DNA from: an uncultured Enterobacteriaceae bacterium | GTDB lineage: Bacteria > Pseudomonadota > Gammaproteobacteria > Burkholderiales > SG8-39 | Reading direction: 5' to 3' | NCBI GenBank assembly: GCA_964565875.1 | Contig: CAZMGP010000016.1 | Location: 12,269 to 76,268 of the forward strand | DNA length: 64,000 nt | Shown here: piece after piece, positions 1 to 64,000 of the stretch | Numbering within the stretch: the first letter of the stretch is position 1 | How the letters are laid out: every line of letters starts with the position of its first letter | Translations under genes and position numbers: made by a program | The notes under the pieces: generated by a model | The model's database searches: none | The model's input: only the letters and a program-made list of their open reading frames with translations | Told to the model about the DNA's origin: nothing

Positions 1-491
1 ATCACGGGCAGGAGCACGTGCTTGCCGAAGAGCATGGAAAGGCCGGAGAGCGCGAGGATGCAGAAGCTGATCGCCATGCTCCAGTGCGCCATGCGCTCAA
101 AGCTGGAGAAGCGTTCGATCATCTTGCCGCTCGCCGGGCTGTGCAGGCCGATCGGCCCGTGCACCTTGTAGAACACGCCGATGGTGATCAGGGCGAGCAC
201 CACCACCCAGCCGCCGTAGAACGTGATCGGGCCGTTGCGCAGTGCGCGCCAAGTCTCGCCCTGGCTCTGGATCAGAACGCCGGCCTCGCGCCCCTTCGCC
301 GTGGTGATGCCTTCCTTGCCGGAGCGCACTTCACGCCAGGTGGGCGCGTTGTTGCCGGGCTGCACTTGCTGGCGCTGCGCCTGGGAGTCCTGCGGCGCGC
401 CCGCCTGTCCCTGCGCGAGCGCCGCGGCGCTCGCCAGGCCGAGCGCAAGTGCGAGCAGGAGAGTGCGCATGCCTGATAAGAAGTCTCGCAT
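1..491 (-). CDS. Formate dehydrogenase gamma subunit (membrane cytochrome b), N-terminal part; gene continues past the left edge
   Basis: Absent from the ORF track because it has no stop in the window. Manual translation from ATG at 491 (SD GGGAGG 4 nt upstream) gives MRDFLSGMRTLLLALALGLASAAALAQ..., then IERFSSFERMAHWSMAISFCILALSGLSMLFGKHVLLPV. That HW-containing first helix is typical of FdoI-type b cytochromes. It is the last gene of the fdh operon. Confidence 0.7.
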   Translation of the reverse strand, partial: MRDFLSGMRTLLLALALGLASAAALAQGQAGAPQDSQAQRQQVQPGNNAPTWREVRSGKEGITTAKGREAGVLIQSQGETWRALRNGPITFYGGWVVVLALITIGVFYKVHGPIGLHSPASGKMIERFSSFERMAHWSMAISFCILALSGLSMLFGKHVLLPV

Positions 492-500
492 GGTTCCTCC

Positions 501-752
501 CTATTCGACGCGTGCGTATTCGTTCTGCCCCTGATTGCGCGACTTGAGCGCGTTCTCCCAGCTCGCCTTGTCGCCCTTCGACCACTTGGAGCTGGTGTAG
601 AGGCTGTTGGACGGATCGTTTTCCCAGGGCCGCGTATCGGTCTTGCCTTGGTACTTGCCCTGCTCGTAGACGACGACCTGCTCGCGCTCGCCGCAACCCG
701 CCAGGCCGGCAAGCAGCGCAGCCACGCACAGCATAGAAAGCATTGGTCTCAT
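501..752 (-). CDS. Small lipoprotein (83 aa) embedded in the fdh operon
   Basis: C-terminal part of ORF 501..1202. Internal ATG at 752 overlaps the fdhB stop (ATGA). Signal plus lipobox MRPMLSMLCVAALLAGLAGC; hydrophilic mature part. Confidence 0.55.
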   Translation of the reverse strand: MRPMLSMLCVAALLAGLAGCGEREQVVVYEQGKYQGKTDTRPWENDPSNSLYTSSKWSKGDKASWENALKSRNQGQNEYARVE

Positions 753-1363
753 GACTTGGCTCCTTTGGCTGGCTGTTCGGGTTTGCCGTAGGCGGTCGAC
801 CAGCCCCAGGCTTCCACGCCCTTGCCGCGGCGCAGGACGCGCGTGCGGAAGATCTCGGCCACTACGTCGGCGTCGCCCGCGAGCAACGCCTTGGTCGAGC
901 ACATCTCGGCGCAAGCGGGGAGCTTGCCCTGCGCCAGACGGTTGGAGCCGTATTTCTCGAACTCTTCCTTGGAATTGTCCTTTTCCGGTCCGCCCGAGCA
1001 GAAAGTGCACTTGTCCATCTTGCCGCGCATGCCGAACACGCCCGCCTGCGGGAACTGCGGCGCCCCGAAGGGGCAGGCGTAGAAGCAGTAACCGCAGCCG
1101 ATGCACATGTCCTTGTCGTGCAGCACCACGCCCTGCTCGGTGCGGTAGAAGCAATCGACCGGGCACACGGCCATGCACGGCGCATCCGAGCAGTGCATGC
1201 ACGACACCGAGATCGATTTTTCCCCCGGCACGCCGTCGTTCATGGTCACCACGCGGCGGCGGTTCACGCCCCAGGGCACCTCGTTCTCCTGCTTACAGGC
1301 AGTCACACAGCCGTTGCACTCGATGCAGCGCTCGGCGTCGCACAGGAATTTCATTCTCGCCAT
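749..1363 (-). CDS. Formate dehydrogenase beta (4x[4Fe-4S]) subunit
   Basis: 204 aa with ferredoxin-type Cys clusters (CIECNGCVTAC, CMHCSDAPCMAVCP, CIGCGYCFYACP, CTFC). Strong SD GAGGAGGAGGAGA. Lies directly downstream of the alpha subunit. Confidence 0.9.
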   Translation of the reverse strand: MARMKFLCDAERCIECNGCVTACKQENEVPWGVNRRRVVTMNDGVPGEKSISVSCMHCSDAPCMAVCPVDCFYRTEQGVVLHDKDMCIGCGYCFYACPFGAPQFPQAGVFGMRGKMDKCTFCSGGPEKDNSKEEFEKYGSNRLAQGKLPACAEMCSTKALLAGDADVVAEIFRTRVLRRGKGVEAWGWSTAYGKPEQPAKGAKS

Positions 1364-1379
1364 GATCGTCTCCTCCTCC

Positions 1380-4292
1380 TCAGGCGCGCTCGATCTGGCA
1401 GAGCGTGGTCTTGGTTTCTTGCATCATGGTCACGGCGTCGTAACCGTAGGTCGTCGCGGTGTTCACCGCTTCGCCGCGGACGATCGGCGCCGCCCCGTCC
1501 GGATAGAAGTCGAGCATGTCCTTGCCCATCCACCAGCCGGAGAAGTGGAACGGCAGGAACACCGTATCCGGTCCGACGCGCTCGGTGACCTGCGCCATGA
1601 CCTTCAGCTTCGCCCCGGTCGGAGTCTTCACCCAGACGTAGTCGTTGTTGCGGATGCCGCGGTCGTTTGCCGACTTGGGATTGATCTCGACGAACATGCT
1701 CTGCTGCAGCTCGGCGAGCCAGGCGTTGGAACGCGTCTCCTCGCCGCCGCCCTCGTACTCGACCAGCCGGCCGCTGGTCATGATCAGCGGGAACTCCTTG
1801 GAGATGTCCTTGTTCTTCTGCTGCACCGACTTGTACAGCGTCGGCAGGCGCCAGAACGCCTTCTTGTCGTCGTGGGTCGGATACTTGTCGATGAGATCCG
1901 GCCGCGGCGAATAGAGCGGTTCGCGGTGCAGCGGCACGCCGTCGGGGAAGTTCCACACCACCGCGCGCGCCTTCGCATTCCCGAACGGATGGCAGCCGTG
2001 GACTTTCATCACCACGCGCTGGATGCCGCCGGAGAGGTCGGTCTTCCAGTTCTTGCCCTCGGCCTCTTTCTTCTCCTCGTCGGTGAGGTCGTCCCACCAG
2101 CCGAGCTTCTTCAGGAGCACGTGGTCGAATTCGGGATAGCCGGTGGTCAGATCGGCGCCCTTGGAGTACGAGCCGTCCTCGGCGAGCAGGTTCACCCCGT
2201 CCTTCTCCACGCCGAAGTTCGCGCGGAAGTTGCCGCCGCCGTCCATGACGTGGCGCGCGGTCATGTACAGGTTGGGCGAGCCCGGGTGCTTGAGCTCGGG
2301 CGTGCCGTAGCAGGGCCAAGGCAGGCCGTAATAGTCGCCGTCACAAGGCCCGCCCTTGGCGCGCAAGGTCTTGACGTCGAAGGTGTGCATGTTCTTCATG
2401 TGCAGCTTGAGCCGCTCGGGGGACTGCCCGGTATAGCCGATGGTCCAGGTGCCGCGGTTGAATTCGCGCGTGATGTCCTCGATCACGGGCTCGTCGTTCT
2501 TCACCTGGATGTTCTGCTTGCCGTCGCGCTTGCCCACCAACTGGTCGGCGAAGCCGAACTTCTTCGCGAACAGATACATGATGGTCTGGTCGGGCTTGGA
2601 CTCGAACAGCGGCTCGATCACTTTCTCGCGCCACTGCAGCGAGCGGTTGGAGGCGGTGACGCTGCCCGAAGTCTCGAACTGCGTCGCCGCCGGCAGCAGG
2701 TAGACGCCGTCCTTCCTCACCATCGCCGCCATCGCGGCGGTGGCCGACGGATAAGGATCGATCACCACCAGCAGGTCGAGCTTCTTCATCGCCTCGACCA
2801 TTTCCTTGCCGCGCGTCTGGCTGTTCGGCGCATGGCCCCAGTAGATCACAGCGCGCAAGTTCGGGTCCTGGTCGATGAGCTCGTTCTTCTCCGTTACGCC
2901 GTCGATCCAGCGCGACACGGTGATGCCCGGTTTGGTCATCATCGCTTCGGAGGCATACTGCTTCTTCAGCCAGGCAAGATCGACGTTCCAAACCTTTGCC
3001 CAATGCGCCCAGGCGCCGGGGATGATGCCGTAGTAGCCGGGCAGCGAATCCGGATTCGGCCCGATGTCGGTCGCGCCTTGCACGTTGTCGTGGCCGCGGA
3101 AGATGTTCGCGCCGCCGCCCATGACGCCGATGTTCCCCAGTGCGAGCTGGAAGATGCAGAAGGCGCGCACCATGGCGTTGCCGATGGTGTGCTGAGTCTG
3201 CCCCATGCACCAGACGATGCTCGAGGGCCGGTTCTTGGCCATGGTCTCGGCGATCTTGTAGCAATCCTCCTCGGACACGCCGGCGACTTCCTTCACCCGG
3301 TCGGGAGTCCACTTCATCACCTCTTCCTTCACCTTCTCCATGCCGTAGACGCGGTCGTGGATGTATTGCTTGTCCTCCCAGCCGTTCTTGAACACGTGAT
3401 AGAGCACGCCGTAGATCACCGGGATGTCGGTGCCGGAGCGGATGCGCACGTAATGGTCGGCCTTGGCCGCGGTGCGGGTGAAGCGCGGATCGGCGACGAT
3501 GATCTTGGCGCCGCCTTCCTTCGCATGCAGGATGTGCAGCAGCGACACCGGATGCGCTTCGGCGGCGTTAGAGCCCATGAACCAAATCGCCTTCGCGTTC
3601 TGCATGTCGTTGTAGGAGTTGGTCATGGCGCCGTAACCCCAGGTGTTGGCGACGCCGGCGACCGTAGTCGAATGGCAGATGCGCGCCTGGTGGTCGGTGT
3701 TGTTGGTGCCGAACAGGCGCACGAACTTGCACAGCAGATAGGACTGTTCGTTGCTGTGCTTGGACGAGCCGATCCAGTAGGTCGCGTCCGGGCCGCTTTC
3801 CTTTCTGATCGCGAGCAGCTTGTCGCCGACTTCGCTGATCGCCTGCTGCCACGAGATGCGCTGATACTTGCCGTTCACCAGCTTCATCGGATATTTCAGC
3901 CGGTGGGAGTGTTCGGTCATGCCGTGCTCGCGCACCGCCGCGCCCTTGGCGCAGTGCGAGCCGAGATTGATGGGCGAATCGAACACCGGCTCCTGCCGCA
4001 CCCACACCCCGTTCTGCACCACCGCGTCGATGGCGCAGCCGACCGAGCAGTGGGTGCAGATGGTGCGCTTCACCTCGACCTTGCTGCCCTCTGCGGGTAC
4101 CGGCGCGGCGTCGGCCTTGCCGATGACGTTGAACGGCAACTGCGAGGCGAATGCACCCGCACCGGCGGCGAGGCCGGAGCGCTTGAGGAAGGCGCGGCGA
4201 TCGACGGTGGTCGCCGCTGCGCCTGCGAGGCCGCGTGTCAGCTTGCTGCGCCCTTCACCGGACGCGACGTTGGTGGACTTGCGCGTGAGCAT
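1380..4292 (-). CDS. Formate dehydrogenase alpha subunit (molybdopterin), Tat-exported, Cys-type
   Basis: 970 aa. Twin-arginine signal (DRRAFLKRSGLAAGAGA), N-terminal CTHCSVGC Fe-S motif, and active-site region ARICHSTTV with Cys where Sec-type enzymes carry U. Continuous ORF with no in-frame TGA. Confidence 0.93.
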   Translation of the reverse strand: MLTRKSTNVASGEGRSKLTRGLAGAAATTVDRRAFLKRSGLAAGAGAFASQLPFNVIGKADAAPVPAEGSKVEVKRTICTHCSVGCAIDAVVQNGVWVRQEPVFDSPINLGSHCAKGAAVREHGMTEHSHRLKYPMKLVNGKYQRISWQQAISEVGDKLLAIRKESGPDATYWIGSSKHSNEQSYLLCKFVRLFGTNNTDHQARICHSTTVAGVANTWGYGAMTNSYNDMQNAKAIWFMGSNAAEAHPVSLLHILHAKEGGAKIIVADPRFTRTAAKADHYVRIRSGTDIPVIYGVLYHVFKNGWEDKQYIHDRVYGMEKVKEEVMKWTPDRVKEVAGVSEEDCYKIAETMAKNRPSSIVWCMGQTQHTIGNAMVRAFCIFQLALGNIGVMGGGANIFRGHDNVQGATDIGPNPDSLPGYYGIIPGAWAHWAKVWNVDLAWLKKQYASEAMMTKPGITVSRWIDGVTEKNELIDQDPNLRAVIYWGHAPNSQTRGKEMVEAMKKLDLLVVIDPYPSATAAMAAMVRKDGVYLLPAATQFETSGSVTASNRSLQWREKVIEPLFESKPDQTIMYLFAKKFGFADQLVGKRDGKQNIQVKNDEPVIEDITREFNRGTWTIGYTGQSPERLKLHMKNMHTFDVKTLRAKGGPCDGDYYGLPWPCYGTPELKHPGSPNLYMTARHVMDGGGNFRANFGVEKDGVNLLAEDGSYSKGADLTTGYPEFDHVLLKKLGWWDDLTDEEKKEAEGKNWKTDLSGGIQRVVMKVHGCHPFGNAKARAVVWNFPDGVPLHREPLYSPRPDLIDKYPTHDDKKAFWRLPTLYKSVQQKNKDISKEFPLIMTSGRLVEYEGGGEETRSNAWLAELQQSMFVEINPKSANDRGIRNNDYVWVKTPTGAKLKVMAQVTERVGPDTVFLPFHFSGWWMGKDMLDFYPDGAAPIVRGEAVNTATTYGYDAVTMMQETKTTLCQIERA

Positions 4293-4304
4293 GATGGCGC
4301 CTCC

Positions 4305-4505
4305 TCAGACCTTGGCCGTGCGGTAGTAATTGCGAACGTGATCCGTCGCCTGATAGCCGCGCGTATTCTTCTTGTCTTCGCCGCCCGCCGCCGCTTGGCT
4401 TTGCTGCGCCGGCCGCGCGGCCAGTGCCGCCGCGCCCGCGGCACCGCTCGCGCCGACGGCAAGCAGGAAATTCCTGCGGCTCAGTTTGGGTTTGCTTGCG
4501 CTCAT
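4305..4505 (-). CDS. Small twin-arginine-signal protein of formate dehydrogenase regions
   Basis: 66 aa, SRRNFLLAVGASGAAGAAALA Tat motif, immediately upstream of the alpha subunit, SD GAGGAGGAGGA. Confidence 0.8.
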   Translation of the reverse strand: MSASKPKLSRRNFLLAVGASGAAGAAALAARPAQQSQAAAGGEDKKNTRGYQATDHVRNYYRTAKV

Positions 4506-4557
4506 TTTCCTCCTCCTCGCAAAAGAACCTAGGCCGAAAACGTCTGACCGGGGGGGG

Positions 4558-5169
4558 TCAGACCATGCTGAAAGCCTCCGCCTCCACGTCCAGAAATGCC
4601 TTGGTGAAACGCGCTACGTATTTATAAAAATTCGTTTGGGGCGAAGCCGCCACTGCAGCGCAAAATCGAGCATAGCAGGGCGCGAGATAGTTTGAAAAGA
4701 AAACTTTCTGTTCCTGCACTGCAGCATCGTCCAAGCCTGCGGCGATGAGGTGGCGCATCACCTCGAACAGGCCGGCGAAGTGGTCCTCGTATTCCGCCGC
4801 CCCGCTCTGGCGGGCGAGGCCCATGGCGACAAGCTCGTCGCGCAGCCGCACCAGGTTCGCCTCCTTGCGCGACGCCGCCAGGTAGTGCGAAGCGTAGGGC
4901 GTGACCTCGGCCATGCCGGTGCCGACGAAGACGCTGTCGTATTCCTCGCGCACGGCGTCCGCCTGCGCCTCGGCCGCAGCCGCCGCGAGCGCCTGCCATG
5001 CCGCAGCGAGTTCGGCCGCTCCCGCGGCCGGAAGCGCCTCCCCGCGGGCGATGGCCGCCAGCAGTTGCGCGTCCGGCGCGGCGTGGAACAGCACCGCGGC
5101 GAGACCGTAGAAATCGGCGCGCGCGCGGTCTTCGGCCGAGAGTTCGGCGCGGGCAAGCACCGCGTTCAC
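4558..5169 (-). CDS. TorD/DmsD-like redox-enzyme maturation chaperone
   Basis: GTG start at 5169 overlaps the upstream stop (GTGA). Sequence VNAVLARAELSAEDRARADFYGLAA..., EYDSVFVG motif resembles TorD-family EYxxLF. Position between the Fe-S protein and fdh genes. Confidence 0.72.
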   Translation of the reverse strand: MNAVLARAELSAEDRARADFYGLAAVLFHAAPDAQLLAAIARGEALPAAGAAELAAAWQALAAAAAEAQADAVREEYDSVFVGTGMAEVTPYASHYLAASRKEANLVRLRDELVAMGLARQSGAAEYEDHFAGLFEVMRHLIAAGLDDAAVQEQKVFFSNYLAPCYARFCAAVAASPQTNFYKYVARFTKAFLDVEAEAFSMV

Positions 5170-7265
5170 GAGCGCACCTCGACTATGGATAGCTCGTCTT
5201 TCTTCTCCATCATGTCGATCACGCGGCAGTCGGCGCACATTTGCAGCCGTCTTGCACCCGCTCCGGCGAACATGGCGTGGCCGCCGAGCTTGCCGAGCAT
5301 GCTGTCGATCATGCGGCGGGTAGCGAAAGGCTTGCCGCAGCGCACGCAATGGAAGGGCTCGGCCTGGTTCAGCACCTGTTCCTTGCGCGCCTCTTCATTT
5401 AGAGCCAGACGCGGCAGGAGCGCGACAGCGTTCTCGGGACAGGTGCTGACGCACAGCCCGCACTGCAGGCAATTGCGTTCGATGAACTTCAGCATCGGGG
5501 TGTCCCGGCCATCGACGAGCGCCGATGCCGGGCAGGCGCCAATGCAGGCCATGCACATGGTGCAGGCCGCGCGGTCGATGGCGACACCGCCCCAGGGCGC
5601 GCCCTTCTCCAGGGCGATCACATCCTTGGGCGCGGGCGCCTGGCGCAGCAGGTGTTCGAGCGCGAATTCGAGCGTGCTGCGCTTGTTCTCGCCCAGCTTG
5701 AACTTCGCCGCATCGGCGACCGTCGCCGCCGGCGCGAGCCCCCAGAGTTCCCCCTCCAGGACCGCACCCGTCGTCGCGACGAGCTTGAAATGCGTGCCGG
5801 TGTAACCGAGCGCGGCGAGTACGGTTTCGCCATGGCGCAGTTGGCCCTGTAGCGCGGCGCCGTATTCTTCGGCCTCTTTCTCGTCAGCGAGCAGCACGAC
5901 CTGGCTCGCGCCGTAGGCGAGCGCTGCGAGCAAGGCATCCAGGCCGAGCGCCGCCACGCTCCACACTTCGAGCGGGATCACCCGTGCCGGCAGGCCGTTC
6001 CCCTTCCCTGCCTGCGCGCGCCGACCCAGCCGCGCGATCGCCTCGCGTCCCTCTTTGGCATTGTGGATGAGGATGCAGGCGTCCTTGCCGCCCGCTCTTC
6101 GATAGGTGTCGAGCACGGTCTTCAGCTGCGTACCCAGTTCGGCTGCGCGCGGCAGCAGATGGGTCATGGCGCCGGAAGGGCAGACCGTGGCGCAGCCGCC
6201 GCAGCCCATGCACAGGTGCGGCTCGACCTTGATGCCGTCGCCGTCCGCGGAGATCGCCCCCGTCGAACAGGTGTCGATGCAGTTATTGCAACCGGTCTTC
6301 CCCGAGCGGCTGTGAGCACAGAGCCGCGCGTTGTAGGAGAAGAACTTCGGCTTTTCGAATTCCCCGACCAGACTCGCCAGGTTCACCGCGGCAAGCGCCT
6401 GCGCCAGCGGATCGCGCCCCGGGGCGAAATAGCCCTGCGGCGGCTGGGCGAGACGTATCGCGGGTGTCTCGCCCAGATCGAGCACCAGGTCGAAGCGCTC
6501 GCTGCGGCGCCGATCGGTGCGCGCAAAATCGATGGCACCGATGTCGCCGCAGGCCTTGACGCATTCCCGCTGCGCCTTGCATTTGGCGGCATCGATCTGG
6601 TAGCTGAAGTCGATCGCCCCCTCCGGGCAGGCGCGGATGCAGGCGTTGCAGCGGGTGCAGGTTTCGAGGTCGATCGGGTTCGTCTGCTCCCAGACCGCGT
6701 CGAACGCGCCGAGATAACCGGAGAGCGAGGCGAGCCTTCCCGACCAGACCGGATAGGCCCGCTCGGCGCCGAGTTCGCTCGCGGCATCGTAGGCGTGCGC
6801 GCCGTCGGCGCCGCCGGTGATGAGAACGTTGACCTTGAGCTCCCCCTTCAGGCGCTCGGCCCATTGCAGCGCGGCTGCAGCCGGCCCGGCGATCAATAGC
6901 TGCCCCTCCGAGCGGTAGCCGACGGCGGCGAGCGGCTCAGGCTCGGGCAGGCTGGCGGCGGCGAGCAGTGCCGCGATCTTGGGCGTCGCCTGCCGGCCTT
7001 GCTTCGACCAGCCGGCAGTCTCGCGGATGTTGACGAACTTGAGTTCGGCTGGGGACTGCGCCTGCGCCGCAAGTTCGGCAAAGAGCGGAGCCTCCTGGGT
7101 GCAGGCGACGAGGCAGGCGTCGCCCTGCAGCGCTTGGCGAAAGGCGTCGATCTCGGCGCGGCACAGTTCGCTGTGGACGGTGAGCGGCTCGCCGGAATTC
7201 AATGCAACACTCAGCCCCCTGGCATCGAGCGCCATGGTGCGGTTGCAGTTGCACAGCTTTACCAT
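5166..7265 (-). CDS. Large multi-cluster 4Fe-4S ferredoxin-domain protein
   Basis: 699 aa with several CxxCxxCxxxCP motifs (CTRCNACIRACP, CMGCGGCATVCP, CTMCMACIGACP, CLQCGLCVSTCP). Confidence 0.8.
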   Translation of the reverse strand: MVKLCNCNRTMALDARGLSVALNSGEPLTVHSELCRAEIDAFRQALQGDACLVACTQEAPLFAELAAQAQSPAELKFVNIRETAGWSKQGRQATPKIAALLAAASLPEPEPLAAVGYRSEGQLLIAGPAAAALQWAERLKGELKVNVLITGGADGAHAYDAASELGAERAYPVWSGRLASLSGYLGAFDAVWEQTNPIDLETCTRCNACIRACPEGAIDFSYQIDAAKCKAQRECVKACGDIGAIDFARTDRRRSERFDLVLDLGETPAIRLAQPPQGYFAPGRDPLAQALAAVNLASLVGEFEKPKFFSYNARLCAHSRSGKTGCNNCIDTCSTGAISADGDGIKVEPHLCMGCGGCATVCPSGAMTHLLPRAAELGTQLKTVLDTYRRAGGKDACILIHNAKEGREAIARLGRRAQAGKGNGLPARVIPLEVWSVAALGLDALLAALAYGASQVVLLADEKEAEEYGAALQGQLRHGETVLAALGYTGTHFKLVATTGAVLEGELWGLAPAATVADAAKFKLGENKRSTLEFALEHLLRQAPAPKDVIALEKGAPWGGVAIDRAACTMCMACIGACPASALVDGRDTPMLKFIERNCLQCGLCVSTCPENAVALLPRLALNEEARKEQVLNQAEPFHCVRCGKPFATRRMIDSMLGKLGGHAMFAGAGARRLQMCADCRVIDMMEKKDELSIVEVRS

Positions 7266-7566
7266 CCTCGCTCCGCGCGTTGTCGTTATATTTATCGCGT
7301 TCCCCTGGCGCCCAGTGCTCTATCACACTGTGACATTTTTCATTAGAGCATCGCGGCATATGCGTGTCAATGCATATGGCGGGCGACGCTCTTGCGGGGC
7401 ACAGCTTCGATCGTTCTTGTCCCGGCTCGGCCGGATTGGCTTGGAATCCCCGTTGCGTCGTAGCCCCAGGCTCGACGCTTCTCTTCTGTTACAAGCGGCA
7501 GGCGCCCCCCCCCGGCCGCTTGCGGCTGCTGTTCGAATTCGGGTGCGGAGTCTAACAGCTTGTAGC

Positions 7567-7590
7567 AAAAAAGGGGCACGCCCCTATTTT
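7567..7590 (-). terminator. Candidate intrinsic terminator after the DUF3306-like gene
   Basis: Minus strand reads AAAATAGGGGCGTGCCCCTTTTTT: a short GC stem followed by T6, 11 nt after the stop at 7601. The stem is only 4-5 bp. Confidence 0.4.
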
Positions 7591-7600
7591 CAACAGGCTG

Positions 7601-8146
7601 CTAAGCGATCTTCGAGCTTCGCCGGGCCGCGGACTCCCCCGCGGGATCCGCTCCGCCCGGCACCGCGTCCGCGAGTGGCGCCTGCGCCGCTGCGGAGGGC
7701 GGCATTTCGGATGGTGAAATTTCGGCCGGCGGCGCGGCCTGCTCGGCCGCGCCCGCTGCGGCCTTGTCCTCGTCCGCGAACAAGGACAAGGCGTTCGCCT
7801 GGCGCAATTCCCGCAGCATCGCCTCCGGGATGGGGTCCGGCCGCGAATAATCGTCGATGTAGGTATCCAGCCCGTCCATGGTGTTGAAATGCGGATCGCC
7901 GAACAGCTTCTTCAGCGCCGTGCGGCGCAGGCTTTCGTCCACCTTGGGATCGAGAAAGCCGCGGTAGTCCGAACGCAGGCCGTCGAGCGCCTCGACGGCG
8001 GGCAATTCGGGCACGGGTGCCGGGGGCGTGGCAGGAAGCGGCGCCGCCGGCACGGCGCTCGCGCCCTGCTCTTCTTGCGCGGTATCTTGCTTCGCCGCGC
8101 GCTTGCGCCGCGACCAGCGCGCGAGGAACGATTCGTTCTCGGCCAT
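7601..8146 (-). CDS. DUF3306-like protein (uncharacterised, fdh-associated)
   Basis: 181 aa, N-terminus MAENESFLARWSRRKR followed by a low-complexity Ala/Pro region. The family name is recalled from memory, not searched. Confidence 0.65.
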   Translation of the reverse strand: MAENESFLARWSRRKRAAKQDTAQEEQGASAVPAAPLPATPPAPVPELPAVEALDGLRSDYRGFLDPKVDESLRRTALKKLFGDPHFNTMDGLDTYIDDYSRPDPIPEAMLRELRQANALSLFADEDKAAAGAAEQAAPPAEISPSEMPPSAAAQAPLADAVPGGADPAGESAARRSSKIA

Positions 8147-8150
8147 GGTC

Positions 8151-8615
8151 CTAAGCTCTACGCGCGCCGTTGAAGGACGGCGGACGGCTGCGCTTCTTCG
8201 GCTCCGGACGGTAGTGCTGCTGCACGAACTCGGCCAGCCAGGCGCGCAGCTCCTCGCTCATGGCGACGCTGTCGACCTGCTCGCCCGCGTCCATGAAACG
8301 CGCCGCCTCGCCGTAGCTCAGCGTGACGAAGCAGGGAACCGCCATGGCGCCCTCGCTGCGCCAGACGACGAACACGCAAGGCTGCGGCGCCGACAGATTG
8401 AGGTAGTAGTTTTCGGCCTCGTCGCGGTGGAGCGAAAGCGCAAGGCCCTGGTGCAACCACTGGCTGCGCTCTGCATCCTGGCGCAGCAGCCGCGGCGAGG
8501 CGCCTTCGCCCGCGTCGGGCAGGACACCGATCGCCTGCCAGGCCTCGTCCTGCCAGCGATTGGCAAGTACGCGACGTTCCATGACGACGGCAAGCTGTTG
8601 AACGCGAACACTCAT
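8151..8615 (-). CDS. DUF3305-like protein (uncharacterised, fdh-associated)
   Basis: 154 aa, immediately upstream of the DUF3306-like gene. The family name is recalled from memory. Confidence 0.65.
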   Translation of the reverse strand: MSVRVQQLAVVMERRVLANRWQDEAWQAIGVLPDAGEGASPRLLRQDAERSQWLHQGLALSLHRDEAENYYLNLSAPQPCVFVVWRSEGAMAVPCFVTLSYGEAARFMDAGEQVDSVAMSEELRAWLAEFVQQHYRPEPKKRSRPPSFNGARRA

Positions 8616-8686
8616 GATGCCTCACTATACTAGCGTAGCGCCCGCTCTGCTATGATCGCCCATCTCACGGTATTCACCGCATCCAT

Positions 8687-9778
<1,092 letters not shown>

Positions 9779-9793
9779 GCGCGCCGGCGAGCG

Positions 9794-10648
9794 ATGAGCG
9801 AGAAGCCCGCAATCAGCCACGCCAGCCGCGCGCCGACCTTCGCCGTCGAGGCGGTGAACGAGCGCGGCGAAATGGTGCCGACCGCGATCGCCGGCGAACA
9901 CCCGTTGACGCTGTACGTCGACAAGCGCGAGATCGTCACGCTGATGACGCTCGGCCAGGCGCCCGAAGCGCTCGCCGTCGGCTATTTGCGCAATCAGCGC
10001 CTGGTCGAGTCGGTGGCGGAGATCGCATCCGTTCAGGTCGACTGGGAGGCCGATGCCGTCGCGGTAAGCACGCGCCGCCAGGCGAAAGGCGCCGACCAGC
10101 GCCTGCGCGAAAAGATGAAGAAGCGCACTGTCACTACCGGCTGCGGCCAGGGCACGGTGTTCGGCGATCTGATGGAGGAGATCGACCGCGTGCAACTGCG
10201 CGACGACGTGAGCCTGGACGAAGCAACGCTGTACGCGCTCTTGGAGGAGGTGCGCCGCCACGAGACCGTGTACAAGACCGCGGGCGCGGTGCACGGCTGT
10301 GCGCTCGCGACCAACGAGGCGGGGGCGAGCCGCATCCTCAGCTTCGTCGAAGACGTCGGGCGGCATAACGCCGTCGACACCATCGCCGGCCAGATGTGGC
10401 TGGAGGACATCGACGGCTCGGACAAGATCTTCTACACCACCGGTCGCCTGACTTCGGAAATGGTGATCAAGGCGGCGCAAATGCAGATCCCGTTTCTGGT
10501 ATCGCGCTCAGGCCTCACCCAGATGGGCTACGAAATAGCCGCCAAGATCGGCATCACCATGCTCGGCCGCACCACGGGCAGACACTATCTGCTGTTCACC
10601 GGGGGCCACCGCTTCAAGCGGCAGCTCGCGCCGACGATGCTCGCCTAG
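9794..10648 (+). CDS. fdhD: Formate dehydrogenase accessory sulfurtransferase
   Basis: 284 aa with typical FdhD length and sequence (EHPLTLYVD, TGCGQG, SRSGLTQMG). Confidence 0.88.
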   Translation: MSEKPAISHASRAPTFAVEAVNERGEMVPTAIAGEHPLTLYVDKREIVTLMTLGQAPEALAVGYLRNQRLVESVAEIASVQVDWEADAVAVSTRRQAKGADQRLREKMKKRTVTTGCGQGTVFGDLMEEIDRVQLRDDVSLDEATLYALLEEVRRHETVYKTAGAVHGCALATNEAGASRILSFVEDVGRHNAVDTIAGQMWLEDIDGSDKIFYTTGRLTSEMVIKAAQMQIPFLVSRSGLTQMGYEIAAKIGITMLGRTTGRHYLLFTGGHRFKRQLAPTMLA

Positions 10649-10665
10649 TGGATGCAGCGCGCAGA

Positions 10666-11277
10666 ATGAAGAACGTCACCGGCCTGATCCTCGCTGGCGG
10701 CCAGGGCAGGCGCATGGGCGGCGTGGACAAGGGGCTGCAGGCGTTTCGCGGCAGGCGCCTCGTCGAGCACGTGTACGAGCGCCTCGCGCCCCAGGTCGGC
10801 GGCATCATCATCAACGCCAACCAGAACCAGGACGCGTACCGCACGCTCGGCGTGCGCGTCGTCGGCGACGCCATCGGCGGCTTTGCCGGCCCGCTCGCCG
10901 GCCTGCACGCGGGGCTGTCGATCGCGCGCCGGCCGTATGTCGTTTGCGTGCCCTGCGATTCGCCCTTGCTGCCCGAGGACTTGGTCGAGCGCCTGTACGC
11001 GGGGATCGAGGCTGCCGCGGCCGACATCGCGGTGCCGAAGACGGGCAAGTGGCAGCAGCCGGTGTTCTGCCTGGTGCGTGCGGGCGTGCTGCCGCATCTC
11101 AGCGACTATCTCAGGGGCGGCGGGCGCAAGGTCGACGCCTGGTACGCGACGCTGCGCGTCGCCGAGGTCGCCTTCGACGACGAGGCCGAGGCGTTTTCGA
11201 ACATCAATACCAGCGAAGAATTGAAAGCACTAGAATCGGCAGCGGAAGAGCGTGAAGCCTCCCCGCCCTCGCCCTGA
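10666..11277 (+). CDS. mobA: Molybdenum cofactor guanylyltransferase
   Basis: Internal ATG at 10666 of ORF 10396..11277. MKNVTGLILAGGQGRRMGGVDKGL is the canonical MobA N-terminus. Confidence 0.88.
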   Translation: MKNVTGLILAGGQGRRMGGVDKGLQAFRGRRLVEHVYERLAPQVGGIIINANQNQDAYRTLGVRVVGDAIGGFAGPLAGLHAGLSIARRPYVVCVPCDSPLLPEDLVERLYAGIEAAAADIAVPKTGKWQQPVFCLVRAGVLPHLSDYLRGGGRKVDAWYATLRVAEVAFDDEAEAFSNINTSEELKALESAAEEREASPPSP

Positions 11278-11318
11278 TTTCCGCCGCGGCCGATAGCAAG
11301 CAAGCGCCTAGACAGATC

Positions 11319-12584
11319 ATGACCAGCCTGAAACACATCACCAGCTGCATGGACGACTACGACCCGAATGCGCTCGCCGTGGACCAGGCGCGCGCGGTTA
11401 TCCGCGCACTTCTCACGCCGGTCGCCGCGAGCGAGCGCGTCGCCGTGCGCAGCGCCCTCGGCCGCGTGCTGGCCGAGGACATCGTCTCGACCATCGACGT
11501 ACCGGCCCACGACAACTCGGCCATGGACGGCTATGCCCTGGCGCATGCCGATCTGAAGCCCGAGGGCGACACCGTCCTGCGCCTGGCGGGCAGCGCCTTT
11601 GCCGGCCAGCAGTTCGCAGGCAAGCTCGGCGCAGGCGAATGCGTGCGCATCATGACCGGCGCGGTGATGCCGGCGGGCGCAGACACCGTGGTGATCCAGG
11701 AGATCGTGCAAGCCGAAGGCGAGCGGATTACCATCCCTGCCGGGCAGAAACGCGGCCAGAACCGGCGGCTCGCGGGAGAGGATCTCGCCCGCGGCAAGCC
11801 CGTGCTCGAAGCCGGCGCGCCGATCCGACCGGCCGAGCTGGGGCTACTCGCCTCACTCGGGCTCGCCGAGGTGACGGTGCGGCGGCGCCTGCGCGTGGCG
11901 TTCTTTTCCACCGGCGACGAACTCACCCAGGTCGGCACGCCGCTCGCGCCGGGCGCGGTGTACGACAGCAACCGCTACACCCTGTACGGCATGCTCTCGC
12001 GCCTCAACTTCGAATTGATCGACATGGGCGTGGTGCGCGACGACAAGGCGAGCCTGGAGCGCGCGCTGCGGACCGCGGCGGCCGACGCCGACGCGATCAT
12101 CACCTCGGGCGGCGTCTCGGTGGGCGAAGCCGACTTCATTCGCGAGCTGCTGTCGCGACTGGGCGAAGTGGTGTTCTGGAAAATCGCGATGAAGCCGGGG
12201 CGACCGATGGCCTTCGGCAAGCTCGGCGCGGCGCATTTCTTCGGCCTGCCGGGCAATCCGGTGGCGGTGATGGTGACCTTCTATCAGTTCGTGCGCGAGG
12301 CCCTGCTCGCGCTCTCGGGCCGCAGCGGCGACTGCGCCCTGCCGCTATTGCGCGTGCCTTGCAGCGCGGGAATCAAGAAGCAGCCGGGCCGCACCGAATT
12401 CCAGCGCGGCCTGCTCGCGCGCGATGCGCGCGGCGAATGGAGCGTGTGCCCGACCGGTGCGCAGGGCTCGGGCGTGCTGCGCTCGATGTCGGCGGCGAAC
12501 TGCTTCATCGTGCTCGAGCATGAACGCGCCTCGGTCAGGCCGGGCGATATGGTGCAGGTGCAGTTGTTCGAAGGCGTCGTCTAG
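11319..12584 (+). CDS. moeA: Molybdopterin molybdotransferase
   Basis: 421 aa with MoeA/gephyrin E-domain features (NSAMDGYA, TGDEL, SGGVSVGEADF). Confidence 0.92.
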   Translation: MTSLKHITSCMDDYDPNALAVDQARAVIRALLTPVAASERVAVRSALGRVLAEDIVSTIDVPAHDNSAMDGYALAHADLKPEGDTVLRLAGSAFAGQQFAGKLGAGECVRIMTGAVMPAGADTVVIQEIVQAEGERITIPAGQKRGQNRRLAGEDLARGKPVLEAGAPIRPAELGLLASLGLAEVTVRRRLRVAFFSTGDELTQVGTPLAPGAVYDSNRYTLYGMLSRLNFELIDMGVVRDDKASLERALRTAAADADAIITSGGVSVGEADFIRELLSRLGEVVFWKIAMKPGRPMAFGKLGAAHFFGLPGNPVAVMVTFYQFVREALLALSGRSGDCALPLLRVPCSAGIKKQPGRTEFQRGLLARDARGEWSVCPTGAQGSGVLRSMSAANCFIVLEHERASVRPGDMVQVQLFEGVV

Positions 12585-12594
12585 TCTGCGGACG

Positions 12595-12863
12595 AGGGTC
12601 TGTTCACATTTACCGCATGAAGCACGTTGCCGCCAAATGCGGATGACTGCAAGGCGCGCGACGCAGCCAAGGGTAACTCCCTTGGCAAGGAGCGCAACGC
12701 CGCAGGCGCCGCATTTGGCGGCAACCCACAGGGACGGGGCAATTTGGGCGCATCGCTGCGTTGCTCGTCGCTCATTTGGAATGACCAAACCGCGCTCCTC
12801 GCGCCTTGCGCCGCATCCCAAATTGTCCCCGTCGAGCTCATGTGCTAAATGTGAACAGACCCT
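12595..12863. repeat. 269-bp nested inverted-repeat element (MITE-like or structured RNA) between convergent moeA and rmuC
   Basis: Perfect 18-bp terminal inverted repeats: AGGGTCTGTTCACATTTA (12595-12612) and its reverse complement (12846-12863). Inner 14-bp perfect IR 12629-12642/12709-12722 encloses an 8-bp hairpin 12666-12686. A second 16/17-bp IR lies at 12733-12748/12817-12833. Confidence 0.6.
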
Positions 12864-14121
12864 AAGGCTTGCGCTCGTCGGCGAGCCGCACCACGCTGGC
12901 GGCGCCCGGGGTCTCTTCGATCTCCGCGGCCTCGATGCGCTGGAACTGCTGGCTGATCTTGCCGCCAGTGACCTGAATCCGCTCCACGTCCTCGTTCGCC
13001 TGGCGGATGTGGTCGGCGAGCTTCTTCATGCGCTCATCGAACCTTCCGAACTCGACCGCCAGGCGCGCCAGCGCGTCCTTGATCAGGTGCACCTGCTTGC
13101 GCGTCTCGACGTCTTTCAGCACCGCGCGCGCCGTGTTCAACACCGCCATCAGCGTCGTCGGCGAAACGATCCATACCCGGCGCGCGTTGGCGTATTCGAC
13201 CACTTCGGCGTGGTAGGCGTGGATTTCGGCGAACACCGCCTCCGCCGGAACGAACATCACCGCGCCGTCCGAGGTCTCGTTGGCGATGATGTATTTCGCC
13301 GCGATGGCGTCGACGTGGCGCTTGACGTCGGCGCGGAAGGCCTTCTGCGCTAAGTTCCTATCTACCTCGTTCGCGTCCGCGGCGAACATACGGTGGTAGT
13401 TCTCCAAGGGGAACTTCGAGTCCACTGCCACCATGCCGGTCGGCTCGGGCAGCATCAGCACGCAGTCGGCGCGCGCGTTGTTCGACAGCGTGTACTGCAG
13501 CGCGTAGGAGCCGGGCGGCAGCATGTTGCGCACCAGGGCCTCGAGCTGCACTTCGCCGAAGGCGCCGCGCGAGCGTTTGTCGCCGAGCAGCTCCTGCAGG
13601 CTCACCACGCTGCCGCTCAAGCTGTCGATCTTCTTCTGCGCCTCGTCGATGGTCGCCAGCCGCTGCATCACGTTGACGAAGGTTTCGTTGGTCTTCTTGA
13701 AGCCTTCGTCCAGGCGCTCGTTCACGCGGCCGGCGATGTGGTCCAGGCGCTGGTCGATCTTCGCGCCCAACTGTTCGGTAGTCGCGGCGAGTTGCGTCAC
13801 CATCGCCTCGCGGCTCTGGCCGAGGTTCTCTGCGAGCGACAGCTTGAGCGCATGCACTGAATCGCGCGTCTGCCTGAGTTCGTCGGCAACTACGCCGCGC
13901 AAACGCTCGGCGGCGTCGGTCTGCGCCTGCGCGATACGGTCACCTTGGCGCGCGAGGCCCTCGTGAAGGTCGCCGAGCATTTGCCGATGCTTCTCCTCCA
14001 GCCCTTGCGCGATCGCCTGCGGCAAGGCGTCGACGGCGCGGCCGATGCCGGAAAGCCGCCAGGCGAGCCAGGCGGCGATGGCGACGAGCAGGATGCAGAC
14101 GATGAGCACGATTTCGAGCAT
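12862..14121 (-). CDS. rmuC: DNA recombination protein RmuC
   Basis: 419 aa with N-terminal TM helix, long coiled-coil and C-terminal RmuC-type domain. Confidence 0.88.
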   Translation of the reverse strand: MLEIVLIVCILLVAIAAWLAWRLSGIGRAVDALPQAIAQGLEEKHRQMLGDLHEGLARQGDRIAQAQTDAAERLRGVVADELRQTRDSVHALKLSLAENLGQSREAMVTQLAATTEQLGAKIDQRLDHIAGRVNERLDEGFKKTNETFVNVMQRLATIDEAQKKIDSLSGSVVSLQELLGDKRSRGAFGEVQLEALVRNMLPPGSYALQYTLSNNARADCVLMLPEPTGMVAVDSKFPLENYHRMFAADANEVDRNLAQKAFRADVKRHVDAIAAKYIIANETSDGAVMFVPAEAVFAEIHAYHAEVVEYANARRVWIVSPTTLMAVLNTARAVLKDVETRKQVHLIKDALARLAVEFGRFDERMKKLADHIRQANEDVERIQVTGGKISQQFQRIEAAEIEETPGAASVVRLADERKP

Positions 14122-14290
14122 GCGCGCAGTATAGCCGATCGATTCGGGCGCGAACGCGGCTGCGGCGCAGGCGGGCGCCTGGCGCGCGGCGAGTTCGGCG
14201 CGATTCGTCTCTATCGCCGTTGACGGTTGTCAAACGGCCCTTTGCCCCGCTCACTATGATGGATAAAGAGCCGAAATCGATCCTTAGGAA

Positions 14291-15478
14291 ATGACCGTGT
14301 CGCCCGCCCGCGTCCTGCTCGTCTTAGCGATGCTCGCCGCTGCGGCGGTGCGCGCCGACGAGCAACCCGGGGTGGTGAAAGTCGGCGCGATCCTCAGCCT
14401 CTCCGGTGTTGCTGCCGCCATCGGCGACGCGCAGCTGAAGACCCTGCAGCTCTATGTAGAGCGCACGAATGCGCAAGGCGGCGTGCTCACGCGCAAGCTC
14501 GTGTTGCAGCATTTCGACGATGCGAGCGATGCGCGTACTGCAAGCGATTTCGCCCGCAAGCTGTCCGAGCGCGACCACACGAGCCCCGACCACGCCGACT
14601 TCGTCATCGGCGGCAGCACGAGCGAGACGAGCCTCGCCATCGCCACCGTGCTCGCGCGCTCCGGCGTACCCTTCCTCGCCCTGGGCAGCGCCAGCCGCAT
14701 CATCGATCCGCCGCGCCGTTGGATATTCAAGACGCCGCCGACCGAGCGCACCGAGATCCGCACCATTCTCTCCGACATGAAGAAGCGCGGCTATACGCGC
14801 ATCGGCCTGCTCACCGAAGAAAATGAATTCGGCCGGGAGTGCGCGAAGGAATTACGCGACCAGACCGGCCGCAACAGCCTCGGGCGCAGGACCTACGGTG
14901 TCTCGCTCGAGTCCGACCAGAGTTTTGGCGGCAACGACGAAGAACTCGCGCAGGCGATCGCCCGCGTAAAGGGCACGGCCGGTATGCAGGCGCTGGTCGT
15001 GCTCGGTCTAGGCGAGCGGCCCGCGCTGGCGACCAAGCGCATCCGCGCGGAAGGCATCGCGCTTCCCATCTATCAGGCCCACGGCGTGGTCACGGAAGAC
15101 TTCCTGCGCGTGGCGGGCAAGGACGCCGAAGGCGTCCTCGCGGCCGGCCCCGCTCTCGCCGTGGTGGATCAGTTGCCGGATGCCGATCCGCAGAAGGCGG
15201 TGATCAAGGCCTATGTGGCGAATTATCGCGAACGCTACGGCGCGGCCCCGAGCGAATTCGGCGCCTATGCCTACGATGCCCTGATGCTCGCGATTGCGGC
15301 AATCGGGCGCGTGGACACCCTGAACTACGACGAAGTTCGGCGCAGTTTCGATCTCACCCGCAACCACGTGGGCGTGACCGGCATCTACGAAGAGAGCCCC
15401 GGCAACGTATTCAGTCTCGGCGCGAAGACGCTGCGCATGCTGCATGTCAAAGACGGCGCCTGGCGCCTCGCAGATTGA
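14291..15478 (+). CDS. Periplasmic substrate-binding protein (type I, Leu/Ile/Val-binding-like), orphan
   Basis: 395 aa, signal peptide, VKVGAILSLSGVAAAIG motif typical of the LivK-like family. Confidence 0.78.
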   Translation: MTVSPARVLLVLAMLAAAAVRADEQPGVVKVGAILSLSGVAAAIGDAQLKTLQLYVERTNAQGGVLTRKLVLQHFDDASDARTASDFARKLSERDHTSPDHADFVIGGSTSETSLAIATVLARSGVPFLALGSASRIIDPPRRWIFKTPPTERTEIRTILSDMKKRGYTRIGLLTEENEFGRECAKELRDQTGRNSLGRRTYGVSLESDQSFGGNDEELAQAIARVKGTAGMQALVVLGLGERPALATKRIRAEGIALPIYQAHGVVTEDFLRVAGKDAEGVLAAGPALAVVDQLPDADPQKAVIKAYVANYRERYGAAPSEFGAYAYDALMLAIAAIGRVDTLNYDEVRRSFDLTRNHVGVTGIYEESPGNVFSLGAKTLRMLHVKDGAWRLAD

Positions 15479-15486
15479 GCGAGCGC

Positions 15487-17979
15487 CTAGTTCGCCTCGC
15501 GCAGCGCAGCCATCGGCGGATGGTTGAGCGCGGCGCGCGCGCCCAGCCACGCATTGAGCGCCACGCAGACTAGGCCGGCCGCCGGCCCGACGATCCAGAT
15601 CGCGGCGTTGAACTGCCACGGAAGCTGGAAAACGCGATCGGTCAGAACATAGCCGATCGCCGTCGCGCCGCCCGCGGCGAGCACGCCGGCGGTGAACCCA
15701 AGAGCGAGGAACTCTGCCCGCTGCGCGCCGGCCACCCGCGCGCGGCTTGCGCCCAGCGCCCGCATCAGGGCGGCTTCCTGCACGCGCTCGTCCTGCGTTG
15801 AAAGCAGCGCCGCGTACAGCACCAGCACTCCGGCAACGAGCGCGAACACGAACACGAACTCTACCGCGCGGATCACCCGGTCCATGACGCCATTCACTTG
15901 GCGCATGACCGCGCCGACGTCAATCACGGTGAAATTCGGAAACTCACGCGTCAGTTCGTTCGCGAATTTCGCGCCGCCTTCGGCGAGCCGGAAGCTCGTC
16001 ATGTAGCTCACCGGGAACCCCGCCAGCGCCTTGGGCGTGGTGATGAAGAAGAAGTTCGGCCGCATCGACTCCCAATCGAGCTTGCGCACGCTGGTCACCG
16101 GCAGCGAGACGCTCGCGCCGCCGCCGGCGAAAGTCAGCGTGTCGCCGAGCTTGATGTCCAGGCGCTCGGCGATCCAGGTCTCGACCGAAACCGCGCCCTG
16201 GGGTAAGTCCTCCGGCGCGAACCAGCGTCCGTCCGTCACCTGATTCCCGGCGGGCAGGGTCTGCATATAGGAGAGGTTGAATTCGCGGTCGATCTGGCGC
16301 CGCGCGCGCTCGTCGCTGTAGTCCGCAGCGGAAACCGCGCGGCCGTTGATCGCCGTGAGCCGTGCCCGCACCATGGGGAAGGTCGTGGCGCCGTCCACGC
16401 CGCGCGCATCCAGAAAGTCCGCGAGCGAGCGCACCTGGTCCGGCTGAATGTTGATGATGAAGCGGTTGGGCGCATCCTGCGGCAGTTTGGTGCGCCAGGA
16501 CTCGAGCAGGTCGCCGCGGATGAAGGTGAGCAGTAGCAGCACGGTCAGCCCGAGCGCGAGGGCAACGATCTGCACTGCGTTCGCGCGGCTGCGCCGGCGC
16601 AGGTTGGCGAGGCCATAGCGCCAGCTGAGGCTGCCGCCGCGGCCGAGGCGGGCGAGCAGGCGCAGCGCGGCGAGTCCGACGAACCAGAACACGGCGAACG
16701 CCGCCGTGAAGCCGGCCGCGACGATGCCTCCGAGGCGCAGTTCCCCCGCCTGCCACACGAGCAGCGCTGCGAGCGCGCCCAAGCCGAGGGCATAGAGCGC
16801 GAGCGCGCTTTGCGCCGGCGGCCCCACCTCGCGGCGGATGACGCGCACGGCAGGTACGTTCTGCAACTGCAGGAGCGGCGGCAGCGCGAAGCCGAGGAGC
16901 AGCAGCATGCCCGCGGCATAGCCCTGCGCCAGCGGATACAGACCCGGCGGCGGCAGGGAGGAGGAGACGAAGTCGGCGAGCCAGCGCGCGATCACCGCCT
17001 GGCCGGCATAGCCGAGAATGCAACCGATCGAACTCGCCATCAGTCCGAGCGCCGCGAACTCCCAGCCGAACAGGGCGAACAGCCGCGACTGGCGCGCGCC
17101 CAGGCAGCGCATCACCGCATAGCCGTCCAGATGGCGCTCGCTGTAGCGGCGGGTGGAGAGCGCGATCGCCACGGCGGCGAGCACGACGCCGAGCATTGCC
17201 GACAGGCCGAGGAACTGCTGCGCCCGATCGAGCCCCGCACGCACTTCCGGACGCGCATTGCCCAGGGACTCGATGCGCTGTCCCGGACCGAGCCGCGCCT
17301 TGGCCCAGGCCGCGTAGGCGTCGGTTGCGCTGCGCTCGCCCGCGACGTAGAGCTGATAGCTCGCGCGGCTGCCCTGCCGGATCAGGCCGGTCGCCGCGAG
17401 TTCGTCGGCGCGCAGCAGCAGTCGCGGCGCAATGTTGAAGAAGCTCACCCCGCGGTCGGGTTCCAGGGTCAGCACCGCGGCGACGCGAAAACGCGAATTG
17501 CCGAGCTCGATGCTCTGCCCGACATCGGCGCCGAGTGCGCCCGCCAGGCGCTCGTCCACCCAGACCGTGCCCGGCTGCGGCAGAGAATCGGTCTCGGCGT
17601 CTTCGGCATTGAGCCGCGGTGCGATGCGCAGTTTGCCGCGCAGGGGATAGCCTGCGCTCACCGCCTTGATCGCGGCGAGTTGCGTCGCCTCCCCCGCGCG
17701 TACCATGCTGATGAAAGTGACGCCGTCCACCCGGGCGAGGCCGCGCTGCGCCGCCTCATCGACAATAGCCCGATCGAAAGCATGATCGGAGACGAGCAGC
17801 ACGTCCGCCCCGATCAGCTGCTGCGCTTCGCGCGTCAAGGACTGCCACACGCGGTCGGCAAAGAAGCCGACGCTGCTGATGCTCGCCACGGCGACGACGA
17901 GGGCAAGCGCGAGCACGCGCAGCTCCCCCGCACGCCAGTCGCGCGCAAGCATGGCAAGCGGCAGCGGCGGGCTCTTCAT
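15487..17979 (-). CDS. FtsX-family ABC transporter permease (YbbP-like)
   Basis: Preferred ATG at 17979 overlaps the upstream ATPase stop (ATGA). About 830 aa with duplicated FtsX-type permease halves. Confidence 0.85.
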   Translation of the reverse strand: MKSPPLPLAMLARDWRAGELRVLALALVVAVASISSVGFFADRVWQSLTREAQQLIGADVLLVSDHAFDRAIVDEAAQRGLARVDGVTFISMVRAGEATQLAAIKAVSAGYPLRGKLRIAPRLNAEDAETDSLPQPGTVWVDERLAGALGADVGQSIELGNSRFRVAAVLTLEPDRGVSFFNIAPRLLLRADELAATGLIRQGSRASYQLYVAGERSATDAYAAWAKARLGPGQRIESLGNARPEVRAGLDRAQQFLGLSAMLGVVLAAVAIALSTRRYSERHLDGYAVMRCLGARQSRLFALFGWEFAALGLMASSIGCILGYAGQAVIARWLADFVSSSLPPPGLYPLAQGYAAGMLLLLGFALPPLLQLQNVPAVRVIRREVGPPAQSALALYALGLGALAALLVWQAGELRLGGIVAAGFTAAFAVFWFVGLAALRLLARLGRGGSLSWRYGLANLRRRSRANAVQIVALALGLTVLLLLTFIRGDLLESWRTKLPQDAPNRFIINIQPDQVRSLADFLDARGVDGATTFPMVRARLTAINGRAVSAADYSDERARRQIDREFNLSYMQTLPAGNQVTDGRWFAPEDLPQGAVSVETWIAERLDIKLGDTLTFAGGGASVSLPVTSVRKLDWESMRPNFFFITTPKALAGFPVSYMTSFRLAEGGAKFANELTREFPNFTVIDVGAVMRQVNGVMDRVIRAVEFVFVFALVAGVLVLYAALLSTQDERVQEAALMRALGASRARVAGAQRAEFLALGFTAGVLAAGGATAIGYVLTDRVFQLPWQFNAAIWIVGPAAGLVCVALNAWLGARAALNHPPMAALREAN

Positions 17980-18665
17980 CAGCCAGAAATGCGCCCGGCC
18001 ACCAGGCGCACCTGTCGCTCGCAACGGCGCGCGATGGCGTCGTCGTGGGTCACCAGCACGAGCGTGGTGCCGGCCTCGGCGTTGAGCGCGAACATCAGAT
18101 CGATGACGGCGGCGCCGGTTGCCGCGTCCAGATTGCCGGTGGGCTCGTCGGCGAGCAGCAGCTTCGGCTGCATGACGAAGGCACGGGCGAGCGCCACGCG
18201 TTGCTGTTCGCCGCCGGAAAGATGCTTGGGATAGTGCGCGAGACGCTCGGCCAGCCCGACGCGCTCGAGCATGGCGGCGGCGAGCTGCGCCGCATCCGCC
18301 GCGCCTGCGAGTTCGAGCGGCAGCATCACGTTTTCCAGGGCGTTCAAGGCGGGCAGCAGCTGAAACGACTGGAACACGAAACCGAGCAGCCGAGCGCGCA
18401 GCGCCGCGCGGCCGTCTTCATCCAGCGCGAACAGATCGATGCCGTCCAGGTGCACGCTGCCTGCGCTCGGCGTATCCAGCCCCGCGAGCAGCCCGAGCAG
18501 CGTCGACTTGCCCGAGCCCGAGGCGCCGACGATGGCGACCGCCTCGCCCTTGGTCACATCGAGCTCGATCTCATGCAAAATAGTCAACTGGCTCGCGCCG
18601 TTCGGCACCACTTTGGACAGGCCGGCCGCCGTTACCATCACCGCATTCTCTATGGGTCGGTTCAT
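17979..18665 (-). CDS. ABC transporter ATP-binding protein (YbbA-like)
   Basis: 228 aa with Walker A GASGSGKST, signature LSGGEQQR and Walker B LLLADEPT. Confidence 0.9.
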   Translation of the reverse strand: MNRPIENAVMVTAAGLSKVVPNGASQLTILHEIELDVTKGEAVAIVGASGSGKSTLLGLLAGLDTPSAGSVHLDGIDLFALDEDGRAALRARLLGFVFQSFQLLPALNALENVMLPLELAGAADAAQLAAAMLERVGLAERLAHYPKHLSGGEQQRVALARAFVMQPKLLLADEPTGNLDAATGAAVIDLMFALNAEAGTTLVLVTHDDAIARRCERQVRLVAGRISG

Positions 18666-19272
18666 GCTGTTGCGACTGTTGTTGGGCTGCCTGCTGTTGC
18701 TGCCGCTCTCAGGCCGGGCCGAGGGCAGGATCCTCGTCTATGGCGACAGCCTGTCCGCCGCCTACGGCTTGAGCGAAGACGCCGGATGGCCCGCCTTGTT
18801 GCAGGCGCGGCTGCGGCAGAAAAAGATAAATTATACCGTGGTGAACGCGAGCATCAGCGGCGAGACCACGAGCGGCGGCGCAGCGCGCATCGCCGATGCG
18901 CTCGCTAAGGCGCGACGGCCGCAGGTGGTGATCCTCGAACTGGGCGCAAACGACGGCCTGCGCGGGCTGCCGCCGGCGCAGATGCGCGCGAATCTCGCGA
19001 CCATCATCGATGCCTGCAAGAAGGAAGGAGCGCGCGTGTTGCTCGTCGGCATGCGCATGCCGCCCAATTACGGCGAGGCGTACACGCGCGAGTTCGCCGA
19101 GGTCTATGCGAGCCTCGCACGCGAGCGCAAGATAGCCTTGATCCCGTTCCTGCTCGCCGCGCTAGACGATCGGCGCGAGCTGTTCCAGGCCGACGACCTG
19201 CATCCTACGGCTGCCGCGCAGCCTATCCTCCTCGACACCATCTGGAAGGGGCTCGCGCCCCTATTGAAATAG
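18652..19272 (+). CDS. GDSL/SGNH arylesterase / lysophospholipase L1 (TesA-like)
   Basis: Signal peptide then ILVYGDSLSAAYG (GDSL block), GANDG and DDLHP blocks. Divergent from the ybbA-like gene as in the classic tesA-ybbA-ybbP arrangement. Start may be 18652 or 18664. Confidence 0.85.
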   Translation: MGRFMLLRLLLGCLLLLPLSGRAEGRILVYGDSLSAAYGLSEDAGWPALLQARLRQKKINYTVVNASISGETTSGGAARIADALAKARRPQVVILELGANDGLRGLPPAQMRANLATIIDACKKEGARVLLVGMRMPPNYGEAYTREFAEVYASLARERKIALIPFLLAALDDRRELFQADDLHPTAAAQPILLDTIWKGLAPLLK

Positions 19273-19282
19273 GGCCACAGAC

Positions 19283-20425
19283 ATGAGCGAGTCGAAATCA
19301 CGAAAGTATCCCGCCGTGTTCATGCGCGGCGGCACCAGCAAGGCGATCGTCTTCCATGCGCGCGACCTGCCGGAGGAGCGCGCTGCCTGGGACGAGATCT
19401 TCCTATCCGCCATGGGCAGCCCCGACCCGCACGGGCGGCAGCTCGACGGCATGGGCGGAGGCATCTCTTCGCTATCCAAGGTGTGCGTGATCACGCCTTC
19501 GCGGCGCGACGACGCGGACATCGACTACACCTTCGCCCAGGTGCAAGTGAAGGAGGCAAAAGTGGATTACAGCGGCAACTGCGGCAACATGTCTTCTGCC
19601 GTCGGACCCTTCGCCGTGGACGAAGGCATCGTCCCGGCTGCGGACGGCGATGCCCTGGTGCGCATTTACAACACCAATACCAGGAAGATCATTCATGCCA
19701 CTTTCCGCGTGGCCGGCGGCCGCGCCGCGGTGGCGGGCGAATTGGAGATTCCCGGTGTCGCCGGCACCGGCTCGCCTGTGCGGCTGGACTTCATCAATCC
19801 GGGCGGGGCCACTACCGGCCGCCTGCTGCCGACGGGCAAGAGCGCGGATACGCTCGACGTCCCCGGCCTGGGCCGCATCGCCGTGTCCATGATCGACGCC
19901 GCGAATGCCTGCGCCTTCGTCGCCGCGAGCAGCCTCGGTCTAAAGGGCACCGAAATGCCGGACGAGCTCGATCGCGACGCGGCGGCGATGGCGAAGCTTG
20001 CCGCCATCCGCCTGCAGGCCTCGATGGCGATGGGCATCAGCCGCGACCTGGAGGCGGCGCGCGCGAAGAAGGCCGTGCCCTACATCGGCTTCGTCTCTCC
20101 GCCGCAGGATGCGATCACGCTCTCGGGTGAACGCCTGCCCGCCGAGGCTGCCGATCTGACCGTGCGCATGATCTCCAACGGCCAGCCGCACCGGGCGCTG
20201 CCGCTCACCGCTTCGCTTTGTGCCGCGGTCGCGGCGCGGATTGCAGGTAGCGTGGTTCAGGCGGCCGCCCGCGCGGGTGCGGGCGAGCGGCTACGCCTGG
20301 CGATGCCCTCGGGCGTGCTCACCGTAGGCGCCGAGGCGGCACAAGTCGCCGGCGCCTGGCAGGCGACGCGCGGGTCGTTCTATCGCACGGCGCGGCGACT
20401 GTTCGAAGGTTACGTCTACGCGTAA
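19283..20425 (+). CDS. PrpF-family isomerase (2-methylaconitate isomerase / 4-oxalomesaconate tautomerase family)
   Basis: 380 aa with N-terminal AVFMRGGTSKA motif typical of PrpF-family proteins. Confidence 0.78.
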   Translation: MSESKSRKYPAVFMRGGTSKAIVFHARDLPEERAAWDEIFLSAMGSPDPHGRQLDGMGGGISSLSKVCVITPSRRDDADIDYTFAQVQVKEAKVDYSGNCGNMSSAVGPFAVDEGIVPAADGDALVRIYNTNTRKIIHATFRVAGGRAAVAGELEIPGVAGTGSPVRLDFINPGGATTGRLLPTGKSADTLDVPGLGRIAVSMIDAANACAFVAASSLGLKGTEMPDELDRDAAAMAKLAAIRLQASMAMGISRDLEAARAKKAVPYIGFVSPPQDAITLSGERLPAEAADLTVRMISNGQPHRALPLTASLCAAVAARIAGSVVQAAARAGAGERLRLAMPSGVLTVGAEAAQVAGAWQATRGSFYRTARRLFEGYVYA

Positions 20426-20631
20426 ACCAGAATTGCGTGCGCCGATTGCAGCGCAGCATTGTCTTCGCCGGGTTTGGCCACTGGACGACAGAACTAGAAC
20501 TGTTTAGCATGATCTAAATACATGAAGTCGGCCACGCGTGCGTTGCACGTCAAAAAATAGAATCAGAGCCGACGCGGGAACAGGACGCAGGCATGCGCTT
20601 TTTTGTTCACCCAGAGAGAAGGAGAAGGAAA

Positions 20632-21987
20632 ATGACCTCGAATAAGCCGTTCACGCGGCGCAAGTTTCTGGCGACCACCGCCGCCACCTCGGCAGTCACG
20701 CTCACCCCCCCGTTCATCCGCACCGCGAAAGCCGCCGGCAAGCTCTCGGTCGGTTTCTGGGACCACTGGGTTCCGAACGCCAACAACACCCTGACCAAGC
20801 TGTGCAACGAGTGGGCGGCGAAGGAGAAGGTCGACATCAAGATCGACTACATCACTTCGCAGGGCGCGAAGAACGAACTGACCATCGTCGCCGAGGCTCA
20901 GGCGAAATCGGGCCACGACATCCTGCAATTCCCGGCCTGGTACACCTCCGACCAGGCGAAGAACCTGGTTGCGGTCGACGACCTCATGGCTGCGGCGATG
21001 AAGGCGAACGGCAACGCGCCTGCGGTTGTCGAGTTCCTCGGCAAAGTCGGCGGCCACTGGATGGCCATGCCCGCAACCACCGGCAGCCAGGTCAAGGGCC
21101 CTTGCGGGCGCATCGACCTGCTGAAGAAGTTCGCCGGACTCGACGTCGTCAAGATGTATCCGGGCGCAGGCGGCAAGCCGGACCAGGCGCTGCAGGACCA
21201 GTGGACCTGGGACGCCTTCCTCGCGGCGGCGGAGAAATGCCACAAGGGTGGCAATCCCTTCGGCGTCGGATTCGGGCAGACGACCGACTCGGTCGACTGG
21301 GTCGGTGCGCTGTTCCATGCCTTCGGCTCGCAGCTCGTCGACGAGAAAGGCAATATCACGGTGAAGTCCGACGCCACCAAACAGGTGCTGCAGTACGCGC
21401 AGCGGCTGGTCAAGGTCGTGCCGCCGGACGTGTTCGCCTGGGACGACGCATCGAACAACAAATATCTGATCTCCGGTCAGGGATCGCTCATCATGAATCC
21501 GCCCAGCGCCTGGGCGGTGGCCAAGCGCGACAACATCAAGGTCGCCGAACAGTGCTGGACCTTCCCTTCGCCGAAGGGGCCGAAAGGCCGCTACGCGCCG
21601 GGTCTGCCGTTCTTCTGGGGCATCTGGAACTGGTCGAAGAACATTCCGGCCGCAAAAAGCCTGCTCGCGTACCTGGCGCAGCGCTCCTCCATCGAGCAGC
21701 TGGTCAACGCCAGCGACGGCTACGACATTCCCGGCTACTCCGGACTGCGCGATTTCAAGATCTGGTCGGAGGAAGGCCCGCCCAAGGGCACGGTGTACAA
21801 CTATCCGCCGCGGACTGACCAGATCGTGTCGATCGCCGGCGCACCCGCGCCGGTGCGGATCGCCAACCAGATCTACACCCAGGCGACCATGACCAAGATG
21901 ATCGCCAAGTGCACTCAGGGCGGCCAGTCGGTCGACCAGGCGATCGGCTGGGCGGCATCGGAACTCGAAGGCTTCATGCGGGCCTAG
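20632..21987 (+). CDS. Sugar-type ABC transporter substrate-binding protein, Tat signal
   Basis: ATG at 20632 preceded by AAGGAGAAGG. TRRKFLATTAATSAVTL signal. Extracellular solute-binding family-1-like. Confidence 0.85.
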   Translation: MTSNKPFTRRKFLATTAATSAVTLTPPFIRTAKAAGKLSVGFWDHWVPNANNTLTKLCNEWAAKEKVDIKIDYITSQGAKNELTIVAEAQAKSGHDILQFPAWYTSDQAKNLVAVDDLMAAAMKANGNAPAVVEFLGKVGGHWMAMPATTGSQVKGPCGRIDLLKKFAGLDVVKMYPGAGGKPDQALQDQWTWDAFLAAAEKCHKGGNPFGVGFGQTTDSVDWVGALFHAFGSQLVDEKGNITVKSDATKQVLQYAQRLVKVVPPDVFAWDDASNNKYLISGQGSLIMNPPSAWAVAKRDNIKVAEQCWTFPSPKGPKGRYAPGLPFFWGIWNWSKNIPAAKSLLAYLAQRSSIEQLVNASDGYDIPGYSGLRDFKIWSEEGPPKGTVYNYPPRTDQIVSIAGAPAPVRIANQIYTQATMTKMIAKCTQGGQSVDQAIGWAASELEGFMRA

Positions 21988-22070
21988 GGTCCGCGGCCGG
22001 TGATCGTTCCCCGGCGGGAGGCACGCCTCCCGCCGGAGCTTTGTCCAAGCCGCAATCCCGAGGGGACCTT

Positions 22071-23000
22071 ATGTCAGATACCGCAGCGAGCCACGCAGGT
22101 TCGCCCGCCGCAGCCCGCCGCCTGACGATGAAGAAGTTCGCGCGGCGCAAATCCACGATCGCGTTCGTCATGGCGCTGCCGCTGATTCTGCTGATCACCC
22201 TGCTGGTGATCTATCCGGCGCTGTATTCCATGCATCTCGCGACGCTGAACAAGTCGATGGAGCGCTTCGTCGGCTTCGGCAATTTCGAGTTCCTCTTCAA
22301 GCGCGACACCTTCTGGATGGTGGTCAAGCAATCGTGCATCTTCGCCCTCAGCGCAGTGTTCTTCAAAGCGCTGATCGGCTTCATCGTGGCGCACTTCGTC
22401 CACAACATTCCCGCCAAGGGCCAGCGCAAATGGCGCGGCATGCTGCTCGTGCCCTGGGTGATCCCGCCGGCGATGAGCACGCTCGGCTGGTTCTGGCTGT
22501 TCGACCCGACCTACAGTGCGTTCAACTGGATTTTCGTGCGCATCGGCATCGAGCCCGTGAACTGGCTCGGCGACCCGCTGTGGGCGCGCTTCTCGGTGAT
22601 CCTGGTGAACATCTGGTACGGCGCGCCCTTCTTCCTCATCATGTACCTCGCGGCGCTCAAATCGGTGCCGGAGCAGCTGTTCGAGGCGGCCTCGATCGAC
22701 GGCGCCAACTGGTGGCAGAAGATCTGGTACATCACGCTGCCGATGATGCGCAATATCATCTCCATCACCGTGCTGTTCTCGCTCATCGTCACCTTCGCCA
22801 ACTTCGACATCGTGCGCGTCCTGACTTATGGCGGTCCCGTGGACCAGACGCACGTGTTCGCCACTTGGGCCTTCATGCTCGGCATCCAGGGCAACGACAT
22901 TCCGCTAGGCGCGAGCGTCTCGCTGTTCATGTTCCCGATCCTCGCCGTATCGGCGATTTTCATCCTGCGCGGCGTGAACAAGCGCACCAGCGAGGCCTGA
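22071..23000 (+). CDS. Sugar ABC transporter permease (MalF-type)
   Basis: Internal ATG at 22071. Six-TM pattern and EAASIDGA EAA-loop motif. Confidence 0.85.
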   Translation: MSDTAASHAGSPAAARRLTMKKFARRKSTIAFVMALPLILLITLLVIYPALYSMHLATLNKSMERFVGFGNFEFLFKRDTFWMVVKQSCIFALSAVFFKALIGFIVAHFVHNIPAKGQRKWRGMLLVPWVIPPAMSTLGWFWLFDPTYSAFNWIFVRIGIEPVNWLGDPLWARFSVILVNIWYGAPFFLIMYLAALKSVPEQLFEAASIDGANWWQKIWYITLPMMRNIISITVLFSLIVTFANFDIVRVLTYGGPVDQTHVFATWAFMLGIQGNDIPLGASVSLFMFPILAVSAIFILRGVNKRTSEA

Positions 23001-23002
23001 GC

Positions 23003-23911
23003 ATGAGCGCAATCGCCGCCACCGCCGGACGGACGGGCAAAACTAGCCGCGGCAGCATCCAGAGCGGCCGCCGCTGGGCGCTCATCTGGTCCTACATCTT
23101 TCTCGCGATCTTCGCGGCGTTCTTCCTGATGCCGCCGCTATACATGCTGGTCACTTCGTTGAAGAGCAGCGCCGAGGTTTCGGCGATCACCAACCCCTGG
23201 TGGGTGTATCACCCGACGCTGGAGAACTACGAGGCGCTGCTCGGCTCGGCGACCTACATGACGTTCTTCCGCAATTCGGCGGTGATCGCGGCGATCGTGG
23301 TGGTTGTCACCATGCTGATCAGCGTACCGGCGGCGTTCGCCCTGTCGCGCATGCGCTTCTGGGGCTCGGCGACGCTCGCGACCGGCGTATTCCTCACCTA
23401 CCTCGTGCCCGACACGCTGCTGTTCATCCCGCTGTTCAAGATCTTCGCCTGGATCCACGAGCACACCGGCATCGAACTGATCAACCACTGGTGGGCGCTG
23501 ATCATCATCTATCCCACGCTGACGGTGCCTTTCGCCACCTGGATCCTGATCGCCTATTTCGCCTCGATCCCGAAGGAACTCGACGAAGCGGCCTTGATCG
23601 ACGGCGCGGGCTACGTGCAGATGTTGACCAAGATCTTCATTCCGGTGGCGTTGCCCGGGATCATCGCCGCCACGATCTTTGCCTTCACCGTCGCCTGGTC
23701 GCAGTTCCTCTATCCGCTCGCCTTCACCACTTCCGCGGACCAGCTGGTGCTGCCGGTCGGGATCGTCACCACCCTGATCAAGGGCGACGTGTACAACTGG
23801 GGCCAGATCATGACGGGCGCGCTGCTCGGCGCGGCGCCGCCGCTCCTCATTTACGCTTTTCTCATGGACTATTACATCGCCGGACTCACAGCCGGCGCGA
23901 CCAAGGGGTAG
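23003..23911 (+). CDS. Sugar ABC transporter permease (MalG-type)
   Basis: Internal ATG at 23003, 2 nt after the upstream stop. [11 protein letters not shown]-loop motif. Confidence 0.85.
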
Positions 23912-23915
23912 ACGC

Positions 23916-25019
<1,104 letters not shown>

Positions 25020-25078
25020 GCGAGCTTGAATAGCCGCGCAGCGCCGTCCTGCGCGCAGATCCCCGCGCCGTCCGAGTG

Positions 25079-26131
25079 CTAGAGGATGCGCAGGCCTTCG
25101 CCCGCGCGCATCGTGCCGATGCGCCGCGCGGCGGCGAAACCCTGCTTCTTGAATTCTGCCAGCACCTCGGCTTCCGCTTCGGGCGCACAGGAGACGAGCA
25201 AGCCGCCGCTCGTCTGTGGATCGGTGATGAGCGTCTTCTTCCACTCGGGCGCAGCCGCCGGCATGCGCACTTCGCCGCCATAGCCGCTCCAGTTGCGCCC
25301 GGTCGCACCGGTCGCCGTGCCCTGCTCGGCGAAGCGCCGTGCCTCGTCGATGATGGGCAGATCGTCGAAGCACACTTCGGCGCCCAGATCCGAGCCGCGG
25401 CAGATTTCGAGCAGATGTCCGGCAAGCCCAAAGCCGGTGACGTCGGTCATGGCGTGCACGCCGGAGAGTTGTCCCAGCCGCGTTCCCGGCGTATTCAACT
25501 GAGTGGTGGCGGCGATCATCTGCGCGTAGCCTTCGGCTGAAAGCGCGCCCTTCTTCAGCGCCGCCGAAAGCACGCCCACGCCCAGCGGTTTGCCAAGGAC
25601 GAGGACGTCGCCCGCCAGCGCGCGGTCGTTACGCTTCACCCTCTCCGGATGCACCAGTCCGAGCCCGACCAAGCCGTAGATCGGCTCGAGCACGTCGATC
25701 GAATGGCCGCCGGCGATGGGGATACCCGCGCTCGCGCACACCGATTCCCCCCCAGCGAGTATCTTCTGGATCACTTCCACCGGCAGTTTATCGAGCGGCA
25801 TGCCGACGATGGCGAGCGCCATGATGGGATAGCCGCCCATGGCGTAGATGTCGGAGAGCGCATTGGTCGCGGCGATGCGCCCGAAATCGTAGGGATCGTC
25901 GACGATGGGGGTGAAGAAGTCGGTGGTCGCGACCAGCGCCTGATCATCGTTCAAGCGATAGACCGCGGCGTCGTCGCTTGACTCCGTTCCCACCAGCAGG
26001 TCCTTGGGCAGCGCCCGCAGCGGTGTCGCGGCGAGCAGCTCGGTGAGCACCCCAGGGGCGATTTTGCAACCGCAGCCGCCGCCGTGGGAAAACTGCGTCA
26101 GGCGAAAAGGAATGTCGGCAGGCTTGTTCAT
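25079..26131 (-). CDS. selD: Selenide, water dikinase (Cys-type)
   Basis: Internal ATG at 26131, 350 aa. N-terminal SHGGGCGCKI motif (Cys, not Sec) and AIR-synthase-like fold motifs. Confidence 0.92.
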   Translation of the reverse strand: MNKPADIPFRLTQFSHGGGCGCKIAPGVLTELLAATPLRALPKDLLVGTESSDDAAVYRLNDDQALVATTDFFTPIVDDPYDFGRIAATNALSDIYAMGGYPIMALAIVGMPLDKLPVEVIQKILAGGESVCASAGIPIAGGHSIDVLEPIYGLVGLGLVHPERVKRNDRALAGDVLVLGKPLGVGVLSAALKKGALSAEGYAQMIAATTQLNTPGTRLGQLSGVHAMTDVTGFGLAGHLLEICRGSDLGAEVCFDDLPIIDEARRFAEQGTATGATGRNWSGYGGEVRMPAAAPEWKKTLITDPQTSGGLLVSCAPEAEAEVLAEFKKQGFAAARRIGTMRAGEGLRIL

Positions 26132-26233
26132 CGAGCTGGCGCTCCGTTTGGTGACGGGGATTGCTGTAAACTTGCGGATGATTCTAAAACATAGAAGCCG
26201 CAGGCGTAGGCGCTGCGGCTTCGACGAAAATCC

Positions 26234-27295
26234 GTGAAATTTCCAAAGGTGGTTACCGTAGCACAGCTCGCCGAGTTTGACGAGGTGATCGACGTGCGCT
26301 CGCCGGCGGAATACGTCGAAGACCATGTTCCCGGCGCGGTCAACTGCCCGGTTCTGGACGACGCCGAGCGCGCGGCGATCGGTACCCTGTACAAGCAGGT
26401 ATCGCCGTTCGATGCGAAGAAGCGCGGCGCCGCGCTGGTGGCGAAGAACATCGCGCAGCACATCGAGCAGAAGTTCGCCGATCGCGGCAAGGGTTGGCGC
26501 CCGCTCGTCTACTGCTGGCGCGGCGGCAAGCGCAGCGGCGCCATGGCACACATCCTGTCCGAGATCGGCTGGCACGCGGCGCAGTTGGAAGGCGGTTATC
26601 GCGCCTACCGCCGCGAAATACTGACGCAACTCGCAGAGCTGCCGACGCGCTTTGCCTACCGCGTCATCTGCGGCGCCACCGGCAATGCGAAAAGCCGTCT
26701 GCTCGAGGCCTTGGCCGAGGCGGGGGCGCAGGTGCTCGACCTCGAAGCGATCGCCAGCCACCGCGGCTCGGTGCTGGGCGATCTCCCCGAACGGGCGCAG
26801 CCGTCGCAGAAGATGTTCGACAGCCTGGTGTGGGACGCCCTGCGCCGGTTCGATCCCAAGCGCTGCGTGTATGTCGAGGCGGAGAGCAGGAAGATCGGCC
26901 AACTGCAGGTTGCGCAACCCCTGCTCGAGCGCATGCGCGCGAGCCCCTGCGTACAGATCGAGGCGCCGATGTCCGAGCGCGTGGCCTTTCTCATCGAAGA
27001 ATACGGACATTTCCTCGGCGACCCGCAGGAGCTGAAGGCGAAGCTCGCGGCGCTAGCCCACCTGCACAGCAAGGAAACGCTCGCGCGCTGGATGGAGGAA
27101 GTCGACGCAAAGCAGTGGGATGCGCTCGTCGCCGACCTACTCGTCAACCACTACGACCCGGCTTACCGCCGCGCGACGCTGAAGAACTTCAGCCAGCTCG
27201 CCCTCGCGCCGGTGCTGCGGCCGGCGCAGCTCGACGCGGCAACGCTTGCGCGCATCGCGCGCGGGCTCGTCGCCGAGGAAAACGCGGAACGCTAA
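26234..27295 (+). CDS. selU: tRNA 2-selenouridine synthase
   Basis: GTG start, 353 aa. N-terminal rhodanese domain (VYCWRGGKRS active-site loop) and P-loop-like GATGNAKS. Divergent from selD. Confidence 0.86.
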   Translation: MKFPKVVTVAQLAEFDEVIDVRSPAEYVEDHVPGAVNCPVLDDAERAAIGTLYKQVSPFDAKKRGAALVAKNIAQHIEQKFADRGKGWRPLVYCWRGGKRSGAMAHILSEIGWHAAQLEGGYRAYRREILTQLAELPTRFAYRVICGATGNAKSRLLEALAEAGAQVLDLEAIASHRGSVLGDLPERAQPSQKMFDSLVWDALRRFDPKRCVYVEAESRKIGQLQVAQPLLERMRASPCVQIEAPMSERVAFLIEEYGHFLGDPQELKAKLAALAHLHSKETLARWMEEVDAKQWDALVADLLVNHYDPAYRRATLKNFSQLALAPVLRPAQLDAATLARIARGLVAEENAER

Positions 27296-28434
27296 GCGGG
27301 GATCGCTTCGCCGGCGAGCGCGATCGCCCGGTATTGGGTGAGCGAAGGCACGTCGGGCGCGACGCGCATCAGCCGCGCGCCGAGGTCAATCACCACCGAA
27401 GCGACGGTCTCGATGCGCATCTCCGGCGCCAGCGAAGCATCGGGCCGGCGGCAGATCGACAGGAAACCGTCCGTCTCGTCGCGCAGCGCGGCCTCGAGAT
27501 CCTCGGGTGAGAATTTGCCGGCATGGCCGCGCACGATCTCACCGATGCGTTCCAGACGCGGATAGGTGGAGAGGCTGGGCGCGAGCGAGGCCTCGTCCTG
27601 CGCCGCTTCCGGCGCAAGAAAATGATTGGTGTGGCAAAGCGTCGCACCCTCGCCTCGCACCGGATACAGCCCGCGCGGCGAGAACTCGAGCGCGGCCAGG
27701 GCGCCGGAGGCATCCGCGCAGAGGACATTCGACGACCCGCCGAAAGCGAGCTTGGACGCATAGGCGATCGCCTGCTCCACGTCGTCCAGCCTGAGCAGCG
27801 CCGCAAGCAATACATGCACCGGCACGCCGGTGCGGCTGCCGTCGTCGGATGAGCGCAGGATGTTGAGGCAGACACCAAAGCCGCGGTCGTTGAGACCGAT
27901 CTTCGCGAGCATCCCCGCCTCGGTGAGGGTGAGGGAAGCGGAGCCGTCCGGCTCGCGCCGGCGCAACAGGATCAGGCTCGCGCGCTGCGCCCCCAGCCAG
28001 TCCCAATTCTGCGCGAGCAGCGTCGTGCCCGTCGTGCTGCGCTCGGGCTTCACCGCGATCGCGGTGCACTCGCCCCAGTCGGGCACGCCCGCTTGCGCAT
28101 TGGCGCGCGCGATTTTCTTCCAATCGACGTGTGCCTCGCCCGGATAGCTCGGCGGCAGGATCTCGGTACGGGCGTTGAGGGCGAGAATCTCGTTCACCTG
28201 GCGGCCGGCGCCCGCGGCGATGCCTTCGATCTCTTCCAGGAAGTCCGGGTGCAGGTCGCCGATCAAACGACGGTAACCCGCGGCGCGCTCCTGCGCCCCG
28301 CTCCAGGGTATGCCGCAGAAAGCGAACAGCCTGGCGTAGGTCGCAATCGAGCGCTCGATGCGGATGCGCGCGCGGCTGCCGTGGATTCTGCCACGCTCAC
28401 GCGCGGGCCCCGAGACGTCGATAAGCGGAAACAT
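27292..28434 (-). CDS. C45-family peptidase / acyl-CoA:6-APA acyltransferase-like protein
   Basis: 380 aa. WGECTAIAV resembles the Gly-Cys self-processing nucleophile site. LAQNWDW motif. Family assignment is from memory. Confidence 0.65.
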   Translation of the reverse strand: MFPLIDVSGPARERGRIHGSRARIRIERSIATYARLFAFCGIPWSGAQERAAGYRRLIGDLHPDFLEEIEGIAAGAGRQVNEILALNARTEILPPSYPGEAHVDWKKIARANAQAGVPDWGECTAIAVKPERSTTGTTLLAQNWDWLGAQRASLILLRRREPDGSASLTLTEAGMLAKIGLNDRGFGVCLNILRSSDDGSRTGVPVHVLLAALLRLDDVEQAIAYASKLAFGGSSNVLCADASGALAALEFSPRGLYPVRGEGATLCHTNHFLAPEAAQDEASLAPSLSTYPRLERIGEIVRGHAGKFSPEDLEAALRDETDGFLSICRRPDASLAPEMRIETVASVVIDLGARLMRVAPDVPSLTQYRAIALAGEAIPA

Positions 28435-28523
28435 GTTTTTCCCCTCCTGCGACCCTGCTGCCGGCCGCCGATTTGCCTACTATACTGAATTAATCGATTC
28501 GCCGCCGTCGCGCGCCAGCTTCC

Positions 28524-29078
28524 ATGCGCCCCTTTCCTCGGGCAGCCTTACTCCTCGCCGGGCTCTGTGCCCTGTGGGGGTCGGCGCGCGCCGACGAAGC
28601 CCTGGACGAACTCGTCGCAGCGCGCGATCTCATCTGCGAATTTCACAACACGGGGGCGCCGAGGAGCCTGCTGCGCGGTTTGGTCGAGCCGGAGCGTTTC
28701 GACATGCTGCTGGTGATCGAGGACATCGATCCGCATGCCGCGCGTGCGCGCGCGGTCGCGAGCGACCAGGTGGGCGCAAAGCGCCTGCGCGTCTATCAGA
28801 CCGGCAGCGCCGTGCATTTCGTGCAGGACCGGGGCAGAAGCGTCGTCGTCACGACGGTGACGAGCTGCGAAAGATGGGCGCAGAAAGGCGCGCAGGAAAC
28901 TTGCGTGCGCTATCGCGCGCTCAATTCCTGGCACTTCGACATGTCGGTACACCGCGACCCGGACGCCGCGTTCCGCAAGCTCAGCACCAGCTCCTATTAC
29001 GGCAGCTGCGAGCCCTGGTATCTGGACGGCGTACACTCCGTTGGAAACGCCGCGGGCGCCCCTATAGTCCGCCCATGA
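28524..29078 (+). CDS. Secreted hypothetical protein
   Basis: 184 aa with signal peptide MRPFPRAALLLAGLCALWGSARA, no recognisable domain. The 3' end overlaps the convergent HDAC-like gene by 17 nt. Confidence 0.5.
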   Translation: MRPFPRAALLLAGLCALWGSARADEALDELVAARDLICEFHNTGAPRSLLRGLVEPERFDMLLVIEDIDPHAARARAVASDQVGAKRLRVYQTGSAVHFVQDRGRSVVVTTVTSCERWAQKGAQETCVRYRALNSWHFDMSVHRDPDAAFRKLSTSSYYGSCEPWYLDGVHSVGNAAGAPIVRP

Positions 29079-29985
29079 CCTTGATATGCGCGACCACGCC
29101 ACGGGCGAGCGCCGACAGGTTGTAGCCACCCTCGAGCAAGGACACCATGCGCCCTTCGGCGTGCTTGTCCGCAATCGCTTTCACCTGCGCGGTGACCCAG
29201 GCGTAATCGGCATCCACCAGACGCAGCATGGCCATATCGTCGTCCACATGCGCGTCGAAGCCGGCGGAAAAGAAGACCATCTGCGGCCGATGCTCTTCCA
29301 GTGCGGGCAACCACTGCTCGGTCACCGCCTGGCGAAAAGGCAGGCTGCCGGCGCCGGCCGGCAGCGGCACGTTGACCATGTTGGGCGCCGGGTCCTCGGT
29401 GCCGCTATAGGGGTAGAAGGGGTGCTGGAAAGTGCTGACCATCAAGGCACGGGGGTCGTCGCTGAACGCATCCTCGGTGCCGTTGCCGTGATGCACGTCG
29501 AAATCGACGATGGCGACGCGCTCGAGCCCATGGTGCTCCAGCGCGTGCTTGGCGGCGATGGCGACGTTGTTGAACAGGCAAAAGCCCATGGCGCGATCGC
29601 GCGTCGCGTGGTGTCCCGGCGGACGCACGCTGCAGAATGCGCTCTCCACCTGCCGGGACATGACGAGGTCGGTGGCGAGCACCGCCGCGCCCGCCGCATG
29701 CAGCGCGGCATCCCAGGTGTGCGGATTCATCGCCGTGTCGGGATCGAGGTGCACGGTGCCGGCGGCGGGGGAACTCGAGCGAATGTGGCTGATGTACTCC
29801 ATCGCATGCACCCGCGCGATGCTGCTGATACTCGCTGCGGGCGCTTCGTGATGGACGAGATGCTGGCCGACGCCCGAGGCGATCAGCTGATCCTCGATGG
29901 CGGCGAGCCGCTCGGGACATTCCGGATGGTAGGCCCCCATGTCGTGTTTGCGGCAATGCGGGTGGGTGATGAATGCAGTGGCCAT
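29062..29985 (-). CDS. Histone deacetylase-family (acetoin utilisation / acetylpolyamine amidohydrolase-like) protein
   Basis: 307 aa with RPPGHHA and IVDFDVHHGNGTED zinc/catalytic motifs. Confidence 0.88.
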   Translation of the reverse strand: MATAFITHPHCRKHDMGAYHPECPERLAAIEDQLIASGVGQHLVHHEAPAASISSIARVHAMEYISHIRSSSPAAGTVHLDPDTAMNPHTWDAALHAAGAAVLATDLVMSRQVESAFCSVRPPGHHATRDRAMGFCLFNNVAIAAKHALEHHGLERVAIVDFDVHHGNGTEDAFSDDPRALMVSTFQHPFYPYSGTEDPAPNMVNVPLPAGAGSLPFRQAVTEQWLPALEEHRPQMVFFSAGFDAHVDDDMAMLRLVDADYAWVTAQVKAIADKHAEGRMVSLLEGGYNLSALARGVVAHIKVMGGL

Positions 29986-30006
29986 GACGCACGTCTTGCA
30001 GGCAAT

Positions 30007-30090
30007 GGAAACGGGATCCGCACGAGGGTTTCCTCCTCCTCATATGCGGCGGTATCGGCGGCCGTTTCCGCGCGAGCGGAAGCGGCCGCC
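30007..30090 (+). other. Structured element: hairpin presenting a UUUCCUCCUCCUC loop, overlapping a 15-bp GNRA-capped hairpin
   Basis: Inner stem CCGCA/TGCGG (30018-22/30045-49) with a 22-nt CU-rich loop. Outer stem GGAAACGG/CCGTTTCC (30007-14/30062-69). Competing 15-bp stem 30057-71/30076-90 with GCGA loop. Strand and function unresolved. Confidence 0.35.
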
Positions 30091-30167
30091 TAATGAATAT
30101 TAGCCGAATTCCACGTAAGATGACGAATGCATTGTGAATATTCGCACCGCTCCCGGCCGGCCTGCGG

Positions 30168-31160
30168 ATGGGATGGGAATGCCTGCCGGGCAAAAGACGG
30201 AGAACCCGATTGCTGCTACACGCTGAAAACAAGTTCGCCCAGCGCGACACCTCGATTCACCGCGTCATCGCCAATGCGAGCGAGGTCATACTCGGCAAGG
30301 AGCGGCAGATACGGCTCGCCGTCGCCTGCCTGCTCGCCCGCGGCCACCTGCTCATCGAAGACCTGCCGGGCGTGGGCAAGACTACGCTCGCGCATACGCT
30401 GGCGAAGCTGCTCGGTCTCAACTTCCAGCGCATCTCCTTCACCAGCGACTTGCTGCCGGCGGACATCATCGGCGTATCGGTATTCGACCGCGACGGCGGC
30501 GTGTTCAAATTCCATCCCGGGCCGATCTTCGCGCAGCTGATCCTCGCCGACGAAGTGAACCGCGCCACGCCGAAGACGCAAAGCGCGCTGCTCGAAGCGA
30601 TGGAGGAGCACCAAGTCACCGCGGAGGGCGAGACACGCCCCTTGCCCGAGCCCTTCTTCGTCATCGCCACGCAGAATCCCTCGCACCAGGTCGGCACCTT
30701 CCCGCTGCCCGAATCGCAGCTCGACCGCTTTCTGATGCGTATCGAACTGGGCTATCCCGACCGCGAAGCGGAGCGCGCGCTGCTGCAGAGCGCCGAACGG
30801 CGCAACCTGGTCGCGACGCTGACTTCCTGCCTCGCGCCAGGGGAGCTGATCGAGCTGCAGGCGAACGCCAATCAAGTGCACGCCGCGAACGCCCTGCTCG
30901 ATTATGTCCAGGCCATCGTAGAGTACACGCGGCGCACGCCCGAGTTCGCGAACGGCATGTCGCCGCGCGCGGCGCTCGGCCTGCTGCATGCCGCCAAAGC
31001 CTGGGCCATGCTCGAAGGCCGCGACGCGGTGCTGCCCGAGGACGTGCAGGCCGTGCTCCCCGGTGTCGCCGGCCACCGCTTGATTCCGGCACAGGACGGC
31101 GCACGCAAGCGTGCCTCCGAGATCACCGCAGCCTTGATCGAGGCGGTGTCGATTCCTTGA
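30168..31160 (+). CDS. MoxR-family AAA+ ATPase
   Basis: Walker A DLPGVGKTTLA and Walker B LILADEVNR. A TTG at 30210 (GGAG 7 nt upstream) is a plausible alternative start. Confidence 0.88.
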   Translation: MGWECLPGKRRRTRLLLHAENKFAQRDTSIHRVIANASEVILGKERQIRLAVACLLARGHLLIEDLPGVGKTTLAHTLAKLLGLNFQRISFTSDLLPADIIGVSVFDRDGGVFKFHPGPIFAQLILADEVNRATPKTQSALLEAMEEHQVTAEGETRPLPEPFFVIATQNPSHQVGTFPLPESQLDRFLMRIELGYPDREAERALLQSAERRNLVATLTSCLAPGELIELQANANQVHAANALLDYVQAIVEYTRRTPEFANGMSPRAALGLLHAAKAWAMLEGRDAVLPEDVQAVLPGVAGHRLIPAQDGARKRASEITAALIEAVSIP

Positions 31161-31185
31161 TTCTCCCCCGAGCGCAGGAAATCGC

Positions 31186-32211
31186 ATGCGCCAAGCCCGA
31201 TCGCAGCCGGCAGCCGACCGCGAGTTCTTCTTCAGCCGACGCAGCATGAGGGCCATGCTGCAAAGGCTGCTCGCGCACTCCCAGCTCTACAACATCTTCT
31301 TCGGTCCGCGCCAACCCGAGACCGGTACCATCTTCCTGCGGCAGAACCGCGTCTACATCCTGCCGACGCGCCCGGGGCTCGGTTTCGGCCTCGCCCTGAT
31401 CGTCATGCTGATCGGCTCGATCAACTATAACCTGTCGCTCGGCTACATCCTCACCTTCCAGCTTGCCAGCATGGCGCTGGTGGCGATTCTGCACACTTTC
31501 CGCAACCTGGTGCATCTGTATATTTCGCCCGGCCGGGTCGAACCCGTGTTCGCAGGCGAAACCGCCTGGTTCGAGCTGTTCGTGGAAAACCGCGCAGCCT
31601 ACGACCGCGCCTCGATCGCACTCTGGCACGAGGACAAGGCGACGCCGTGCGACGTGACTGCAAGCGGCGATGCGCGCTTGACGATTCCAGTGAAAACCGA
31701 ACGCCGCGGCTGGCTCGAGCCCGGACGCATAACCGTGGAGACGCGCTTTCCCGTGGGGCTGCTGCGCGCCTGGAGTTATGTGCGGCCCGACATGCGCTGC
31801 CTGGTCTACCCGCGGCCCGACGAAGGCCTGCTGCCCCTGCCCGAGCCCAGCGGCGGCACAGGCGAGAAGCGCGTCAGCGGCGGCGGCAGCGACGATTTTT
31901 CCGGCCTGCGCGCCTATCAACCGGGCGATTCGCCGCGCCACGTCCACTGGCGGGCGGTCGCGAGGGGGCGAGGAATGCAGACCAAGGTTTTCAGCGGCCG
32001 CGCCGCTGCCGAACTGTGGCTGGACTGGAATCTGCTGCCGCCCGGCATGGACGTCGAAGCGAAGCTCGCGCGCCTCACGCGCTGGGTGCTCGCCGCGGAC
32101 GAAGACGGCACGCGCTACGGCCTGCGCCTGCCCGGTCTGGAAATCGCCCCGGATGCCGGTCGGCCGCATCGGCTCGCCTGTCTGAAGGCGCTCGCGCTCC
32201 ATGAGCTCTAA
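31186..32211 (+). CDS. DUF58 (vWA-like) protein, MoxR partner
   Basis: 341 aa. DDFSGLRAYQPGDSPRHVHW is the characteristic DUF58 motif. Follows moxR. Confidence 0.85.
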   Translation: MRQARSQPAADREFFFSRRSMRAMLQRLLAHSQLYNIFFGPRQPETGTIFLRQNRVYILPTRPGLGFGLALIVMLIGSINYNLSLGYILTFQLASMALVAILHTFRNLVHLYISPGRVEPVFAGETAWFELFVENRAAYDRASIALWHEDKATPCDVTASGDARLTIPVKTERRGWLEPGRITVETRFPVGLLRAWSYVRPDMRCLVYPRPDEGLLPLPEPSGGTGEKRVSGGGSDDFSGLRAYQPGDSPRHVHWRAVARGRGMQTKVFSGRAAAELWLDWNLLPPGMDVEAKLARLTRWVLAADEDGTRYGLRLPGLEIAPDAGRPHRLACLKALALHEL

Positions 32212-34144
32212 GCCGAGCATCGCGCTGCGCGACCTGCTGTGGCTGCTCGCGGGCCTCGCACTCGTCGCTGCGCCGCACACGCCGCGCTTGCCCTGGTGGC
32301 TGAACCTGATCGCGGGGATGCTCTTCGCTTGGCGCATCTACCTCGCTTGGGGCGAGCGCGTCCTGCCCAAGAAATGGCTGCTGACCTTGTTCGTCCTCGG
32401 CGGCATGTTCGGCGTCTACTTCACCTATCGCACGATATTCGGGCGCGATTCGGGCGTGGCGCTGCTGGTGCTGTTCCTGTCGCTGAAGCTGATGGAAATG
32501 AGTTCCACGCGCGACGCCATGGTGCTCATCCTGCTCACCTACTTTCTTGCGCTGACGAATTTCTTCTACTCGCAGACGCTGCCCACGGCGGGGCTGATGC
32601 TGGTCTCGGTGCTGGTCAACACCGCGAGCCTGGTGAATTTCGCCGCGCCCAATCGTAGCCTGCGCGCCAACCTGCGCACCGCAGGCCTGCTGCTCGCGCA
32701 GGCCGGACCGGTAATGCTGATCCTGTTCTTTCTGTTTCCACGGGTGCAGGGGCCGCTGTGGGGACTGCCGCAGGATGCCTACAGCGGCGTCACCGGACTG
32801 TCGGACTGGATGGCGCCCGGCGCCATCAGTCGGCTGTCGCAATCCGATGCCATCGCTTTCCGCGTCAAGTTTCAGAAGGACATCCCGCCCAAGACTCAGC
32901 TCTACTGGCGCGGCCCGGTGTTCTGGAACTTCGACGGCCGCACCTGGCGCCCAGGCGCCTTCCGTCCCTTCGGCCAGTTGAAGTTCGAATCCACGGGTGC
33001 AGCTTACGATTACGAGGTCACGCTCGAACCACACAATCACAATTGGTTATTCGCGCTCGATTTGCCGGCGACGGTTCCGCCGAACGCCAACGTCACACCG
33101 GATTACCTGATCCTCGCGCGCCTGCCGGTGCGCAACCGGGTGCGCTACGACATGCGCTCCTACACCAGCTTTACCGAGCGCGGCGCGGACACGCCGGATG
33201 ACCTGCGGCCGGGGCTGCAGCTGCCGCGCGGCTTCAATCCGCGCGCACGCCGCCTCGCCGAAGAGTGGGTGGCCGGCGCGAGTACGGACACCGCCATCGT
33301 GCAGCGCGCCCTGCGCTTCTTCGGCGAAGGGGACTTCGTCTATACCCTGGAGCCGCCACTGCTCGGGCGCGACTCGGTGGACGAATTCCTGTTCGGAACG
33401 AAAAGCGGCTTCTGCGAGCACTATGCCTCCGCCTTCGTCTTCCTCATGCGCGCCGCGGGACTGCCCGCGCGGGTGGTGACCGGTTACCAGGGCGGCGAGA
33501 TCAATCCCGTCGACCAATACCTGATCGTGCGCCAGTCGGACGCTCATGCCTGGGCGGAAGTCTGGCTGAAAGGCCGCGGCTGGGTGCGCTTCGACCCCAC
33601 CGCCGCCGCTTCGCCGGTACGCGTGGAATCCGGCGTCGCCGCGGCGGTGCCCGCGACCGACCCTCTGCCTTTGATGGCGCGCACTACGCTCGCCTGGCTG
33701 CGCGAAGCGCGCTACAACTGGGACGCGCTCGCCAACAAATGGAATCAGCTGGTGCTCGGCTACAACCCCGAGCGGCAGCGCGAGTTCCTCACCTACATGG
33801 GCATGCACGAGCCGAGCTGGGAGAACATGGCGCTGATACTGTTCTGGGGCATCGGCGGCCTGCTCGCGCTGCTCACCGCCTGGCTGCTGCGGCGCATACG
33901 CTCGATCGATCCGGCGCAGCGCGTGTGGCTCGCCTTCTGCGCCAAGCTGGGAAGGAAGGGCAGTCCGCGCGCCGCGTACGAAGGCCCGGCGGATTTCGTC
34001 GAACGCTCGGCGCGAAGATTCCCCGCCAGGGCGGAGCAGATACGCGCCATCGGCGAGCGCTACGTCAAGCTGCGCTATGGCGAACTCGCCGACCCGCGCC
34101 TGCTATCCGAGCTGCGCGCGCTGGTACGGGGCTTGCGGCTATGA
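32201..34144 (+). CDS. Transglutaminase-domain membrane protein (TgpA-like)
   Basis: 647 aa with N-terminal multi-TM region and transglutaminase core GFCEHYASAFVFLMRAAGLPARVVTGY. Confidence 0.85.
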   Translation: MSSKPSIALRDLLWLLAGLALVAAPHTPRLPWWLNLIAGMLFAWRIYLAWGERVLPKKWLLTLFVLGGMFGVYFTYRTIFGRDSGVALLVLFLSLKLMEMSSTRDAMVLILLTYFLALTNFFYSQTLPTAGLMLVSVLVNTASLVNFAAPNRSLRANLRTAGLLLAQAGPVMLILFFLFPRVQGPLWGLPQDAYSGVTGLSDWMAPGAISRLSQSDAIAFRVKFQKDIPPKTQLYWRGPVFWNFDGRTWRPGAFRPFGQLKFESTGAAYDYEVTLEPHNHNWLFALDLPATVPPNANVTPDYLILARLPVRNRVRYDMRSYTSFTERGADTPDDLRPGLQLPRGFNPRARRLAEEWVAGASTDTAIVQRALRFFGEGDFVYTLEPPLLGRDSVDEFLFGTKSGFCEHYASAFVFLMRAAGLPARVVTGYQGGEINPVDQYLIVRQSDAHAWAEVWLKGRGWVRFDPTAAASPVRVESGVAAAVPATDPLPLMARTTLAWLREARYNWDALANKWNQLVLGYNPERQREFLTYMGMHEPSWENMALILFWGIGGLLALLTAWLLRRIRSIDPAQRVWLAFCAKLGRKGSPRAAYEGPADFVERSARRFPARAEQIRAIGERYVKLRYGELADPRLLSELRALVRGLRL

Positions 34145-35205
34145 GCGTGCCGAAGCGCTCGAAGCTTCGATCCGACGGAATCGGCAAGCCGCACGGCCGG
34201 CTGCTGCGCTTGCTTTGCGCGCTCTGCCTGGCACTCGGCATCGCCGCGCCGGTGCCGGCAGCGAGTTCCTATGAGCGGCGCGCAGAGGTGCGCCAATTCA
34301 TCGCCGAAATGGTCGAGCGCCACGGCTTCGTCAAGCGCGAGTTGCAGACGCTATTCAGCCGCGCGCGCTTTCAGCCCGCCATCATCAAGGCGATCACCCC
34401 GCCCAGCGTGCCGCGCGCCAGGTCGTGGCAGGCCTACCGCGCGCTGTTCCTCACGCGCGAGCGCATCGACGCCGGCGTCGCGTTCCGCGAGAAGCAACGC
34501 GAGGCGCTGGCGCGGGCGAGCGAACTCTACGGCGTACCCGAGGAAATCATCGTCGCCATCATCGGCGTGGAAACCGTCTACGGCCGCAACACCGGCAGCT
34601 ACCGCGTCATCGACGCGCTTTCCACCCTCGCCTTCGACTATCCGCCGCGCGCCGAATTCTTCCGCGGCGAGTTGGAGAATTTTCTGCTGTATGCGCGCGA
34701 CGCGGATATCGACGTGCTCAGCGCCAAAGGTTCCTACGCCGGCGCCATCGGCATTCCCCAGTTCATGCCCGGCAGCTATCGGCGCTACGCCGTCGACATG
34801 GACGGCGACGGCAGGCAGGATCTGTTCGGCAGCTATGCCGATGCGATCGGCAGCGTCGCCAATTTTCTCAAGCAGCACGGCTGGCAGACCGGGCAGCCGG
34901 TCGCCTTTGCGGCGCGCGTGCAGGGCGAGCAATACCGCAAGCTGATCGATGCCGGAATCAAGCCGACTTACCGTTTTTCCGACTTGGGCGAATTCGGCGT
35001 GCGCGCCGAGGGCGAAGCGGCGGCCGAGGAGCCCTGCGCGCTGATCGAGCTTGCCACGCCCGACGAGTCAAGCGAATACCTGGTCGGGCTGGAGAATTTC
35101 TATGTGATCACGCGCTACAATCGCTCCAGCCACTACGCCGCCGCGGTGCTCGAACTGGCGCAGGCCTTGAAATCGGCTTTCCCTTCCAACGGAACCACCC
35201 AATGA
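34141..35205 (+). CDS. mltB: Lytic murein transglycosylase B
   Basis: ATG at 34141 overlaps the upstream stop (ATGA). Signal peptide; EIIVAIIGVETVYG and GAIGIPQFMP motifs. Confidence 0.86.
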   Translation: MSVPKRSKLRSDGIGKPHGRLLRLLCALCLALGIAAPVPAASSYERRAEVRQFIAEMVERHGFVKRELQTLFSRARFQPAIIKAITPPSVPRARSWQAYRALFLTRERIDAGVAFREKQREALARASELYGVPEEIIVAIIGVETVYGRNTGSYRVIDALSTLAFDYPPRAEFFRGELENFLLYARDADIDVLSAKGSYAGAIGIPQFMPGSYRRYAVDMDGDGRQDLFGSYADAIGSVANFLKQHGWQTGQPVAFAARVQGEQYRKLIDAGIKPTYRFSDLGEFGVRAEGEAAAEEPCALIELATPDESSEYLVGLENFYVITRYNRSSHYAAAVLELAQALKSAFPSNGTTQ

Positions 35206-35696
35206 ACAGTCGAGCGATTTCGATCCGACAGGCGACGCGTGCAGACGTGCCGCTCGTGCTCCAGTTCGTCAAGGGTCTCGCCGAATACGAGAAACTCACG
35301 CATCTGCTCGAGGCGACCGAGGACATGCTCGCCGAGGAGTTGTTCGGCCCGAAAAGCCACACCGAAGTGCTGCTTGGCCATGCCGGCGCCGAGTCGGTGG
35401 GCTTCGCGGTGTACTTCCACAACTTCTCCACCTTTCTCGGCAGGAAGGGCCTGTACCTGGAGGACCTGTACGTGCGGCCCGAGCATCGGCGCCGCGGCTA
35501 CGGCCGGGCCCTGCTGCTGGAAGTCGCGCGCATCGCCGCCGCGCGCAACTGCGGCCGCCTGGAATGGTCCGTGCTCGATTGGAACGAGCCGGCGATCTTC
35601 TTCTACGAGCAGCTCGGTGCGACCATCATGCACGAGTGGAAGCTGGTGCGCGTCACCGGCGCCGCACTGGATAGGCTGGCGCAGACGAAAGGCTAG
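35202..35696 (+). CDS. GNAT-family N-acetyltransferase
   Basis: ATG at 35202 overlaps the mltB stop (ATGA). 164 aa with acetyl-CoA motif RRRGYGRALL. Confidence 0.85.
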   Translation: MNSRAISIRQATRADVPLVLQFVKGLAEYEKLTHLLEATEDMLAEELFGPKSHTEVLLGHAGAESVGFAVYFHNFSTFLGRKGLYLEDLYVRPEHRRRGYGRALLLEVARIAAARNCGRLEWSVLDWNEPAIFFYEQLGATIMHEWKLVRVTGAALDRLAQTKG

Positions 35697-35719
35697 CGCC
35701 TCGGCAGCGGCACCTCCGC

Positions 35720-36613
35720 TCAGGCGGCGGGCGCCTCTAATTGCGCCAAGGCGCGCCGGATGTCCTCGACCGCCTCGGGTTTCAGCGGCTCCTGCGGCGC
35801 GATGGCATCGCCGACGTCGAAGCCCTGCAGCATGAGCGCGGTCTTGATGCAGGCGGCGAGCGCATATTTGGCGAACACCTCGTTGATCGCCCATTGGCGG
35901 CGCTGCTCCGCGAACGCCTCGTCCCATTTCCCCGCGCGGGCAAGTTCGTATAGGCGCACGCACTCCCGCGGCATGACGCAGCCGGGTCCCGCCATCCAGC
36001 CGACGCCACCGAGCTTCAACACCAAGAGCGGAATGTGCGCCGAAGCGCTGAAGACCTTGATCCGCTCGCCCATGCGGTTGAGCAGGCTGAGGATGCGGCC
36101 GGTGTTCCCGGACGCGTCCTTCACGTATTCGATATTGGGCAGGTGCGACAGCGCATCGAGCACGTCCATCGGAATGTCGCCGCCGAGCAGTCCCGGGTTG
36201 GTGTAGAGCGTCATCGAACTCTGCGGCAGCGACTCGGCGACCGCGGCGAAATAGCGCTCGATCGCCCGCGGCGGCAGCGGAAACATCTGCTGCAGGATGA
36301 GGATCATCCCTTGCGCGCCGAACTCGGCATAGGCCTCGGCCTGCCTCAGCGCATCGGCGGTGGAAAACGCCGCGACGCCGGCGAGCACCGGCACGCGCTG
36401 CGCCGCGGCATCGATCACGATGCGCACGATTTCGCGCCGCTGCTCGAACGACAGATAGGCGAACTCGCCGGTGCTGCCCAAGGGGCTAAAGCCGTGCACG
36501 CCGCAGGCGATGAGATGCTCGACCAGGTCGCGCAGCACGCGCTCGCGCACGCGTCCGGTCGCCGCATCGATGGGGGATACGAGATAGGGGAAGATGCCGC
36601 GGAAGTCCGTCAT
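35720..36613 (-). CDS. Dihydrodipicolinate synthase-family (class I aldolase) protein
   Basis: Internal ATG at 36613, 297 aa. GSTGEF motif and YVKDASG (Schiff-base Lys context). Confidence 0.83.
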   Translation of the reverse strand: MTDFRGIFPYLVSPIDAATGRVRERVLRDLVEHLIACGVHGFSPLGSTGEFAYLSFEQRREIVRIVIDAAAQRVPVLAGVAAFSTADALRQAEAYAEFGAQGMILILQQMFPLPPRAIERYFAAVAESLPQSSMTLYTNPGLLGGDIPMDVLDALSHLPNIEYVKDASGNTGRILSLLNRMGERIKVFSASAHIPLLVLKLGGVGWMAGPGCVMPRECVRLYELARAGKWDEAFAEQRRQWAINEVFAKYALAACIKTALMLQGFDVGDAIAPQEPLKPEAVEDIRRALAQLEAPAA

Positions 36614-36745
36614 GGAATCGATCGCCGTGTGTGGGTCGACGCGAATGATAGCGTGCTTTGGCTCGCGACAATTGCGCGCGAGCGCGCTTGCAACTTGGCG
36701 CGCGCGCAGCGACAATCGCCTTCTCTTTCGACAAAGCACCACAGC

Positions 36746-37246
36746 ATGAACAGCAGCAAGCCGCGCGGCCCGCGCATCGTCGTGCGCCGCTCCGGGATCC
36801 ACGGCCGCGGCGTCTTCGCCCGTCGCGCGATCCGCGAGGATGAAACCGTGTGCGAATACAAGGGCGAGATCATCAGCGAAGCCGAGGTCGCCCGCCGCTA
36901 TCCTGAAGACATGCACGGTCTGAACCACACCTTCGTCTTCGGCGTGGCGCACGATCACAACATCGACGGCGGCAGCAAAGGCAACATCGCCCGCTGGATC
37001 AACCATTCCTGCGGGCCCAATTGCGACACCTACGAGAAGGACAAGCGCATTTTCATCCGCGCGATCCGCGACATCCGCGCGGGAGAAGAGCTCAGCTACG
37101 ATTACGCCATCGAGGCGGGCGAGCGCATCACCAAGGAGGTGAAGTCGCGCTGGCCCTGCTGGTGCGGCGCCAAACGCTGCCGCGGAACGGTGCTGGTGCC
37201 GACGCCGAAGCCGCGCAAGAAGAAGGCAAAGCGGCGCAGCCGCTGA
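36746..37246 (+). CDS. SET-domain protein-lysine methyltransferase-like protein
   Basis: Internal ATG at 36746, 166 aa. SET signatures GRGVFA, INHSCGPNC and ELSYDY, a post-SET-like CWCGAKRCRG, and a Lys/Arg-rich tail. Confidence 0.85.
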   Translation: MNSSKPRGPRIVVRRSGIHGRGVFARRAIREDETVCEYKGEIISEAEVARRYPEDMHGLNHTFVFGVAHDHNIDGGSKGNIARWINHSCGPNCDTYEKDKRIFIRAIRDIRAGEELSYDYAIEAGERITKEVKSRWPCWCGAKRCRGTVLVPTPKPRKKKAKRRSR

Positions 37247-37255
37247 AGCTTGCCT

Positions 37256-37873
37256 TCAGTCCACGACGCGGTAGAGCCAAGGCCGCTCGCCGCGATCGCG
37301 CGCGGCAAAAGCATCGATAGCCGCGGCGTGCATGAGCGTCTCACCGACGGCATCGAGCCCCTCGAGCAGCATGTGCTTGCGCTGCGCTTCGATGTCGAAC
37401 GCGTAGGTTCTTCCCTCTGCCGTCGTCACGCGCTGCCGCTCCAAGTCGATTGCGATCTCGCGCGCCTCTGCCCGAACCGCCGCGGCGATTTCATCGACCG
37501 TGGCGGCAGACAATCGAATCGGCAGCAGACCGTTCTGGAAGCAGTTGCCATAGAAGATGTCGCCGAACGAGGGCGCGATGACGCTGCGTACGCCCAGGTC
37601 CCACAGCGCCCACACCGCGGTTTCGCGTGAGCTGCCGCAGCCGAAGTTTTCGCCCGCAAGCAGAATCTTCGCGCCGCGCCACGGCGCCTGGTTGAGCACG
37701 AACTGGGGATTCTCGCTGCCGTCGGGAAGATAGCGCAGCGACTCGAACGCCCAGGGGCCGAATTCGCCGCGATCGAGCCGCGCCAGCCGCTCCATGCGGA
37801 TGATGCAGTCGGTGTCCACGTTGGCGAGCATCAGAGGCGCCGCCACCGCGCGCAGTTCGGTGAATTTATCCAT
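37256..37873 (-). CDS. Aconitase-family dehydratase small subunit (LeuD-like)
   Basis: 205 aa with GENFGCGSSRE motif, downstream of the large subunit. Confidence 0.85.
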   Translation of the reverse strand: MDKFTELRAVAAPLMLANVDTDCIIRMERLARLDRGEFGPWAFESLRYLPDGSENPQFVLNQAPWRGAKILLAGENFGCGSSRETAVWALWDLGVRSVIAPSFGDIFYGNCFQNGLLPIRLSAATVDEIAAAVRAEAREIAIDLERQRVTTAEGRTYAFDIEAQRKHMLLEGLDAVGETLMHAAAIDAFAARDRGERPWLYRVVD

Positions 37874-37914
37874 GTGCGATTCCTTGCGCGGTATTCACGG
37901 GCGAAGGCCCCCGA

Positions 37915-39321
37915 TCAAAATGTGCGGGCATCGACGATCTCTCCCGCCAAGGCCGCGGCAGCGACCATGGTCGGACTCGCGAGGTGGGTGCGCGCACGCG
38001 GCCCCTGTCGCCCGACGAAGTTGCGGTTGGAGGTGGACATGCAGCGCTCGAGCGGAGCGATGACCTCGCCATTCGACCCCGCGCACAAGGCACAGCCCGG
38101 CTCGCGCCAATCGAAACCGGCCGCGCGAAAGATGCCGTCCAGTCCTTCCGCTTCGGCCTCGCGTTTGATGCGCTGCGAGCCCGGCACCACCCAGGCGCGC
38201 ACGTGCGGCGCCACGCGGCCGCCCGAGCGCCGCACCAACTCCGCCGCGCGGCGCAGGTCGCCGAGGCGCGCGTTGGTGCAGGAACCGATGAAGGCGCGAT
38301 CGATGCGTGTGCCGGCGATGGGCGCATTTGCTGCGAGCCCCATGTATTCGAGCGCGGTCTGCAAGGCGGCGCGCCGGCGCGGATCGCTTGCGGCAGCGGG
38401 ATCGGGCACGCGAGCATCCACGCCGACGACGTCCTGCGGGCTCGTGCCCCAGGTAAGCTGCGGCTGCACCCGCGACGCATCGACTTCGAGCTCGCGCTCG
38501 AAGCGCGCGTCGGAATCGGTCGCTAGCGTCTGCCAGTAGGCCTGCGCCGCATCCCAATCACCGCCGGAAGGCGCATAGCGCCTGCCGGCAAGCCAGGCAT
38601 AGGTGCGTTCGTCGGGTGCGATCACGCCGACCTTGGCGCCCCATTCGATCGACAGATTGCACAGCGTCATCCGCCCTTCCAGGTCCATGTCGCGGATGGC
38701 GGAACCGGCATATTCCACGGCATAGCCGGTGCCGGCGGCAACGCCTTCGCGGCCGATGAGATAAAGGATGAGATCCTTGGCCTCGACACCGGCGCCGCGG
38801 CGGCCGCTGAATACGACGCGCATGCGCCGCGGCCGCTTCTGCACGATGGCGTGGGTCGCGAGCACGTGCACGAGCTCGGAGGCGCCGACGCCCCAGGCGA
38901 GCGCGCCCAGCGCCCCATGGGTGCTGGTGTGGCTGTCGCCGCAGAGCAGCAGCGTGCCGGGCTGCGTCAGCCCGAGCTCGGGACCGACCACGTGCACGAT
39001 GCCCTGCTCGGGCTCGTTGACGTCGAACAGGCGGATACCCCACTTGCGGCAATTCGCGCGCATGCCGTCGATGAGCGCATTGCTCCAGTCGGAATTGCCG
39101 CCGCTGCGCCCGGGCGCCGAGGACACCAGGTGATCGGGCACCGCGAATACTGAGCTGGGATCGCGCACGCTCAAGCCGCGCCGGCCGATTTCCTTCAAGG
39201 CGCTGCGGCCTGACATGTCGTGCAGCAGCAGCCGATCGACGTAAAGCAGCGACGTCCCGTCGCCCAGTTCGGCAACGGCGTGTGCGTCCCAAAGCTTGTC
39301 GAATAGCGTACGCGCCGGCAT
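37915..39321 (-). CDS. Aconitase-family dehydratase large subunit (LeuC-like, divergent)
   Basis: 468 aa with cluster ligand contexts CGDSHTS, IGSCTNARL and PGCALCAG. The N-terminal substrate region (LLHDMSGRSAL) differs from canonical LeuC as I recall it. Confidence 0.85.
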   Translation of the reverse strand: MPARTLFDKLWDAHAVAELGDGTSLLYVDRLLLHDMSGRSALKEIGRRGLSVRDPSSVFAVPDHLVSSAPGRSGGNSDWSNALIDGMRANCRKWGIRLFDVNEPEQGIVHVVGPELGLTQPGTLLLCGDSHTSTHGALGALAWGVGASELVHVLATHAIVQKRPRRMRVVFSGRRGAGVEAKDLILYLIGREGVAAGTGYAVEYAGSAIRDMDLEGRMTLCNLSIEWGAKVGVIAPDERTYAWLAGRRYAPSGGDWDAAQAYWQTLATDSDARFERELEVDASRVQPQLTWGTSPQDVVGVDARVPDPAAASDPRRRAALQTALEYMGLAANAPIAGTRIDRAFIGSCTNARLGDLRRAAELVRRSGGRVAPHVRAWVVPGSQRIKREAEAEGLDGIFRAAGFDWREPGCALCAGSNGEVIAPLERCMSTSNRNFVGRQGPRARTHLASPTMVAAAALAGEIVDARTF

Positions 39322-39478
39322 GGAAGCGCCTTTTTACCGCAAACCCAGAGGCGGCGCAAAGCCCCGGGGCCCCAACTACGCCGACGGCCATTGCGCGCTG
39401 CGGATTGACCATGCGCACGCCACGAGGTCTAATAGGCGCCCCTAACGGCGCGCGAGAAGACTAACTCCCCAGCGTCCG

Positions 39479-40195
39479 ATGAACGCTCCAGCGCAGCGCG
39501 TGCGGCAGTTCCGCTACTTCGATTTGGTCCTCGCGGCCTTCGTCGTGGTGCTGCTTTGTTCGGACCTCATCGGCCCGGCGAAGATCGCCCAGGTGAACCT
39601 GCCGGCGATCGGCACGGTGAATTTCGGCGCCGGGGTGCTGTTCTTTCCGATTTCCTACGTATTCGGCGACATACTCACCGAAGTCTACGGTTATGCCCGC
39701 GCACGCAAAGTCATTTGGGCAGGCTTCGCCGGACTCGGCTTTGCCTCGTTCATGGCGGCGGTGGTGGTGGCGCTGCCGCCTGCTCCCTTCTGGCACAACC
39801 AGGCGGCGTACGAGACGGCGTTCGGCTCCACTTGGCGCATCGTCGCCGCTTCGATGTCGGCCTACTTCTGCGGCGAATTCGTCAACTCCTACGTGCTCGC
39901 GAAGATGAAGATCATGACTGCGGGCAAATGGCTGTGGACCCGCACCATAGGCTCCACGCTGTTCGGCGAAGCGGTGGATTCGACTCTGTTCTACCCCCTG
40001 GCGTTCTACGGCTCGGGCATCATCCCCGACGACAAGCTGCCCTTGGTCATGGCCTCGCAATTCGTCGCCAAGGTCGGGGTCGAAGTGCTGTTCACGCCGC
40101 TCACCTACAAGCTGGTTGCCGCTTTGAAGCGCGCAGAACAGGAGGACTACTACGATCGCGACACCAATTTCAGCCCCTTCACTCTCGAAGCCTGA
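39479..40195 (+). CDS. yhhQ: Queuosine-precursor transporter (YhhQ/DUF165 family)
   Basis: 238 aa multi-TM protein with FPISYVFGDILTEVYGY motif. Confidence 0.83.
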   Translation: MNAPAQRVRQFRYFDLVLAAFVVVLLCSDLIGPAKIAQVNLPAIGTVNFGAGVLFFPISYVFGDILTEVYGYARARKVIWAGFAGLGFASFMAAVVVALPPAPFWHNQAAYETAFGSTWRIVAASMSAYFCGEFVNSYVLAKMKIMTAGKWLWTRTIGSTLFGEAVDSTLFYPLAFYGSGIIPDDKLPLVMASQFVAKVGVEVLFTPLTYKLVAALKRAEQEDYYDRDTNFSPFTLEA

Positions 40196-40217
40196 GCGGC
40201 GCGCGAACTGGCGCTTT

Positions 40218-40226
40218 TGATATAAT
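40218..40226 (+). promoter_or_regulatory. Candidate extended -10 promoter element TGATATAAT
   Basis: TGnTATAAT match about 125 nt upstream of the HD-domain gene. No convincing -35. Confidence 0.3.
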
Positions 40227-40351
40227 GGTTTTCATTGCTTGGCTGTGCAGAAGGACGCAGACCGGGCGACACCGATGGCGCGGCAGGCGCTCCCGCCCGC
40301 AGCGCGGGTAATCCACCAAACGATCCCGCACGGGCGCGGCGGAGGCGGCAG

Positions 40352-41287
40352 ATGACTCATCGCGGCAACGATTACGACGTCAGCGCGCAAATCAATACCA
40401 CCGATCCGCAGACGGTGAACGCCGCCGTCGACCGCATCTACCTGGATCTCTACCCCGCCGCCTCCACACAGCAGCTCGACCGCGCGTTTCGCGACGTCAC
40501 CCGCATCTACCGCGGTGAATTTCCGGGATATCGCTCCTGCGACACGGCTTACCACGACGTGCAGCACGTGTTGGACGTAACGCTCGCCATGGCGCGGCTG
40601 ATCGACGGTTACGAGCGCGCCCGCATCGGCACGCAGCCCTTCGGCGAGGCGCTGTTCCGCCTGGGGGTGATCACGGCGCTATTTCACGACGTGGGCTACT
40701 TGCGCAAGGTGAAGGACCATACGCACAAGCAGGGGGCCGAATACACCCTGATCCACGTGTCGCGCGGCGCGCAGTTTCTGAAGGATTACCTGCCGCGCGT
40801 CGGCCTGGGCGAGATGGCCGACATCGCCGCGGAGCTGATCCATTTCACCGGCTACGAGACGCCGGTGTCGAAGATCAAGGTCCCGGCTCCGATCTACAAG
40901 TTGCTCGGCAGCATGCTCGGCTCGGCCGACATCATCGCCCAGATGGCGGACCGCTGCTATCTGGAAAAATGCCGCGACCGGCTGTATCCGGAATTCGTCG
41001 CCGGTGGCCTGGCGCGCAAGCGCACGCCCGAAGGCAACGAGCAGATCTTGTTCGCCTCCGGCGACGATTTGGTGATCAAGACGCCGGAATTCTTTCAGGG
41101 TGCTTCGAAGCGCCTCGAAGTCGACCTGGGCGGCACCTACTCCTATGCGCAGCGCCATTTCGGGGGTCAGAATCTGTACCTGGAGGAATTGAACAAGAAC
41201 ATCCGCTTCGCCAAGGAAATGGGCGCGCAGGGCGACGCCTCCTTGCTCAAGCGCAATCCTCCGGAAACGCTGACGGCGAAACCTTGA
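40352..41287 (+). CDS. HD-domain protein (metal-dependent phosphohydrolase-like)
   Basis: ATG at 40352 preceded by GGAGG. YHDVQH and LFHDVGY motifs. 311 aa. Confidence 0.7.
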   Translation: MTHRGNDYDVSAQINTTDPQTVNAAVDRIYLDLYPAASTQQLDRAFRDVTRIYRGEFPGYRSCDTAYHDVQHVLDVTLAMARLIDGYERARIGTQPFGEALFRLGVITALFHDVGYLRKVKDHTHKQGAEYTLIHVSRGAQFLKDYLPRVGLGEMADIAAELIHFTGYETPVSKIKVPAPIYKLLGSMLGSADIIAQMADRCYLEKCRDRLYPEFVAGGLARKRTPEGNEQILFASGDDLVIKTPEFFQGASKRLEVDLGGTYSYAQRHFGGQNLYLEELNKNIRFAKEMGAQGDASLLKRNPPETLTAKP

Positions 41288-41416
41288 TCGCCCGCGTTCT
41301 GTAGGAGGCCCGCCCCCGGGCCGATCTCACTTCGATCTGGTAGCGATCGCGGCGTGGCCCCGAGGGGCTAAAGGCGCCGCTCCCGCTGTTGTGATCCTTC
41401 CCGCCCGGGCACGCTC

Positions 41417-42349
41417 TTAAAGCAGCACGTCCTTCGACAAACCGCGCCAACGCAGCACGCGCCGCAGCTGCCCCAATGCCTCGAGCTGGATCTGTCGCAC
41501 GCGCTCGCGCGTCAGGCCGAGTTGCTCGGCCAGTTCCTCCAGGGTGCAGACTTCCTGGCCGTTCAAGCCGAAGCGTCGCTCGATCACGGTGCGCTGCTTT
41601 TCGTTCAGGTGCGCGAGCCACTGTTTCACCAGCGATTCGATTTCCTGCGCTTGCAGGCCGGTTTCTGGATTGATGGTCTGCTCGTCCGACACCGTTTCGC
41701 CGATCGACAGCATCGGATCGATATCGAGCGGCGCGTCGAGCGATGCGACGTGCTCGTTGTGGGAAAGCAGGCTGCGGATCTCGTCCGCCGGCCGATCGAG
41801 AAGATGCGCGATGTCCTCGATGCTCGCGTCGCGCTCGCCGTGCACCTCCAGATGGCGCTTGGCGCGCAGGACCAGATTAAGTTCCTTGATCACGTGCACC
41901 GGCAGCCGGATGGTGCGCGACTGATTCATGATCGCGCGCTCGATGTTCTGGCGGATCCACCAGGTGGCGTAGGTCGAAAAGCGGAAGCCGCGCTCGGGAT
42001 CGAATTTTTCCAGGGCGTGCATCAGGCCGAGGTTGCCTTCCTCGACCAGGTCGAGCAGCGGCACGCTGCGATTGATGTAATGCTTGGCGATGTTCACCAC
42101 CAGGCGCAGGTTGCGCTCGATCATCTTCTGCCGCGCGGCGAAGTCGCCCTGCGCCGCGCGCCGCGCATACTGCAATTCCTCCTCGGGCGAAAGCAGCGGA
42201 TTGAGCCCGATCTCGTGCAAATAGATCTGCGTGACGTCGGAGAGGAACTCGATTTCCGGGTCGACCGCCTCCGCCTGGCCGGCGCTCGCCTGTTCGGCTG
42301 GCGGCTCGCCCTCGAGTTCCTCGTCCGATGGGGAAGATCGCTGGTTCAC
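41417..42349 (-). CDS. rpoS: RNA polymerase sigma factor RpoS
   Basis: 310 aa sigma-70-family protein (regions 2-4: FSTYATWWIRQ, C-terminal HTH) downstream of nlpD in the surE-pcm-nlpD-rpoS arrangement. GTG start overlaps the nlpD stop. Confidence 0.88.
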   Translation of the reverse strand: MNQRSSPSDEELEGEPPAEQASAGQAEAVDPEIEFLSDVTQIYLHEIGLNPLLSPEEELQYARRAAQGDFAARQKMIERNLRLVVNIAKHYINRSVPLLDLVEEGNLGLMHALEKFDPERGFRFSTYATWWIRQNIERAIMNQSRTIRLPVHVIKELNLVLRAKRHLEVHGERDASIEDIAHLLDRPADEIRSLLSHNEHVASLDAPLDIDPMLSIGETVSDEQTINPETGLQAQEIESLVKQWLAHLNEKQRTVIERRFGLNGQEVCTLEELAEQLGLTRERVRQIQLEALGQLRRVLRWRGLSKDVLL

Positions 42350-43311
42350 TGTGGCGGGAGGTATTTGCTGGGATCGACCGGTTTGCCGAGCTTGCGAATC
42401 TCGAAATGCAGCCCAGGGGCATCGGCGTCGGAATTGCCGACTTCCGCAATCTTCTGCCCCTTGACCACGTTCTGCCCTTCCTTCACCAGGATGTCCTTGT
42501 TGTGGGCGTAGGCCGAGAGGTAGGTCTTATTGTGTTTGATGATGACGAGTTTGCCGTAGCCACGCAGGCCGCTGCCGCTGTAGACCACGCGCCCCCCAGC
42601 GGAGGCGAGCACCGGATCGCCGAGCTTGCCGGAAATGTCTATTCCCTTGTTGCTCGCCTCCGAGAATCCGGCGCGGATCTTTCCGCGCGCAGGCCAACTC
42701 CAGTCGACCTTGTCCTCGTCCTCGACATCGGCATCCGTCTTCGCCGGCGGTGCCGCAGCCGGTGCTGCCGCAGGGGGCGCCGCGGCGGGCGCGGGCTGGG
42801 GAACGGTCCGCGCTTCCGAGCGCTGCAGCAATGCCACGTTCTCCGACGAGTAGGGAAGCTTACGCGCCTGCGGCTCCGTCTTCACCGCCCCTTCGCCGGC
42901 GGCGGACCGTGCCGCAGCCGGTTCCTTGCCCTGCGCCTGCGCGCCGAGCGGCCGCGATTCCACGCGTCCGGCGCTGCTCACCGGATTCACCGTCACCCCA
43001 GATTCCGGCGCCGCGGCCGGCGGCTTCAAGCGTAGCTGCTGACCGACCTGGATGCGGTTCGGGTCGTCGAGGTTGTTCCAGGCCGCGAGTTCCTTGTAGT
43101 CCTGCCCCTGATCGAGCGCAATGCTGTACAACGTATCGCCGCGCTTCACCACATAGGCTTCGGGCCGCTGCTCGGGCGCCTTGGCGGCAGTCCGCGGCGC
43201 GGCAGGAGGCGCACGCTCGATCACCGGCGCCTGTACCGGCCGGCTGGCGCAGCCCGCCAGGGACAGAGCGGCAACCAGGCAGGACAAGGAAAGTATGGAT
43301 GCGTGCCTCAC
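42346..43311 (-). CDS. nlpD: LysM/M23 peptidase lipoprotein NlpD
   Basis: Lipobox LSLAGC, LysM ([13 protein letters not shown]), Pro/Ala-rich linker and C-terminal M23 domain. Confidence 0.88.
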
Positions 43312-43970
43312 TCGACCCCCATCAACATGGGCACGAAACGCACCGCGGACAGCGTCGTTTCGGTGAAACCGCTGCGGCTGCGCTCGACCAAGCGCAGAAC
43401 TTGATCGGACGTGCCGAAGGGCAGGATCATCCTTCCGCGCAGCGCGAGTTGCGCGAGCAGTGCCCGCGGTAGCTGCGGGCTGGCAGCCGCCAGGATGATG
43501 GAATCGAAGGGCGCGACTTCCGGTAGGCCCAGGTTGCCGTCGCCATGCTTCAAGCGCAGGTTGGGCAGGCGCAAACTGCGCAGATTGGCGCGCGCCTTCG
43601 CCAACAGCGGCGCGATGCGCTCGATGGAGTAGACATCGGTCGCGAGTTGCGCCAGCACCGCCGCCTGATAGCCGCAGCCGGTGCCGACTTCCAGCACCTT
43701 GCCCAGCTCGCGGCCGGCACGCAGCGCCTGGATCATCAAAGCGACCACGAAAGGCTGGGAGATGGTCTGGGAAAAGCCGATCGGCAGTGCCGTGTCCTCG
43801 TAGGCGCGGCTGGCGAGCGCCTCCTCGACGAACAGGTGGCGCGGCACCTGGTTAATCGCCGCGAGCACCGCCTCGTCGACAATGCCTTCCTTGCGCAGGC
43901 GTTGGACCATGCGCGCGCGCGTGCGCTGCGAGGTCATGCCTATGCCCTGGTGCTGCGCCGGCCGGATCAT
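43308..43970 (-). CDS. pcm: Protein-L-isoaspartate O-methyltransferase
   Basis: Internal ATG at 43970 overlaps the surE stop (ATGA). 220 aa with SAM motif [13 protein letters not shown]. Confidence 0.9.
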
Positions 43971-44710
43971 TGCTTCAACCAATCGCGCAACTGCGGAATC
44001 TGGCCGACATGGGTCAGATCCACCTGCAGCGGCGTCACCGAAACGCGCTTGGCCGCAACGGCGTAGAAATCGGTGCCTTCGCCCGCGTCCTGCGCACCGC
44101 CCGCGGGACCGACCCAATAGACCGTCTCGTCGCGCGGATTACGCTCCTTCACCACGGGCTCGGCCTTATGGCGTTTGCCCAGGCGCGTGACTTCCATGCC
44201 GTGCAGCTCGCGATAGGGAACGTCGGGCACGTTGATGTTGAGCAGCACCGCGCCCGAAACCGGCCTGCGCTGCAGGCGCTCGACCATTTCCAAGGTCACG
44301 CGCGCCGCGGTCGCGAGATGCTTGCCCTCCTTGCTCGCGAGCGATATCGCGATGGAGGGAATGCCGAGGAGATAGCCTTCGGTCGCCGCCGCGACGGTGC
44401 CGGAGTAGATGGTGTCGTCGCCCATGTTGGCGCCGAGATTGATGCCTGACACCACCATGTCGGGAAGGTAGTCGAGCAGCCCGGTGACTGCCAGATGCAC
44501 GCAGTCGGTCGGCGTACCGTTTACGTACAGGAAGCCTTCGTCCGAGCGCTTGACCGACAGCGGCCGGTCCAGCGTCAGCGAATTGGATGCGCCGCTGCGG
44601 TCGCGCTCCGGCGCCACCACCGCGATATCGGCTACGGCGGAAAGCGTATTGGCGAGCTTGGCCAGCCCCGGGGAAAAGTAGCCGTCGTCGTTGCTGAGCA
44701 GGATGCGCAT
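43967..44710 (-). CDS. surE: 5'/3'-nucleotidase SurE
   Basis: 247 aa with canonical [11 protein letters not shown]-terminus. Confidence 0.92.
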
Positions 44711-44824
44711 GTGCGTCGGATTATAAAGGAGCGCGTCCCTTCCTGTACGCCGGTTGCATGGCGCGCCCGCTGGCCGCTGCGATGCAATTCCCCGATGCCG
44801 CGCGCCGCGCCTTGGCGCATGCGC

Positions 44825-45973
44825 TCAATAGGTGCCGGGCACCAGTATCGAAGAATTCACCTGCTTCACGTCGCGCAATCCGCAGAACGCGATCGTGAGG
44901 TCAATCTCGTTGCGGATGATTTCCAGCGCCTTGGTCACGCCTGCCTCTCCCATCGCTCCCAAGCCGTACACGAACGCGCGGCCGATGAATACGCCCTTGG
45001 CGCCGAGTGCAAGCGCCTTGACCACGTCCTGGCCGGAGCGAATGCCGCTGTCCATCAGCACTTCGATCTTGTTCCCCACCGCGCGCGCGATCGGCGGCAA
45101 AGCTGCGATCGCGGAAGGCGCGCCGTCGAGCTGCCGCCCGCCGTGGTTGGAGACGACGATCGCGTGTGCGCCGGTGCGCGCCGCAATTTCCGCATCCTCC
45201 GCGTCCATGATGCCCTTCAGGATCAGCTTGCCGCCCCACGCATCCTGGATCCACTTTACGTCGTCCCAGTTGAGCGTGGGGTCGAGCTGGCTCGCGCTCC
45301 AGGAAGAAAGCGAACTCAAGTTCTCGACGCCGGTAGCGTGGCCGACAACGTTGCGAAAGGTGCGGCGATTCGTGCCGAGCATGCCCAGGCCCCAGCGCGG
45401 CTTGGTGACCATGTTCGCCATGTTGCGCAGCGTGATCTTGGGCGGCGCCGACAGCCCGTTCTTGATGTCCTTGTGCCGCTGCCCCATGATCTGCAGGTCG
45501 AGGGTGAGAACGAGCGCCGAGCAACCGGCCGCCTTGGCGCGCGCGATCAACCGTCGGATGAAATCGCGGTCGCGCATGACGTAGAGCTGAAACCAGAACG
45601 GGGCGCTGACGTTCTCGGCCACGTCTTCGATCGAGCAGATGCTCATCGTCGACATCGTGAACGGCACACCGAACTTTTCCGCGGCGCGCGCCGCCAGGAT
45701 CTCCCCGTCTGCATGCTGCATGCCCACGAGGCCGACCGGCGCCAAGGCCACCGGCATGCTCAGCTCCTGGCCGGCCATCGTCGACTTGAGCGTGCGATGC
45801 TCCATGTTGATGGCGACGCGCTGGCGCAGTTTGATCTTGGAAAAATCGCTCTCGTTCTCGTGGTACGTGCCTTCGGTCCAGGAACCGCCATCTGCATACT
45901 CGTAGAACATGCGCGGCACGCGCCTCCTCGCGAGTTGGCGCAAATCTTCGACACAGGTGATCACCGGGGGCAT
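44825..45973 (-). CDS. FMN-dependent alpha-hydroxy-acid dehydrogenase (L-lactate dehydrogenase-like)
   Basis: Internal ATG at 45973, 382 aa. SNHGGRQLD and GIRSGQDV motifs. Confidence 0.87.
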   Translation of the reverse strand: MPPVITCVEDLRQLARRRVPRMFYEYADGGSWTEGTYHENESDFSKIKLRQRVAINMEHRTLKSTMAGQELSMPVALAPVGLVGMQHADGEILAARAAEKFGVPFTMSTMSICSIEDVAENVSAPFWFQLYVMRDRDFIRRLIARAKAAGCSALVLTLDLQIMGQRHKDIKNGLSAPPKITLRNMANMVTKPRWGLGMLGTNRRTFRNVVGHATGVENLSSLSSWSASQLDPTLNWDDVKWIQDAWGGKLILKGIMDAEDAEIAARTGAHAIVVSNHGGRQLDGAPSAIAALPPIARAVGNKIEVLMDSGIRSGQDVVKALALGAKGVFIGRAFVYGLGAMGEAGVTKALEIIRNEIDLTIAFCGLRDVKQVNSSILVPGTY

Positions 45974-46070
45974 AACGACTCCGCATGCTGACAAAAGAAA
46001 GATCCCTCCTCCCACGGACCCGTCGCGAAATGCATTTCCTGCAGCGGGCCGACCTCGGGGAGCATGAGGG

Positions 46071-46139
46071 GATGCGCCCCGCGGGAAGCCCCCTTGGGGG
46101 ACGCCCCGAAGGAAGTGCCCTTGGGGCATGTCCCCTCAC
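46071..46139. repeat. Imperfect 27-29 nt tandem repeat (about 2.4 copies) of GGGG-N-CCCC mini-palindromes
   Basis: GATGCGCCCCGCGGGAAGCCCCCTTGGGG / GACGCCCCGAAGGAAGTGCCCTTGGGG / CATGTCCCC. Intergenic, upstream of the lldD-like gene. Confidence 0.4.
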
Positions 46140-46255
46140 ATTTGGTAACGAATACTAAGGCAAAGCGGGGGCGAATGCCAGGAAAGTGCGCGCCGGAACC
46201 GTGGGCGCGCGCCACCTGCACGGCGAGCCCGAAACGCAGCGTTGCGCGGAGTGCG

Positions 46256-46801
46256 TCAGCGCGTCCAGGTTGCGCGCAGGAGATTGTCTTCTTTGTTGTA
46301 GCGGAACTCGAGATCGCCTTTGTAGGCGTTGTGCAGCGCCTGCGCGATATCGCGCGCAAGATGCGTGTCGGTGGTCGTCACGGTCACGCCCTCGGCGTTA
46401 TCCTCGATGGCCATGATCCTCTGCAGCGGATGCTCCGCCTTTTCCTTCATCTCGTGATTGCGCAGAAGACTCAAAATATCGTCGCGGTGCTGCTGCAGAA
46501 ATTCGCCCTTCAGGGTCACGAAACCCGCCGGAAAGTGATCGTGTATGCGGTGACAGGCGGGACAGCGTGCTGCCTGCGCCTGCGCCGGCGCTTCTCCCCA
46601 GATCCAGCGGCCGCCGCGGAATACTGCGCCGCAATCCGGACAGCGCGTAGGCTCGCGCAGCTTGTGCCCGGACTTGTAGCTATCGTGAACCAGTTCCTTG
46701 AACAGTTGCTCCCTGCCGATCGGAGTGAAATTCCTGAGCCCGCCTTTCATGCTCGTCCCCTTGATTTTCGTCGCCATGTCGCTGAGCGCGCATCGCGTCA
46801 C
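46256..46801 (-). CDS. Conserved hypothetical protein with zinc-ribbon-like CPDC...CPAC pair
   Basis: 181-aa ORF. Start is uncertain (alternative Met residues at codons 9 and 18). No function recognised. Confidence 0.6.
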   Translation of the reverse strand: MTRCALSDMATKIKGTSMKGGLRNFTPIGREQLFKELVHDSYKSGHKLREPTRCPDCGAVFRGGRWIWGEAPAQAQAARCPACHRIHDHFPAGFVTLKGEFLQQHRDDILSLLRNHEMKEKAEHPLQRIMAIEDNAEGVTVTTTDTHLARDIAQALHNAYKGDLEFRYNKEDNLLRATWTR

Positions 46802-46923
46802 AAATCAACATACGCCCTCCGCGCATGGTCGATATGATTTCCGTCAAACGCGGCAGGAGGCGTTCCCGCGCCCCAGGCGGCTCGGACGTTCGAGGCGGCG
46901 GCGGAAGAGTTGCGCGGGTTGGA

Positions 46924-47523
46924 TTACGCGCTCGGGACGGCGCTTGCGCGCCGATCGAGCGAACCCGGCGCACGCACGGCGAGTAGCGAGCCCCAGCGCG
47001 CGATCCCGAGCGTGCCGAAGTATTCCCCGTGGGCGAGGCCTTCCTCAATCATCCAGCGCGTGAGTTCTTCGGCAGTGGGCGCCGACAGTTCGCGCTCGGC
47101 GCGGCATTCGCCTTCGCTCGTGTGCACGCGCATTTCCGCGCGCACAGCCATGCGCCGCATCGGCGCGTTGTCGCCGAGGAACATGACGAAGACGTGCCTA
47201 ACCCCGCACAGCCTCGCGCGGACGAGGAGCCTTTGCATGAGCAAGGTGCCGATGCCCTGGCCGCGGCGGTCCGCACGGACGGAAAATGCCATCTCGCTCG
47301 CGTCGGCGCCGTGCACGAGTTCCGCCAGTCCGATCAACTCCGCCCGCTCGTCGAAAGCGCCTAGGATCGAGTTGCCGGCAAAGTCGAGGCCGCGGACGTA
47401 GTTCAATATAGTCGCGTCCCCGAGCGCGCAGCAAAAGCGCCTGCGTCGGTCGGCCGGCGAGAGCGCCAGGTAGAAATCCTCGACGGCGTTCTGCTCGAAT
47501 ACGGTTAGCGGTCTGATAATCAT
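46924..47523 (-). CDS. GNAT-family acetyltransferase-like protein
   Basis: Internal ATG at 47523. RRGQGIGTLLM acetyl-CoA motif. Confidence 0.7.
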   Translation of the reverse strand: MIIRPLTVFEQNAVEDFYLALSPADRRRRFCCALGDATILNYVRGLDFAGNSILGAFDERAELIGLAELVHGADASEMAFSVRADRRGQGIGTLLMQRLLVRARLCGVRHVFVMFLGDNAPMRRMAVRAEMRVHTSEGECRAERELSAPTAEELTRWMIEEGLAHGEYFGTLGIARWGSLLAVRAPGSLDRRASAVPSA

Positions 47524-47663
47524 CCCAATTTGTCGCCTTACGCATCTACTTTGACCATGTATAGCATCTTGGTGCAATGCAGCATAGTGTTTTATATGAT
47601 CGTGAAGATCAGAAAATCCAATGGGGATAGAGCAATAATTGAACGAAAAATCACACTTGACTA

Positions 47664-47692
47664 TTGCATTGCAGCAAAGATTGTTGTATAGT
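47664..47692 (+). promoter_or_regulatory. Sigma-70-type promoter of the candidate sRNA
   Basis: TTGCAT (47664-69), a 17-nt spacer, then TATAGT (47687-92). Confidence 0.45.
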
Positions 47693-47699
47693 CTTTTCC

Positions 47700-47778
47700 A
47701 ACGGGGTTTCTCCTCCTCCTCCTTTGGAATCCCGTCTTCAAGCCGGTGGCGCTCCCAAAAGCCCCACCGGCTTTTTTT
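47700..47778 (+). ncRNA. Candidate ~80-nt small RNA with anti-Shine-Dalgarno loop (UCCUCCUCCUCC)
   Basis: Bracketed by the promoter above and an intrinsic terminator. Hairpin 1 is a 10-bp stem (47701-10/47726-35) with a 15-nt loop UCCUCCUCCUCCUUU. The terminator loop also contains CUCCC. It resembles, from memory, the betaproteobacterial toxic small RNA family. Confidence 0.5.
47742..47778 (+). terminator. Intrinsic terminator
   Basis: GCCGGTGG/CCACCGGC 8-bp stem (47742-49/47764-71) followed by T7 (47772-78). Confidence 0.65.
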
Positions 47779-47836
47779 CGGAATAAATTCATCATCCTAG
47801 GCTGTTATCCCCAAGTCAGGCGCGCGTCCCGTGCCT

Positions 47837-47852
47837 TGGCATAGCGCTTGCT
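47837..47852 (+). promoter_or_regulatory. Sigma-54 (-24/-12) promoter-like sequence
   Basis: TGGCAT-N5-TTGCT has exact consensus spacing (consensus TGGCAC-N5-TTGCW). It lies about 230 nt upstream of the gene starting at 48080. Confidence 0.35.
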
Positions 47853-48079
47853 ACCTTTAGTCGCGACTGTGCCTCGCCAGACCAAGCACAGACAATAACT
47901 GCATAATTGTCAATAGCTTATTGCGCATGACAGGCTCGCGCCTAGGCGCGCGCAGCGTAGGGGAGGATGCCGGATGCTGAAAGTTCAACGAGTCTCTGTC
48001 ACACGTTCGACACAATCCGCCGTGCAGGACTGCCGACGCACGTCGCCGATCGGCGTCTGGTGAGCAAAGCGCATCGGAA

Positions 48080-49573
48080 TTGGACATGAGGTCCGGCATT
48101 TCCCAGGCAAGAAGTTCCGGCGCGGGTACGTTCAACCTCCTGCGCCACTATGCGACGACCAGCCTCGTCAGCGTCGTGGTCGCAGCAGCGCTGCTCGTGG
48201 CGCTCTACCGCCAACTCGAAATTCAGGAGAACGTCGAGCTCGCGCAGAAGAGCGACGTGGCCGCGGCCGACACGCTGTTCGACTCGGTGAGGCCGCAGCT
48301 CGGCCAATATCTGGCCGACGTGGCGCGCACGGACCGCGCATATCGATCCGACGCGCGCATACCCGCCGAACTCGCATCCGAGCTTGCAGGCATGGTGCGC
48401 CCGCCCTCGGTCGCCGCCATCGAGATCTACGACGACGCGGGCGTCATCGTCTATTCCACCCGCTCCGGCAGGACCGGCGCCGTCGCGGCCGGCAACCCGG
48501 GATTTGCGTCTGCGCGGCGCGGCGAGGCGGTGAGCGAAGTGCCCTCGCGCAATTGGCTCGATCAGTTCAAGTGGGCCGCCGACGAGGAAGACGTCGGACG
48601 GACCTACCTACCCGTGCGGCGTAGCGGCCGCGAACCGGTGCTCGGCGTCATCGCCCTCGAAACGGACTACGGCCCGCTGCGGGCGGGAAACGAGCACGAG
48701 GTGCGCACCGTCATCGCCGGCGTTGCCGCGATTCTCCTGCTGCTCTACGCCGTGCTGTTCTTCACCGTGTTGCGCGCGCATCGAATCATCACCACGCAAC
48801 AGGCGACGATACGCGAGCGCACCGAGACTCTGGAAGCCGTTTCTGCGATGCTCCTGAACCAGAGCGAGATCGAAAAGAAGAAACTCGCGAACGAATTGCA
48901 GGAAGACCTGGCGCAAACCTTGAGCGCGATCAGGATGCGCATCGAGGAGGGCCTGGATCCGGCGAGTGCGACGGAGCCGCAGGCGCAGCCGCTCGCGCGC
49001 ATCGTTTCCGCGCTGCGCGGCGTGGTCGAAGAACTGCATCACACTGCCATGGCCCTGCGGCCGTCCAGCCTCGACGAGCTCGGGCTGCTGCCGACGCTAC
49101 ATTGGTACTGCCGCGATTTCGAGCGCACGCATCCCGGCGTGATGGTGGAGCGCAAGCTGTTGCTGCGCGAAGAGGAGGTTCCCGCGCATCTCAAGATTGA
49201 GATCTATCGCGTCGTCGAAACCATCCTCAAAGACATCGCAGAGCACGCGCAGAGCGGCCGCATCGAGCTTGCCCTCGCGTTCATCGGCGACACGCTGGCG
49301 CTCAGCATCGACGCGGCGCCGGCTGCCCTCGATGTGGGAGCGCCAGAGGCAGACGCGGCAGCCCGTGCGCGCCTGGACTTCGTCATCGCCAAGGAACGCA
49401 CCAAGCTCTCGGGTGGCAGATTCTCCGTAGCGCGCGCGAGGCGCGGTGCGCTTACCCTGCGCGCGGACTGGCCGATCGCGGCGTCCGAGCGGGCGCGCCA
49501 AGCAGACCGCAGCGACGCCGATACGCTAGCGGCATCAATTGGTCCGTTGCAAGATACCTTCCGCAACGGGTGA
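48080..49573 (+). CDS. Membrane sensor with degenerate HisKA_3/HATPase transmitter (pseudo-histidine kinase)
   Basis: 497 aa with two TM helices flanking a ~170-aa periplasmic domain. The C-terminal half is homologous to the neighbouring kinase, but the H-box His is replaced (ANELQEDLAQ vs AADLHDGLGQ) and the N, G1 and G2 boxes are lost. Confidence 0.8.
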   Translation: MDMRSGISQARSSGAGTFNLLRHYATTSLVSVVVAAALLVALYRQLEIQENVELAQKSDVAAADTLFDSVRPQLGQYLADVARTDRAYRSDARIPAELASELAGMVRPPSVAAIEIYDDAGVIVYSTRSGRTGAVAAGNPGFASARRGEAVSEVPSRNWLDQFKWAADEEDVGRTYLPVRRSGREPVLGVIALETDYGPLRAGNEHEVRTVIAGVAAILLLLYAVLFFTVLRAHRIITTQQATIRERTETLEAVSAMLLNQSEIEKKKLANELQEDLAQTLSAIRMRIEEGLDPASATEPQAQPLARIVSALRGVVEELHHTAMALRPSSLDELGLLPTLHWYCRDFERTHPGVMVERKLLLREEEVPAHLKIEIYRVVETILKDIAEHAQSGRIELALAFIGDTLALSIDAAPAALDVGAPEADAAARARLDFVIAKERTKLSGGRFSVARARRGALTLRADWPIAASERARQADRSDADTLAASIGPLQDTFRNG

Positions 49574-50239
49574 TCAAGTAACGAGCAAGCCCTTCTCGAT
49601 GGCGTAGGCCGTCAGTCCCGCAGTCCGGTGCGTACCGAGCTTCGCCATCAGCTTGGCGCGATGCTTCTCCACCGTCTTCACGCTGAGGAACAGGTATTCG
49701 GCGACCTCCTTGTTCGACCTTCCTTCGGCGACAAGCTTGAGCACTTCGCGCTCGCGGTGCGTGAGCATTTCCAGGGAACTGTAGGGCCGCGATCCGTTCC
49801 CCGACTCCGCGGCATGCTCGACGATCGCCGACACGTCTCGGCTGAAATAGCTCTTGCCCGCGGCCACGCTGCGCACGGCCTTGCGCAGTTCCTCGTGCGT
49901 CGCGTCTTTGAGCAGATAGCCGTCCGCGCCCGCGCGCAAGCTGGCGAAGATGAATTCGTCGAGCTTGTGCAAGGTCACCACCAGGATGCGCGTTTCCGGA
50001 TGGCGCCGCTTGATATCGGTGATCGCCTCCATGCCGTTCATGCCGGGCATGGTCAAGTCCATCAGCACCACGTGCGGTTGCAACTCTCCGGCGACACGAA
50101 TCGCATCGCGTCCATTGTCGCATTCGCCGACAACGGAAAAACCCGCCTCCTGTGACAGGAGCGCGCGCAATCCCGTGCGGATCAAGGTGTGATCTTCGAC
50201 GATGAGGATGCGAAGCCTGCCGTCTGCGTTATCGTCCAT
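49574..50239 (-). CDS. NarL/LuxR-family response regulator
   Basis: 221 aa. REC domain (LIVEDH, VVLMDLTMPGMNG) plus a LuxR-type HTH. Confidence 0.92.
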   Translation of the reverse strand: MDDNADGRLRILIVEDHTLIRTGLRALLSQEAGFSVVGECDNGRDAIRVAGELQPHVVLMDLTMPGMNGMEAITDIKRRHPETRILVVTLHKLDEFIFASLRAGADGYLLKDATHEELRKAVRSVAAGKSYFSRDVSAIVEHAAESGNGSRPYSSLEMLTHREREVLKLVAEGRSNKEVAEYLFLSVKTVEKHRAKLMAKLGTHRTAGLTAYAIEKGLLVT

Positions 50240-50299
50240 AGTGTTTTTCCTTCCCTATACAAACCGGCTCCGCCACCGTAACTGCCCCGGGGCGTCGAA

Positions 50300-51511
50300 T
50301 CACCCCAGCTCGAGGCGTGCGGCGTTCGCCGGACCTGCTCTTGTGCGCTCGATCTCGCAGCGCTGCTCGCCCGCGGACCGGGATTGCGGCCAACGCACGC
50401 GGATCGATGTCCCCTTCCCCGGCGCGGACTCGAGCGCATAGTTGCCGCCGGAGTGCCGCGCGCGCTCGCGCATGCTGTGCAAGCCGAGTCCGCCGGCGAA
50501 ATCGCCCTTTGCTCCCGCCGCGTCGGGATCGAAGCCGCGCCCGTCATCCTCGATGCGGAGCTCGAGGGCGCCGCGCCGCTTCGCCAGCCGGACTCTGATG
50601 CAGCAGGCGCCGGCATGCTTGAGCGCGTTGTTGCTGGCCTCTTGCACTATCCTGAATATCGGCGTCTTGAGCGCTTCGGGAATGTCCGATTCGGAAACCT
50701 TGATCTCGCGCTCCACCGCGACGCCGCCGGCGGCGGATTCGAATTCGCGAAAATACCAAGCCAAGGTGGCGAGGATTCCCAGATTGTCCAGGGTGGCAGG
50801 ACGCAGGTTCATGGCGATGCGGCGCACATCTTCGATGGCATCGCGAATCTTGCGGTTCAAGTGCTTCAGATAGGCTTTCGCCTGCACCCGATTGCCTGCG
50901 TCGAGCAATTCCGACAGGCGCACCATCGAAACGCTCACCAGGCTCAATGATTGCCCCAAGCCGTCGTGCAAGTCCGCGGCGATGCGCTGGCGCTCCGCCT
51001 CTTGAATGTTCAAGTGTTGTGCCGCGCGCCGGCACAGTTCGTTCTCCGCGTCGCGCAAGGCGGCAGCCGTGCGTGCTTCTGCACCTAGATCCTGCGCATA
51101 CAACGTCAGGCCATCGAGCCGACCATTACCGTCGCAATGCGCGCTGATTGCCAGCATCGCTTCGAGGATTGCGCCGTCTTTTGCGATCAGCGCCGCTTTC
51201 CCGCTCCAGATGCCGTTGCGCACGGCCAGCGGAATCGCACGGCGCACGATGCCGCGGCGCTGCGCGGGCGCGATGCAGCCGATCAGCGTCGTCGCGGCGG
51301 CCGCCCCGCCGCCTGAGCCCAAAAGTGCGCGGCCCGCTGGGTTGACGTAGCGCAGCTCTCCGCTGCAGTCGGCGATCGCCACCAGCGCGGGCATCGTCTC
51401 GACCGCGGCAAGCAGTCGCGCGCTTAGTTGCTCGCTAGCCGGGCGCCGGCGCAGGCTGCCTGGTGTCGCGCCGGGTTTGCGACGGGCTTCAGGCGGCCGC
51501 GTGACAGGCAT
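50300..51511 (-). CDS. Cytoplasmic PAS-domain histidine kinase (HisKA_3 type, intact)
   Basis: 403 aa. H-box RIAADLHDGLGQ, N-box EASNNALKHA, G1 EDDGRGFD, G2 GGLGLHSMRERA. Confidence 0.9.
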   Translation of the reverse strand: MPVTRPPEARRKPGATPGSLRRRPASEQLSARLLAAVETMPALVAIADCSGELRYVNPAGRALLGSGGGAAAATTLIGCIAPAQRRGIVRRAIPLAVRNGIWSGKAALIAKDGAILEAMLAISAHCDGNGRLDGLTLYAQDLGAEARTAAALRDAENELCRRAAQHLNIQEAERQRIAADLHDGLGQSLSLVSVSMVRLSELLDAGNRVQAKAYLKHLNRKIRDAIEDVRRIAMNLRPATLDNLGILATLAWYFREFESAAGGVAVEREIKVSESDIPEALKTPIFRIVQEASNNALKHAGACCIRVRLAKRRGALELRIEDDGRGFDPDAAGAKGDFAGGLGLHSMRERARHSGGNYALESAPGKGTSIRVRWPQSRSAGEQRCEIERTRAGPANAARLELG

Positions 51512-51608
51512 GGCAGCCCTCGTTCGCGCGCCGCGGGCAATGCACGCGCACCGTCGCTCCCGTCGCAGGCACGGCCTGCGCCGTGCACTTGCTCGCTTGC
51601 GAATTCAT
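51489..51608 (-). CDS. Candidate 39-aa Cys/His-rich small ORF overlapping the kinase start
   Basis: Below the ORF-track size cut-off. ATG at 51608 with SD GGAGG 5 nt upstream. Peptide MNSQASKCTAQAVPATGATVRVHCPRRANEGCHACHAAA. Overlaps the kinase ATG (51511) by 23 nt. Confidence 0.25.
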   Translation of the reverse strand: MNSQASKCTAQAVPATGATVRVHCPRRANEGCHACHAAA

Positions 51609-51891
51609 GTTTGCCTCCACTCCTCTGGACGATCGGGGGCGCTTTTCTAGCGCACGTTGTTACCCGAATTTCGTGCCCGGCTCGAGCGCATCGAGCGGCG
51701 CCAACTCTATCGAGTTCAGACGCCAGAATCTCGGCAATATTTAACATTAATTCACATTTCCTCCGAGTTCCGTATGAGAGTGTGAATTTATTCCTAGTCG
51801 CGCTGGAGTTGCCGCGCGCGCAACTGGCCGGACGGACGCTCAGCCGCGACGCGCAGTCCGCGGCGTTTGCGCCGGGATTTCGCCGCCTTCG

Positions 51892-52542
51892 TTACTTGTT
51901 GTGACAGGTCTTGCACAGAGCACTGCCCGTGCCCGCTACCTTCAGCAGCCCCGGGCCGGGCACCGTGTACTTGTTGTGAACGTCGTGGCAGGTGGAGCAC
52001 TCCACTTGTCCGCTGAATAGAATCACCGAAGCGATGGTGCCGGTCTGCGTCTGCGTTCCCGAGCCGATGGTCACCACCTGCGAGCTCGGGTCGAACAACG
52101 AGCCGTTCGCCACGGCCAAGGCGGAATCGTAGACGAAACCGATCGGATGATCGTCCTTCAGATTGGCACCGATGTTGTTGGCGCTGCTGATGTAAGTTGA
52201 GCCTGACGCGCCGCCGAAACTATCCACCGCGACGGTGCCGTCGTGGCACGACAGGCACAGTTTCGACAATATCCCCGGCTGCCCGATGCTGGCCTTCAGC
52301 GTCGCACTGCCGTAGAGCGCGTAACTTTGGGCGGACAGCGCGTGATTCCATTGCGGCGCGCCCGGGATCGAAGTCATCGAACTGTGCGAGTCGTGGCAAG
52401 TGATGCAGACCTGGCCACCCGACCAGTTGTAATTGGTGAAGTCGTGGGCCGAACCCAGGATCGATCCGGCCTCGGCGGCGTGCGCCGCGAGCACCAACAC
52501 GCCTGCCACAGACAACTTAATCGCGCGCTTGCTCCAGTACAT
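51892..52542 (-). CDS. Tetrahaem c-type cytochrome, paralogue 3
   Basis: Preferred ATG at 52542 (SD GGGAGGA). 216 aa with signal peptide. Four CxxCH motifs (CITCH, CLSCH, CSTCH, CKTCH). Ends 2 residues after the last haem motif. Confidence 0.88.
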   Translation of the reverse strand: MYWSKRAIKLSVAGVLVLAAHAAEAGSILGSAHDFTNYNWSGGQVCITCHDSHSSMTSIPGAPQWNHALSAQSYALYGSATLKASIGQPGILSKLCLSCHDGTVAVDSFGGASGSTYISSANNIGANLKDDHPIGFVYDSALAVANGSLFDPSSQVVTIGSGTQTQTGTIASVILFSGQVECSTCHDVHNKYTVPGPGLLKVAGTGSALCKTCHNK

Positions 52543-52618
52543 GTCGATCCTCCCGTGCCAGTGCGGGCAAGTCCGCCGATCGGCGATGGACACCACTTCC
52601 CGCGCTGCCGCCTTCTCC

Positions 52619-53269
52619 CTAGTAATTGTGACAAGCGAAGCAAATCGCGCTTCGCGCCGTGCTGATTTTCATCAGCCTTGCCGTCGTCGCCGTGTAGGTG
52701 TTGTGCACGTCGTGGCAGGACGAACATTCGATCTGCCCGCCGTAGAGCATCATCGCGGCGATGGTACCGGTTTTCGTCTGCGCGCCGCTGCCGATCGTCA
52801 CCGTGGTGACGCTCGGATCGAACAGCGCTGCGTCGCGAACGGCGAGCGCGGAGTCATAAAGAAAACTCGAAGGATGATGCACGTTCAAGTCGGTCCCGAG
52901 CTTGTTCGCGCTGCTGATATACACGCCGCCGGGTGCCCCCCCGTAGCTGTCGACCGCGACCGTGCCGTCGTGGCAGGAAAGGCACAGCTTCGATGCGCTC
53001 GAGGGCTGGCCCATCACCGCTTTGAGCGTCGTGCTCGAGTACAGCGTGTACACCTGGGTGCTGCCGGCGTGGTTCCATAGCGGCGCGGCGATCACGGCGC
53101 TTTGTCCCTTGTGCGGCACGTGGCAGGCGATGCAGATCTGCCCGCCCGACCACGCCGCCGTGGAAAAATCGTGTGCCGATCCCATGATCGTGCCCGCTGC
53201 GGCAGGATGGGTTGCGAGCGCGAACAATGCCGCCGCCAGACATGCGCTCATCCGCTTCGTCGTATTCAT
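52619..53269 (-). CDS. Tetrahaem c-type cytochrome, paralogue 2
   Basis: Preferred ATG at 53269 (SD GGAGG 9 nt upstream). 216 aa with signal peptide. CIACH, CLSCH, CSSCH, CFACH. Confidence 0.88.
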   Translation of the reverse strand: MNTTKRMSACLAAALFALATHPAAAGTIMGSAHDFSTAAWSGGQICIACHVPHKGQSAVIAAPLWNHAGSTQVYTLYSSTTLKAVMGQPSSASKLCLSCHDGTVAVDSYGGAPGGVYISSANKLGTDLNVHHPSSFLYDSALAVRDAALFDPSVTTVTIGSGAQTKTGTIAAMMLYGGQIECSSCHDVHNTYTATTARLMKISTARSAICFACHNY

Positions 53270-53296
53270 GCCGCTCACCCTCCTGATACGCGCCCG

Positions 53297-55015
53297 CTAA
53301 TAGCTTTTCGGATTATGGCTCTCCCCGTGGCACACCAGATAGCACTGTCCATGGTTGGTCCCGGTGGAGATGAACTGCAGTCTTCCGTTCACCGGCTTGA
53401 CGATCGAGGTGTCGAAATTGATCAGCTTGCTGTTGTTGGTCGGCGTGCCCTGGGTGGAGCTGATGCCGTGCGGATCGTGGCAGGCGTTGCAGGGCGAGCG
53501 CTCCTCCACCACGTGCTTGCGGTGGCCGTCGTCCGTGCCGAAGGGCGAGGCACCATTGCTGGCGGAGGTCAGCACGGTGCGGTTATGGCACTTGTAGCAA
53601 AGCGCGTAATTCGCCGCGCTCTCGGTAGTGCGGTCTGCAGTGACGTATTGGCGCTCGAGCAAGGTCGGATAGATCGAGCCATGCGGCCCCTTCGGTCCGG
53701 TCCCGCCCGCACCGGGCCCAGTATTGTTGTTGTGGCAGTCCCCGCAGCGCATCGTGCTCGCGATCGTCCAGGGCGGCAGCAGGCTGGGCACGTTGGTGTT
53801 CTTCCCCGGGCCGGCAACCGGATGGTAGGAAGGATTGCCGGTGTTGAATTCGAGGCGCGTGTTGTTCTGCGCGATTTGCCGCGTCGTGTGCGACGCCGGC
53901 ATGCCGCTGCTGTCGGCGTGGCAGCGGAAACAGATCTGGTACTCGGCGATGACCGGATTGATGGCGAGGCCGTTGATGTCGATACCGCGTACGCCGGTCA
54001 GCGAACCGGGCACGGTGCCGGCGACGGCGTTCGATGCATGGGGATTGTGGCAGTCCTGGCATTCCACATGGCGCGATTGCACCACGGCAGTTTCGCTCGG
54101 ATCGTGCACGCCGGTGTTGGCCGCCACCGGATGGATCGAAGCCTTGTTGAATTCCGTCTGGATGTTGAACGTCGCCACGTTGGCGTTGTGGCAGGGGTAG
54201 CAATTGGCCTCCTCCGCCGCCGCGTTTTGCAACCACCTTTTGCCGCCGGCCGAATGCGGCCGGTGGCAGTTCTCGCAGCCGTTGGCCGCGACCGTGGCGC
54301 CGCTCGTATGCGCCCAGGGGCTCGCGCCGACGCCGTTCCAGGTCTTCGGCGACAAGCTGTGGTCGCTCTGCGCCCAATAGTTCTTCAGATGGCAGACCTG
54401 GCACAGCGCCGAGGCCTGATTCGGCATCACCAGGAACTTGCCGTTGGGATCCTCGTGCGGATCGTGGCAGGAGGTGCACTGCAGTTGGCCGGTGGAGTCC
54501 AGCCGCACCGGCCCGGTGAGCGTCGCCGGGTCGGCGAGTTCACCGCGCGTAGACGCAAGCGTCAACGTATAGGCGATGGACACCGGGTGGTCGTCGGAGA
54601 GATCGGTGCCGAGCAGCGTATTGCCTGCGCCCAGGGTCGTCGTCCCGCTCGCCATCGCGACCGCGCTGGCGCGGCTCAGCACTTCGCCCAATGCGATGGT
54701 GCCGTCGTGGCAGGACAAGCACATGAGCGACCCGCGCGTCGGCTGGCCGGCGTTGGCTTTGGCGGTCGAACTGGTGTAAGGCGTATAGGTCGAGGCGGGC
54801 GTGCGCCGGTTCCACAGCTGCATGCTCGGCGCCGCATTGTGCGGCGCGTGACAAAAAACGCAAATCTGGGTTTCGCCCGTCGCCTTCACCGTCCCCGGCC
54901 CGGATACGGAGAGATTGTGCTTGGTCGCTGCAATCCCGGCCCAGGCTTGGCTCGCGCTCAGCATCAGGGCCGCGGCGAGCAGGCGTGTCCACCGGCGCCG
55001 ATGTGCGCCGTTCAC
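53297..55015 (-). CDS. Multihaem c-type cytochrome (11 CxxCH + 1 CxxxCH)
   Basis: 572 aa. GTG start overlaps the upstream stop (GTGA). Signal peptide ...ASQAWA. KHNLS...CVFCHAPH N-terminal module. Confidence 0.9.
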   Translation of the reverse strand: MNGAHRRRWTRLLAAALMLSASQAWAGIAATKHNLSVSGPGTVKATGETQICVFCHAPHNAAPSMQLWNRRTPASTYTPYTSSTAKANAGQPTRGSLMCLSCHDGTIALGEVLSRASAVAMASGTTTLGAGNTLLGTDLSDDHPVSIAYTLTLASTRGELADPATLTGPVRLDSTGQLQCTSCHDPHEDPNGKFLVMPNQASALCQVCHLKNYWAQSDHSLSPKTWNGVGASPWAHTSGATVAANGCENCHRPHSAGGKRWLQNAAAEEANCYPCHNANVATFNIQTEFNKASIHPVAANTGVHDPSETAVVQSRHVECQDCHNPHASNAVAGTVPGSLTGVRGIDINGLAINPVIAEYQICFRCHADSSGMPASHTTRQIAQNNTRLEFNTGNPSYHPVAGPGKNTNVPSLLPPWTIASTMRCGDCHNNNTGPGAGGTGPKGPHGSIYPTLLERQYVTADRTTESAANYALCYKCHNRTVLTSASNGASPFGTDDGHRKHVVEERSPCNACHDPHGISSTQGTPTNNSKLINFDTSIVKPVNGRLQFISTGTNHGQCYLVCHGESHNPKSY

Positions 55016-56049
55016 ACCGCGCCCCCGACATAGCGCAGCACCTGCACGCGCTGGTTATAGGAATCGGCGATATAGATCCGGTCGTGCTCGTCGATGAAAA
55101 TGCCGGTCGGCAGCCAAAACTCGCCGCGCTCGCGGCCGAGTGTTCCGACGGAGAGGAGCAGCGCGCCGCGCTCGTCGAATACCTGCAGCGCGTTGAACAG
55201 CGAATCCACCACGTAGACGTGTCCGTAGCGGTCGGTGGCGACGCCCTTCTGCCGGCCGAGGTCGCCGTTGCCGTCGCCGTAGCGTCCGAACTTGCCGACG
55301 AAGTGCCCCTGCGGATCGAACATTTGCACGCGGAAGTTCAACGCGTCGGTGACGTAGAGCCGCCCTTCGGCGTTGCGCCAGGCGAGCGTCGGATAATTGA
55401 ATTCGCCGTCCGCCGTGCCGCGACGGCCGATGCTCGTAACCAGGGCACCGCCGCGGTCGAATACCTGCACGCAGTGCGCCCGCGTGTCGACCACGAACAG
55501 GCGTCCGCTTGCGGGATCGAAGGCGAGGCCCGTAGGCTGCTGCAGCTTCGCCTGCAATGGAAGCGGCGCAGCCGTCTTCGCGCCGGGCCGGATGAGGTAG
55601 ACCGCGGCGAGCGCCGAGTCGCTGACGTAGACTTCGCCTTCCGCGCCGCGCGCAAGGCCCACCGGGGAGAGCAAGGGGCGCTCCTGTGGCCCTTGGATGA
55701 GCGCGTATTCGCCGCGCGCGCGGTCGAAGCGATGTACCCCTTTCACGCCGGGGTCGGCGACGTACACGACGTCGCCTACCGTCACCACCGACATCGGCCG
55801 AATCAGGCGTGTTTCGCTGCGCCCGAACAAGAGATCGCCCAGACGCGCCAGCAGTCCGCGTTCGATGCCCAAATCCTCGGGTCGGGAAAAGGCGCGCACG
55901 TAGGCAAGACGCGGTGGATCGGGCGCCGCGGGCCATGCCAGGGCGGGTTCCTCGTGCCGCTCTTGCGCGCTCGGCGCGCAGCCGGCGAGCGCAAGCGCCA
56001 GGGCGAGCCCAAGCGAGGTGCTGAAGATCGCTTTGGCCGTCACGCTCAA
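55012..56049 (-). CDS. NHL-repeat beta-propeller lipoprotein
   Basis: Preferred TTG at 56049 overlaps the barrel-gene stop (TTGA); GTG at 56043 is also possible. Lipobox LALAGC. Six repeats of the type (V/L)YV(A/V/T)DxxNxxVQ(V/M)FD. Confidence 0.83.
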   Translation of the reverse strand: MSVTAKAIFSTSLGLALALALAGCAPSAQERHEEPALAWPAAPDPPRLAYVRAFSRPEDLGIERGLLARLGDLLFGRSETRLIRPMSVVTVGDVVYVADPGVKGVHRFDRARGEYALIQGPQERPLLSPVGLARGAEGEVYVSDSALAAVYLIRPGAKTAAPLPLQAKLQQPTGLAFDPASGRLFVVDTRAHCVQVFDRGGALVTSIGRRGTADGEFNYPTLAWRNAEGRLYVTDALNFRVQMFDPQGHFVGKFGRYGDGNGDLGRQKGVATDRYGHVYVVDSLFNALQVFDERGALLLSVGTLGRERGEFWLPTGIFIDEHDRIYIADSYNQRVQVLRYVGGAV

Positions 56050-58148
56050 AAGTCCCTGCGCGCGAGCAATTGAACGAGCGCGCGCGAGCGTTTGAAATCG
56101 CCCTGCGTCTCGAGCGTGCGTCCGATATCCAGGCTCACGCTCGCCTTGCGGTAACGCCACTGCGCCTTCAGCGACTCCATCGTCCGGCGGCGCGGAATCG
56201 GGCTGCCGTTGTCGCTTTCGTAGCCCGCGTTCAAAGACAGATCGATACCGAACCAGTAGCGCGACCAGTAGCGCAGGTCATAGCCTTGGAGGTTCACGTT
56301 CTGCAGGGAGTTGGCGTAGTCGACGCGCATGCGCCGCGCCGACAGCCGAATGTTGCCGGTGCCGAAAAACGGCTCCTCCGACTGCACGTAGACGTCGCCC
56401 GACTGGCGCTTGTAGGGGGAAATGGTTTCGCGCCGGTCTTCGTGCTCCAGGTTGCCGCCGATGCTGATTTCGAAGCGCGCTTTCAGCGGCAGATCGGCGC
56501 GCAGGCCGTAGAGATTGCTCTTGATGGCATTCAGCGGAAAAGTCGGCGTGCCCGAAGTCAGGCGCGGCGCCGAATCGAAATAGCGGAAATAGACGCTGGC
56601 GTAGCTGAGCCAGCCCAGACTCAGATTCAGCGTCTGATCGGCCTGGTTGTAGGTGAAGCTGCCGCCGACGTCGTAAGCGTAATCCGCGAGCACGTCCTGC
56701 CCGTCGACGATCGCCCCGCCGATGAGCCGTTGCACCCGGGTCAGCGTGCCGATCACGGTCAGCGTGTAGTCGAAACCTTCGACATAGGTCTGCGTGCGCG
56801 TGGCGTTGGCGAGCACCAGGCTGCCGCTCGCCACATGCTGCTGGGCGAGCGCGACGAACGAAGTTCCGGCGAGCGTGAGGCGTTCGCCGATGATGCGTGC
56901 CTGTGTCGCCGCCGCCTGCTGCTCGCGCTGGTCGTAGCGCAAGCCGTAGCTCGCCAGCGCCGTGGTGCTACCCAGCTTCTCTTGATAGCGGACGGATCCG
57001 TCCGCGCCGCGGTTACGCGCGTCGAGTTGCTTGGTCCGATTATCGTCGGCGTGCACCCCGAGTGCGCCGGTCCACTCGGGGCGCGGCGCATAAGTCAAGC
57101 CGGCGGAAGCCGCGTGCGCCACCGAACTCAGATCGGCCTGATCGCTCGCTGCGTAATTGAGCAAGCCGAAAGTCTGCAATTCCTTGGAATGCCGGCCGCG
57201 CAGGTCGAGCAGGATCCGCTCGTCCTTCCGGTCCGGGATCGAAGTGCCGCCGGCGAGCGCGTAGCTTTGCGTGTTGACGGTGATGAGGTTGGTCAGGTCG
57301 TACTCGCGCGCGCTGCCGAATTGGAAGCGCGAATCGAGGTTGAGACCCTGATTGCTCGAATTCGACGCCTGAATCGGCAGATTCGGGCTGCCGCTCAACG
57401 ACGCCTGCTGCGTCGTCTGGAATTGCAGCTGGGTCGATCCCAGGCCACCGAAGCTGCGGCTCGCCCGCAGATTTACCCGGTCCACCTGATCGTCGACGAT
57501 GCGGTCCGCGCCGCGCCCTTGAAAATGCGAGCGCGTCGCATCGATGAACAGCGGTACCGGCGTCACCGGGGCGAGCAGCGAGAAATCGAAGCCGTAACGC
57601 GTGTTTTCCTGCGTCATCACCTGCCCCGGCGCGACGCTCACGGTCGGGTTGAGGTGATCGAAGAACAGCGATCCCTGATAGGGCTTGTCGTGCAGGAAAC
57701 TCGCGCGGCTGGTGAAATTGTAGAGGGTGCCGCGCGATTGGGTTTCGCCCGCATCCGAGACGAAACTGCCGTGCTGCAGGATCGGCCCCCCGCCGATATC
57801 CAGCGACAGCAGATTGGGATGATAGACATAGCTGTGCGTCATCAAGAACACTTCCTCGCGCATGTCCGACATGGCCTGGCGCGAGCGCGAACCGGCTGCC
57901 GCGCCCACCGCAGGCTGTTCGGTGGCGAAGTCGTCACGCAGGTAGCGCATGGTGACGTAGCCCTCGGTCCCGGTGATACGGAAAGGCGCGATCTGTTGCG
58001 CGACGCAAGGCCAGGCGCCGAGCGCGGCCATAGCGACTGCGACGCGAAATACACCGCTGATCGAGGCATGCTCGCATGTCAGGCTTCCTGCTCGTTGCGC
58101 CTCGGCGGCCGGGGCACAGAAGGACAATTCCGCTATGCGCGCCGTCAA
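56046..58148 (-). CDS. Large outer-membrane beta-barrel (porin-like) protein
   Basis: 700-aa ORF. Alternating amphipathic strand pattern throughout (YGFDFSL, LQFQTTQ, GIDLSLNAGYES) and a C-terminal ...LLARRDF with terminal Phe. The TTG start at 58148 overlaps the upstream stop. The N-terminus/signal peptide is uncertain. Confidence 0.7.
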   Translation of the reverse strand: MTARIAELSFCAPAAEAQRAGSLTCEHASISGVFRVAVAMAALGAWPCVAQQIAPFRITGTEGYVTMRYLRDDFATEQPAVGAAAGSRSRQAMSDMREEVFLMTHSYVYHPNLLSLDIGGGPILQHGSFVSDAGETQSRGTLYNFTSRASFLHDKPYQGSLFFDHLNPTVSVAPGQVMTQENTRYGFDFSLLAPVTPVPLFIDATRSHFQGRGADRIVDDQVDRVNLRASRSFGGLGSTQLQFQTTQQASLSGSPNLPIQASNSSNQGLNLDSRFQFGSAREYDLTNLITVNTQSYALAGGTSIPDRKDERILLDLRGRHSKELQTFGLLNYAASDQADLSSVAHAASAGLTYAPRPEWTGALGVHADDNRTKQLDARNRGADGSVRYQEKLGSTTALASYGLRYDQREQQAAATQARIIGERLTLAGTSFVALAQQHVASGSLVLANATRTQTYVEGFDYTLTVIGTLTRVQRLIGGAIVDGQDVLADYAYDVGGSFTYNQADQTLNLSLGWLSYASVYFRYFDSAPRLTSGTPTFPLNAIKSNLYGLRADLPLKARFEISIGGNLEHEDRRETISPYKRQSGDVYVQSEEPFFGTGNIRLSARRMRVDYANSLQNVNLQGYDLRYWSRYWFGIDLSLNAGYESDNGSPIPRRRTMESLKAQWRYRKASVSLDIGRTLETQGDFKRSRALVQLLARRDF

Positions 58149-59287
58149 CGGTTGAGCTTGGCCGTGGTCTTCGCCGACGCGCCGTCTTCAGCCGCGTAGT
58201 CCGCGCCGCGCATCTTGCCGAAACCGAAGACATCGACCTTGTTTTGGCCGAATTGGCTCACTACGAATATCAGGTATTGCAGATCGAATCCCGGTGCGGC
58301 GTAACGACGGAACGCCTCTACGTTGTCGTAGTCGATGGCGACCGCGGCGGGAAGATTCAATCCTTCGCGATTGTCGCCCGGCTGGCCGAAGAACAGCAGC
58401 AGGTGGCCGTCGTTGTCGAACACCTGCACGTTCTCGAAGGCCGAGTCGCCGACGTACAGGCGCCCCTCGCGGTCGATGGCGATGCCCTTCGGCCGGGAAA
58501 AATTGCCGCGTTCGTTGCCGATCTCGCCGTAGGCGCGCAGCGGTGCGCCGTCGGCGGTGAAGCGCTGCACGCGGAAATTGCTGGTTTCCACCACGTAGAC
58601 GTCGCCGTTCGGGCCGATGGCGATGTTGGTCGGATGAAACAGCTCTCCCAGCTTCGATCCCGCCTGGCCGAACGTGAACAGCAGCTTGCCCGAGCGCTTG
58701 TCCAATACCTGCACCTGATGGTGCTGGATGTCGACCACGTAGAGTCGCTCTCCCGCGATGGCGGTGTCCACCGGCTTGAACTGCTTATCGCCGCCGAATG
58801 CATTGACGAATCGGTCGTCGCGATCGAACACCAGCACTTGGTCACGGCCGGTGTCGGTGACGTACTTGGTGCCGTCGGCGTCGACAGTGATGTTGATCGG
58901 CCGCTTCATGCGGCCGCTCGGGGCGCCATTGACGAGGCTGAACGACTGCCGCGCGAGATCGAACACCGCCAACCCCGGCGCGCGGCTGTCGACGACGTAG
59001 AGCTTACCGTCGAACATCGCCACGCCGTAGGGCTGCTTGAGCTGCTGCACCTTGGCGTCGTCGCCGAGAACGAACTGCGCGAATCCGCTCGTCGCTGCGC
59101 CCAGGTCACGCTCGCCGCTGATGGTCTTGAGATGCTGGATGCGCGGAGCTTCCGGCGCCGGCGGATAGAACGTCGGTCCCTGGACACGCGGCGCCTCCAC
59201 CGGCGCCGTCGCGCATGCCGCGAGCAGCGCGACGAGGCAGACGCTCGCCGCACTCCGGCGCAAATTCATCGCGCGCATCCGGACCAT
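58145..59287 (-). CDS. NHL-repeat beta-propeller lipoprotein (paralogue)
   Basis: 380 aa with lipobox LLAAC and repeated LYVVDxxxxxVQVxD-type NHL blades. Confidence 0.85.
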   Translation of the reverse strand: MVRMRAMNLRRSAASVCLVALLAACATAPVEAPRVQGPTFYPPAPEAPRIQHLKTISGERDLGAATSGFAQFVLGDDAKVQQLKQPYGVAMFDGKLYVVDSRAPGLAVFDLARQSFSLVNGAPSGRMKRPINITVDADGTKYVTDTGRDQVLVFDRDDRFVNAFGGDKQFKPVDTAIAGERLYVVDIQHHQVQVLDKRSGKLLFTFGQAGSKLGELFHPTNIAIGPNGDVYVVETSNFRVQRFTADGAPLRAYGEIGNERGNFSRPKGIAIDREGRLYVGDSAFENVQVFDNDGHLLLFFGQPGDNREGLNLPAAVAIDYDNVEAFRRYAAPGFDLQYLIFVVSQFGQNKVDVFGFGKMRGADYAAEDGASAKTTAKLNR

Positions 59288-59298
59288 TGCTCTCGCTG

Positions 59299-59961
59299 CT
59301 ACTTGTTGTGGCAGGCCACGCAGATCTTGCTGCCCGCCGTGTCCATCTTCACCATGCCGGTGCCGTTGGCGCCGACGGCGAAAGTGTTATGCACGTCGTG
59401 GCAGGAGGAGCATTCCATCTGGCCGTTGAACAGCATCACCGAGGCCACGGTACCGGTCTTGGTCTGCGCTCCGGCGCCGATGGTCACGGTTTTCGTCGCC
59501 GGGTCGAACAGCGAGCCGTTGGCGTTGGCGAGCGTGGTGTCGTAGAGGAAACCGATCGGATGATCGTCGTTCAGGGCGGCGCCGCCGAGATTGTTCTTTG
59601 CGCTGATGGTCGTGGTGCCCACCGTGCCGCCGAAGCTGTCGACCGCCACTGTACCGTCGTGGCAGGACAGGCACAGCTTGGAGTTGCCCTCCGGCTGCCC
59701 CAGCGCTGCTTTCAATGTCGGGCTGCTGTAGAGCGTATACACCTGCGTCGTCACCGCGTGGTTCCACAGGGGCGCCGCGGACACCGAGGTATTGCTGTTG
59801 TGCGGCGTATGGCAGGTAACGCAGACCTTCTGTCCCGGGTTCCAGTTCGCGGTGGAAAAGTCGTGCGCCGATCCCGCCAAAGTGCCGGCGAAGCCGAACT
59901 GTGCCGCTAGCAGCAGTCCCGTCCCTGCGATCCATTTAACTGCGACTGTCAGTGATTTCAT
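59299..59961 (-). CDS. Tetrahaem c-type cytochrome, paralogue 1 (first gene of operon)
   Basis: 220 aa, SD GAGGAG, signal peptide. CVTCH, CLSCH, CSSCH, CVACH. Confidence 0.88.
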   Translation of the reverse strand: MKSLTVAVKWIAGTGLLLAAQFGFAGTLAGSAHDFSTANWNPGQKVCVTCHTPHNSNTSVSAAPLWNHAVTTQVYTLYSSPTLKAALGQPEGNSKLCLSCHDGTVAVDSFGGTVGTTTISAKNNLGGAALNDDHPIGFLYDTTLANANGSLFDPATKTVTIGAGAQTKTGTVASVMLFNGQMECSSCHDVHNTFAVGANGTGMVKMDTAGSKICVACHNK

Positions 59962-60116
59962 TTTCTTGCTCCTCTAGCTGGTCTGGCCACGGTGTCCAAT
60001 GCATTCCCGCTACGCGTCGTCTCACGCCAACGATGCTATCGAAGGCGCTCGCACTGTACGAAATGCGACTTTGAGTCGAAAGTAGGGCATTTGCCCATTC
60101 TTGCCGACCCGCAATC

Positions 60117-60133
60117 GTCGCGATAATCGCGAC
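60117..60133. promoter_or_regulatory. 17-bp perfect palindrome in the divergent intergenic region (candidate operator)
   Basis: GTCGCGAT-A-ATCGCGAC. A second 12-bp palindrome GGGCATTTGCCC lies at 60085-60096. Confidence 0.3.
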
Positions 60134-60243
60134 GCGCGGCGCCCGCGCTTTGCGCCCGTGCCGCGCGACGCATCGAATGCGCGGCGACGCCGCAGACTGG
60201 GCGAAGCAAACCGTGAAACGCTGCAAATAGCGAGCACCCGACC

Positions 60244-61137
60244 ATGAACTACGAAGCCACGCTGACTCAAGCGGCGGCCGCGCGCCGCCCGGACACCCCT
60301 GCACCTGCTGTCGACACGCCTGCGCCTGCGCAGCAGCCGAAGCGCGTACCGCCGTCCGCCGCGATCGCCGCCATGTCGACGATGCTCCTCGTCTGGGCGT
60401 GGAACGTGCACCACGCCGGCCTGTACCAATCGGGAAAGGGTCTCGGCTACGTTCTCGGCCTAGTCGGCGGCTCGCTGATGCTGGTGCTGCTCCTCTACCC
60501 GTTGCGCAAGCACCTGCGCGTCATGCACGAATGGGGGCCGCTCAAATATTGGTTTCGTTTCCACATGATCGCGGGCGTGCTGGGGCCGCTGCTGGTGTTG
60601 TTCCATTCGACCTTCCGCGTCGGTTCGCTGAACGCGGCCGTAGCGCTCGCCTGCATGCTGCTCGTTGTCGCGAGCGGGCTCGCCGGCCGCTTTCTCTACC
60701 GCAAGATTCACCACGGCCTGTACGGCAGCCGCGCGAGCCTGCAGGAATTGCAGCAAACCCTGGCGCGCGAACGCGAAGCGCTGTCGCATTTGCTCGCGCG
60801 CCTGCCGCAAGTCGAGCGCGAGATCGACCGCTTCGCCGCCCTGGTCGCCCACGAGCCGCAAGGCTGGTACCGGCGCTGGGCGCATTTTCTATCGCTGGGT
60901 GCGAAACGCGCACTCGCGGTGCACCGTGCGCGGCGCGCCGTAGCGGCGCACGGTGTCCGATCAGACCTCGCCGCCCTGCTCGTCACCATCGACGCCACGC
61001 TGAAAGCGGTACAGCGCACGGCGCAGTTCTCCACCTATGAGCGCCTGTTTTCCCTCTGGCATGTGGTCCACATTCCGTTCTTGTGCATGCTGGTCATCAC
61101 TGCCCTCATCCATGTCGTGGCTGTTCACGTTTACTAG
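60244..61137 (+). CDS. Integral membrane protein with two His-x13-His helices (candidate di-haem b electron conduit)
   Basis: 297 aa with about 5 predicted TM helices. FRFHMIAGVLGPLLVLFH and WHVVHIPFLCMLVITALIHVV carry His pairs with 13 intervening residues. Confidence 0.7.
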   Translation: MNYEATLTQAAAARRPDTPAPAVDTPAPAQQPKRVPPSAAIAAMSTMLLVWAWNVHHAGLYQSGKGLGYVLGLVGGSLMLVLLLYPLRKHLRVMHEWGPLKYWFRFHMIAGVLGPLLVLFHSTFRVGSLNAAVALACMLLVVASGLAGRFLYRKIHHGLYGSRASLQELQQTLAREREALSHLLARLPQVEREIDRFAALVAHEPQGWYRRWAHFLSLGAKRALAVHRARRAVAAHGVRSDLAALLVTIDATLKAVQRTAQFSTYERLFSLWHVVHIPFLCMLVITALIHVVAVHVY

Positions 61138-62923
61138 GTTCATCGCCGCCGCCGCTCATTTCGTAGTCGCCATCTTCTTCGCCGGCGCTGCGCCTGCCGC
61201 GGCGCAGATGCTCGAGTCGGCGATCATGCCGGGCGCGGTCATTCAAGGCCACATCAAGCAGGAATCCGATTGCAAGAACTGCCACGTGCGCTTCGACCGG
61301 GCGGCGCAGCCGCGACTGTGCCTGGACTGCCACAAGGAGGTGGCGCGCGACGTGCAGGCGAAGACCGGCTACCACGGGCGCCTGAAGGAGCGCGAGTGTC
61401 GCGGCTGCCATACCGAGCACAAGGGGCGCAATGCCCGCATCGTCGTGCTCGACGAGCATGCCTTCGATCACGCCCAGACCGATTTCCTGTTGCAAGGCAA
61501 GCACGCCAAGCTCGCCTGCTCGAGTTGCCACCGCCCGCGCGTCAAACATCGGCAGGCGCCCACTTCCTGCGTCGGCTGTCACCGCAAGGACGACAAGCAC
61601 AAGGAGACACTAGGCGCCAAATGCGAAAGCTGCCACAGCGAAAAGAGCTGGAAGGAGGCGCGCTTCGATCACGCCAAGACGCAGTTCCCGCTCGTCGAGC
61701 GTCACGCCAAAGTGAAGTGCGCAGAATGCCACGCCGACGCACAGCACTTTGCCAAAACCGCGCGCGATTGCATCGCCTGCCACCGCAAGGACGACAAGCA
61801 CAAGGCGACGCTGGGCGCGAAATGCGAGAGCTGCCACAGCGAAAAGTCGTGGAAGGAAACGCGTTTCGAGCATGCGAAAACGCGCTTCCCGCTGCTCCTT
61901 TCTCACGCCAAGGTGAAGTGCAACAAGTGTCACGAAGACATGCAGCATTTGGCGAAGACCGCGAGCGACTGCGCCTCTTGTCACCGCAAGGACGACGCGC
62001 ACAAGGGAGCGCTGGGCGCGAAATGCGAGGGTTGCCACAACGAAAGGACCTGGAAAGAGGCGATTCGCTTCGATCACGCACGCGACGCGCGCTTTCCGCT
62101 GCGCGACAAGCATCAGGCCGCCAAATGCCAAAGCTGTCACAAAGATGTCCGTTTTCGCGACAAGCTGCCGACTGCCTGCTTCGGCTGCCACGAGCGCGAC
62201 GATCGCGAGAAAGGGCACAAGGGCCGCTACGGCGAGAAGTGCGAGTCTTGCCATGCCGAGAAGGCGTTCAAATCCGTTACCTTCGAACACGCCCGCGACG
62301 CGAAATTCGAACTGAAAGGCAAGCATGCGCAGGCCAAGTGCGACACCTGCCACAGCGGCGTTCTCTACCGCGACAAGCTCAAGCAGCGCTGTTTCGCCTG
62401 CCACGAAAAGGACGACAAGCACAAAGCGCAGCTAGGGCCGGAATGCGATCGCTGCCATAGCGAGCGCAACTGGAAGGAAACCTCGTTCGATCACGACCGT
62501 TCCGCGTTCCGGCTGCTCGACAAACACAAGGGCTTGGAGTGCAAGAAATGCCATGCGAGCCCCGCGTTCAAGGACGCAAAGTCCGAATGCGCCTCCTGCC
62601 ACGCCAAGGACGACTTTCACAAGGAGCGACTCGGCCCCGGCTGCGGCCAATGCCATCGGCCGCAGTCGTGGAAGACCTGGGAGTTCGACCACAATCAGCG
62701 CTCGCGCTTCAAGCTCGCCGATGCGCACGTGCGCGTGAAGTGCCTCGCCTGCCACGTGAAGCCGGTGAAGGAGAAGCTTACGCTTGCCGTCGAATGCTAC
62801 AGTTGCCACCGTGAGGACGACATCCATTTCGACACCAACGGCCAAAAATGCGAGCGCTGCCACGTGCCACAGAACTGGCGCAAAACCGTCGGCGACGCAC
62901 TGCTGCCGAAGAAGGATCGCTGA
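61112..62923 (+). CDS. 24-haem periplasmic cytochrome c (eight tandem trihaem c7-type modules)
   Basis: Preferred ATG at 61112 with signal peptide MSWLFTFTRFIAAAAHFVVAIFFAGAAPAAAQ. I counted 24 CxxCH motifs in a repeating FDH...C..CH...C..CH..DD.HK..LG..C..CH pattern. Confidence 0.9.
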   Translation: MSWLFTFTRFIAAAAHFVVAIFFAGAAPAAAQMLESAIMPGAVIQGHIKQESDCKNCHVRFDRAAQPRLCLDCHKEVARDVQAKTGYHGRLKERECRGCHTEHKGRNARIVVLDEHAFDHAQTDFLLQGKHAKLACSSCHRPRVKHRQAPTSCVGCHRKDDKHKETLGAKCESCHSEKSWKEARFDHAKTQFPLVERHAKVKCAECHADAQHFAKTARDCIACHRKDDKHKATLGAKCESCHSEKSWKETRFEHAKTRFPLLLSHAKVKCNKCHEDMQHLAKTASDCASCHRKDDAHKGALGAKCEGCHNERTWKEAIRFDHARDARFPLRDKHQAAKCQSCHKDVRFRDKLPTACFGCHERDDREKGHKGRYGEKCESCHAEKAFKSVTFEHARDAKFELKGKHAQAKCDTCHSGVLYRDKLKQRCFACHEKDDKHKAQLGPECDRCHSERNWKETSFDHDRSAFRLLDKHKGLECKKCHASPAFKDAKSECASCHAKDDFHKERLGPGCGQCHRPQSWKTWEFDHNQRSRFKLADAHVRVKCLACHVKPVKEKLTLAVECYSCHREDDIHFDTNGQKCERCHVPQNWRKTVGDALLPKKDR

Positions 62924-62944
62924 GGAGCCGGGGCGCGCACGTCG

Positions 62945-64000
62945 ATGAGCAACTTGCTCCTCCCCTTGAGCTATCTCGTGCCGCTCGTGCTGCTGCTCGG
63001 CACCTACGTCTATCGCTGGCGCCGGCGCGAGGCGCGCGCCGCGGACACGCTCGCGCGCTCGCTGAAGACGGGGTTGACCGAGCCGCCCAGCCTGCATCCC
63101 GTGATCGACCTGAATTTGTGCATGGGATCTGGCGCGTGCACGCGCGCCTGTCCGGAAGGGACCTTGGGCATCGTCAAGGGCAAGGCGCACATGATCAACC
63201 CCACCGTCTGCATCGGCCACGGCGCCTGCGCCGCTGCATGTCCGGTCGAGGCGATCAAGCTGGTGTTCGGATCGGCGCGCCGCGGCGTCGACATTCCCTA
63301 CGTCAAGCCGACGTTCGAGACCAACGTGCCTGGGATATTCATCGCCGGCGAACTCGGCGGCATGGGACTGATCCGCAATGCCGCCGAACAGGGACGGCAG
63401 GCGATGGAGTCGATTGCGCGCAACCGCGCGCAGCCCGATCAGTTGGACGTCGTGATCATCGGCGCGGGTCCGGCCGGACTGTCGGCGACGCTCGCGGCGA
63501 TGGAGCACAAGTTGCGCTTCGTCACGCTGGAGCAGGAGGACTCTCTCGGCGGCTGCGTCTACCACTATCCGCGCAACAAGATCGTCGCCACCCATCCGGT
63601 GACGCTGCCGCTGGTAGGCAAAGTCAAGTTGGGTGAGATCTCGAAGGAATCCTTACTCGAATTCTGGCAGGGCATCGTCAAGCGCACGTCGATGTCGATC
63701 CGTTTCGGCGAATGCATGGACAGCATCACCGCCGTGGACCGCGGGTTCATCGTGAAGACCGGGCGCGCTGAATACCGCTGTCGCTCGGTGCTGCTCGCCA
63801 TCGGCCGCCGCGGATCTCCGCGCAAGCTCGGCGTGCCCGGCGAGGAACTGTCCAAAGTCGTCTATCGCCTCATCGACCCGGAGCAATATCGGGGCAAGCA
63901 TGTGCTGGTGGTGGGCGGCGGCAACAGCGCGGTCGAAGCCGCAGTCGCGCTCGCGGAAGAACCGGGATCGAGCGTGACCATTTCCTACCGCGGCGAGAGC
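62945..64000 (+). CDS. Membrane-anchored Fe-S / FAD-NAD(P)-binding oxidoreductase, N-terminal 352 codons (runs off the right edge)
   Basis: Absent from the ORF track because it has no stop in the window. Manual translation: N-terminal TM helix (LLLPLSYLVPLVLLLGTYVY), two ferredoxin-like motifs CMGSGACTRACP and CIGHGACAAACP, then VVIIGAGPAGLSA (FAD) and VLVVGGGNSAVEAA (NAD(P)) Rossmann motifs. Confidence 0.8.
   Translation, partial: MSNLLLPLSYLVPLVLLLGTYVYRWRRREARAADTLARSLKTGLTEPPSLHPVIDLNLCMGSGACTRACPEGTLGIVKGKAHMINPTVCIGHGACAAACPVEAIKLVFGSARRGVDIPYVKPTFETNVPGIFIAGELGGMGLIRNAAEQGRQAMESIARNRAQPDQLDVVIIGAGPAGLSATLAAMEHKLRFVTLEQEDSLGGCVYHYPRNKIVATHPVTLPLVGKVKLGEISKESLLEFWQGIVKRTSMSIRFGECMDSITAVDRGFIVKTGRAEYRCRSVLLAIGRRGSPRKLGVPGEELSKVVYRLIDPEQYRGKHVLVVGGGNSAVEAAVALAEEPGSSVTISYRGES

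What the first reader, a model, noticed from the sequence alone, without database searches (positions are those of the whole stretch)
55012..59287. Barrel gene flanked by two paralogous six-bladed NHL lipoproteins, coupled through rare TTG starts embedded in TTGA overlaps
Seen in sequence: the junctions NHL-1/barrel (58145-58148) and barrel/NHL-2 (56046-56049) are both TTGA, a TTG start overlapping a TGA stop. NHL-2/12-haem is GTGA. Using the ORF-track ATG for NHL-2 (56160) would force a 115-nt overlap with the barrel gene and put 37 residues before the signal peptide. The TTG start is therefore the better model: MSVTAKAIFSTSLGLALALALAGC.

Inference: the weak starts depend on termination-reinitiation, which fixes the subunit ratio of a propeller-barrel-propeller complex. 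NHL propellers are protein-protein interaction scaffolds. As lipoproteins on either face of the outer membrane, they could hold cytochromes at the barrel mouths.

The barrel N-terminus is unusual. About 50 residues precede the apparent cleavage site ...PCVAQ/Q if the TTG start is used, and the only in-frame ATG, at 58031, leaves almost no signal peptide.
Basis: partly seen in the sequence, partly recalled or inferred. Interest (0 to 1): 0.6.

Follow-up and report, generated by a model that had tools for sequence, protein, structure and literature searches.

The report
Outer-membrane module of OmcE-type cytochrome cluster
The barrel gene flanked by two propeller lipoprotein genes is the conserved outer-membrane part of an already described "cytochrome nanowire" (OmcE-type) gene cluster. 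The odd start codons are local drift in tightly packed genes, not a new control device.

Summary
The sequence facts hold. TTGA lies at 58148-58145 and 56049-56046, and GTGA at 55015-55012. Both NHL proteins have lipoboxes and are paralogues (33% identity). The middle gene encodes a roughly 650-residue all-beta outer-membrane barrel.

The trio sits between an OmcE-like tetrahaem cytochrome (PDB 9YUQ/7TFS, E 1e-17) and a 12-haem cytochrome. This matches the published minimal omcE nanowire cluster, and about 45 betaproteobacterial genomes carry the same arrangement.

The start-codon reading is only partly right.
- **NHL-2:** 27 of 37 relatives start with ATG two bases after the barrel stop, which is where the window has GTG (56043). 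The TTGA exists only because the terminal Phe codon is TTT. However, four relatives that lack this ATG have only the stop-overlapping NTG as a start (TTG in three, GTG in one), so TTG remains possible. The mature lipoprotein is the same either way.
- **Barrel:** the closest relative (76% identity, fully syntenic) has ATG plus a ribosome-binding site exactly where the window has CTG (58082). The ancestral start was therefore lost, which explains the "unusual" N-terminus. TTG 58148, TTG 58127 and CTG 58082 remain candidates.
- **Family-wide coupling:** tight junctions are conserved for barrel, NHL-2 and the large cytochrome, but not for NHL-1 and the barrel.

This is an ordinary new member of a known kind.

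The parts
59299..59961 (-). OmcE-like tetrahaem cytochrome (220 aa, 4 CxxCH); first gene of the operon; candidate nanowire subunit
   Evidence: Full-length phmmer hits to the OmcE filament structures 9YUQ (8e-18) and 7TFS (2e-16). Four haem motifs.
58145..59287 (-). NHL-1: six-bladed NHL beta-propeller lipoprotein (380 aa, lipobox LAAC, Ala at +2)
   Evidence: Pfam NHL 1e-19 and DUF5128 '6-bladed beta-propeller'. Lipobox. Found upstream of the barrel in 41 of 43 assessable related loci.
58145..58148 (-). TTGA: NHL-1 stop TGA overlapping the first in-frame canonical start (TTG) of the barrel ORF. It has no ribosome-binding site of its own.
   Evidence: Sequence. Anti-SD duplex only -1.7 kcal/mol. 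The same TTGA plus CGGCGC is present in L043 and L050.
56046..58148 (-). Large outer-membrane beta-barrel, longest ORF (700 codons). The mature part runs from Q52 and is about 649 aa. It ends ...RRDF.
   Evidence: AlphaFold model with about 28-30 strands at moderate confidence (pLDDT 64, pTM 0.56). Foldseek finds only large OM barrels (LptD, FimD, PapC, MtrB). No Pfam family and no PDB sequence match. Family of about 1,500 cluster representatives.
57996..58148 (-). Barrel pre-sequence. Residues 1-22 are an extension with no coding-type conservation. Residues 23-51 are an ordinary signal peptide ((M/L)TCEHASISGVFRVAVAMAALGAWPCVAQ|Q).
   Evidence: The model shows a helix at residues 33-43.
58080..58082 (-). 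CTG at the position of the ancestral ATG start of the barrel gene, preceded by AGGAAG
   Evidence: Gapless alignment with L050 (P0001, 76% identical barrel, fully syntenic locus), which has AGGAAAC-ATG there. Duplex -4.9 kcal/mol. The letter is reproduced in the contigs of four runs.
58125..58127 (-). Second in-frame TTG, an alternative barrel start that leaves 44 residues before the cleavage site
56664..56903 (-). Conserved beta-sandwich domain of about 80 residues inserted in the barrel (residues about 416-495)
   Evidence: pLDDT about 25 in the whole-protein model but above 90 when modelled alone with 36 homologues. Weak hits to phage tail-tube and Ig-like major tail protein models (NF052337 E 6e-8, below its cut-off; phrog_807 E 2e-4). 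No significant fold match.
56046..56049 (-). TTGA: last base of the terminal Phe codon (TTT) plus the barrel stop TGA. Possible alternative NHL-2 start.
   Evidence: Relatives mostly have TTC TGA. TTT occurs in 6 of 38 loci, and 5 of those 6 lack the downstream ATG.
56041..56043 (-). GTG two bases after the barrel stop; positional homologue of the ATG start of NHL-2 in most relatives
   Evidence: TGA-NN-ATG in 27 of 37 relatives. AGGGA lies 8 nt upstream.
55012..56049 (-). NHL-2: six-bladed NHL beta-propeller lipoprotein (343 or 345 aa, lipobox LAGC, Ala at +2). The mature protein is the same for either start.
   Evidence: Pfam NHL 5e-25 and DUF5128 2e-16. Lipobox. 33% identical to NHL-1.
55012..55015 (-). 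GTGA: NHL-2 stop overlapping the start of the 12-haem cytochrome. This overlap is conserved across the family.
   Evidence: NTGA at this junction in 36 of 36 relatives (25 ATGA, 10 GTGA, 1 TTGA). Four-base overlaps in the gene calls of L050 and L051.
53297..55015 (-). 12-haem cytochrome whose first ~210 residues are OmcE-like
   Evidence: 12 haem motifs. Residues 15-211 hit 7TFS (7e-29) and 9YUQ (5e-25).

Best explanation
The three genes encode the outer-membrane module of an OmcE-type cytochrome "nanowire" / extracellular electron-transfer cluster in a betaproteobacterium from mine drainage. The module is a large beta-barrel and two paralogous NHL-propeller lipoproteins. They are co-transcribed with an OmcE-like tetrahaem subunit upstream and an OmcE-derived 12-haem cytochrome plus two more tetrahaem paralogues downstream.

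The barrel is most likely the pore or anchor through which a cytochrome chain crosses or is mounted on the outer membrane. The propellers are most likely lipid-anchored scaffolds or chaperones bound to it. Both roles are inferred and follow the published model.

The genes are packed with 4-base overlaps or a 2-base gap, so ribosomes finishing one gene probably start the next. This is ordinary translational coupling.

In this lineage two ancestral ATG starts have decayed:
- **Barrel:** ATG became CTG at 58082. The remaining candidates are TTG 58148 (overlapping the NHL-1 stop), TTG 58127, or the CTG itself. My odds are about 45%, 20% and 30%.
- **NHL-2:** ATG became GTG at 56043. A second candidate is TTG 56049, created by a TTT codon for the barrel's terminal Phe. 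My odds are about 60% GTG and 40% TTG.

All these choices give the same mature proteins after signal-peptide cleavage.
For: **System identity**
- The tetrahaem protein matches OmcE filament structures over its full length.
- The N-terminal domain of the 12-haem protein is OmcE-like.
- The barrel is a large all-beta protein.
- There are two propeller lipoproteins.
- The same gene order is found in about 45 mostly betaproteobacterial genomes. L050 is fully syntenic.

**Start codons**
- The sequence is reproduced without indels in the contigs of four runs.

**Coupling**
- NTGA at the NHL-2/cytochrome junction in 36 of 36 relatives.
- A gap of 2 nt or less, or an overlap, between barrel and NHL-2 in 36 of 37 relatives.
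Against: - No experimental data exist for this organism, and no RNA runs were found.
- Which start codon is used cannot be settled from sequence.
- The barrel model has only moderate confidence (pLDDT 64), and the strand count is approximate.
- I did not compare the barrel and propellers directly with the Geobacter or Desulfuromonas omcE-cluster proteins. Homology of these parts to the type cluster rests on gene content and on the OmcE match.
- Filament formation by the tetrahaem proteins is untested.
- The link between TTT and loss of the ATG is significant only when loci are treated as independent (Fisher p 2e-4). On the tree, too few independent pairs remain for a test.
Confidence: 0.85

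Rival explanations
1. Both TTG codons inside the TTGA overlaps are the true and only starts. They fire only by termination-reinitiation, and this sets a fixed propeller:barrel:propeller ratio.
For: - TTG 58148 is the first in-frame canonical start and has no ribosome-binding site.
- Relatives L019, L021, L027 and L043 also have only stop-overlapping or far-upstream starts for the barrel.
- L020, L022 and L030 have only the TTTTGA TTG for NHL-2.
- The rare TTT Phe codon goes together with loss of the ATG in at least four independent lineages.
Against: - GTG 56043 occupies the family's usual start position, with good ribosome-binding-site spacing.
- CTG 58082 keeps the ancestral ribosome-binding site.
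- The NHL-1/barrel overlap is not conserved (6 of 41 loci, chance frame share). Most relatives have 20-90-nt spacers with their own ATG.
- The 22-codon extension shows no coding constraint.
Confidence: 0.15
2. Positional-homology model. The barrel starts at the near-cognate CTG 58082 and NHL-2 at GTG 56043, each from its retained ribosome-binding site. The TTGA motifs are then irrelevant by-products.
For: - Exact alignment of CTG with the ATG of L050 and of GTG with the ATG of 27 relatives.
- AGGAAG and AGGGA lie upstream.
- The result is a normal 29-residue signal peptide.
Against: - CTG is a very poor initiator in bacteria (established knowledge).
- The ribosome-binding site sits only about 3 nt from the CTG.
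- Any ribosome starting at the upstream in-frame TTG would read through the CTG position anyway.
Confidence: 0.25
3. The odd barrel N-terminus is an assembly error. One possibility is a missing T in the TTT run at about 58047, which would bring the out-of-frame ATG at 58070 into frame and give MPRSAVYFRVAVAMAALGAWPCVAQ. The other possibility is that the gene is decaying.
For: The repaired reading would be a textbook signal peptide (my reading). The MAG is 94% complete with 4% contamination, and depth is low.
Against: - Contigs of four separately assembled runs agree with the window, with no indel or other letter across 58000-58167. All four runs come from the same sample.
- L050 aligns without gaps in the present frame.
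- The rest of the 650-residue ORF is intact and conserved.
Confidence: 0.04

Closest known systems
omcE cytochrome-nanowire gene cluster of Desulfuromonadia (G. sulfurreducens OmcE, PDB 7TFS; D. soudanensis OmcE, PDB 9YUQ; PMC13712944). Porin-like assembly machinery has also been proposed for OmcS (Shen et al. 2025, cited there; I did not read that paper).
   Same: The parts list is the same: an OmcE-like tetrahaem subunit, a large beta-barrel, two beta-propeller lipoproteins and further multihaem cytochromes in one cluster. The published paper already reports homologues in Pseudomonadota.
   Different: - The host is a betaproteobacterium from mine drainage.
- There are three tetrahaem paralogues plus a 12-haem protein built on an OmcE-like domain.
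- No glycosylation genes lie next to it.
- A divergent PCC3-like operon (membrane protein, 24-haem cytochrome, Fe-S flavoprotein) lies alongside.
- I did not test sequence homology of the barrel and propellers to the Geobacter proteins.
Uet (undecahaem electron transfer) cluster of 'Ca. Tenderia electrophaga' and some Gallionella (bioRxiv 10.1101/2022.05.06.490989; PMC10734462)
   Same: Tetrahaem UetA, a large barrel UetC (28 predicted strands), two NHL proteins UetH/UetI and an 11-12-haem 'doubled CXXCH' cytochrome UetJ. The same kinds of parts are present here.
   Different: - The gene order differs. In Uet the two NHL genes are adjacent and do not flank the barrel.
- No peptidyl-prolyl isomerase, trihaem c7 proteins or cupredoxin are in this operon.
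- Homology to the Uet proteins was not tested.
Translational coupling through overlapping stop and start codons (ATGA/GTGA/TGATG junctions, as in the E. coli trp operon; textbook knowledge)
   Same: Four-base stop/start overlaps or 2-nt gaps, and downstream starts with a weak, absent or badly spaced ribosome-binding site.
   Different: Nothing beyond the use of rarer start codons (TTG/GTG, possibly CTG) in this genome.
MtrAB(C) and PCC3 porin-cytochrome conduits (PDB 6R2Q; PMC5566968)
   Same: A large outer-membrane barrel associated with multihaem cytochromes. MtrB gives the best TM-score of the barrel model (0.39-0.42).
   Different: No sequence similarity to MtrB. Propeller lipoproteins are not part of Mtr or of PCC3 as described.

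Membership tests
OmcE-type cytochrome nanowire cluster (as defined in PMC13712944) | OmcE-like tetrahaem cytochrome with four CxxCH motifs | tested here: met
   Full-length matches to 9YUQ (8e-18) and 7TFS (2e-16). Four CxxCH motifs in each of the three paralogues.
OmcE-type cytochrome nanowire cluster (as defined in PMC13712944) | Large outer-membrane beta-barrel encoded in the cluster | tested here: met
   All-beta model with about 28-30 strands, a C-terminal Phe and a signal peptide. Foldseek hits only to large OM barrels.
OmcE-type cytochrome nanowire cluster (as defined in PMC13712944) | Two beta-propeller lipoproteins | tested here: met
   NHL and 6-bladed propeller Pfam hits. Lipoboxes LAAC and LAGC. 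Lipoboxes are also seen in relatives.
OmcE-type cytochrome nanowire cluster (as defined in PMC13712944) | Two further multihaem cytochromes | tested here: met
   A 12-haem protein in the operon and a 24-haem protein in the divergent operon.
OmcE-type cytochrome nanowire cluster (as defined in PMC13712944) | The tetrahaem subunit polymerises into an extracellular filament, with a distal His ligating a haem of the next subunit | not testable with these tools
   Needs cryo-EM or biochemistry. I did not check the His pattern.
OmcE-type cytochrome nanowire cluster (as defined in PMC13712944) | Barrel and propellers homologous to those of the Geobacter/Desulfuromonas clusters | not tested
The one genome-contig scan returned mainly Betaproteobacteria.
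Uet cluster | Accessory genes uetB (PPIase), uetDEG (trihaem c7) and uetF (cupredoxin) in the cluster | tested here: not met
   None is among the ORFs of 49.5-64 kb.
Translationally coupled genes (termination-reinitiation) | Stop codon of the upstream gene overlaps or abuts the downstream start | tested here: met
   TTGA, TTGA or TGA-GC-GTG, and GTGA. Conserved for barrel/NHL-2 and NHL-2/cytochrome. Not conserved for NHL-1/barrel.
Translationally coupled genes (termination-reinitiation) | Downstream expression depends on translation of the upstream gene | not testable with these tools
   Needs reporter fusions with a premature stop codon upstream.
Extended signal peptide region (ESPR) of autotransporters/TPS proteins | Conserved N-terminal extension motif (Pfam ESPR) | tested here: not met
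   No Pfam hit on the barrel. The extension is not conserved even against the closest relative.

The most novel reading that the evidence does not exclude
In several independent lineages of this family the ordinary ATG starts of the barrel and of NHL-2 have been lost. They have been replaced by stop-overlapping TTG/GTG starts. In the NHL-2 case the new start is created by a synonymous TTC-to-TTT change in the barrel's terminal Phe codon. If this change is selected rather than drift, it would make each subunit's synthesis strictly dependent on translation of the preceding one. That would fix the stoichiometry of a propeller-barrel-propeller(-cytochrome) export or anchoring machine.
Probability: 0.15. 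Interest if true: 0.45.

Novelty: new member of a known kind. Interest (0 to 1): 0.2.

Why it matters
The finding adds little to what is published. It does show that the OmcE-type outer-membrane module (propeller, barrel, propeller) is common and strictly syntenic in Betaproteobacteria. The carriers include cultured Aromatoleum and Azoarcus strains and Rhodoferax-like genomes, which could serve as tractable hosts for testing how these cytochrome wires cross the outer membrane.

For annotation, it shows that gene callers often mis-start the barrel and NHL-2 genes in this family. Many database entries are truncated or over-extended. The correct starts can be fixed by the conserved junctions: TGA-NN-ATG after the barrel and NTGA after NHL-2.

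Tried and rejected
1. **Frameshift or homopolymer error at the barrel start.** I suspected a missing T in the TTT run near 58047 that would bring ATG 58070 into frame. Rejected: the contigs of four runs agree with the window without indels, and L050 aligns without gaps in the present frame.
2. **The long barrel pre-sequence as a conserved extended signal peptide.** Rejected: most homologues have 22-35-residue signal peptides. The extension shows no coding-type conservation, and there is no ESPR hit.
3. **A specific structural relative of the barrel.** None found. There are no PDB sequence hits, and Foldseek gives only generic large barrels with TM 0.2-0.4.
4. **A fold match for the inserted domain.** Nothing significant.
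5. **RNA data to map the transcript.** No RNA runs were found.
6. **A phylogenetically controlled test of the TTT/no-ATG association.** Too few independent pairs remained.
7. **A search for 'OmcS-companion' in the paper library.** It found nothing. The Shen et al. 2025 paper is known to me only through citations.

Full report
**What is in the sequence**

On the minus strand the window carries a tightly packed operon:
- a 220-aa tetrahaem cytochrome, 59299-59961
- NHL-1, 58145-59287
- a 700-codon ORF with no Pfam family, 56046-58148
- NHL-2, ending at 55012
- a 572-aa cytochrome, 53297-55015
- two more tetrahaem paralogues, 52619-53278 and 51892-52596
- a histidine kinase and a response regulator

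CGT TGA at the NHL-1 end gives TTGA at 58148-58145. TTT TGA at the barrel end gives TTGA at 56049-56046. GTGA lies at 55015-55012.

One detail is wrong. The far-upstream start of the long NHL-2 ORF at 56160 is GTG, not ATG.

Both NHL proteins hit NHL and six-bladed-propeller models. They have lipoboxes LAAC and LAGC with Ala at +2 and are 33% identical (E 2e-37). The large cytochrome has 12 haem motifs.

**The barrel**

An AlphaFold model built from 18 homologues is all-beta with about 28-30 long strands. Mean pLDDT is 64 and pTM is 0.56. A short helix at residues 33-43 corresponds to the hydrophobic core of the signal peptide.

Foldseek returns only large outer-membrane barrels: LptD, the FimD and PapC ushers, SlpA and MtrB. 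TM-scores are 0.2-0.4, so it has no specific solved relative. There is also no PDB match by sequence. The protein ends in ...RRDF, the usual aromatic C-terminus of outer-membrane barrels.

The family has about 1,500 cluster representatives at E ≤ 1e-3 in a library of 1.8 billion proteins, yet no Pfam model.

**What the system is**

The tetrahaem protein matches the OmcE filament structures of Desulfuromonas soudanensis (9YUQ, 8e-18) and Geobacter sulfurreducens (7TFS, 2e-16) over its whole length. The first ~210 residues of the 12-haem protein match them too (7e-29).

[quoted passage not shown] It treats the barrel as a putative secretion pore or anchor. It reports homologues in five phyla, including Pseudomonadota.

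The related Uet cluster has the same kinds of parts in another order: tetrahaem UetA, barrel UetC, NHL proteins UetH/I and undecahaem UetJ.

Earlier notes of this scan on the neighbouring genes reached the same identification. I re-derived it independently.

**How widespread it is**

A scan of one genome per species found 45 loci. Nearly all are Betaproteobacteria: Rhodocyclales, Rhodoferax, Aromatoleum, Azoarcus, Leptothrix, Sulfuritalea and Thiobacillus.
- NHL-1 lies directly upstream of the barrel in 41 of 43 assessable loci.
- NHL-2 lies directly downstream in every locus where the contig continues.
- The closest relative, L050 (GCA_023258995.1, barrel 76% identical), is syntenic gene for gene, including the divergent operon.

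**NHL-2 start**

In 27 of 37 relatives the junction reads TTC TGA NN ATG. In four more it reads TGATG (examples). The window reads TTT TGA GC GTG, so GTG 56043-56041 sits exactly where the family's ATG sits.

The conserved AGGGA lies within the codons for the barrel's ...RRD. It ends 8 nt before the GTG but only 2 nt before the TTG. The TTGA exists only because the terminal Phe codon is TTT, which is rare here (15 TTT against 95 TTC in the operon).

L020, L022 and L030 have no start near the junction other than the TTG of TTTTGA. L023 has only a GTG in the same position. Each of these gives a good lipoprotein signal peptide.

TTT occurs in 6 of 38 loci, and 5 of those 6 lack the ATG. Fisher's test gives p = 2e-4 if loci are treated as independent. 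On a tree the ATG was lost at least six times and TTT arose at least five times. Too few independent pairs remain for a valid test.

I put GTG at about 60% and TTG at about 40%. Both give the same mature lipoprotein after cleavage at LAG|C. One run of the same sample carries a variant (56039 G>A) that turns the codon after the GTG into ATG.

**Barrel start**

Upstream of the signal-peptide core, the only in-frame ATG/GTG/TTG codons are TTG 58148 and TTG 58127. ATG 58031 leaves 12 residues.

Most homologues have ordinary pre-sequences of 22-35 residues. L050 aligns with the window without gaps from the TTGA onwards. It has AGGAAAC-ATG exactly where the window has AGGAAGC-CTG, at 58082-58080. 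The ancestral start was therefore ATG at that position. It would give a normal 29-residue signal peptide, (M)TCEHASISGVFRVAVAMAALGAWPCVAQ|Q.

The 22 codons between the TTGA and this position are 70% identical to L050. The differences fall 7/9/4 on codon positions 1/2/3, so there is no sign of selection on a protein.

The 'unusual N-terminus' is thus a lost start codon, not a conserved device. The same thing has happened in L043. There the homologous position is CTC, and only TTG codons 53 or 71 residues before the mature end remain.

TTG 58148 has no ribosome-binding site (-1.7 kcal/mol) and would need reinitiation by ribosomes ending NHL-1. The CTG keeps a weak, closely spaced site (-4.9 kcal/mol). 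My odds are TTG 58148 about 45%, CTG 58082 about 30% and TTG 58127 about 20%.

My own first idea was a missing T that would bring ATG 58070 into frame. The contigs of four runs agree with the window, so I dropped it.

**Coupling**

Across the family the conserved tight junctions are:
- barrel to NHL-2: a gap of 2 nt or less, or an overlap, in 36 of 37 relatives
- NHL-2 to the large cytochrome: NTGA in 36 of 36 (25 ATGA, 10 GTGA, 1 TTGA)

NHL-1 to barrel is variable. Spacers of 20-90 nt with their own ATG are usual. An in-frame stop-overlapping start occurs in 6 of 41 loci, with a frame share no higher than chance.

Translational coupling is thus likely and conserved for barrel, NHL-2 and the cytochrome. 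It is the ordinary, textbook kind, and it does not specifically tie the two propellers to the barrel.

**What is inferred, not shown**

Three things are inferences from gene content and the published model:
- the barrel is the pore or anchor for a cytochrome chain
- the propellers bind it
- the tetrahaem proteins polymerise

Nothing in the sequence places the two lipoproteins on opposite faces of the membrane.

**Verdict**

The system is a new member of a known kind, and the start-codon peculiarities are local drift in a tightly coupled operon. Interest is low.

Noticed in passing
window 56664-56903 (-), barrel residues ~416-495: A highly conserved domain of about 80 residues is inserted between barrel strands. 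Modelled alone it folds confidently as a small beta-sandwich (pLDDT above 90), although it is unmodelled in the whole-protein prediction. It has weak sequence similarity to phage tail-tube and Ig-like major tail proteins and no significant fold match. It could be a plug or a docking domain for the cytochrome or the propellers.
   Followed up: partly
window 58136-58147 and the homologous sites in L004, L024, L025, L028, L031, L042, L043, L050: The bases after the NHL-1 stop (TGA-CGGCGC) are conserved in otherwise divergent intergenic regions. In the Rhodoferax-like clade the stop-overlapping NTG opens a 6-codon mini-ORF (MTA[RHP][AT][YT]*), and the barrel then starts about 65 nt further on with a normal signal peptide. 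This could be a relic of an old coupled start or a small regulatory ORF. It remains unexplained.
   Followed up: partly
window 56039: The contig of one run from the same sample carries G>A. On the coding strand this changes the codon after GTG 56043 from ACG to ATG, creating an ATG at the NHL-2 start region in a co-existing strain (depth about 4).
   Followed up: no
L007, L020, L022, L030, L031 and window 56046-56051: The rare TTT codon for the barrel's terminal Phe occurs almost only where the ATG start of NHL-2 is missing (5 of 6 loci, against 2 of 32 with other final codons). It arose in at least four or five independent lineages. This suggests compensation by creating a TTG start, but the number of events is too small to test.
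   Followed up: yes
L043 (= L002, same-genus genome G012) 3450-3660: A second lineage has lost the proximal barrel start. The homologous codon is CTC, where P0011, P0016 and P0018 have ATG. This leaves pre-sequences of 53 or 71 residues from TTG codons. Many database entries of this family are visibly mis-started, for example MSLAQEIAPF....
   Followed up: partly
window 53297-55015 (-): The first ~210 residues of the 12-haem cytochrome are an OmcE-like domain (7TFS, 7e-29). The large cytochrome may therefore act as a cap, base or adaptor that continues the haem chain of an OmcE-type filament.
   Followed up: no
window 51892-52596 (-): The longest ORF of the third tetrahaem paralogue starts at a GTG that puts 18 residues before MYWSKRAIKLSVAGVLVLAAHAAEA. 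The internal ATG is the more likely start.
   Followed up: no
window 60244-64000 (+): A divergent operon encodes a membrane protein, a 24-haem c7-type cytochrome and an Fe-S flavoprotein. It is conserved next to the cluster in L050. The first two genes resemble the inner-membrane and periplasmic parts of PCC3 (PMC5566968).
   Followed up: no

What the first reader, a model, noticed from the sequence alone, without database searches (positions are those of the whole stretch)
60244..64000. Divergent three-gene operon supplying the inner-membrane and periplasmic half of a conduit: His-rich membrane protein, 24-haem c7 polymer, membrane-anchored Fe-S flavoprotein
Seen in sequence: 282 bp from the start of the outer-membrane cytochrome operon, and transcribed the other way, lie three genes. 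The first is a 5-TM protein with bis-His helices. The second is a Sec-exported 24-haem cytochrome whose start overlaps the first gene by 26 nt. The third is an N-terminally anchored protein with two ferredoxin-like motifs plus FAD and NAD(P) Rossmann motifs.

Established knowledge: Geobacter Cbc-type complexes combine b-type membrane subunits, Fe-S proteins and multihaem c-type cytochromes. Polymers of trihaem c7 domains, such as the dodecahaem GSU1996, are thought of as periplasmic wires or capacitors.

Inference: with the neighbouring operon this gives a continuous path from NAD(P)H/FAD/Fe-S to haem b, to 24 periplasmic haems, to the barrel cytochromes, to the surface. It would be usable in either direction, for metal reduction or for Fe(II)/electrode oxidation with reverse electron flow to NAD(P)+.
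Basis: partly seen in the sequence, partly recalled or inferred. Interest (0 to 1): 0.75.

Follow-up and report, generated by a model that had tools for sequence, protein, structure and literature searches.

The report
Flavoprotein-fed inner half of cytochrome conduit
Three co-transcribed genes encode a likely two-haem membrane protein, a 24-haem periplasmic "wire" and a membrane-anchored NADPH/iron-sulfur flavoprotein; the first two are a known but untested candidate electron conduit (PCC3), and the flavoprotein suggests it is fed from cytoplasmic NAD(P)H rather than from quinones.

Summary
Gene 1 (60244-61137) has every motif of the ~300-aa inner-membrane protein (IMP) that He et al. 2017 defined for "PCC3" porin-cytochrome clusters. 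Gene 2 (61112-62923) is eight c7-like trihaem modules with 24 CxxCH, all apparently bis-His. Gene 3 (62945 onwards, cut at residue 351 of 432) is an N-terminally anchored, cytoplasm-facing flavoprotein.

New here:
- In 23 of 23 informative relatives, gene 3 follows the c7 gene directly. These relatives also keep the neighbouring tetrahaem/NHL/barrel/NHL/12-haem operon.
- Orthologues of gene 3 sit near canonical PCC3 clusters. Conversely, 40 of 52 flavoprotein-centred metagenome loci carry the IMP.
- The flavoprotein is a circularly permuted YpdA/TrxR-like enzyme without a redox cysteine. Its two ferredoxin motifs have three Cys each, with Ser/Ala or an invariant His in place of the fourth.

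Best reading, inferred and not shown: a split, NOX-like reductase passing electrons from NAD(P)H to FAD, Fe-S, haem b, then the 24-haem wire. It is not Cbc-type. Reverse flow to NAD(P)+ is energetically implausible. A role in cytochrome c maturation is a live rival, because orthologues often follow ccmI/cycH-like genes.

Verdict: new variant of a known kind; moderately high interest.

The parts
59962..60243 (.). 282-bp divergent intergenic region between the outer-membrane operon and the three-gene operon
   Evidence: The scan found no sigma-70-like promoter or terminator. The region contains a 17-nt palindrome at 60117-60133 that is not conserved in 24 relatives.
60244..61137 (+). Gene 1: PCC3-type inner-membrane protein (IMP), 297 aa, 5 TM helices, putative dihaem b
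   Evidence: No Pfam or NCBIfam family. More than 2000 homologues, all annotated hypothetical, and 2503 representative clusters. All IMP family motifs of He et al. 2017 are present.
60550..60606 (+). TM3 motif W103-x3-H107-x13-H121
   Evidence: W103, H107 and H121 are invariant.
60673..60687 (+). TM4 motif SGLAG (SGxxG)
   Evidence: S144, G145 and G148 are invariant.
60688..61047 (+). Cytoplasmic helical insert of the IMP (about residues 149-268)
   Evidence: AF2 pLDDT is about 90 over residues 170-260. The segment has 20 K+R, consistent with the positive-inside rule. It is present in all 83 IMPs examined.
61057..61113 (+). TM5 motif W272-x3-H276-x13-H290
   Evidence: the motif residues are invariant.
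61112..62923 (+). Gene 2: exported 24-haem cytochrome made of eight c7-like trihaem modules
   Evidence: 24 CxxCH. Pfam Cytochrome_C7 at 1.5e-30 in 5 stretches. The eight modules align, each with 3 conserved free His and no conserved Met. Signal-peptide-like N-terminus.
62945..64000 (+). Gene 3 (truncated, residues 1-351 of 432): membrane-anchored Fe-S flavoprotein
   Evidence: Best structural matches are YpdA/Bdr, TrxR and TrxR-type FNR.
62945..63046 (+). N-terminal TM anchor followed by RWRRRE, giving an N-out, C-in orientation with the bulk in the cytoplasm
   Evidence: AF2 models a helix at residues 2-42 with pLDDT about 90. The arginines follow the hydrophobic stretch, so this is not a Tat signal.
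63119..63244 (+). Two three-Cys ferredoxin motifs: CMGSGACTRACP and CIGHGACAAACP
   Evidence: Across 38 homologues, position 62 is Ser or Ala and position 92 is an invariant His. Inferred: one [3Fe-4S] cluster and one His-ligated [4Fe-4S] cluster.
63266..63439 (+). Displaced C-terminal FAD-binding element (residues 108-165), evidence of circular permutation
   Evidence: One search gives weak alignments to YpdA residues 270-320; moving this segment to the C-terminus extends the YpdA profile match from 1-264 to 1-310 of 316, and the TrxR match from 2-204 to 2-297 of 300.
63461..63478 (+). FAD Rossmann motif GAGPAG; the YpdA redox Cys position holds Ala
63914..63931 (+). NAD(P)H Rossmann motif GGGNSA, followed by SYRG at the window end
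   Evidence: S347, R349 and R355 are invariant.
59299..59961 (-). Tetrahaem cytochrome, first gene of the divergent operon
   Evidence: 4 CxxCH and a Paired_CXXCH_1 match. Conserved in the 27 close relatives, called group A in the full report.
58145..59287 (-). NHL beta-propeller lipoprotein
   Evidence: Pfam NHL at 1.2e-19. Lipobox LAAC. Conserved in group A.
56046..58148 (-). 700-aa putative outer-membrane barrel
   Evidence: No Pfam hit. Ends in Phe and has a signal-like N-terminal region. Conserved at 46-66% identity in group A. The barrel fold was not tested.
55012..56160 (-). Second NHL beta-propeller lipoprotein
   Evidence: Pfam NHL at 9.5e-25. Conserved in group A.
53297..55015 (-). 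12-haem cytochrome (11 CxxCH plus 1 CxxxCH), candidate surface cytochrome
   Evidence: Conserved at 61-77% identity in group A.
51892..53278 (-). Two further tetrahaem paralogues (52619-53278 and 51892-52596)
   Evidence: Separate copies occur only here and in L004.

Best explanation
The three genes encode the cytoplasm-to-periplasm half of a trans-envelope electron conduit that works like a split NADPH oxidase or ferric reductase.

Proposed path:
1. The flavoprotein sits at the cytoplasmic face, held by an N-out/C-in anchor, and oxidises NAD(P)H at a TrxR/YpdA-type FAD site.
2. Electrons pass through its two membrane-proximal Fe-S clusters, probably a [3Fe-4S] and a His-ligated [4Fe-4S].
3. 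They reach the cytoplasm-side haem b of the 5-TM protein (H107/H276), cross the membrane to the periplasm-side haem b (H121/H290), and load the 24-haem chain of eight c7-like modules.
4. That chain hands electrons to the tetrahaem/NHL/barrel/12-haem module encoded divergently.

Net flow is outward and does not need the quinone pool.

Shown: gene content, motifs, topology signals, the permuted fold, and conserved reciprocal gene linkage.

Inferred: haem b binding, the Fe-S cluster types, the NAD(P)H donor, physical contact between the flavoprotein and the IMP, the direction of flow, and the physiological acceptor (Fe(III), Mn, humics, an electrode or a partner cell).
For: - Linkage from the IMP side: the flavoprotein is the gene directly after the c7 gene in 23 of 23 close relatives with enough sequence. 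Full-length orthologues at 56-61% identity lie within 10 kb of 15 of 55 canonical PCC3 loci, and in 9 of the 15 that have full flanks.
- Linkage from the flavoprotein side: 40 of 52 flavoprotein-centred metagenome loci with at least 2 kb upstream carry the IMP, and in 32 it is directly adjacent and divergent.
- The flavoprotein is more conserved (67-83% identity) than the IMP (51-67%).
- Topology: the IMP loops obey the positive-inside rule, with the N-terminus, loop 2 and the large insert inside and the C-terminus outside. This places one His pair near each membrane face.
- The flavoprotein anchor is followed by RWRRRE, then directly by the Fe-S domain, then FAD and NADPH.
- Together, the IMP (5 TM, C-terminus out) and the anchor (N-terminus out, C-terminus in) recreate the 6-TM plus cytosolic reductase layout of NOX/FRE, with the His pairs on TM3 and TM5. 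The motif parallel was noted in PMC5566968.
- There is no CxxC and no YpdA Cys, so the enzyme is not a disulfide reductase. Its nearest folds include TrxR-type ferredoxin-NADP reductases.
- The conserved SYRG..F.R after the second Rossmann motif resembles the NADPH-type motif of YpdA.
- The 26-nt gene1/gene2 overlap recurs in relatives.
- Published expression data: PCC3 was down-regulated on Fe(II) in Sideroxydans ES-1 (PMC8788666). This is compatible with a function other than Fe(II) oxidation.
Against: - No biochemical data exist for any of the three proteins.
- The IMP has no detectable sequence or fold similarity to the FRD family. Pfam gave nothing, and Foldseek against the PDB gave nothing with E<1. 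The TM part of the model has pLDDT of only 60-75.
- Many canonical PCC3 loci lack the flavoprotein within 10 kb, so the IMP can probably work with another partner, perhaps quinone as He et al. proposed.
- Outward NAD(P)H-driven flow dissipates rather than builds proton-motive force, which is odd for a respiratory pathway.
- Flavoprotein orthologues also sit directly after ccmI/cycH-like genes in 12 loci, once at the end of a ccmE-F-G-cycH operon with no IMP within about 8-10 kb on either side.
- In Sideroxydans CL21 one PCC3 IMP gene rose when cells were oxidising iron (bioRxiv 2025.02.27.639646).
Confidence: 0.42

Rival explanations
1. Cytochrome-maturation or maintenance role. The flavoprotein, with or without the IMP, delivers cytoplasmic reducing power across the membrane to reduce haem iron or keep newly made multihaem proteins reduced during assembly. 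It would not carry respiratory current.
For: - A ccmI/cycH-like gene (Ig_CycH 4e-32 to 4e-33; TPR_CcmH_CycH) lies directly upstream on the same strand in 12 flavoprotein loci. L120 has ccmE-ccmF-ccmG-cycH-flavoprotein with no IMP within 8-10 kb.
- Four more loci have ccmG/ccmE converging on the flavoprotein gene.
- Some of the 27 close relatives carry a cycH-like gene after the 12-haem gene (L005, L009, L025, L026).
Against: - The 64-kb window contains no ccm or cycH gene.
- Linkage to the IMP and c7 pair is much more frequent than linkage to ccm genes: 40 of 52 flavoprotein-centred loci, and 23 of 23 close relatives.
- CycH-like TPR genes or domains are themselves parts of PCC3 clusters. Small cycH-like genes precede the IMP in L133, L143 and L159, and some IMPs carry TPR fusions. 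Adjacency to cycH may therefore only reflect membership of the same module.
- Translational coupling of the IMP with a 24-haem wire suggests a stoichiometric electron-transfer complex.
Confidence: 0.2
2. Quinone-linked PCC3, the published model. The IMP is a quinol oxidase or quinone reductase that connects the quinone pool to the periplasmic wire, serving Fe(II) or mineral oxidation or metal reduction. The flavoprotein is an accessory NAD(P)H:quinone-type input, or is functionally separate.
For: - He et al. 2017 proposed a quinone-active dihaem b protein.
- Many canonical PCC3 loci have no flavoprotein gene within 10 kb.
- All characterised Gram-negative inner-membrane entry points to extracellular electron transfer (CymA, ImcH, CbcL, CbcBA) are quinol dehydrogenases (background knowledge).
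- PCC3 occurs in iron oxidisers.
Against: - No quinone-site motif or homology to any quinone-reactive cytochrome b was found.
- The tight reciprocal linkage, high conservation and membrane anchoring of the flavoprotein are hard to explain if it is unrelated.
- The conserved cytoplasmic-face residues of the IMP (R149, Y152, H156, G158-G161) and its large cytoplasmic insert fit a docking surface as well as a quinone site.
Confidence: 0.2
3. Inward electron uptake with reverse flow to NAD(P)+. Electrons from Fe(II), a cathode or a mineral would travel through the wire, the haems b, Fe-S and FAD to reduce NAD(P)+ for CO2 fixation.
For: - All cofactors in the chain are reversible in principle.
- Relatives come from iron-rich or humic stratified lakes (record titles), and PCC3 occurs in iron oxidisers.
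Against: - The NAD(P)+/NAD(P)H couple at about -320 mV lies well below Fe(II) couples and typical bis-His c7 haems.
- Inward electron movement also works against the membrane potential.
- No proton- or ion-coupling subunit and no bifurcation partner is encoded in the operon.
- A [3Fe-4S] cluster, if present, would be a high-potential step in the wrong direction.
Confidence: 0.06

Closest known systems
PCC3 porin-cytochrome c cluster (He, Barco, Emerson, Roden 2017, PMC5566968; Gallionellaceae pangenome PMC9900912)
   Same: Gene 1 has every defining motif of the PCC3/PCC4 inner-membrane protein. Gene 2 matches the "periplasmic MHC" with 21, 24 or 27 haems. In both cases the function is only predicted.
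   Different: The canonical cluster has four genes: IMP, periplasmic MHC, an extracellular MHC with 10-85 haems, and a large porin. Here the outer-membrane half is replaced by tetrahaem, NHL, 700-aa barrel, NHL and 12-haem proteins with no detectable similarity to the outer-membrane genes of the 55 more distant PCC3-type relatives. A flavoprotein is also fixed as third gene. None of the PCC3 papers read mentions a flavoprotein.
Uet (undecahaem electron transfer) cluster of Ca. Tenderia electrophaga, and the Occ cluster of Ca. Dechloromonas occultata
   Same: Same kinds of parts as the neighbouring operon: a tetrahaem cytochrome, two NHL propellers, a large barrel, an 11-12-haem cytochrome and c7-type trihaem units.
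   Different: Homology was not tested because no Uet or Occ sequences were available. Uet has three separate trihaem proteins, a cupredoxin and a PPIase, and no inner-membrane component. Here the trihaem units are fused into one 24-haem protein and are joined to an IMP and a flavoprotein.
NOX/FRE ferric-reductase-domain enzymes, and the two-component MsrQ plus Fre system
   Same: Same logic: cytoplasmic NAD(P)H, then flavin, then two stacked haems b held by His pairs on TM3 and TM5, then an acceptor outside. The IMP plus the flavoprotein anchor give the same 6-TM topology with a cytosolic reductase.
   Different: No sequence or fold match to the FRD family was found. The reductase is TrxR/YpdA-type with two Fe-S clusters rather than an FNR-type dehydrogenase domain. 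The system is split over two genes, and the acceptor is a multihaem cytochrome rather than O2, Fe(III) chelate or MsrP.
Geobacter c7 polymers (GSU1996, GSU0592, GSU2210)
   Same: Tandem trihaem modules of about 67-70 aa from the c3/c7 superfamily, forming a proposed periplasmic wire or capacitor.
   Different: Here there are eight modules. Each has three conserved free His and no conserved Met, which suggests all-bis-His ligation, whereas GSU1996 domains have one His-Met haem (from memory). The NCBIfam c7 trihaem model was not matched. The only PDB sequence match is a cytochrome c3 at 2.9e-5.
YpdA/Bdr bacillithiol-disulfide reductase and TrxR-type ferredoxin-NADP reductases
   Same: Best sequence and structure matches for residues 166-432, with a two-Rossmann FAD/NADPH fold.
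   Different: The score of 145 bits is far below the family cut-off of 340. The YpdA Cys is replaced by Ala and there is no CxxC. The C-terminal FAD element is moved ahead of the GxGxxG motif. The protein is also fused to a three-Cys dicluster ferredoxin domain and a TM anchor.
Geobacter Cbc-type complexes
   Same: Combination of a membrane haem-b-like subunit, Fe-S and multihaem c proteins.
   Different: Gene 1 matches none of the cytochrome b families used in Cbc complexes. The Cbc complexes that have been characterised (CbcL, CbcBA) are quinol-linked and have no NAD(P)H flavoprotein (background knowledge).

Membership tests
PCC3/PCC4 inner-membrane protein family (He et al. 2017) | About 300 aa with five TM helices | tested here: met
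   297 aa. The AF2 model and hydropathy give five TM helices.
PCC3/PCC4 inner-membrane protein family (He et al. 2017) | Two W-x3-H-x13-H motifs, on TM3 and TM5 | tested here: met
   WFRFH..H at residues 103-121 and WHVVH..H at 272-290. Both motifs are present in all 83 IMPs examined.
PCC3/PCC4 inner-membrane protein family (He et al. 2017) | SGxxG on TM4 | tested here: met
   SGLAG at residues 144-148, invariant S, G and G.
PCC3/PCC4 inner-membrane protein family (He et al. 2017) | Binds two haems b | not testable with these tools
   Motif-based inference only. No fold match was found.
Canonical PCC3 gene cluster | IMP encoded next to a periplasmic MHC of about 21-27 haems | tested here: met
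   The 24-haem gene overlaps the end of the IMP gene. All 82 related loci keep the pair.
Canonical PCC3 gene cluster | The PCC3-type large porin and a low-complexity extracellular MHC lie in the same cluster | tested here: not met
   OMP700 and MHC572 have no tblastn match (E<=1e-8) in the 55 canonical loci. The porins there carry TPR/YfiO-like N-terminal regions.
Geobacter Cbc-type complex | Membrane subunit from a recognised cytochrome b family (NarI, HybB or cytochrome b/b6 type) | tested here: not met
   Pfam, NCBIfam and PDB profile searches gave no such hit.
c7-type trihaem domain polymers | Tandem modules of about 70 aa, each with three CxxCH, matching Cytochrome_C7 | tested here: met
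   Eight modules; PF14522 at E=1.5e-30.
c7-type trihaem domain polymers | Match to NCBIfam TIGR04257 (nanowire_3heme) | tested here: not met
   Not among the hits at E<=0.01. Only a partial HmcA match was found.
YpdA/Bdr | Whole-protein score above the family cut-off and a linear domain order | tested here: not met
   145 bits against a cut-off of 339.9. The profile is matched only over positions 1-264 unless the protein is re-permuted.
YpdA/Bdr | Redox Cys within the first GxGxxG (GGGPCG) | tested here: not met
   GAGPAG; Ala at that position in all 38 homologues.
Thioredoxin reductase / AhpF | CxxC redox-active disulfide in the NADPH domain | tested here: not met
   There is no CxxC anywhere outside the Fer4 domain.
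TrxR-type ferredoxin-NADP reductase | Two-Rossmann FAD/NADPH fold without a redox disulfide, working with a ferredoxin | tested here: inconclusive
   The fold matches 6gar, 3ab1, 3lzw and 5ygq and a ferredoxin domain is fused. Activity cannot be tested here.
NOX/FRE (FRD plus FNR-like dehydrogenase domain) | Pfam Ferric_reduct TM domain with FAD_binding_8/NAD_binding_6 domains in one chain | tested here: not met
   None of these domains was found. Only the His-pair pattern and the topology are shared.
Uet cluster | Orthology to UetA-J | not tested
The resemblance rests on gene content only.

The most novel reading that the evidence does not exclude
This permuted, membrane-anchored NADPH/Fe-S flavoprotein family is a dedicated cytoplasmic-side reductase for transmembrane haem-b relays. 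With the PCC3 inner-membrane protein it would form the first quinone-independent, NOX-like entry point to a Gram-negative extracellular electron conduit. In loci where it ends ccm operons, it may be the long-sought reductant of the CcmF transmembrane haem.
Probability: 0.3. Interest if true: 0.8.

Novelty: new variant of a known kind. Interest (0 to 1): 0.58.

Why it matters
PCC3 clusters are widespread in Gallionellaceae, Leptothrix, Nitrospira, Comamonadaceae and Rhodocyclales. They are routinely scored as candidate iron oxidases, yet nothing is known about how they connect to metabolism.

A conserved cytoplasmic NAD(P)H flavoprotein partner would change the default model. The conduit would be fed directly from NAD(P)H and run outward, bypassing the quinone pool. 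This gives simple experiments: NADPH-dependent reduction of the 24-haem protein, and EPR of the three-Cys clusters.

It would also matter for reading metagenomes, where PCC3 presence is taken as iron-oxidation potential. If the ccm link is real, it bears on the open question of what reduces the CcmF haem.

Tried and rejected
- The look-up of encoding contigs for window genes 1 and 2 and for P0001 returned nothing on record. Context came instead from homologue P0041 and from collection scans.
- The diverse IMP alignment A3 was too divergent for the search for related loci. The closer alignment A1 worked.
- Foldseek of the IMP model against the PDB gave no match with E<1.
- A PDB profile search with the IMP alignment hit only coiled coils matching the cytoplasmic insert.
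- Pfam scans of 37 and then 10 family members gave only noise. DUF4405 appeared at E>=0.02 in 7 members, on the last helix only. FRD membership therefore could not be established.
- N-terminal extensions of fused IMP homologues are TPR or SPOR domains, not redox domains, so they give no fusion-based ("Rosetta-stone") clue to a partner.
- No promoter or terminator consensus was found in the divergent spacer. The 17-nt palindrome there is not conserved.
- The adjacent histidine kinase and response regulator are shared only with L004, so they are not part of the conserved unit.
- The length of the IMP cytoplasmic insert does not differ between loci with and without the flavoprotein.
- Thiol-reductase and Cbc-type readings were rejected on the missing Cys motifs and the missing cytochrome b homology.

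Full report
**1. What is there**

The region holds three plus-strand genes. They start 282 bp from a divergently transcribed cytochrome operon.

Gene 1 (60244-61137, 297 aa) matches no Pfam or NCBIfam model. It nevertheless has more than 2000 homologues, all annotated as hypothetical, and 2503 clusters at 50% identity in an exhaustive search.

It splits into eight alignable modules of about 67-70 aa. Each module has three CxxCH, three further conserved His and no conserved Met, so all 24 haems are probably bis-His ligated.

Gene 3 starts at 62945 and runs off the window at residue 351. The database holds the identical full-length protein of 432 aa from the same 77.5-kb contig (P0121). In a relative the next gene is convergent, so the operon has three genes.

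Two caveats apply: the start of gene 2 could also be the in-frame ATG at 61037, and each "ferredoxin motif" has only three cysteines.

**2. Genes 1 and 2 are already in the literature as PCC3 parts**

He et al. [quoted passage not shown] In Gallionellaceae the periplasmic cytochrome has 21, 24 or 27 haems (PMC9900912).

The IMP was defined by five TM helices, an SGxxG motif on TM4, and W-x3-H-x13-H motifs on TM3 and TM5. The authors proposed that it is a dihaem b protein resembling ferric-reductase domains and that it talks to quinone.

Gene 1 has all of these motifs, and they are invariant across homologues. The positive-inside rule puts the N-terminus, loop 2 and a roughly 120-residue helical insert in the cytoplasm, and the C-terminus in the periplasm. 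One His pair therefore lies near each membrane face. AF2 models the insert confidently (pLDDT about 90) and the TM bundle less so.

I could not confirm the FRD relationship. Foldseek, PDB profile searches and Pfam scans gave nothing. The comparison with Geobacter Cbc complexes fails on homology.

**3. The flavoprotein**

Residues 4-24 form a hydrophobic anchor followed by RWRRRE. This gives an N-out, C-in orientation with the bulk in the cytoplasm. The arginines follow the hydrophobic stretch, so this is not a Tat signal.

A dicluster ferredoxin domain follows directly (residues 51-107). Its motifs are C-x2-[S/A]-x2-C-x3-CP and C-x2-H-x2-C-x3-CP, and the His is invariant in 38 homologues. By analogy with 7Fe ferredoxins and hydrogenase distal clusters (background knowledge), this suggests one [3Fe-4S] cluster and one His-ligated [4Fe-4S] cluster.

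The remainder is a two-Rossmann FAD/NADPH enzyme. It is closest to YpdA/Bdr, TrxR and TrxR-type ferredoxin-NADP reductases in both sequence and fold. It has no CxxC, and Ala replaces the YpdA redox Cys, so it is not a disulfide reductase.

The protein is circularly permuted. The native sequence matches the YpdA profile only over positions 1-264 of 316 and stops at its own C-terminus. Moving residues 108-165 to the C-terminus extends the match to 1-310 of 316, and the TrxR match to 2-297 of 300, with a higher score.

**4. Conservation and linkage**

A scan of one genome per species with the IMP alignment returned 80 loci. I compared them with the window proteins by tblastn.

Group A comprises 27 loci, including two metagenome contigs obtained earlier with homologue P0041 (L001, L002).
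- IMP identity is 51-67%.
- By record title the hosts are Rhodocyclaceae, Sulfuritalea, Sterolibacterium and Thiobacillus MAGs, one MAG labelled Rokuibacteriota (L012) and one labelled Chitinophaga pinensis (L044).
- The whole layout is kept: IMP, a c7 polymer (24 and 27 haems in the two loci counted, L001-type and L012) and the flavoprotein on one strand; tetrahaem, NHL, barrel, NHL and 12-haem genes on the other.
- The flavoprotein follows the c7 gene in 23 of 23 loci with enough sequence.

Group B comprises 55 loci.
- IMP identity is 34-46%.
- Hosts are Nitrospira, Comamonadaceae, Thermodesulfobacteriota and others.
- These are canonical PCC3 clusters. The IMP and the 21-24-haem protein are accompanied by extracellular cytochromes of 10-72 haems and TPR-bearing putative porins of about 770 aa.
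- There is no homologue of the window's outer-membrane genes.
- Full-length flavoprotein orthologues (56-61% identity) still lie within 10 kb in 15 of the 55 loci, and in 9 of the 15 that have complete flanks.

The reverse test used a metagenome scan centred on the flavoprotein. The IMP was found in 40 of 52 loci with at least 2 kb upstream. In 32 of the 49 loci where the IMP was found at all, it was the directly adjacent, divergent gene.

The linkage is therefore reciprocal and spans phyla. The flavoprotein is also more conserved than the IMP. None of the PCC3, Uet or Occ papers I could read mentions it.

**5. Mechanism**

The simplest reading of the anatomy is a split NOX-like transmembrane reductase. 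Electrons would pass from NAD(P)H to FAD, then to Fe-S, the inner haem b, the outer haem b, the 24 c-haems and finally the outer-membrane module.

The IMP (5 TM, C-terminus out) and the flavoprotein anchor (N-terminus out, C-terminus in) together reproduce the NOX/FRE topology of six TM helices followed by a cytosolic reductase, with the haem His pairs on TM3 and TM5. The chemistry differs: the reductase is TrxR-type with Fe-S clusters rather than FNR-type.

Outward flow is strongly downhill and is assisted by the membrane potential. Inward flow to NAD(P)+ is uphill and opposed by the membrane potential, and no coupling device is encoded.

Published expression data are mixed. PCC3 was down-regulated on Fe(II) in Sideroxydans ES-1, its proteins were weakly or constitutively detected, and one IMP gene rose in iron-oxidising CL21 cells.

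**6. Rivals**

(a) Cytochrome maturation. Flavoprotein orthologues follow a ccmI/cycH-like gene directly in 12 loci. In L120 the gene closes a ccmE-ccmF-ccmG-cycH operon. The reductant of the CcmF transmembrane haem is acknowledged to be unknown (PMC10663686). Against this, the window has no ccm genes, and cycH-like TPR genes or domains are themselves common parts of PCC3 clusters.

(b) The published quinone-linked model. This is favoured by the many PCC3 loci without a nearby flavoprotein gene.

(c) Inward flow to NAD(P)+, rated unlikely for the reasons above.

All four models share the untested premise that the IMP binds two haems b.

**7. Verdict**

The feature is real and well conserved. 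Half of it, the IMP and the periplasmic wire, is a known but uncharacterised candidate system.

Three things appear to be new:
- the fixed, reciprocal association with an unusual permuted Fe-S flavoprotein;
- the fusion of the PCC3 inner half with a Uet-like NHL/barrel outer half;
- the mechanistic implication of an NAD(P)H-fed, quinone-independent conduit.

I classify it as a new variant of a known kind. Interest is moderately high, because it turns an open question (how PCC3 connects to metabolism, and in which direction it runs) into simple experiments.

Noticed in passing
window 60117-60133: Perfect 17-nt palindrome GTCGCGATAATCGCGAC in the divergent spacer, a possible regulator site. It was not found in the equivalent region of 24 related loci.
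   Followed up: partly
window 51892-53278 and 59299-59961 (minus strand): Three paralogous tetrahaem cytochromes of about 220-234 aa. The two distal copies exist as separate genes only here and in L004, which suggests a recent local expansion.
   Followed up: partly
window 49574-51511 (minus strand): A histidine kinase (403 aa) and a response regulator (221 aa) lie directly after the outer-membrane operon. Among related loci the kinase is found only in L004. Weaker matches to both genes in L035 lie about 7 kb from the IMP. The pair is therefore not part of the conserved module.
   Followed up: partly
L120 3701-9708; also L058 2367-4668, L124, L130, L142, L146, L149, L161: The flavoprotein orthologue lies directly after a ccmI/cycH-like gene. 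In L120 it closes a ccmE-ccmF-ccmG-cycH operon with no IMP nearby.
   Followed up: partly
L112 4409-5806, L117 4454-5866, L137 8593-9888: A DUF3443 protein sits upstream of the flavoprotein on the same strand in three metagenome loci that lack a detectable IMP. A cycH-like gene precedes it in L117 and L137.
   Followed up: no
L077 7313-9415 and L080 7239-9335: In the Thermodesulfobacteriota locus L077, a 700-aa protein with many ankyrin repeats and Sel1 repeats lies between the flavoprotein and the IMP. L080 has an unscanned 698-aa ORF in the same position.
   Followed up: no
L067 12785-20876; L079 12733-17526: Giant predicted extracellular cytochromes lie in canonical PCC3 loci: 72 CxxCH in 2697 aa (running to the end of the locus) and 58 CxxCH in 1597 aa.
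   Followed up: no
proteins P0370, P0359, P0264, P0354 (IMP homologues): Some IMP homologues carry N-terminal extensions of 150-400 aa containing TPR or SPOR domains. In L133, L143 and L159 small cycH-like TPR genes precede the IMP.
   Followed up: partly
window 56046-58148 (minus strand): The 700-aa putative barrel gives a sub-threshold NCBIfam match to a phage tail tube protein model (E=6e-8, 32 bits against a cut-off of 60) over residues 418-501. This is probably a beta-rich chance similarity.
   Followed up: no
L001 7842-8667 (also L002): Some close relatives (the MAG represented by L001, L002 and L010) have two extra small genes, a DUF2846 protein and a 120-aa ORF, between the tetrahaem and the first NHL gene. 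These are absent from the window.
   Followed up: no

What the first reader, a model, noticed from the sequence alone, without database searches (positions are those of the whole stretch)
60244..61137. Membrane protein with two His-x13-His transmembrane helices: possible new di-haem b transmembrane electron carrier
Seen in sequence: helix 3 (FRFHMIAGVLGPLLVLFH) and the C-terminal helix (VHIPFLCMLVITALIH) each carry two His separated by 13 residues, about four helical turns. This places one His pair near each membrane face. A ~120-residue soluble helical segment separates helices 4 and 5.

Established knowledge: His pairs spaced 13-14 residues apart on two helices are the ligation pattern of trans-membrane di-haem b proteins such as the ferric-reductase/NOX domain, MsrQ and the cytochrome b of bc1.

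Inference: it could pass electrons between the cytoplasmic Fe-S flavoprotein and the periplasmic 24-haem cytochrome without involving quinones. I do not recognise the family.
Basis: partly seen in the sequence, partly recalled or inferred. Interest (0 to 1): 0.6.

Follow-up and report, generated by a model that had tools for sequence, protein, structure and literature searches.

The report
PCC3 inner-membrane di-haem protein candidate
This gene encodes the conserved inner-membrane protein of a "PCC3" cytochrome conduit, predicted in 2017 to hold two b haems but never tested, and here it is strictly paired across genomes with a membrane-anchored NAD(P)H-type iron-sulfur flavoprotein that published models leave out.

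Summary
ORF 60244-61137(+) encodes a 297-aa, five-helix membrane protein. It carries W-x3-H-x13-H on helix 3 (H107/H121) and on helix 5 (H276/H290). These four His are kept in 311-312 of 312 homologs, down to 35% identity.

The family is not new. It matches every published mark of the "conserved inner membrane protein" of PCC3 porin-cytochrome clusters (He et al. 2017), which was already proposed to bind two b haems. Nobody has tested that. The protein has no Pfam, NCBIfam or PDB sequence match, and two AlphaFold models gave no Foldseek hit.

What I add:
- A 21-27-haem periplasmic cytochrome gene follows it directly in 80 of 80 loci. Here it has 24 haems and overlaps the IMP gene by 26 nt.
- The neighbouring 432-aa membrane-anchored Fe-S/FAD/NAD(P) flavoprotein co-occurs with it almost perfectly: 32 genomes have both, 3 only one, 3 only the other and 262 neither (p = 3e-36). 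The match is exact in 31 close relatives, including copy number.
- In this genome the PCC3 inner module faces a Uet-like outer-membrane module instead of the usual PCC3 porin.

Best reading: a NOX-like, quinone-independent link from flavoprotein through two b haems to the 24-haem wire, probably running outward. Haem binding and direction are inferred.

The parts
60244..61137 (+). PCC3-type inner-membrane protein (IMP), 297 aa, 5 TM helices plus a cytoplasmic helical insert; candidate di-haem b carrier
   Evidence: (2503 50%-identity clusters at E<=1e-3). No Pfam, NCBIfam or PDB sequence match.
60550..60606 (+). TM3 motif W103-x3-H107-x13-H121, with G111, G114 and P115
   Evidence: Invariant in 312/312 homologs. 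Matches the He 2017 signature.
60673..60687 (+). TM4 motif S144-G145-x-x-G148
   Evidence: 100% conserved. Matches the He 2017 'SGXXG on TM4'.
60700..61050 (+). Cytoplasmic helical segment (residues 153-269), starting with the conserved K-I-H156-H-G-L-Y-G
   Evidence: pLDDT 89-97. Mean K+R 18.9, so cytoplasmic. Juxtamembrane couplings I155-F269, S162-F262 and Y160-R267.
61057..61128 (+). TM5 motif W272-H273-x2-H276-x-P278 ... H290 ... H295
   Evidence: W272, H276, P278 and H290 are at or near 100%; H273 99%; H295 89%.
61112..62923 (+). Periplasmic 24-haem cytochrome c built of c7-type trihaem repeats. Likely start is ATG 61112, with signal peptide MSWLFTFTRFIAAAAHFVVAIFFAGAAPAAA|Q. It overlaps the IMP gene by 26 nt.
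   Evidence: 24 CxxCH. Cytochrome_C7 E=2e-30. Sequence read. A homolog lies directly downstream of the IMP in 80/80 loci.
62945..64000 (+). Membrane-anchored Fe-S flavoprotein (432 aa in full; runs 243 nt past the window end). It has an N-terminal TM helix, CxxSxxCxxxCP and CxxHxxCxxxCP motifs, a FAD motif GAGPAG and an NAD(P) motif GGGNSA.
   Evidence: (closest solved: YpdA/Bdr 7a7b 2e-22; TrxR-type FNRs 5ygq and 3ab1). Co-occurrence.
51892..59961 (-). Divergent Uet-like outer-membrane module: three tetrahaem cytochromes (59299-59961, 52619-53278, 51892-52596), two NHL beta-propellers (58145-59287, 55012-56160), a roughly 700-aa putative OM barrel ending in Phe (56046-58148) and an 11-haem cytochrome (53297-55015)
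   Evidence: CxxCH counts; Pfam NHL and Paired_CXXCH; the same block is in 25/80 loci. Compared by gene content only with the uet cluster described in 10.1101/2022.05.06.490989.

Best explanation
The ORF is an ortholog of the conserved inner-membrane protein (IMP) of PCC3 porin-cytochrome clusters.

Most likely it binds two b-type haems between TM3 and TM5. H107 and H276 would hold the haem near the cytoplasmic face. H121 and H290 would hold the haem near the periplasmic face. The protein would carry electrons across the inner membrane.

On the periplasmic side it hands electrons to, or takes them from, the translationally coupled 24-haem c7-polymer cytochrome. That cytochrome reaches the Uet-like outer-membrane module.

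On the cytoplasmic side its partner is the membrane-anchored flavoprotein, in the order NAD(P)H, FAD, two atypical Fe-S clusters, haem b. The IMP's cytoplasmic helical insert and the conserved H156/H273 patch may serve as the docking site.

Together these parts would work like a split NADPH oxidase or ferric reductase that bypasses the quinone pool. The probable direction is outward, from NAD(P)H to an extracellular acceptor. That direction runs downhill and with the membrane potential.

Shown: family identity by signature, invariance of the His and small residues, topology, gene coupling and co-occurrence. Inferred: haem binding, physical contact with the flavoprotein, the nucleotide used, and the direction of flow.
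For: (1) Signature. The protein is 297 aa with 5 TM helices, S144-G-x-x-G148 on TM4, and Wx3Hx13H on TM3 and TM5. This is exactly He et al.'s description of the PCC3 IMP. The adjacent cytochrome has 24 haems, within the 21/24/27 reported for the PCC3 periplasmic cytochrome.

(2) Conservation. The four His are kept in 311-312 of 312 homologs. G72, G75, G111, P115, N130, S144, G145, G148 and P278 are also at about 100%, which fits a haem pocket.

(3) Geometry. A spacing of 14 residues puts both His of a helix on one face, about 21 A apart. Mean-field DCA (Meff 224) gives TM3-TM5 pairs L113-C281, F120-T286 and T123-L280. It also gives TM4-TM5 and TM2-TM5 pairs. The register levels H107 with H276 and H121 with H290.

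(4) Topology. The N-terminus is inside, the 117-residue insert is cytoplasmic and the C-terminus is periplasmic.

(5) Cytochrome partner. It lies directly downstream in 80/80 loci. Here the two genes overlap by 26 nt.

(6) Flavoprotein partner.
- It lies within 10 kb in 36/80 loci.
- All 18 of 18 genomes whose locus lacked it still encode a full-length ortholog at 55-61% identity.
- Among 300 class-level genomes, 32 have both, 3 only the IMP, 3 only the flavoprotein and 262 neither. Fisher p = 3e-36.
- The six mismatches are in fragmented assemblies (120-560 contigs in five, 60 in the sixth). In G225 and G193 the gene lies within about 1.6 kb of a contig start, and in G171 the match is partial on a short contig.
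- In about 25 of the 32 genomes the two genes are no more than 1.6 kb apart, usually divergent.
- Genomes with two IMP genes have two flavoprotein genes (G239, G287, G330).
- In 31 close relatives the same 5 genomes have both and 26 have neither.

(7) The flavoprotein itself. It keeps an N-terminal TM helix followed by R/K, six invariant Cys plus an invariant His in two ferredoxin-like motifs, and FAD and NAD(P) Rossmann motifs. It has no redox-active CxxC.

(8) Expression. In Sideroxydans ES-1 both PCC3 clusters go down on Fe(II) relative to thiosulfate (Zhou et al. 2022). This fits a role other than Fe(II) uptake.
Against: No biochemical data exist for any member of the family.

Homology to known di-haem b families is not established:
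- The Pfam Ferric_reduct model does not hit the protein.
- hhalign against 13 MsrQ-like proteins gives only 16% probability.
- DUF4405 and Ni_hydr_CYTB matches stay below threshold.
- Foldseek against the PDB gave no hit at E<=1e-3 for either model.

The DCA rests on only about 224 effective sequences.

Co-occurrence shows a functional link, not direct electron transfer. Three further conserved His (H156, H273, H295) are unexplained and could mean a different cofactor arrangement.

The co-occurrence statistics are not corrected for phylogeny, although the positives spread over about 31 genera.

Outward flow dissipates membrane potential, so its physiological benefit is unclear. Many hosts are aerobes or lithotrophs (Nitrospira, Gallionellaceae).
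Confidence: 0.6

Rival explanations
1. This is the published PCC3 model (He et al. 2017). The IMP is a quinone-active di-haem cytochrome b, like the b subunit of bc1 or of [NiFe]-hydrogenase. It exchanges electrons between the periplasmic multihaem cytochrome and the quinone pool. The flavoprotein is a separate or accessory function.
For: He et al. proposed this on the basis of the same motifs. Sub-threshold Pfam matches go to DUF4405 (25/91 members) and to Ni_hydr_CYTB, the prokaryotic cytochrome b561 family (6/91 members). Ni_hydr_CYTB proteins react with quinones, from established knowledge. Most known inner-membrane entry and exit points of extracellular electron transfer (CymA, CbcL, ImcH) are quinol-linked.
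Against: This model does not explain why a membrane-anchored NAD(P)-type Fe-S flavoprotein tracks the IMP almost one-to-one in presence, absence, copy number and position. That pattern holds across Proteobacteria, Nitrospirota and Thermodesulfobacteriota. No quinone-site motif was identified. The protein has only 5 helices and very short periplasmic loops.
Confidence: 0.2
2. The wiring is the same but the direction is inward. Extracellular electrons enter through the outer-membrane module and the 24-haem wire. They cross the membrane on the two b haems and reduce the flavoprotein, making NAD(P)H or reducing another cytoplasmic acceptor.
For: PCC3 and Uet clusters were discovered in iron oxidizers and cathode-oxidizing bacteria. 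Hosts here include lithoautotroph lineages such as Nitrospira and Thiobacillus-like MAGs. In Sideroxydans CL21 the IMP gene of PCC3 copy 2 rose when cells oxidized iron.
Against: Established bioenergetics argues against it. Fe(II) couples lie far above NAD(P)+/NAD(P)H (-320 mV). Moving an electron from the positive to the negative side of the membrane costs a further 150 mV or so. In ES-1 both PCC3 clusters were down-regulated on Fe(II). An inward role would need a very low-potential donor or a higher-potential cytoplasmic acceptor that has not been identified.
Confidence: 0.12
3. The protein is not an electron carrier. The conserved TM His and Trp would handle haem in transit, or bind another metal. 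The protein and the flavoprotein would then form a dedicated maturation or redox-maintenance module for the giant multihaem cytochrome, loosely like the TM His of CcsBA or CcmF.
For: The gene is always coupled to a very haem-rich cytochrome. The conserved W-H motifs and extra His (H156, H273, H295) exceed what two bis-His haems need. No homology to a proven redox family was established.
Against: There is no WWD-type periplasmic domain. The periplasmic loops are only 6-7 residues. The Hx13H pairs on two contacting helices are the classic static di-haem pattern. Translational coupling points to a stoichiometric partner rather than a catalytic maturation factor.
Confidence: 0.08

Closest known systems
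Conserved inner membrane protein (IMP) of PCC3 porin-cytochrome clusters (He, Barco, Emerson & Roden 2017, Front Microbiol 8:1584; in Sideroxydans lithotrophicus ES-1 the clusters Slit_0867-0870 and Slit_1446-1449, IMP = Slit_1446)
   Same: Length of about 300 aa, five TM helices, SGxxG on TM4, Wx3Hx13H on TM3 and TM5. It is encoded next to a periplasmic cytochrome with 21-27 haems. It is annotated as hypothetical and has no Pfam domain.
   Different: In this genome the outer half of the conduit is not the PCC3 porin plus a giant extracellular cytochrome. It is a Uet-like set: an 11-haem cytochrome, tetrahaem cytochromes, NHL propellers and a barrel. The flavoprotein sits in the same operon downstream, rather than divergently upstream as in most genomes. 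The published model links the IMP to quinones and does not mention the flavoprotein.
Ferric-reductase transmembrane domain (Pfam PF01794) of NOX, FRE, STEAP-like enzymes and MsrQ/YedZ
   Same: Two His pairs on the third and fifth helices, spaced 12-13 residues apart, would give two stacked b haems across the membrane. The electron donor is a cytoplasmic flavin/NAD(P)H module. The cytoplasmic positions of loops 2-3 and 4-5 match.
   Different: There is no detectable sequence or fold homology. The IMP has five helices, not six. A 117-residue cytoplasmic helical insert lies before the second His helix. The dehydrogenase is a separate, TM-anchored TrxR/YpdA-fold flavoprotein with Fe-S clusters, not a fused plant-type FNR domain. 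The acceptor is a multihaem cytochrome wire.
Uet (undecahaem electron transfer) cluster of Candidatus Tenderia electrophaga and some Gallionella (bioRxiv 10.1101/2022.05.06.490989; Hoover et al. 2023)
   Same: The divergent neighbour genes encode an 11-haem cytochrome, tetrahaem cytochromes, two NHL-repeat proteins and a large OM barrel candidate.
   Different: UetB (PPIase), UetF (cupredoxin) and the three separate trihaem c7 proteins UetD, UetE and UetG are absent. An 8 x c7 24-haem polymer plus the IMP and the flavoprotein take their place. The comparison rests on gene content only, because no Tenderia sequences were at hand.
Inner-membrane quinol-linked cytochromes of extracellular electron transfer (CymA, CbcL, ImcH, CbcBA)
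   Same: They occupy the same position in the pathway, as the inner-membrane entry or exit point feeding periplasmic multihaem cytochromes.
   Different: Those proteins carry c-type haems and/or HydC/FdnI-type b subunits, and they react with quinols. The IMP has no CxxCH motif and is genomically tied to an NAD(P)-type flavoprotein.

Membership tests
PCC3 conserved inner-membrane protein (He et al. 2017) | About 300 aa, annotated hypothetical, five predicted TM helices | tested here: met
   297 aa. Helices at 37-58, 66-87, 100-121, 129-152 and about 270-296 in two AF2 models. No Pfam or NCBIfam hit.
PCC3 conserved inner-membrane protein (He et al. 2017) | SGXXG motif on TM4 | tested here: met
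   S144-G145-L-A-G148; all three residues are 100% conserved in 312 homologs.
PCC3 conserved inner-membrane protein (He et al. 2017) | Two WX3HX13H motifs, on TM3 and TM5 | tested here: met
   W103/H107/H121 and W272/H276/H290, conserved at 99% or more.
PCC3 conserved inner-membrane protein (He et al. 2017) | Encoded next to a periplasmic multihaem cytochrome with about 21-27 haems | tested here: met
   A 24-CxxCH ORF lies directly downstream, with a homolog in that position in 80/80 loci. Published range is 21/24/27.
PCC3 conserved inner-membrane protein (He et al. 2017) | Cluster also holds the PCC3 porin and a very haem-rich extracellular cytochrome | tested here: inconclusive
   Each of the sampled relatives L028, L039, L061, L072 and L075 has both a 10-30-haem cytochrome and a 717-815-aa barrel candidate. 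L065 has a 72-haem cytochrome that runs to the end of the fetched locus, so no barrel could be seen. This window, and 25/80 loci, carry a Uet-like barrel plus an 11-haem cytochrome instead.
PCC3 conserved inner-membrane protein (He et al. 2017) | Direct sequence homology to the named reference proteins (Slit_1446, Slit_0867-0870 cluster IMP, Leptothrix cholodnii) | not tested
   Named reference sequences could not be fetched. The 80 genome loci returned were the closest relatives and did not include those isolates.
Ferric_reduct domain (PF01794; NOX/FRE/MsrQ) | Match to the family HMM above the curated cut-off | tested here: not met
   No Pfam hit at E<=0.01. A six-frame PF01794 search of the genome finds only an MsrQ-like gene on contig C15.
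Ferric_reduct domain (PF01794; NOX/FRE/MsrQ) | Profile-profile or fold similarity to members | tested here: inconclusive
   hhalign of the 312-sequence IMP profile against 13 MsrQ-like proteins gives probability 16% and E 0.0016. It aligns W103-H107...H121 with the MsrQ W..H...H helix. Foldseek against the PDB gave no hit at E<=1e-3.
Ferric_reduct domain (PF01794; NOX/FRE/MsrQ) | Two His pairs (12-13 spacing) on the third and fifth helices, same orientation | tested here: met
   H107/H121 on TM3 and H276/H290 on TM5, both running from inside to outside. This is a motif-level resemblance only.
DUF4405 (PF14358) / prokaryotic cytochrome b561 (PF01292) | HMM match above the curated cut-off | tested here: not met
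   Only sub-threshold matches: DUF4405 in 25/91 members (best E 0.0043, 14 bits against a cut-off of 26.7) and Ni_hydr_CYTB in 6/91. The DUF4405 pieces map to TM4 and TM5.
Transmembrane di-haem b cytochrome (functional class) | Binds two b-type haems through bis-His ligation | not testable with these tools
   This needs spectroscopy or a structure with cofactors. Only the sequence prerequisites were checked.
NOX-like NAD(P)H-driven transmembrane electron transfer (works-like) | A dedicated cytoplasmic flavin/NAD(P)H dehydrogenase partner | tested here: met
   Met at the genomic level only. Co-occurrence is 32 both / 3 / 3 / 262 neither, with matched copy number and adjacency. FAD and NAD(P) motifs and the TM anchor are conserved. 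Physical contact was not tested.

The most novel reading that the evidence does not exclude
The IMP, the flavoprotein and the multihaem wire form a widespread, modular bacterial analogue of NADPH oxidase. The chain would run from NAD(P)H to FAD, through two atypical Fe-S clusters (CxxS/A... and CxxH... motifs) and two b haems, to a periplasm-spanning 21-27-haem wire and then to interchangeable outer-membrane modules (PCC3-type or Uet-type). This would move cytoplasmic reducing power to the cell exterior without the quinone pool. It occurs in about 12% of the sampled class-level genomes and also in Nitrospirota and Thermodesulfobacteriota. If so, PCC3 has been mis-modelled as a quinone-linked Fe(II)-oxidation pathway.
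Probability: 0.45. Interest if true: 0.8.

Novelty: new member of a known kind. Interest (0 to 1): 0.5.

Why it matters
[quoted passage not shown] Their inner-membrane end has never been studied.

Suppose the IMP is a di-haem b protein fed by a dedicated NAD(P)H flavoprotein. The conduit would then be a quinone-independent, NOX-like electron exit, or a very unusual entry. That changes how these genes should be read in metagenomes.

It also gives a small, testable three-protein module for wiring cytoplasmic NAD(P)H to electrodes.

The finding that the same inner module is combined with either a PCC3-type or a Uet-type outer-membrane module suggests that envelope-spanning conduits evolve by swapping modules.

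Tried and rejected
**Searches that found nothing or were inconclusive**
- Sequence search of the PDB with the IMP: no hit even at E<=10.
- Pfam and NCBIfam: no hit.
- Two AlphaFold2 models (pLDDT 75.6, then 81.6 with a more diverse 91-sequence alignment). Foldseek against the PDB returned only long-helix noise (BAR domains, ClyA, ABC exporters) with nothing at E<=1e-3. So there is no confident match to a non-redox family either.
- hhalign against MsrQ-like proteins collected from relatives: probability 16%, inconclusive.
- Genome search with the DUF4405 model: only short, weak six-frame hits. It was not usable for building a comparison profile.
- Longer homologs with N-terminal extensions: I hoped for fusions to redox domains, but found only TPR or SPOR domains or nothing.
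- The look-up of encoding contigs found no record for the exact protein.

**Literature**
- Searches for a published link between PCC3 and a flavoprotein found none. He 2017's main text has none of the terms FAD, flavoprotein, pyridine nucleotide or 4Fe-4S, and its one NADH mention concerns the Acidithiobacillus bc1 pathway. Its supplements have none of oxidoreductase, pyridine, FAD or ferredoxin.

**Ideas rejected**
- The motif is a chance occurrence. Its invariance rules this out.
- The flavoprotein is a disulfide reductase of the YpdA/Bdr or TrxB type. It has no CxxC, and it has Ala where, from memory, YpdA has its active Cys in the GxGPxG motif.
Full report
**1. What is there**

The ORF at 60244-61137(+) encodes a 297-aa protein. 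Two AlphaFold2 runs agree on its layout: four TM helices (37-58, 66-87, 100-121, 129-152), a helical soluble segment (about 153-269), and a long helix whose last part (about 270-296) is a fifth TM helix. The first run used 49 sequences and gave pLDDT 75.6. The second used 91 sequences down to 35% identity and gave pLDDT 81.6 and pTM 0.65.

H107 and H121 lie on helix 3. H276 and H290 lie on helix 5. Each pair has 13 residues between the two His.

Across 312 family members, mean K+R is 4.1 in the 12-residue loop 2-3 and 18.9 in the long segment. In loops 1-2 and 3-4 it is 0.6 and 0.5. So the N-terminus and the 117-residue segment are cytoplasmic, and the C-terminus (…HVVAVHVY) is periplasmic. 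H107 and H276 then sit near the cytoplasmic face. H121 and H290 sit near the periplasmic face.

**2. Is it more than chance?**

The family is large. There are more than 2,000 hits in the 90%-identity collection, all labelled hypothetical. There are 2,503 clusters at 50% identity with E<=1e-3.

I aligned 312 full-length members at 35-100% identity. Conservation is:
- H107 and H121: 312/312.
- H276 and H290: 311/312.
- H273: 309. H156: 295. H295: 278.
- W103, W272, G72, G75, G111, P115, N130, S144, G145, G148 and P278: about 100%.

The many invariant small residues and prolines on the His-bearing helices and their neighbours fit a cofactor pocket. That last point is an inference.

**3. What family is it?**

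Pfam, NCBIfam and the PDB sequence search gave nothing. The literature did.

He et al. [quoted passage not shown] It is about 300 aa, hypothetical and has five TM helices. It has SGXXG on TM4 and WX3HX13H on TM3 and TM5. They proposed that it binds two b haems, like the ferric-reductase domain or cytochrome b, and that it talks to the quinone pool.

Every one of these marks is met here: S144-G-L-A-G148, W103x3H107x13H121 and W272x3H276x13H290.

Hoover et al. 2023 report 21, 24 or 27 haems for the PCC3 periplasmic cytochrome. The ORF downstream of the IMP has 24 CxxCH motifs and c7-type repeats.

The 80 genome loci fetched come from MAGs labelled Rhodocyclaceae, Thiobacillus, Comamonadaceae, Nitrospira, Thermodesulfobacteriota and Rokubacteria. 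A homolog of this cytochrome lies directly downstream of the IMP in 80 of 80.

Sampled relatives show the classic PCC3 layout, each with both a 10-30-haem second cytochrome and a 717-815-aa barrel candidate (L028, L039, L061, L072, L075). L065 has a 72-haem second cytochrome that runs to the end of the fetched locus, so no barrel could be seen there.

I could not align directly to the named reference proteins (Slit_1446 and others). That one membership item stays untested.

**4. Relation to known di-haem b families**

The Ferric_reduct HMM does not recognise the protein. In this genome it finds only an MsrQ-like gene elsewhere.

A profile-profile comparison of the IMP family against 13 MsrQ-like proteins aligns the W-x3-H…H helix with the MsrQ W..H…H helix. 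The probability is only 16% and the pairwise E is 0.0016.

I scanned 91 members individually against Pfam. The most frequent sub-threshold family was DUF4405 (25 members, best E 0.0043), followed at a distance by prokaryotic cytochrome b561 (6 members). The DUF4405 fragments map to TM4 and TM5.

Foldseek of both models against the PDB gave no hit at E<=1e-3.

So the protein works like an FRD-type di-haem carrier on paper, but I cannot file it as a member of that family.

**5. Are the His helices neighbours?**

Among the top couplings are:
- TM4-TM5 pairs: A131-L280, L140-F279, V142-L280, S128-T286.
- TM3-TM5 pairs: L113-C281, F120-T286, T123-L280.
- TM2-TM5 pairs: Y69-H295, G76-A287.
- Juxtamembrane pairs linking the K-I-H156-H-G-L-Y-G segment to the helix just before TM5: I155-F269, S162-F262, Y160-R267.

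The TM3-TM5 register (113 with 281, 120 with 286) places H107 level with about 275-276 and H121 level with about 289-290. This is weak but consistent support that the two His pairs face each other.

**6. The partners**

The 24-haem cytochrome most likely starts at ATG 61112. That start gives a signal peptide MSWLFTFTRFIAAAAHFVVAIFFAGAAPAAA|Q and overlaps the IMP stop codon by 26 nt. This suggests translational coupling.

The next gene (62945 onward, completed from the genome contig) encodes a 432-aa protein. Its parts, in order, are:
- an N-terminal TM helix followed by RWRRRE;
- two ferredoxin-like motifs;
- a FAD motif (VVIIGAGPAG);
- an NAD(P) motif (VVGGGNSA).

Its closest solved relatives are YpdA/Bdr (7a7b, 2e-22) and TrxR-type ferredoxin-NADP reductases. 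It has no CxxC.

In 23 orthologs the first Fe-S motif is C-x2-(S/A, rarely C)-x2-C-x3-C-P. The second is C-I-G-H-G-A-C-x3-C-P, with the His invariant. These are atypical clusters, possibly 3Fe-4S or His-ligated. That reading is an inference.

**7. Is the flavoprotein really linked to the IMP?**

It lies within 10 kb of the IMP in 36 of 80 loci, in several arrangements:
- same operon downstream, as here;
- divergent and immediately upstream;
- about 5-7.5 kb upstream, on the opposite strand in the Nitrospira-type loci and on the same strand in two Thermodesulfobacteriota loci.

For 18 genomes whose locus lacked it, a whole-genome search found a full-length ortholog in 18 of 18. Identity was 55-61% and E was 1e-155 to 1e-169. 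In at least three of them (G001, G002, G003) it lay on the same contig within about 2.5 kb beyond the fetched flank.

As a control I searched 300 genomes drawn evenly from the class.
- 35 have the IMP and 35 have the flavoprotein (E<=1e-60).
- 32 have both, 3 only the IMP, 3 only the flavoprotein and 262 neither.
- Fisher p = 3e-36, uncorrected for phylogeny. The positives spread over about 31 genera.
- The six mismatches are in fragmented assemblies (120-560 contigs in five, 60 in G225). In G225 and G193 the gene lies within about 1.6 kb of a contig start, and in G171 the match is partial on a short contig.
- In about 25 of the 32 genomes the two genes are no more than 1.6 kb apart, mostly divergent.
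- Genomes with two IMP genes (G239, G287) have two flavoprotein genes, each next to its own IMP.

Among 31 close relatives, 19 of them in the same genus, the same five genomes carry both genes and 26 carry neither. Copy number matches again: G330 has two of each.

He et al.'s main text has none of the terms FAD, flavoprotein, pyridine nucleotide or 4Fe-4S. Its single NADH mention concerns the Acidithiobacillus bc1 pathway. Its supplements have none of oxidoreductase, pyridine, FAD or ferredoxin. I found no paper in the library that makes this link.

Earlier notes of this scan, from other genomes, reached the same reading. I treat them as leads. The tests above are my own.

**8. How it most likely works**

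The proposed chain is:
1. NAD(P)H.
2. FAD.
3. Two Fe-S clusters, held at the membrane surface by the flavoprotein's TM anchor.
4. The cytoplasmic-side haem b (H107/H276).
5. The periplasmic-side haem b (H121/H290).
6. The 24-haem c7 polymer.
7. The outer-membrane module.

The H156/H273 patch may help at the step from Fe-S to haem b.

I favour the outward direction at roughly 65:35. It is thermodynamically downhill and is assisted by the membrane potential. Reducing NAD(P)+ from Fe(II)-level donors, against the potential, is not feasible (established bioenergetics).

Expression data are mixed. In Sideroxydans ES-1 both PCC3 clusters are down-regulated on Fe(II) relative to thiosulfate (Zhou et al. 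2022). In Sideroxydans CL21 one IMP gene rose when cells oxidized iron.

Shown: the signature, conservation, topology, gene coupling and co-occurrence. Inferred: haem binding, contact with the flavoprotein, the nucleotide used and the direction of flow.

**9. What is particular to this window**

The divergent minus-strand genes at 51892-59961 encode three tetrahaem cytochromes, two NHL propellers, an 11-haem cytochrome and a roughly 700-aa protein ending in …RRDF. The last has no Pfam hit.

By gene content this resembles the uet cluster of Candidatus Tenderia (UetA, UetH/I, UetJ, UetC). UetB, UetF and the three separate trihaem c7 proteins are missing. The 8 x c7 polymer may replace those three.

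The same hybrid of a PCC3 inner module with a Uet-like outer module occurs in 25 of the 80 loci, which are the closest relatives. I did not compare sequences with Tenderia proteins.

**10. Verdict**

It is a new member of a known, bioinformatically defined kind. The added value is the strict flavoprotein coupling and the modular outer half.

Noticed in passing
window 51892-59961 (- strand): This is a Uet-like outer-membrane module: three paralogous tetrahaem cytochromes (219, 219 and 234 aa), two NHL beta-propeller proteins, an 11-CxxCH cytochrome (572 aa), and a roughly 700-aa protein with no Pfam hit that ends in Phe (a putative barrel). It faces the PCC3 inner module divergently. The same hybrid occurs in 25/80 related loci.
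   Followed up: partly
window 62945-64000 and beyond (C16 75213-76511): The flavoprotein's two ferredoxin-like motifs each lack the second Cys. They read C-x2-S/A-x2-C-x3-CP and C-I-G-H-G-A-C-x3-CP. The His is invariant in 23 orthologs from three phyla. This suggests 3Fe-4S or His-ligated clusters rather than standard 2x[4Fe-4S].
   Followed up: partly
window 49574-51511 (- strand): A two-component system lies directly beyond the cytochrome cluster: a HisKA_3/HATPase_c sensor kinase and a NarL/LuxR-type response regulator. It is a possible regulator of the conduit. Further upstream lie pcm, an nlpD-like M23/LysM gene and an rpoS-like sigma factor.
   Followed up: no
L065:12785-20876: An ORF of at least 2,697 aa with 72 CxxCH motifs follows the IMP and 24-haem pair in an uncultured betaproteobacterial MAG. 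It runs to the end of the fetched locus.
   Followed up: no
proteins P0250, P0239, P0144, P0234 (homologs): Some IMP homologs are 450-690 aa long, with N-terminal extensions carrying TPR or SPOR domains or no recognisable domain. None is fused to a redox domain.
   Followed up: partly
G059:C1:2217466-2218323 and G335:C165:24774-25661: In one complete genome the flavoprotein ortholog next to the IMP is truncated and has an in-frame TGA. In a same-genus relative the IMP has an in-frame TAA. These may be decaying copies of the module.
   Followed up: no
window 56046-58148 (- strand): The putative barrel protein gives a sub-threshold NCBIfam match to a phage tail tube family (tail_tube_6XGR; E 6e-8, 32 bits against a cut-off of 60). 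This is probably beta-rich noise.
   Followed up: no
relatives G319-G336 (same genus): Only 4 of 19 same-genus genomes, this one included, carry the IMP-flavoprotein pair. The module is accessory and patchy within the genus, which fits gain or loss as a unit.
   Followed up: partly
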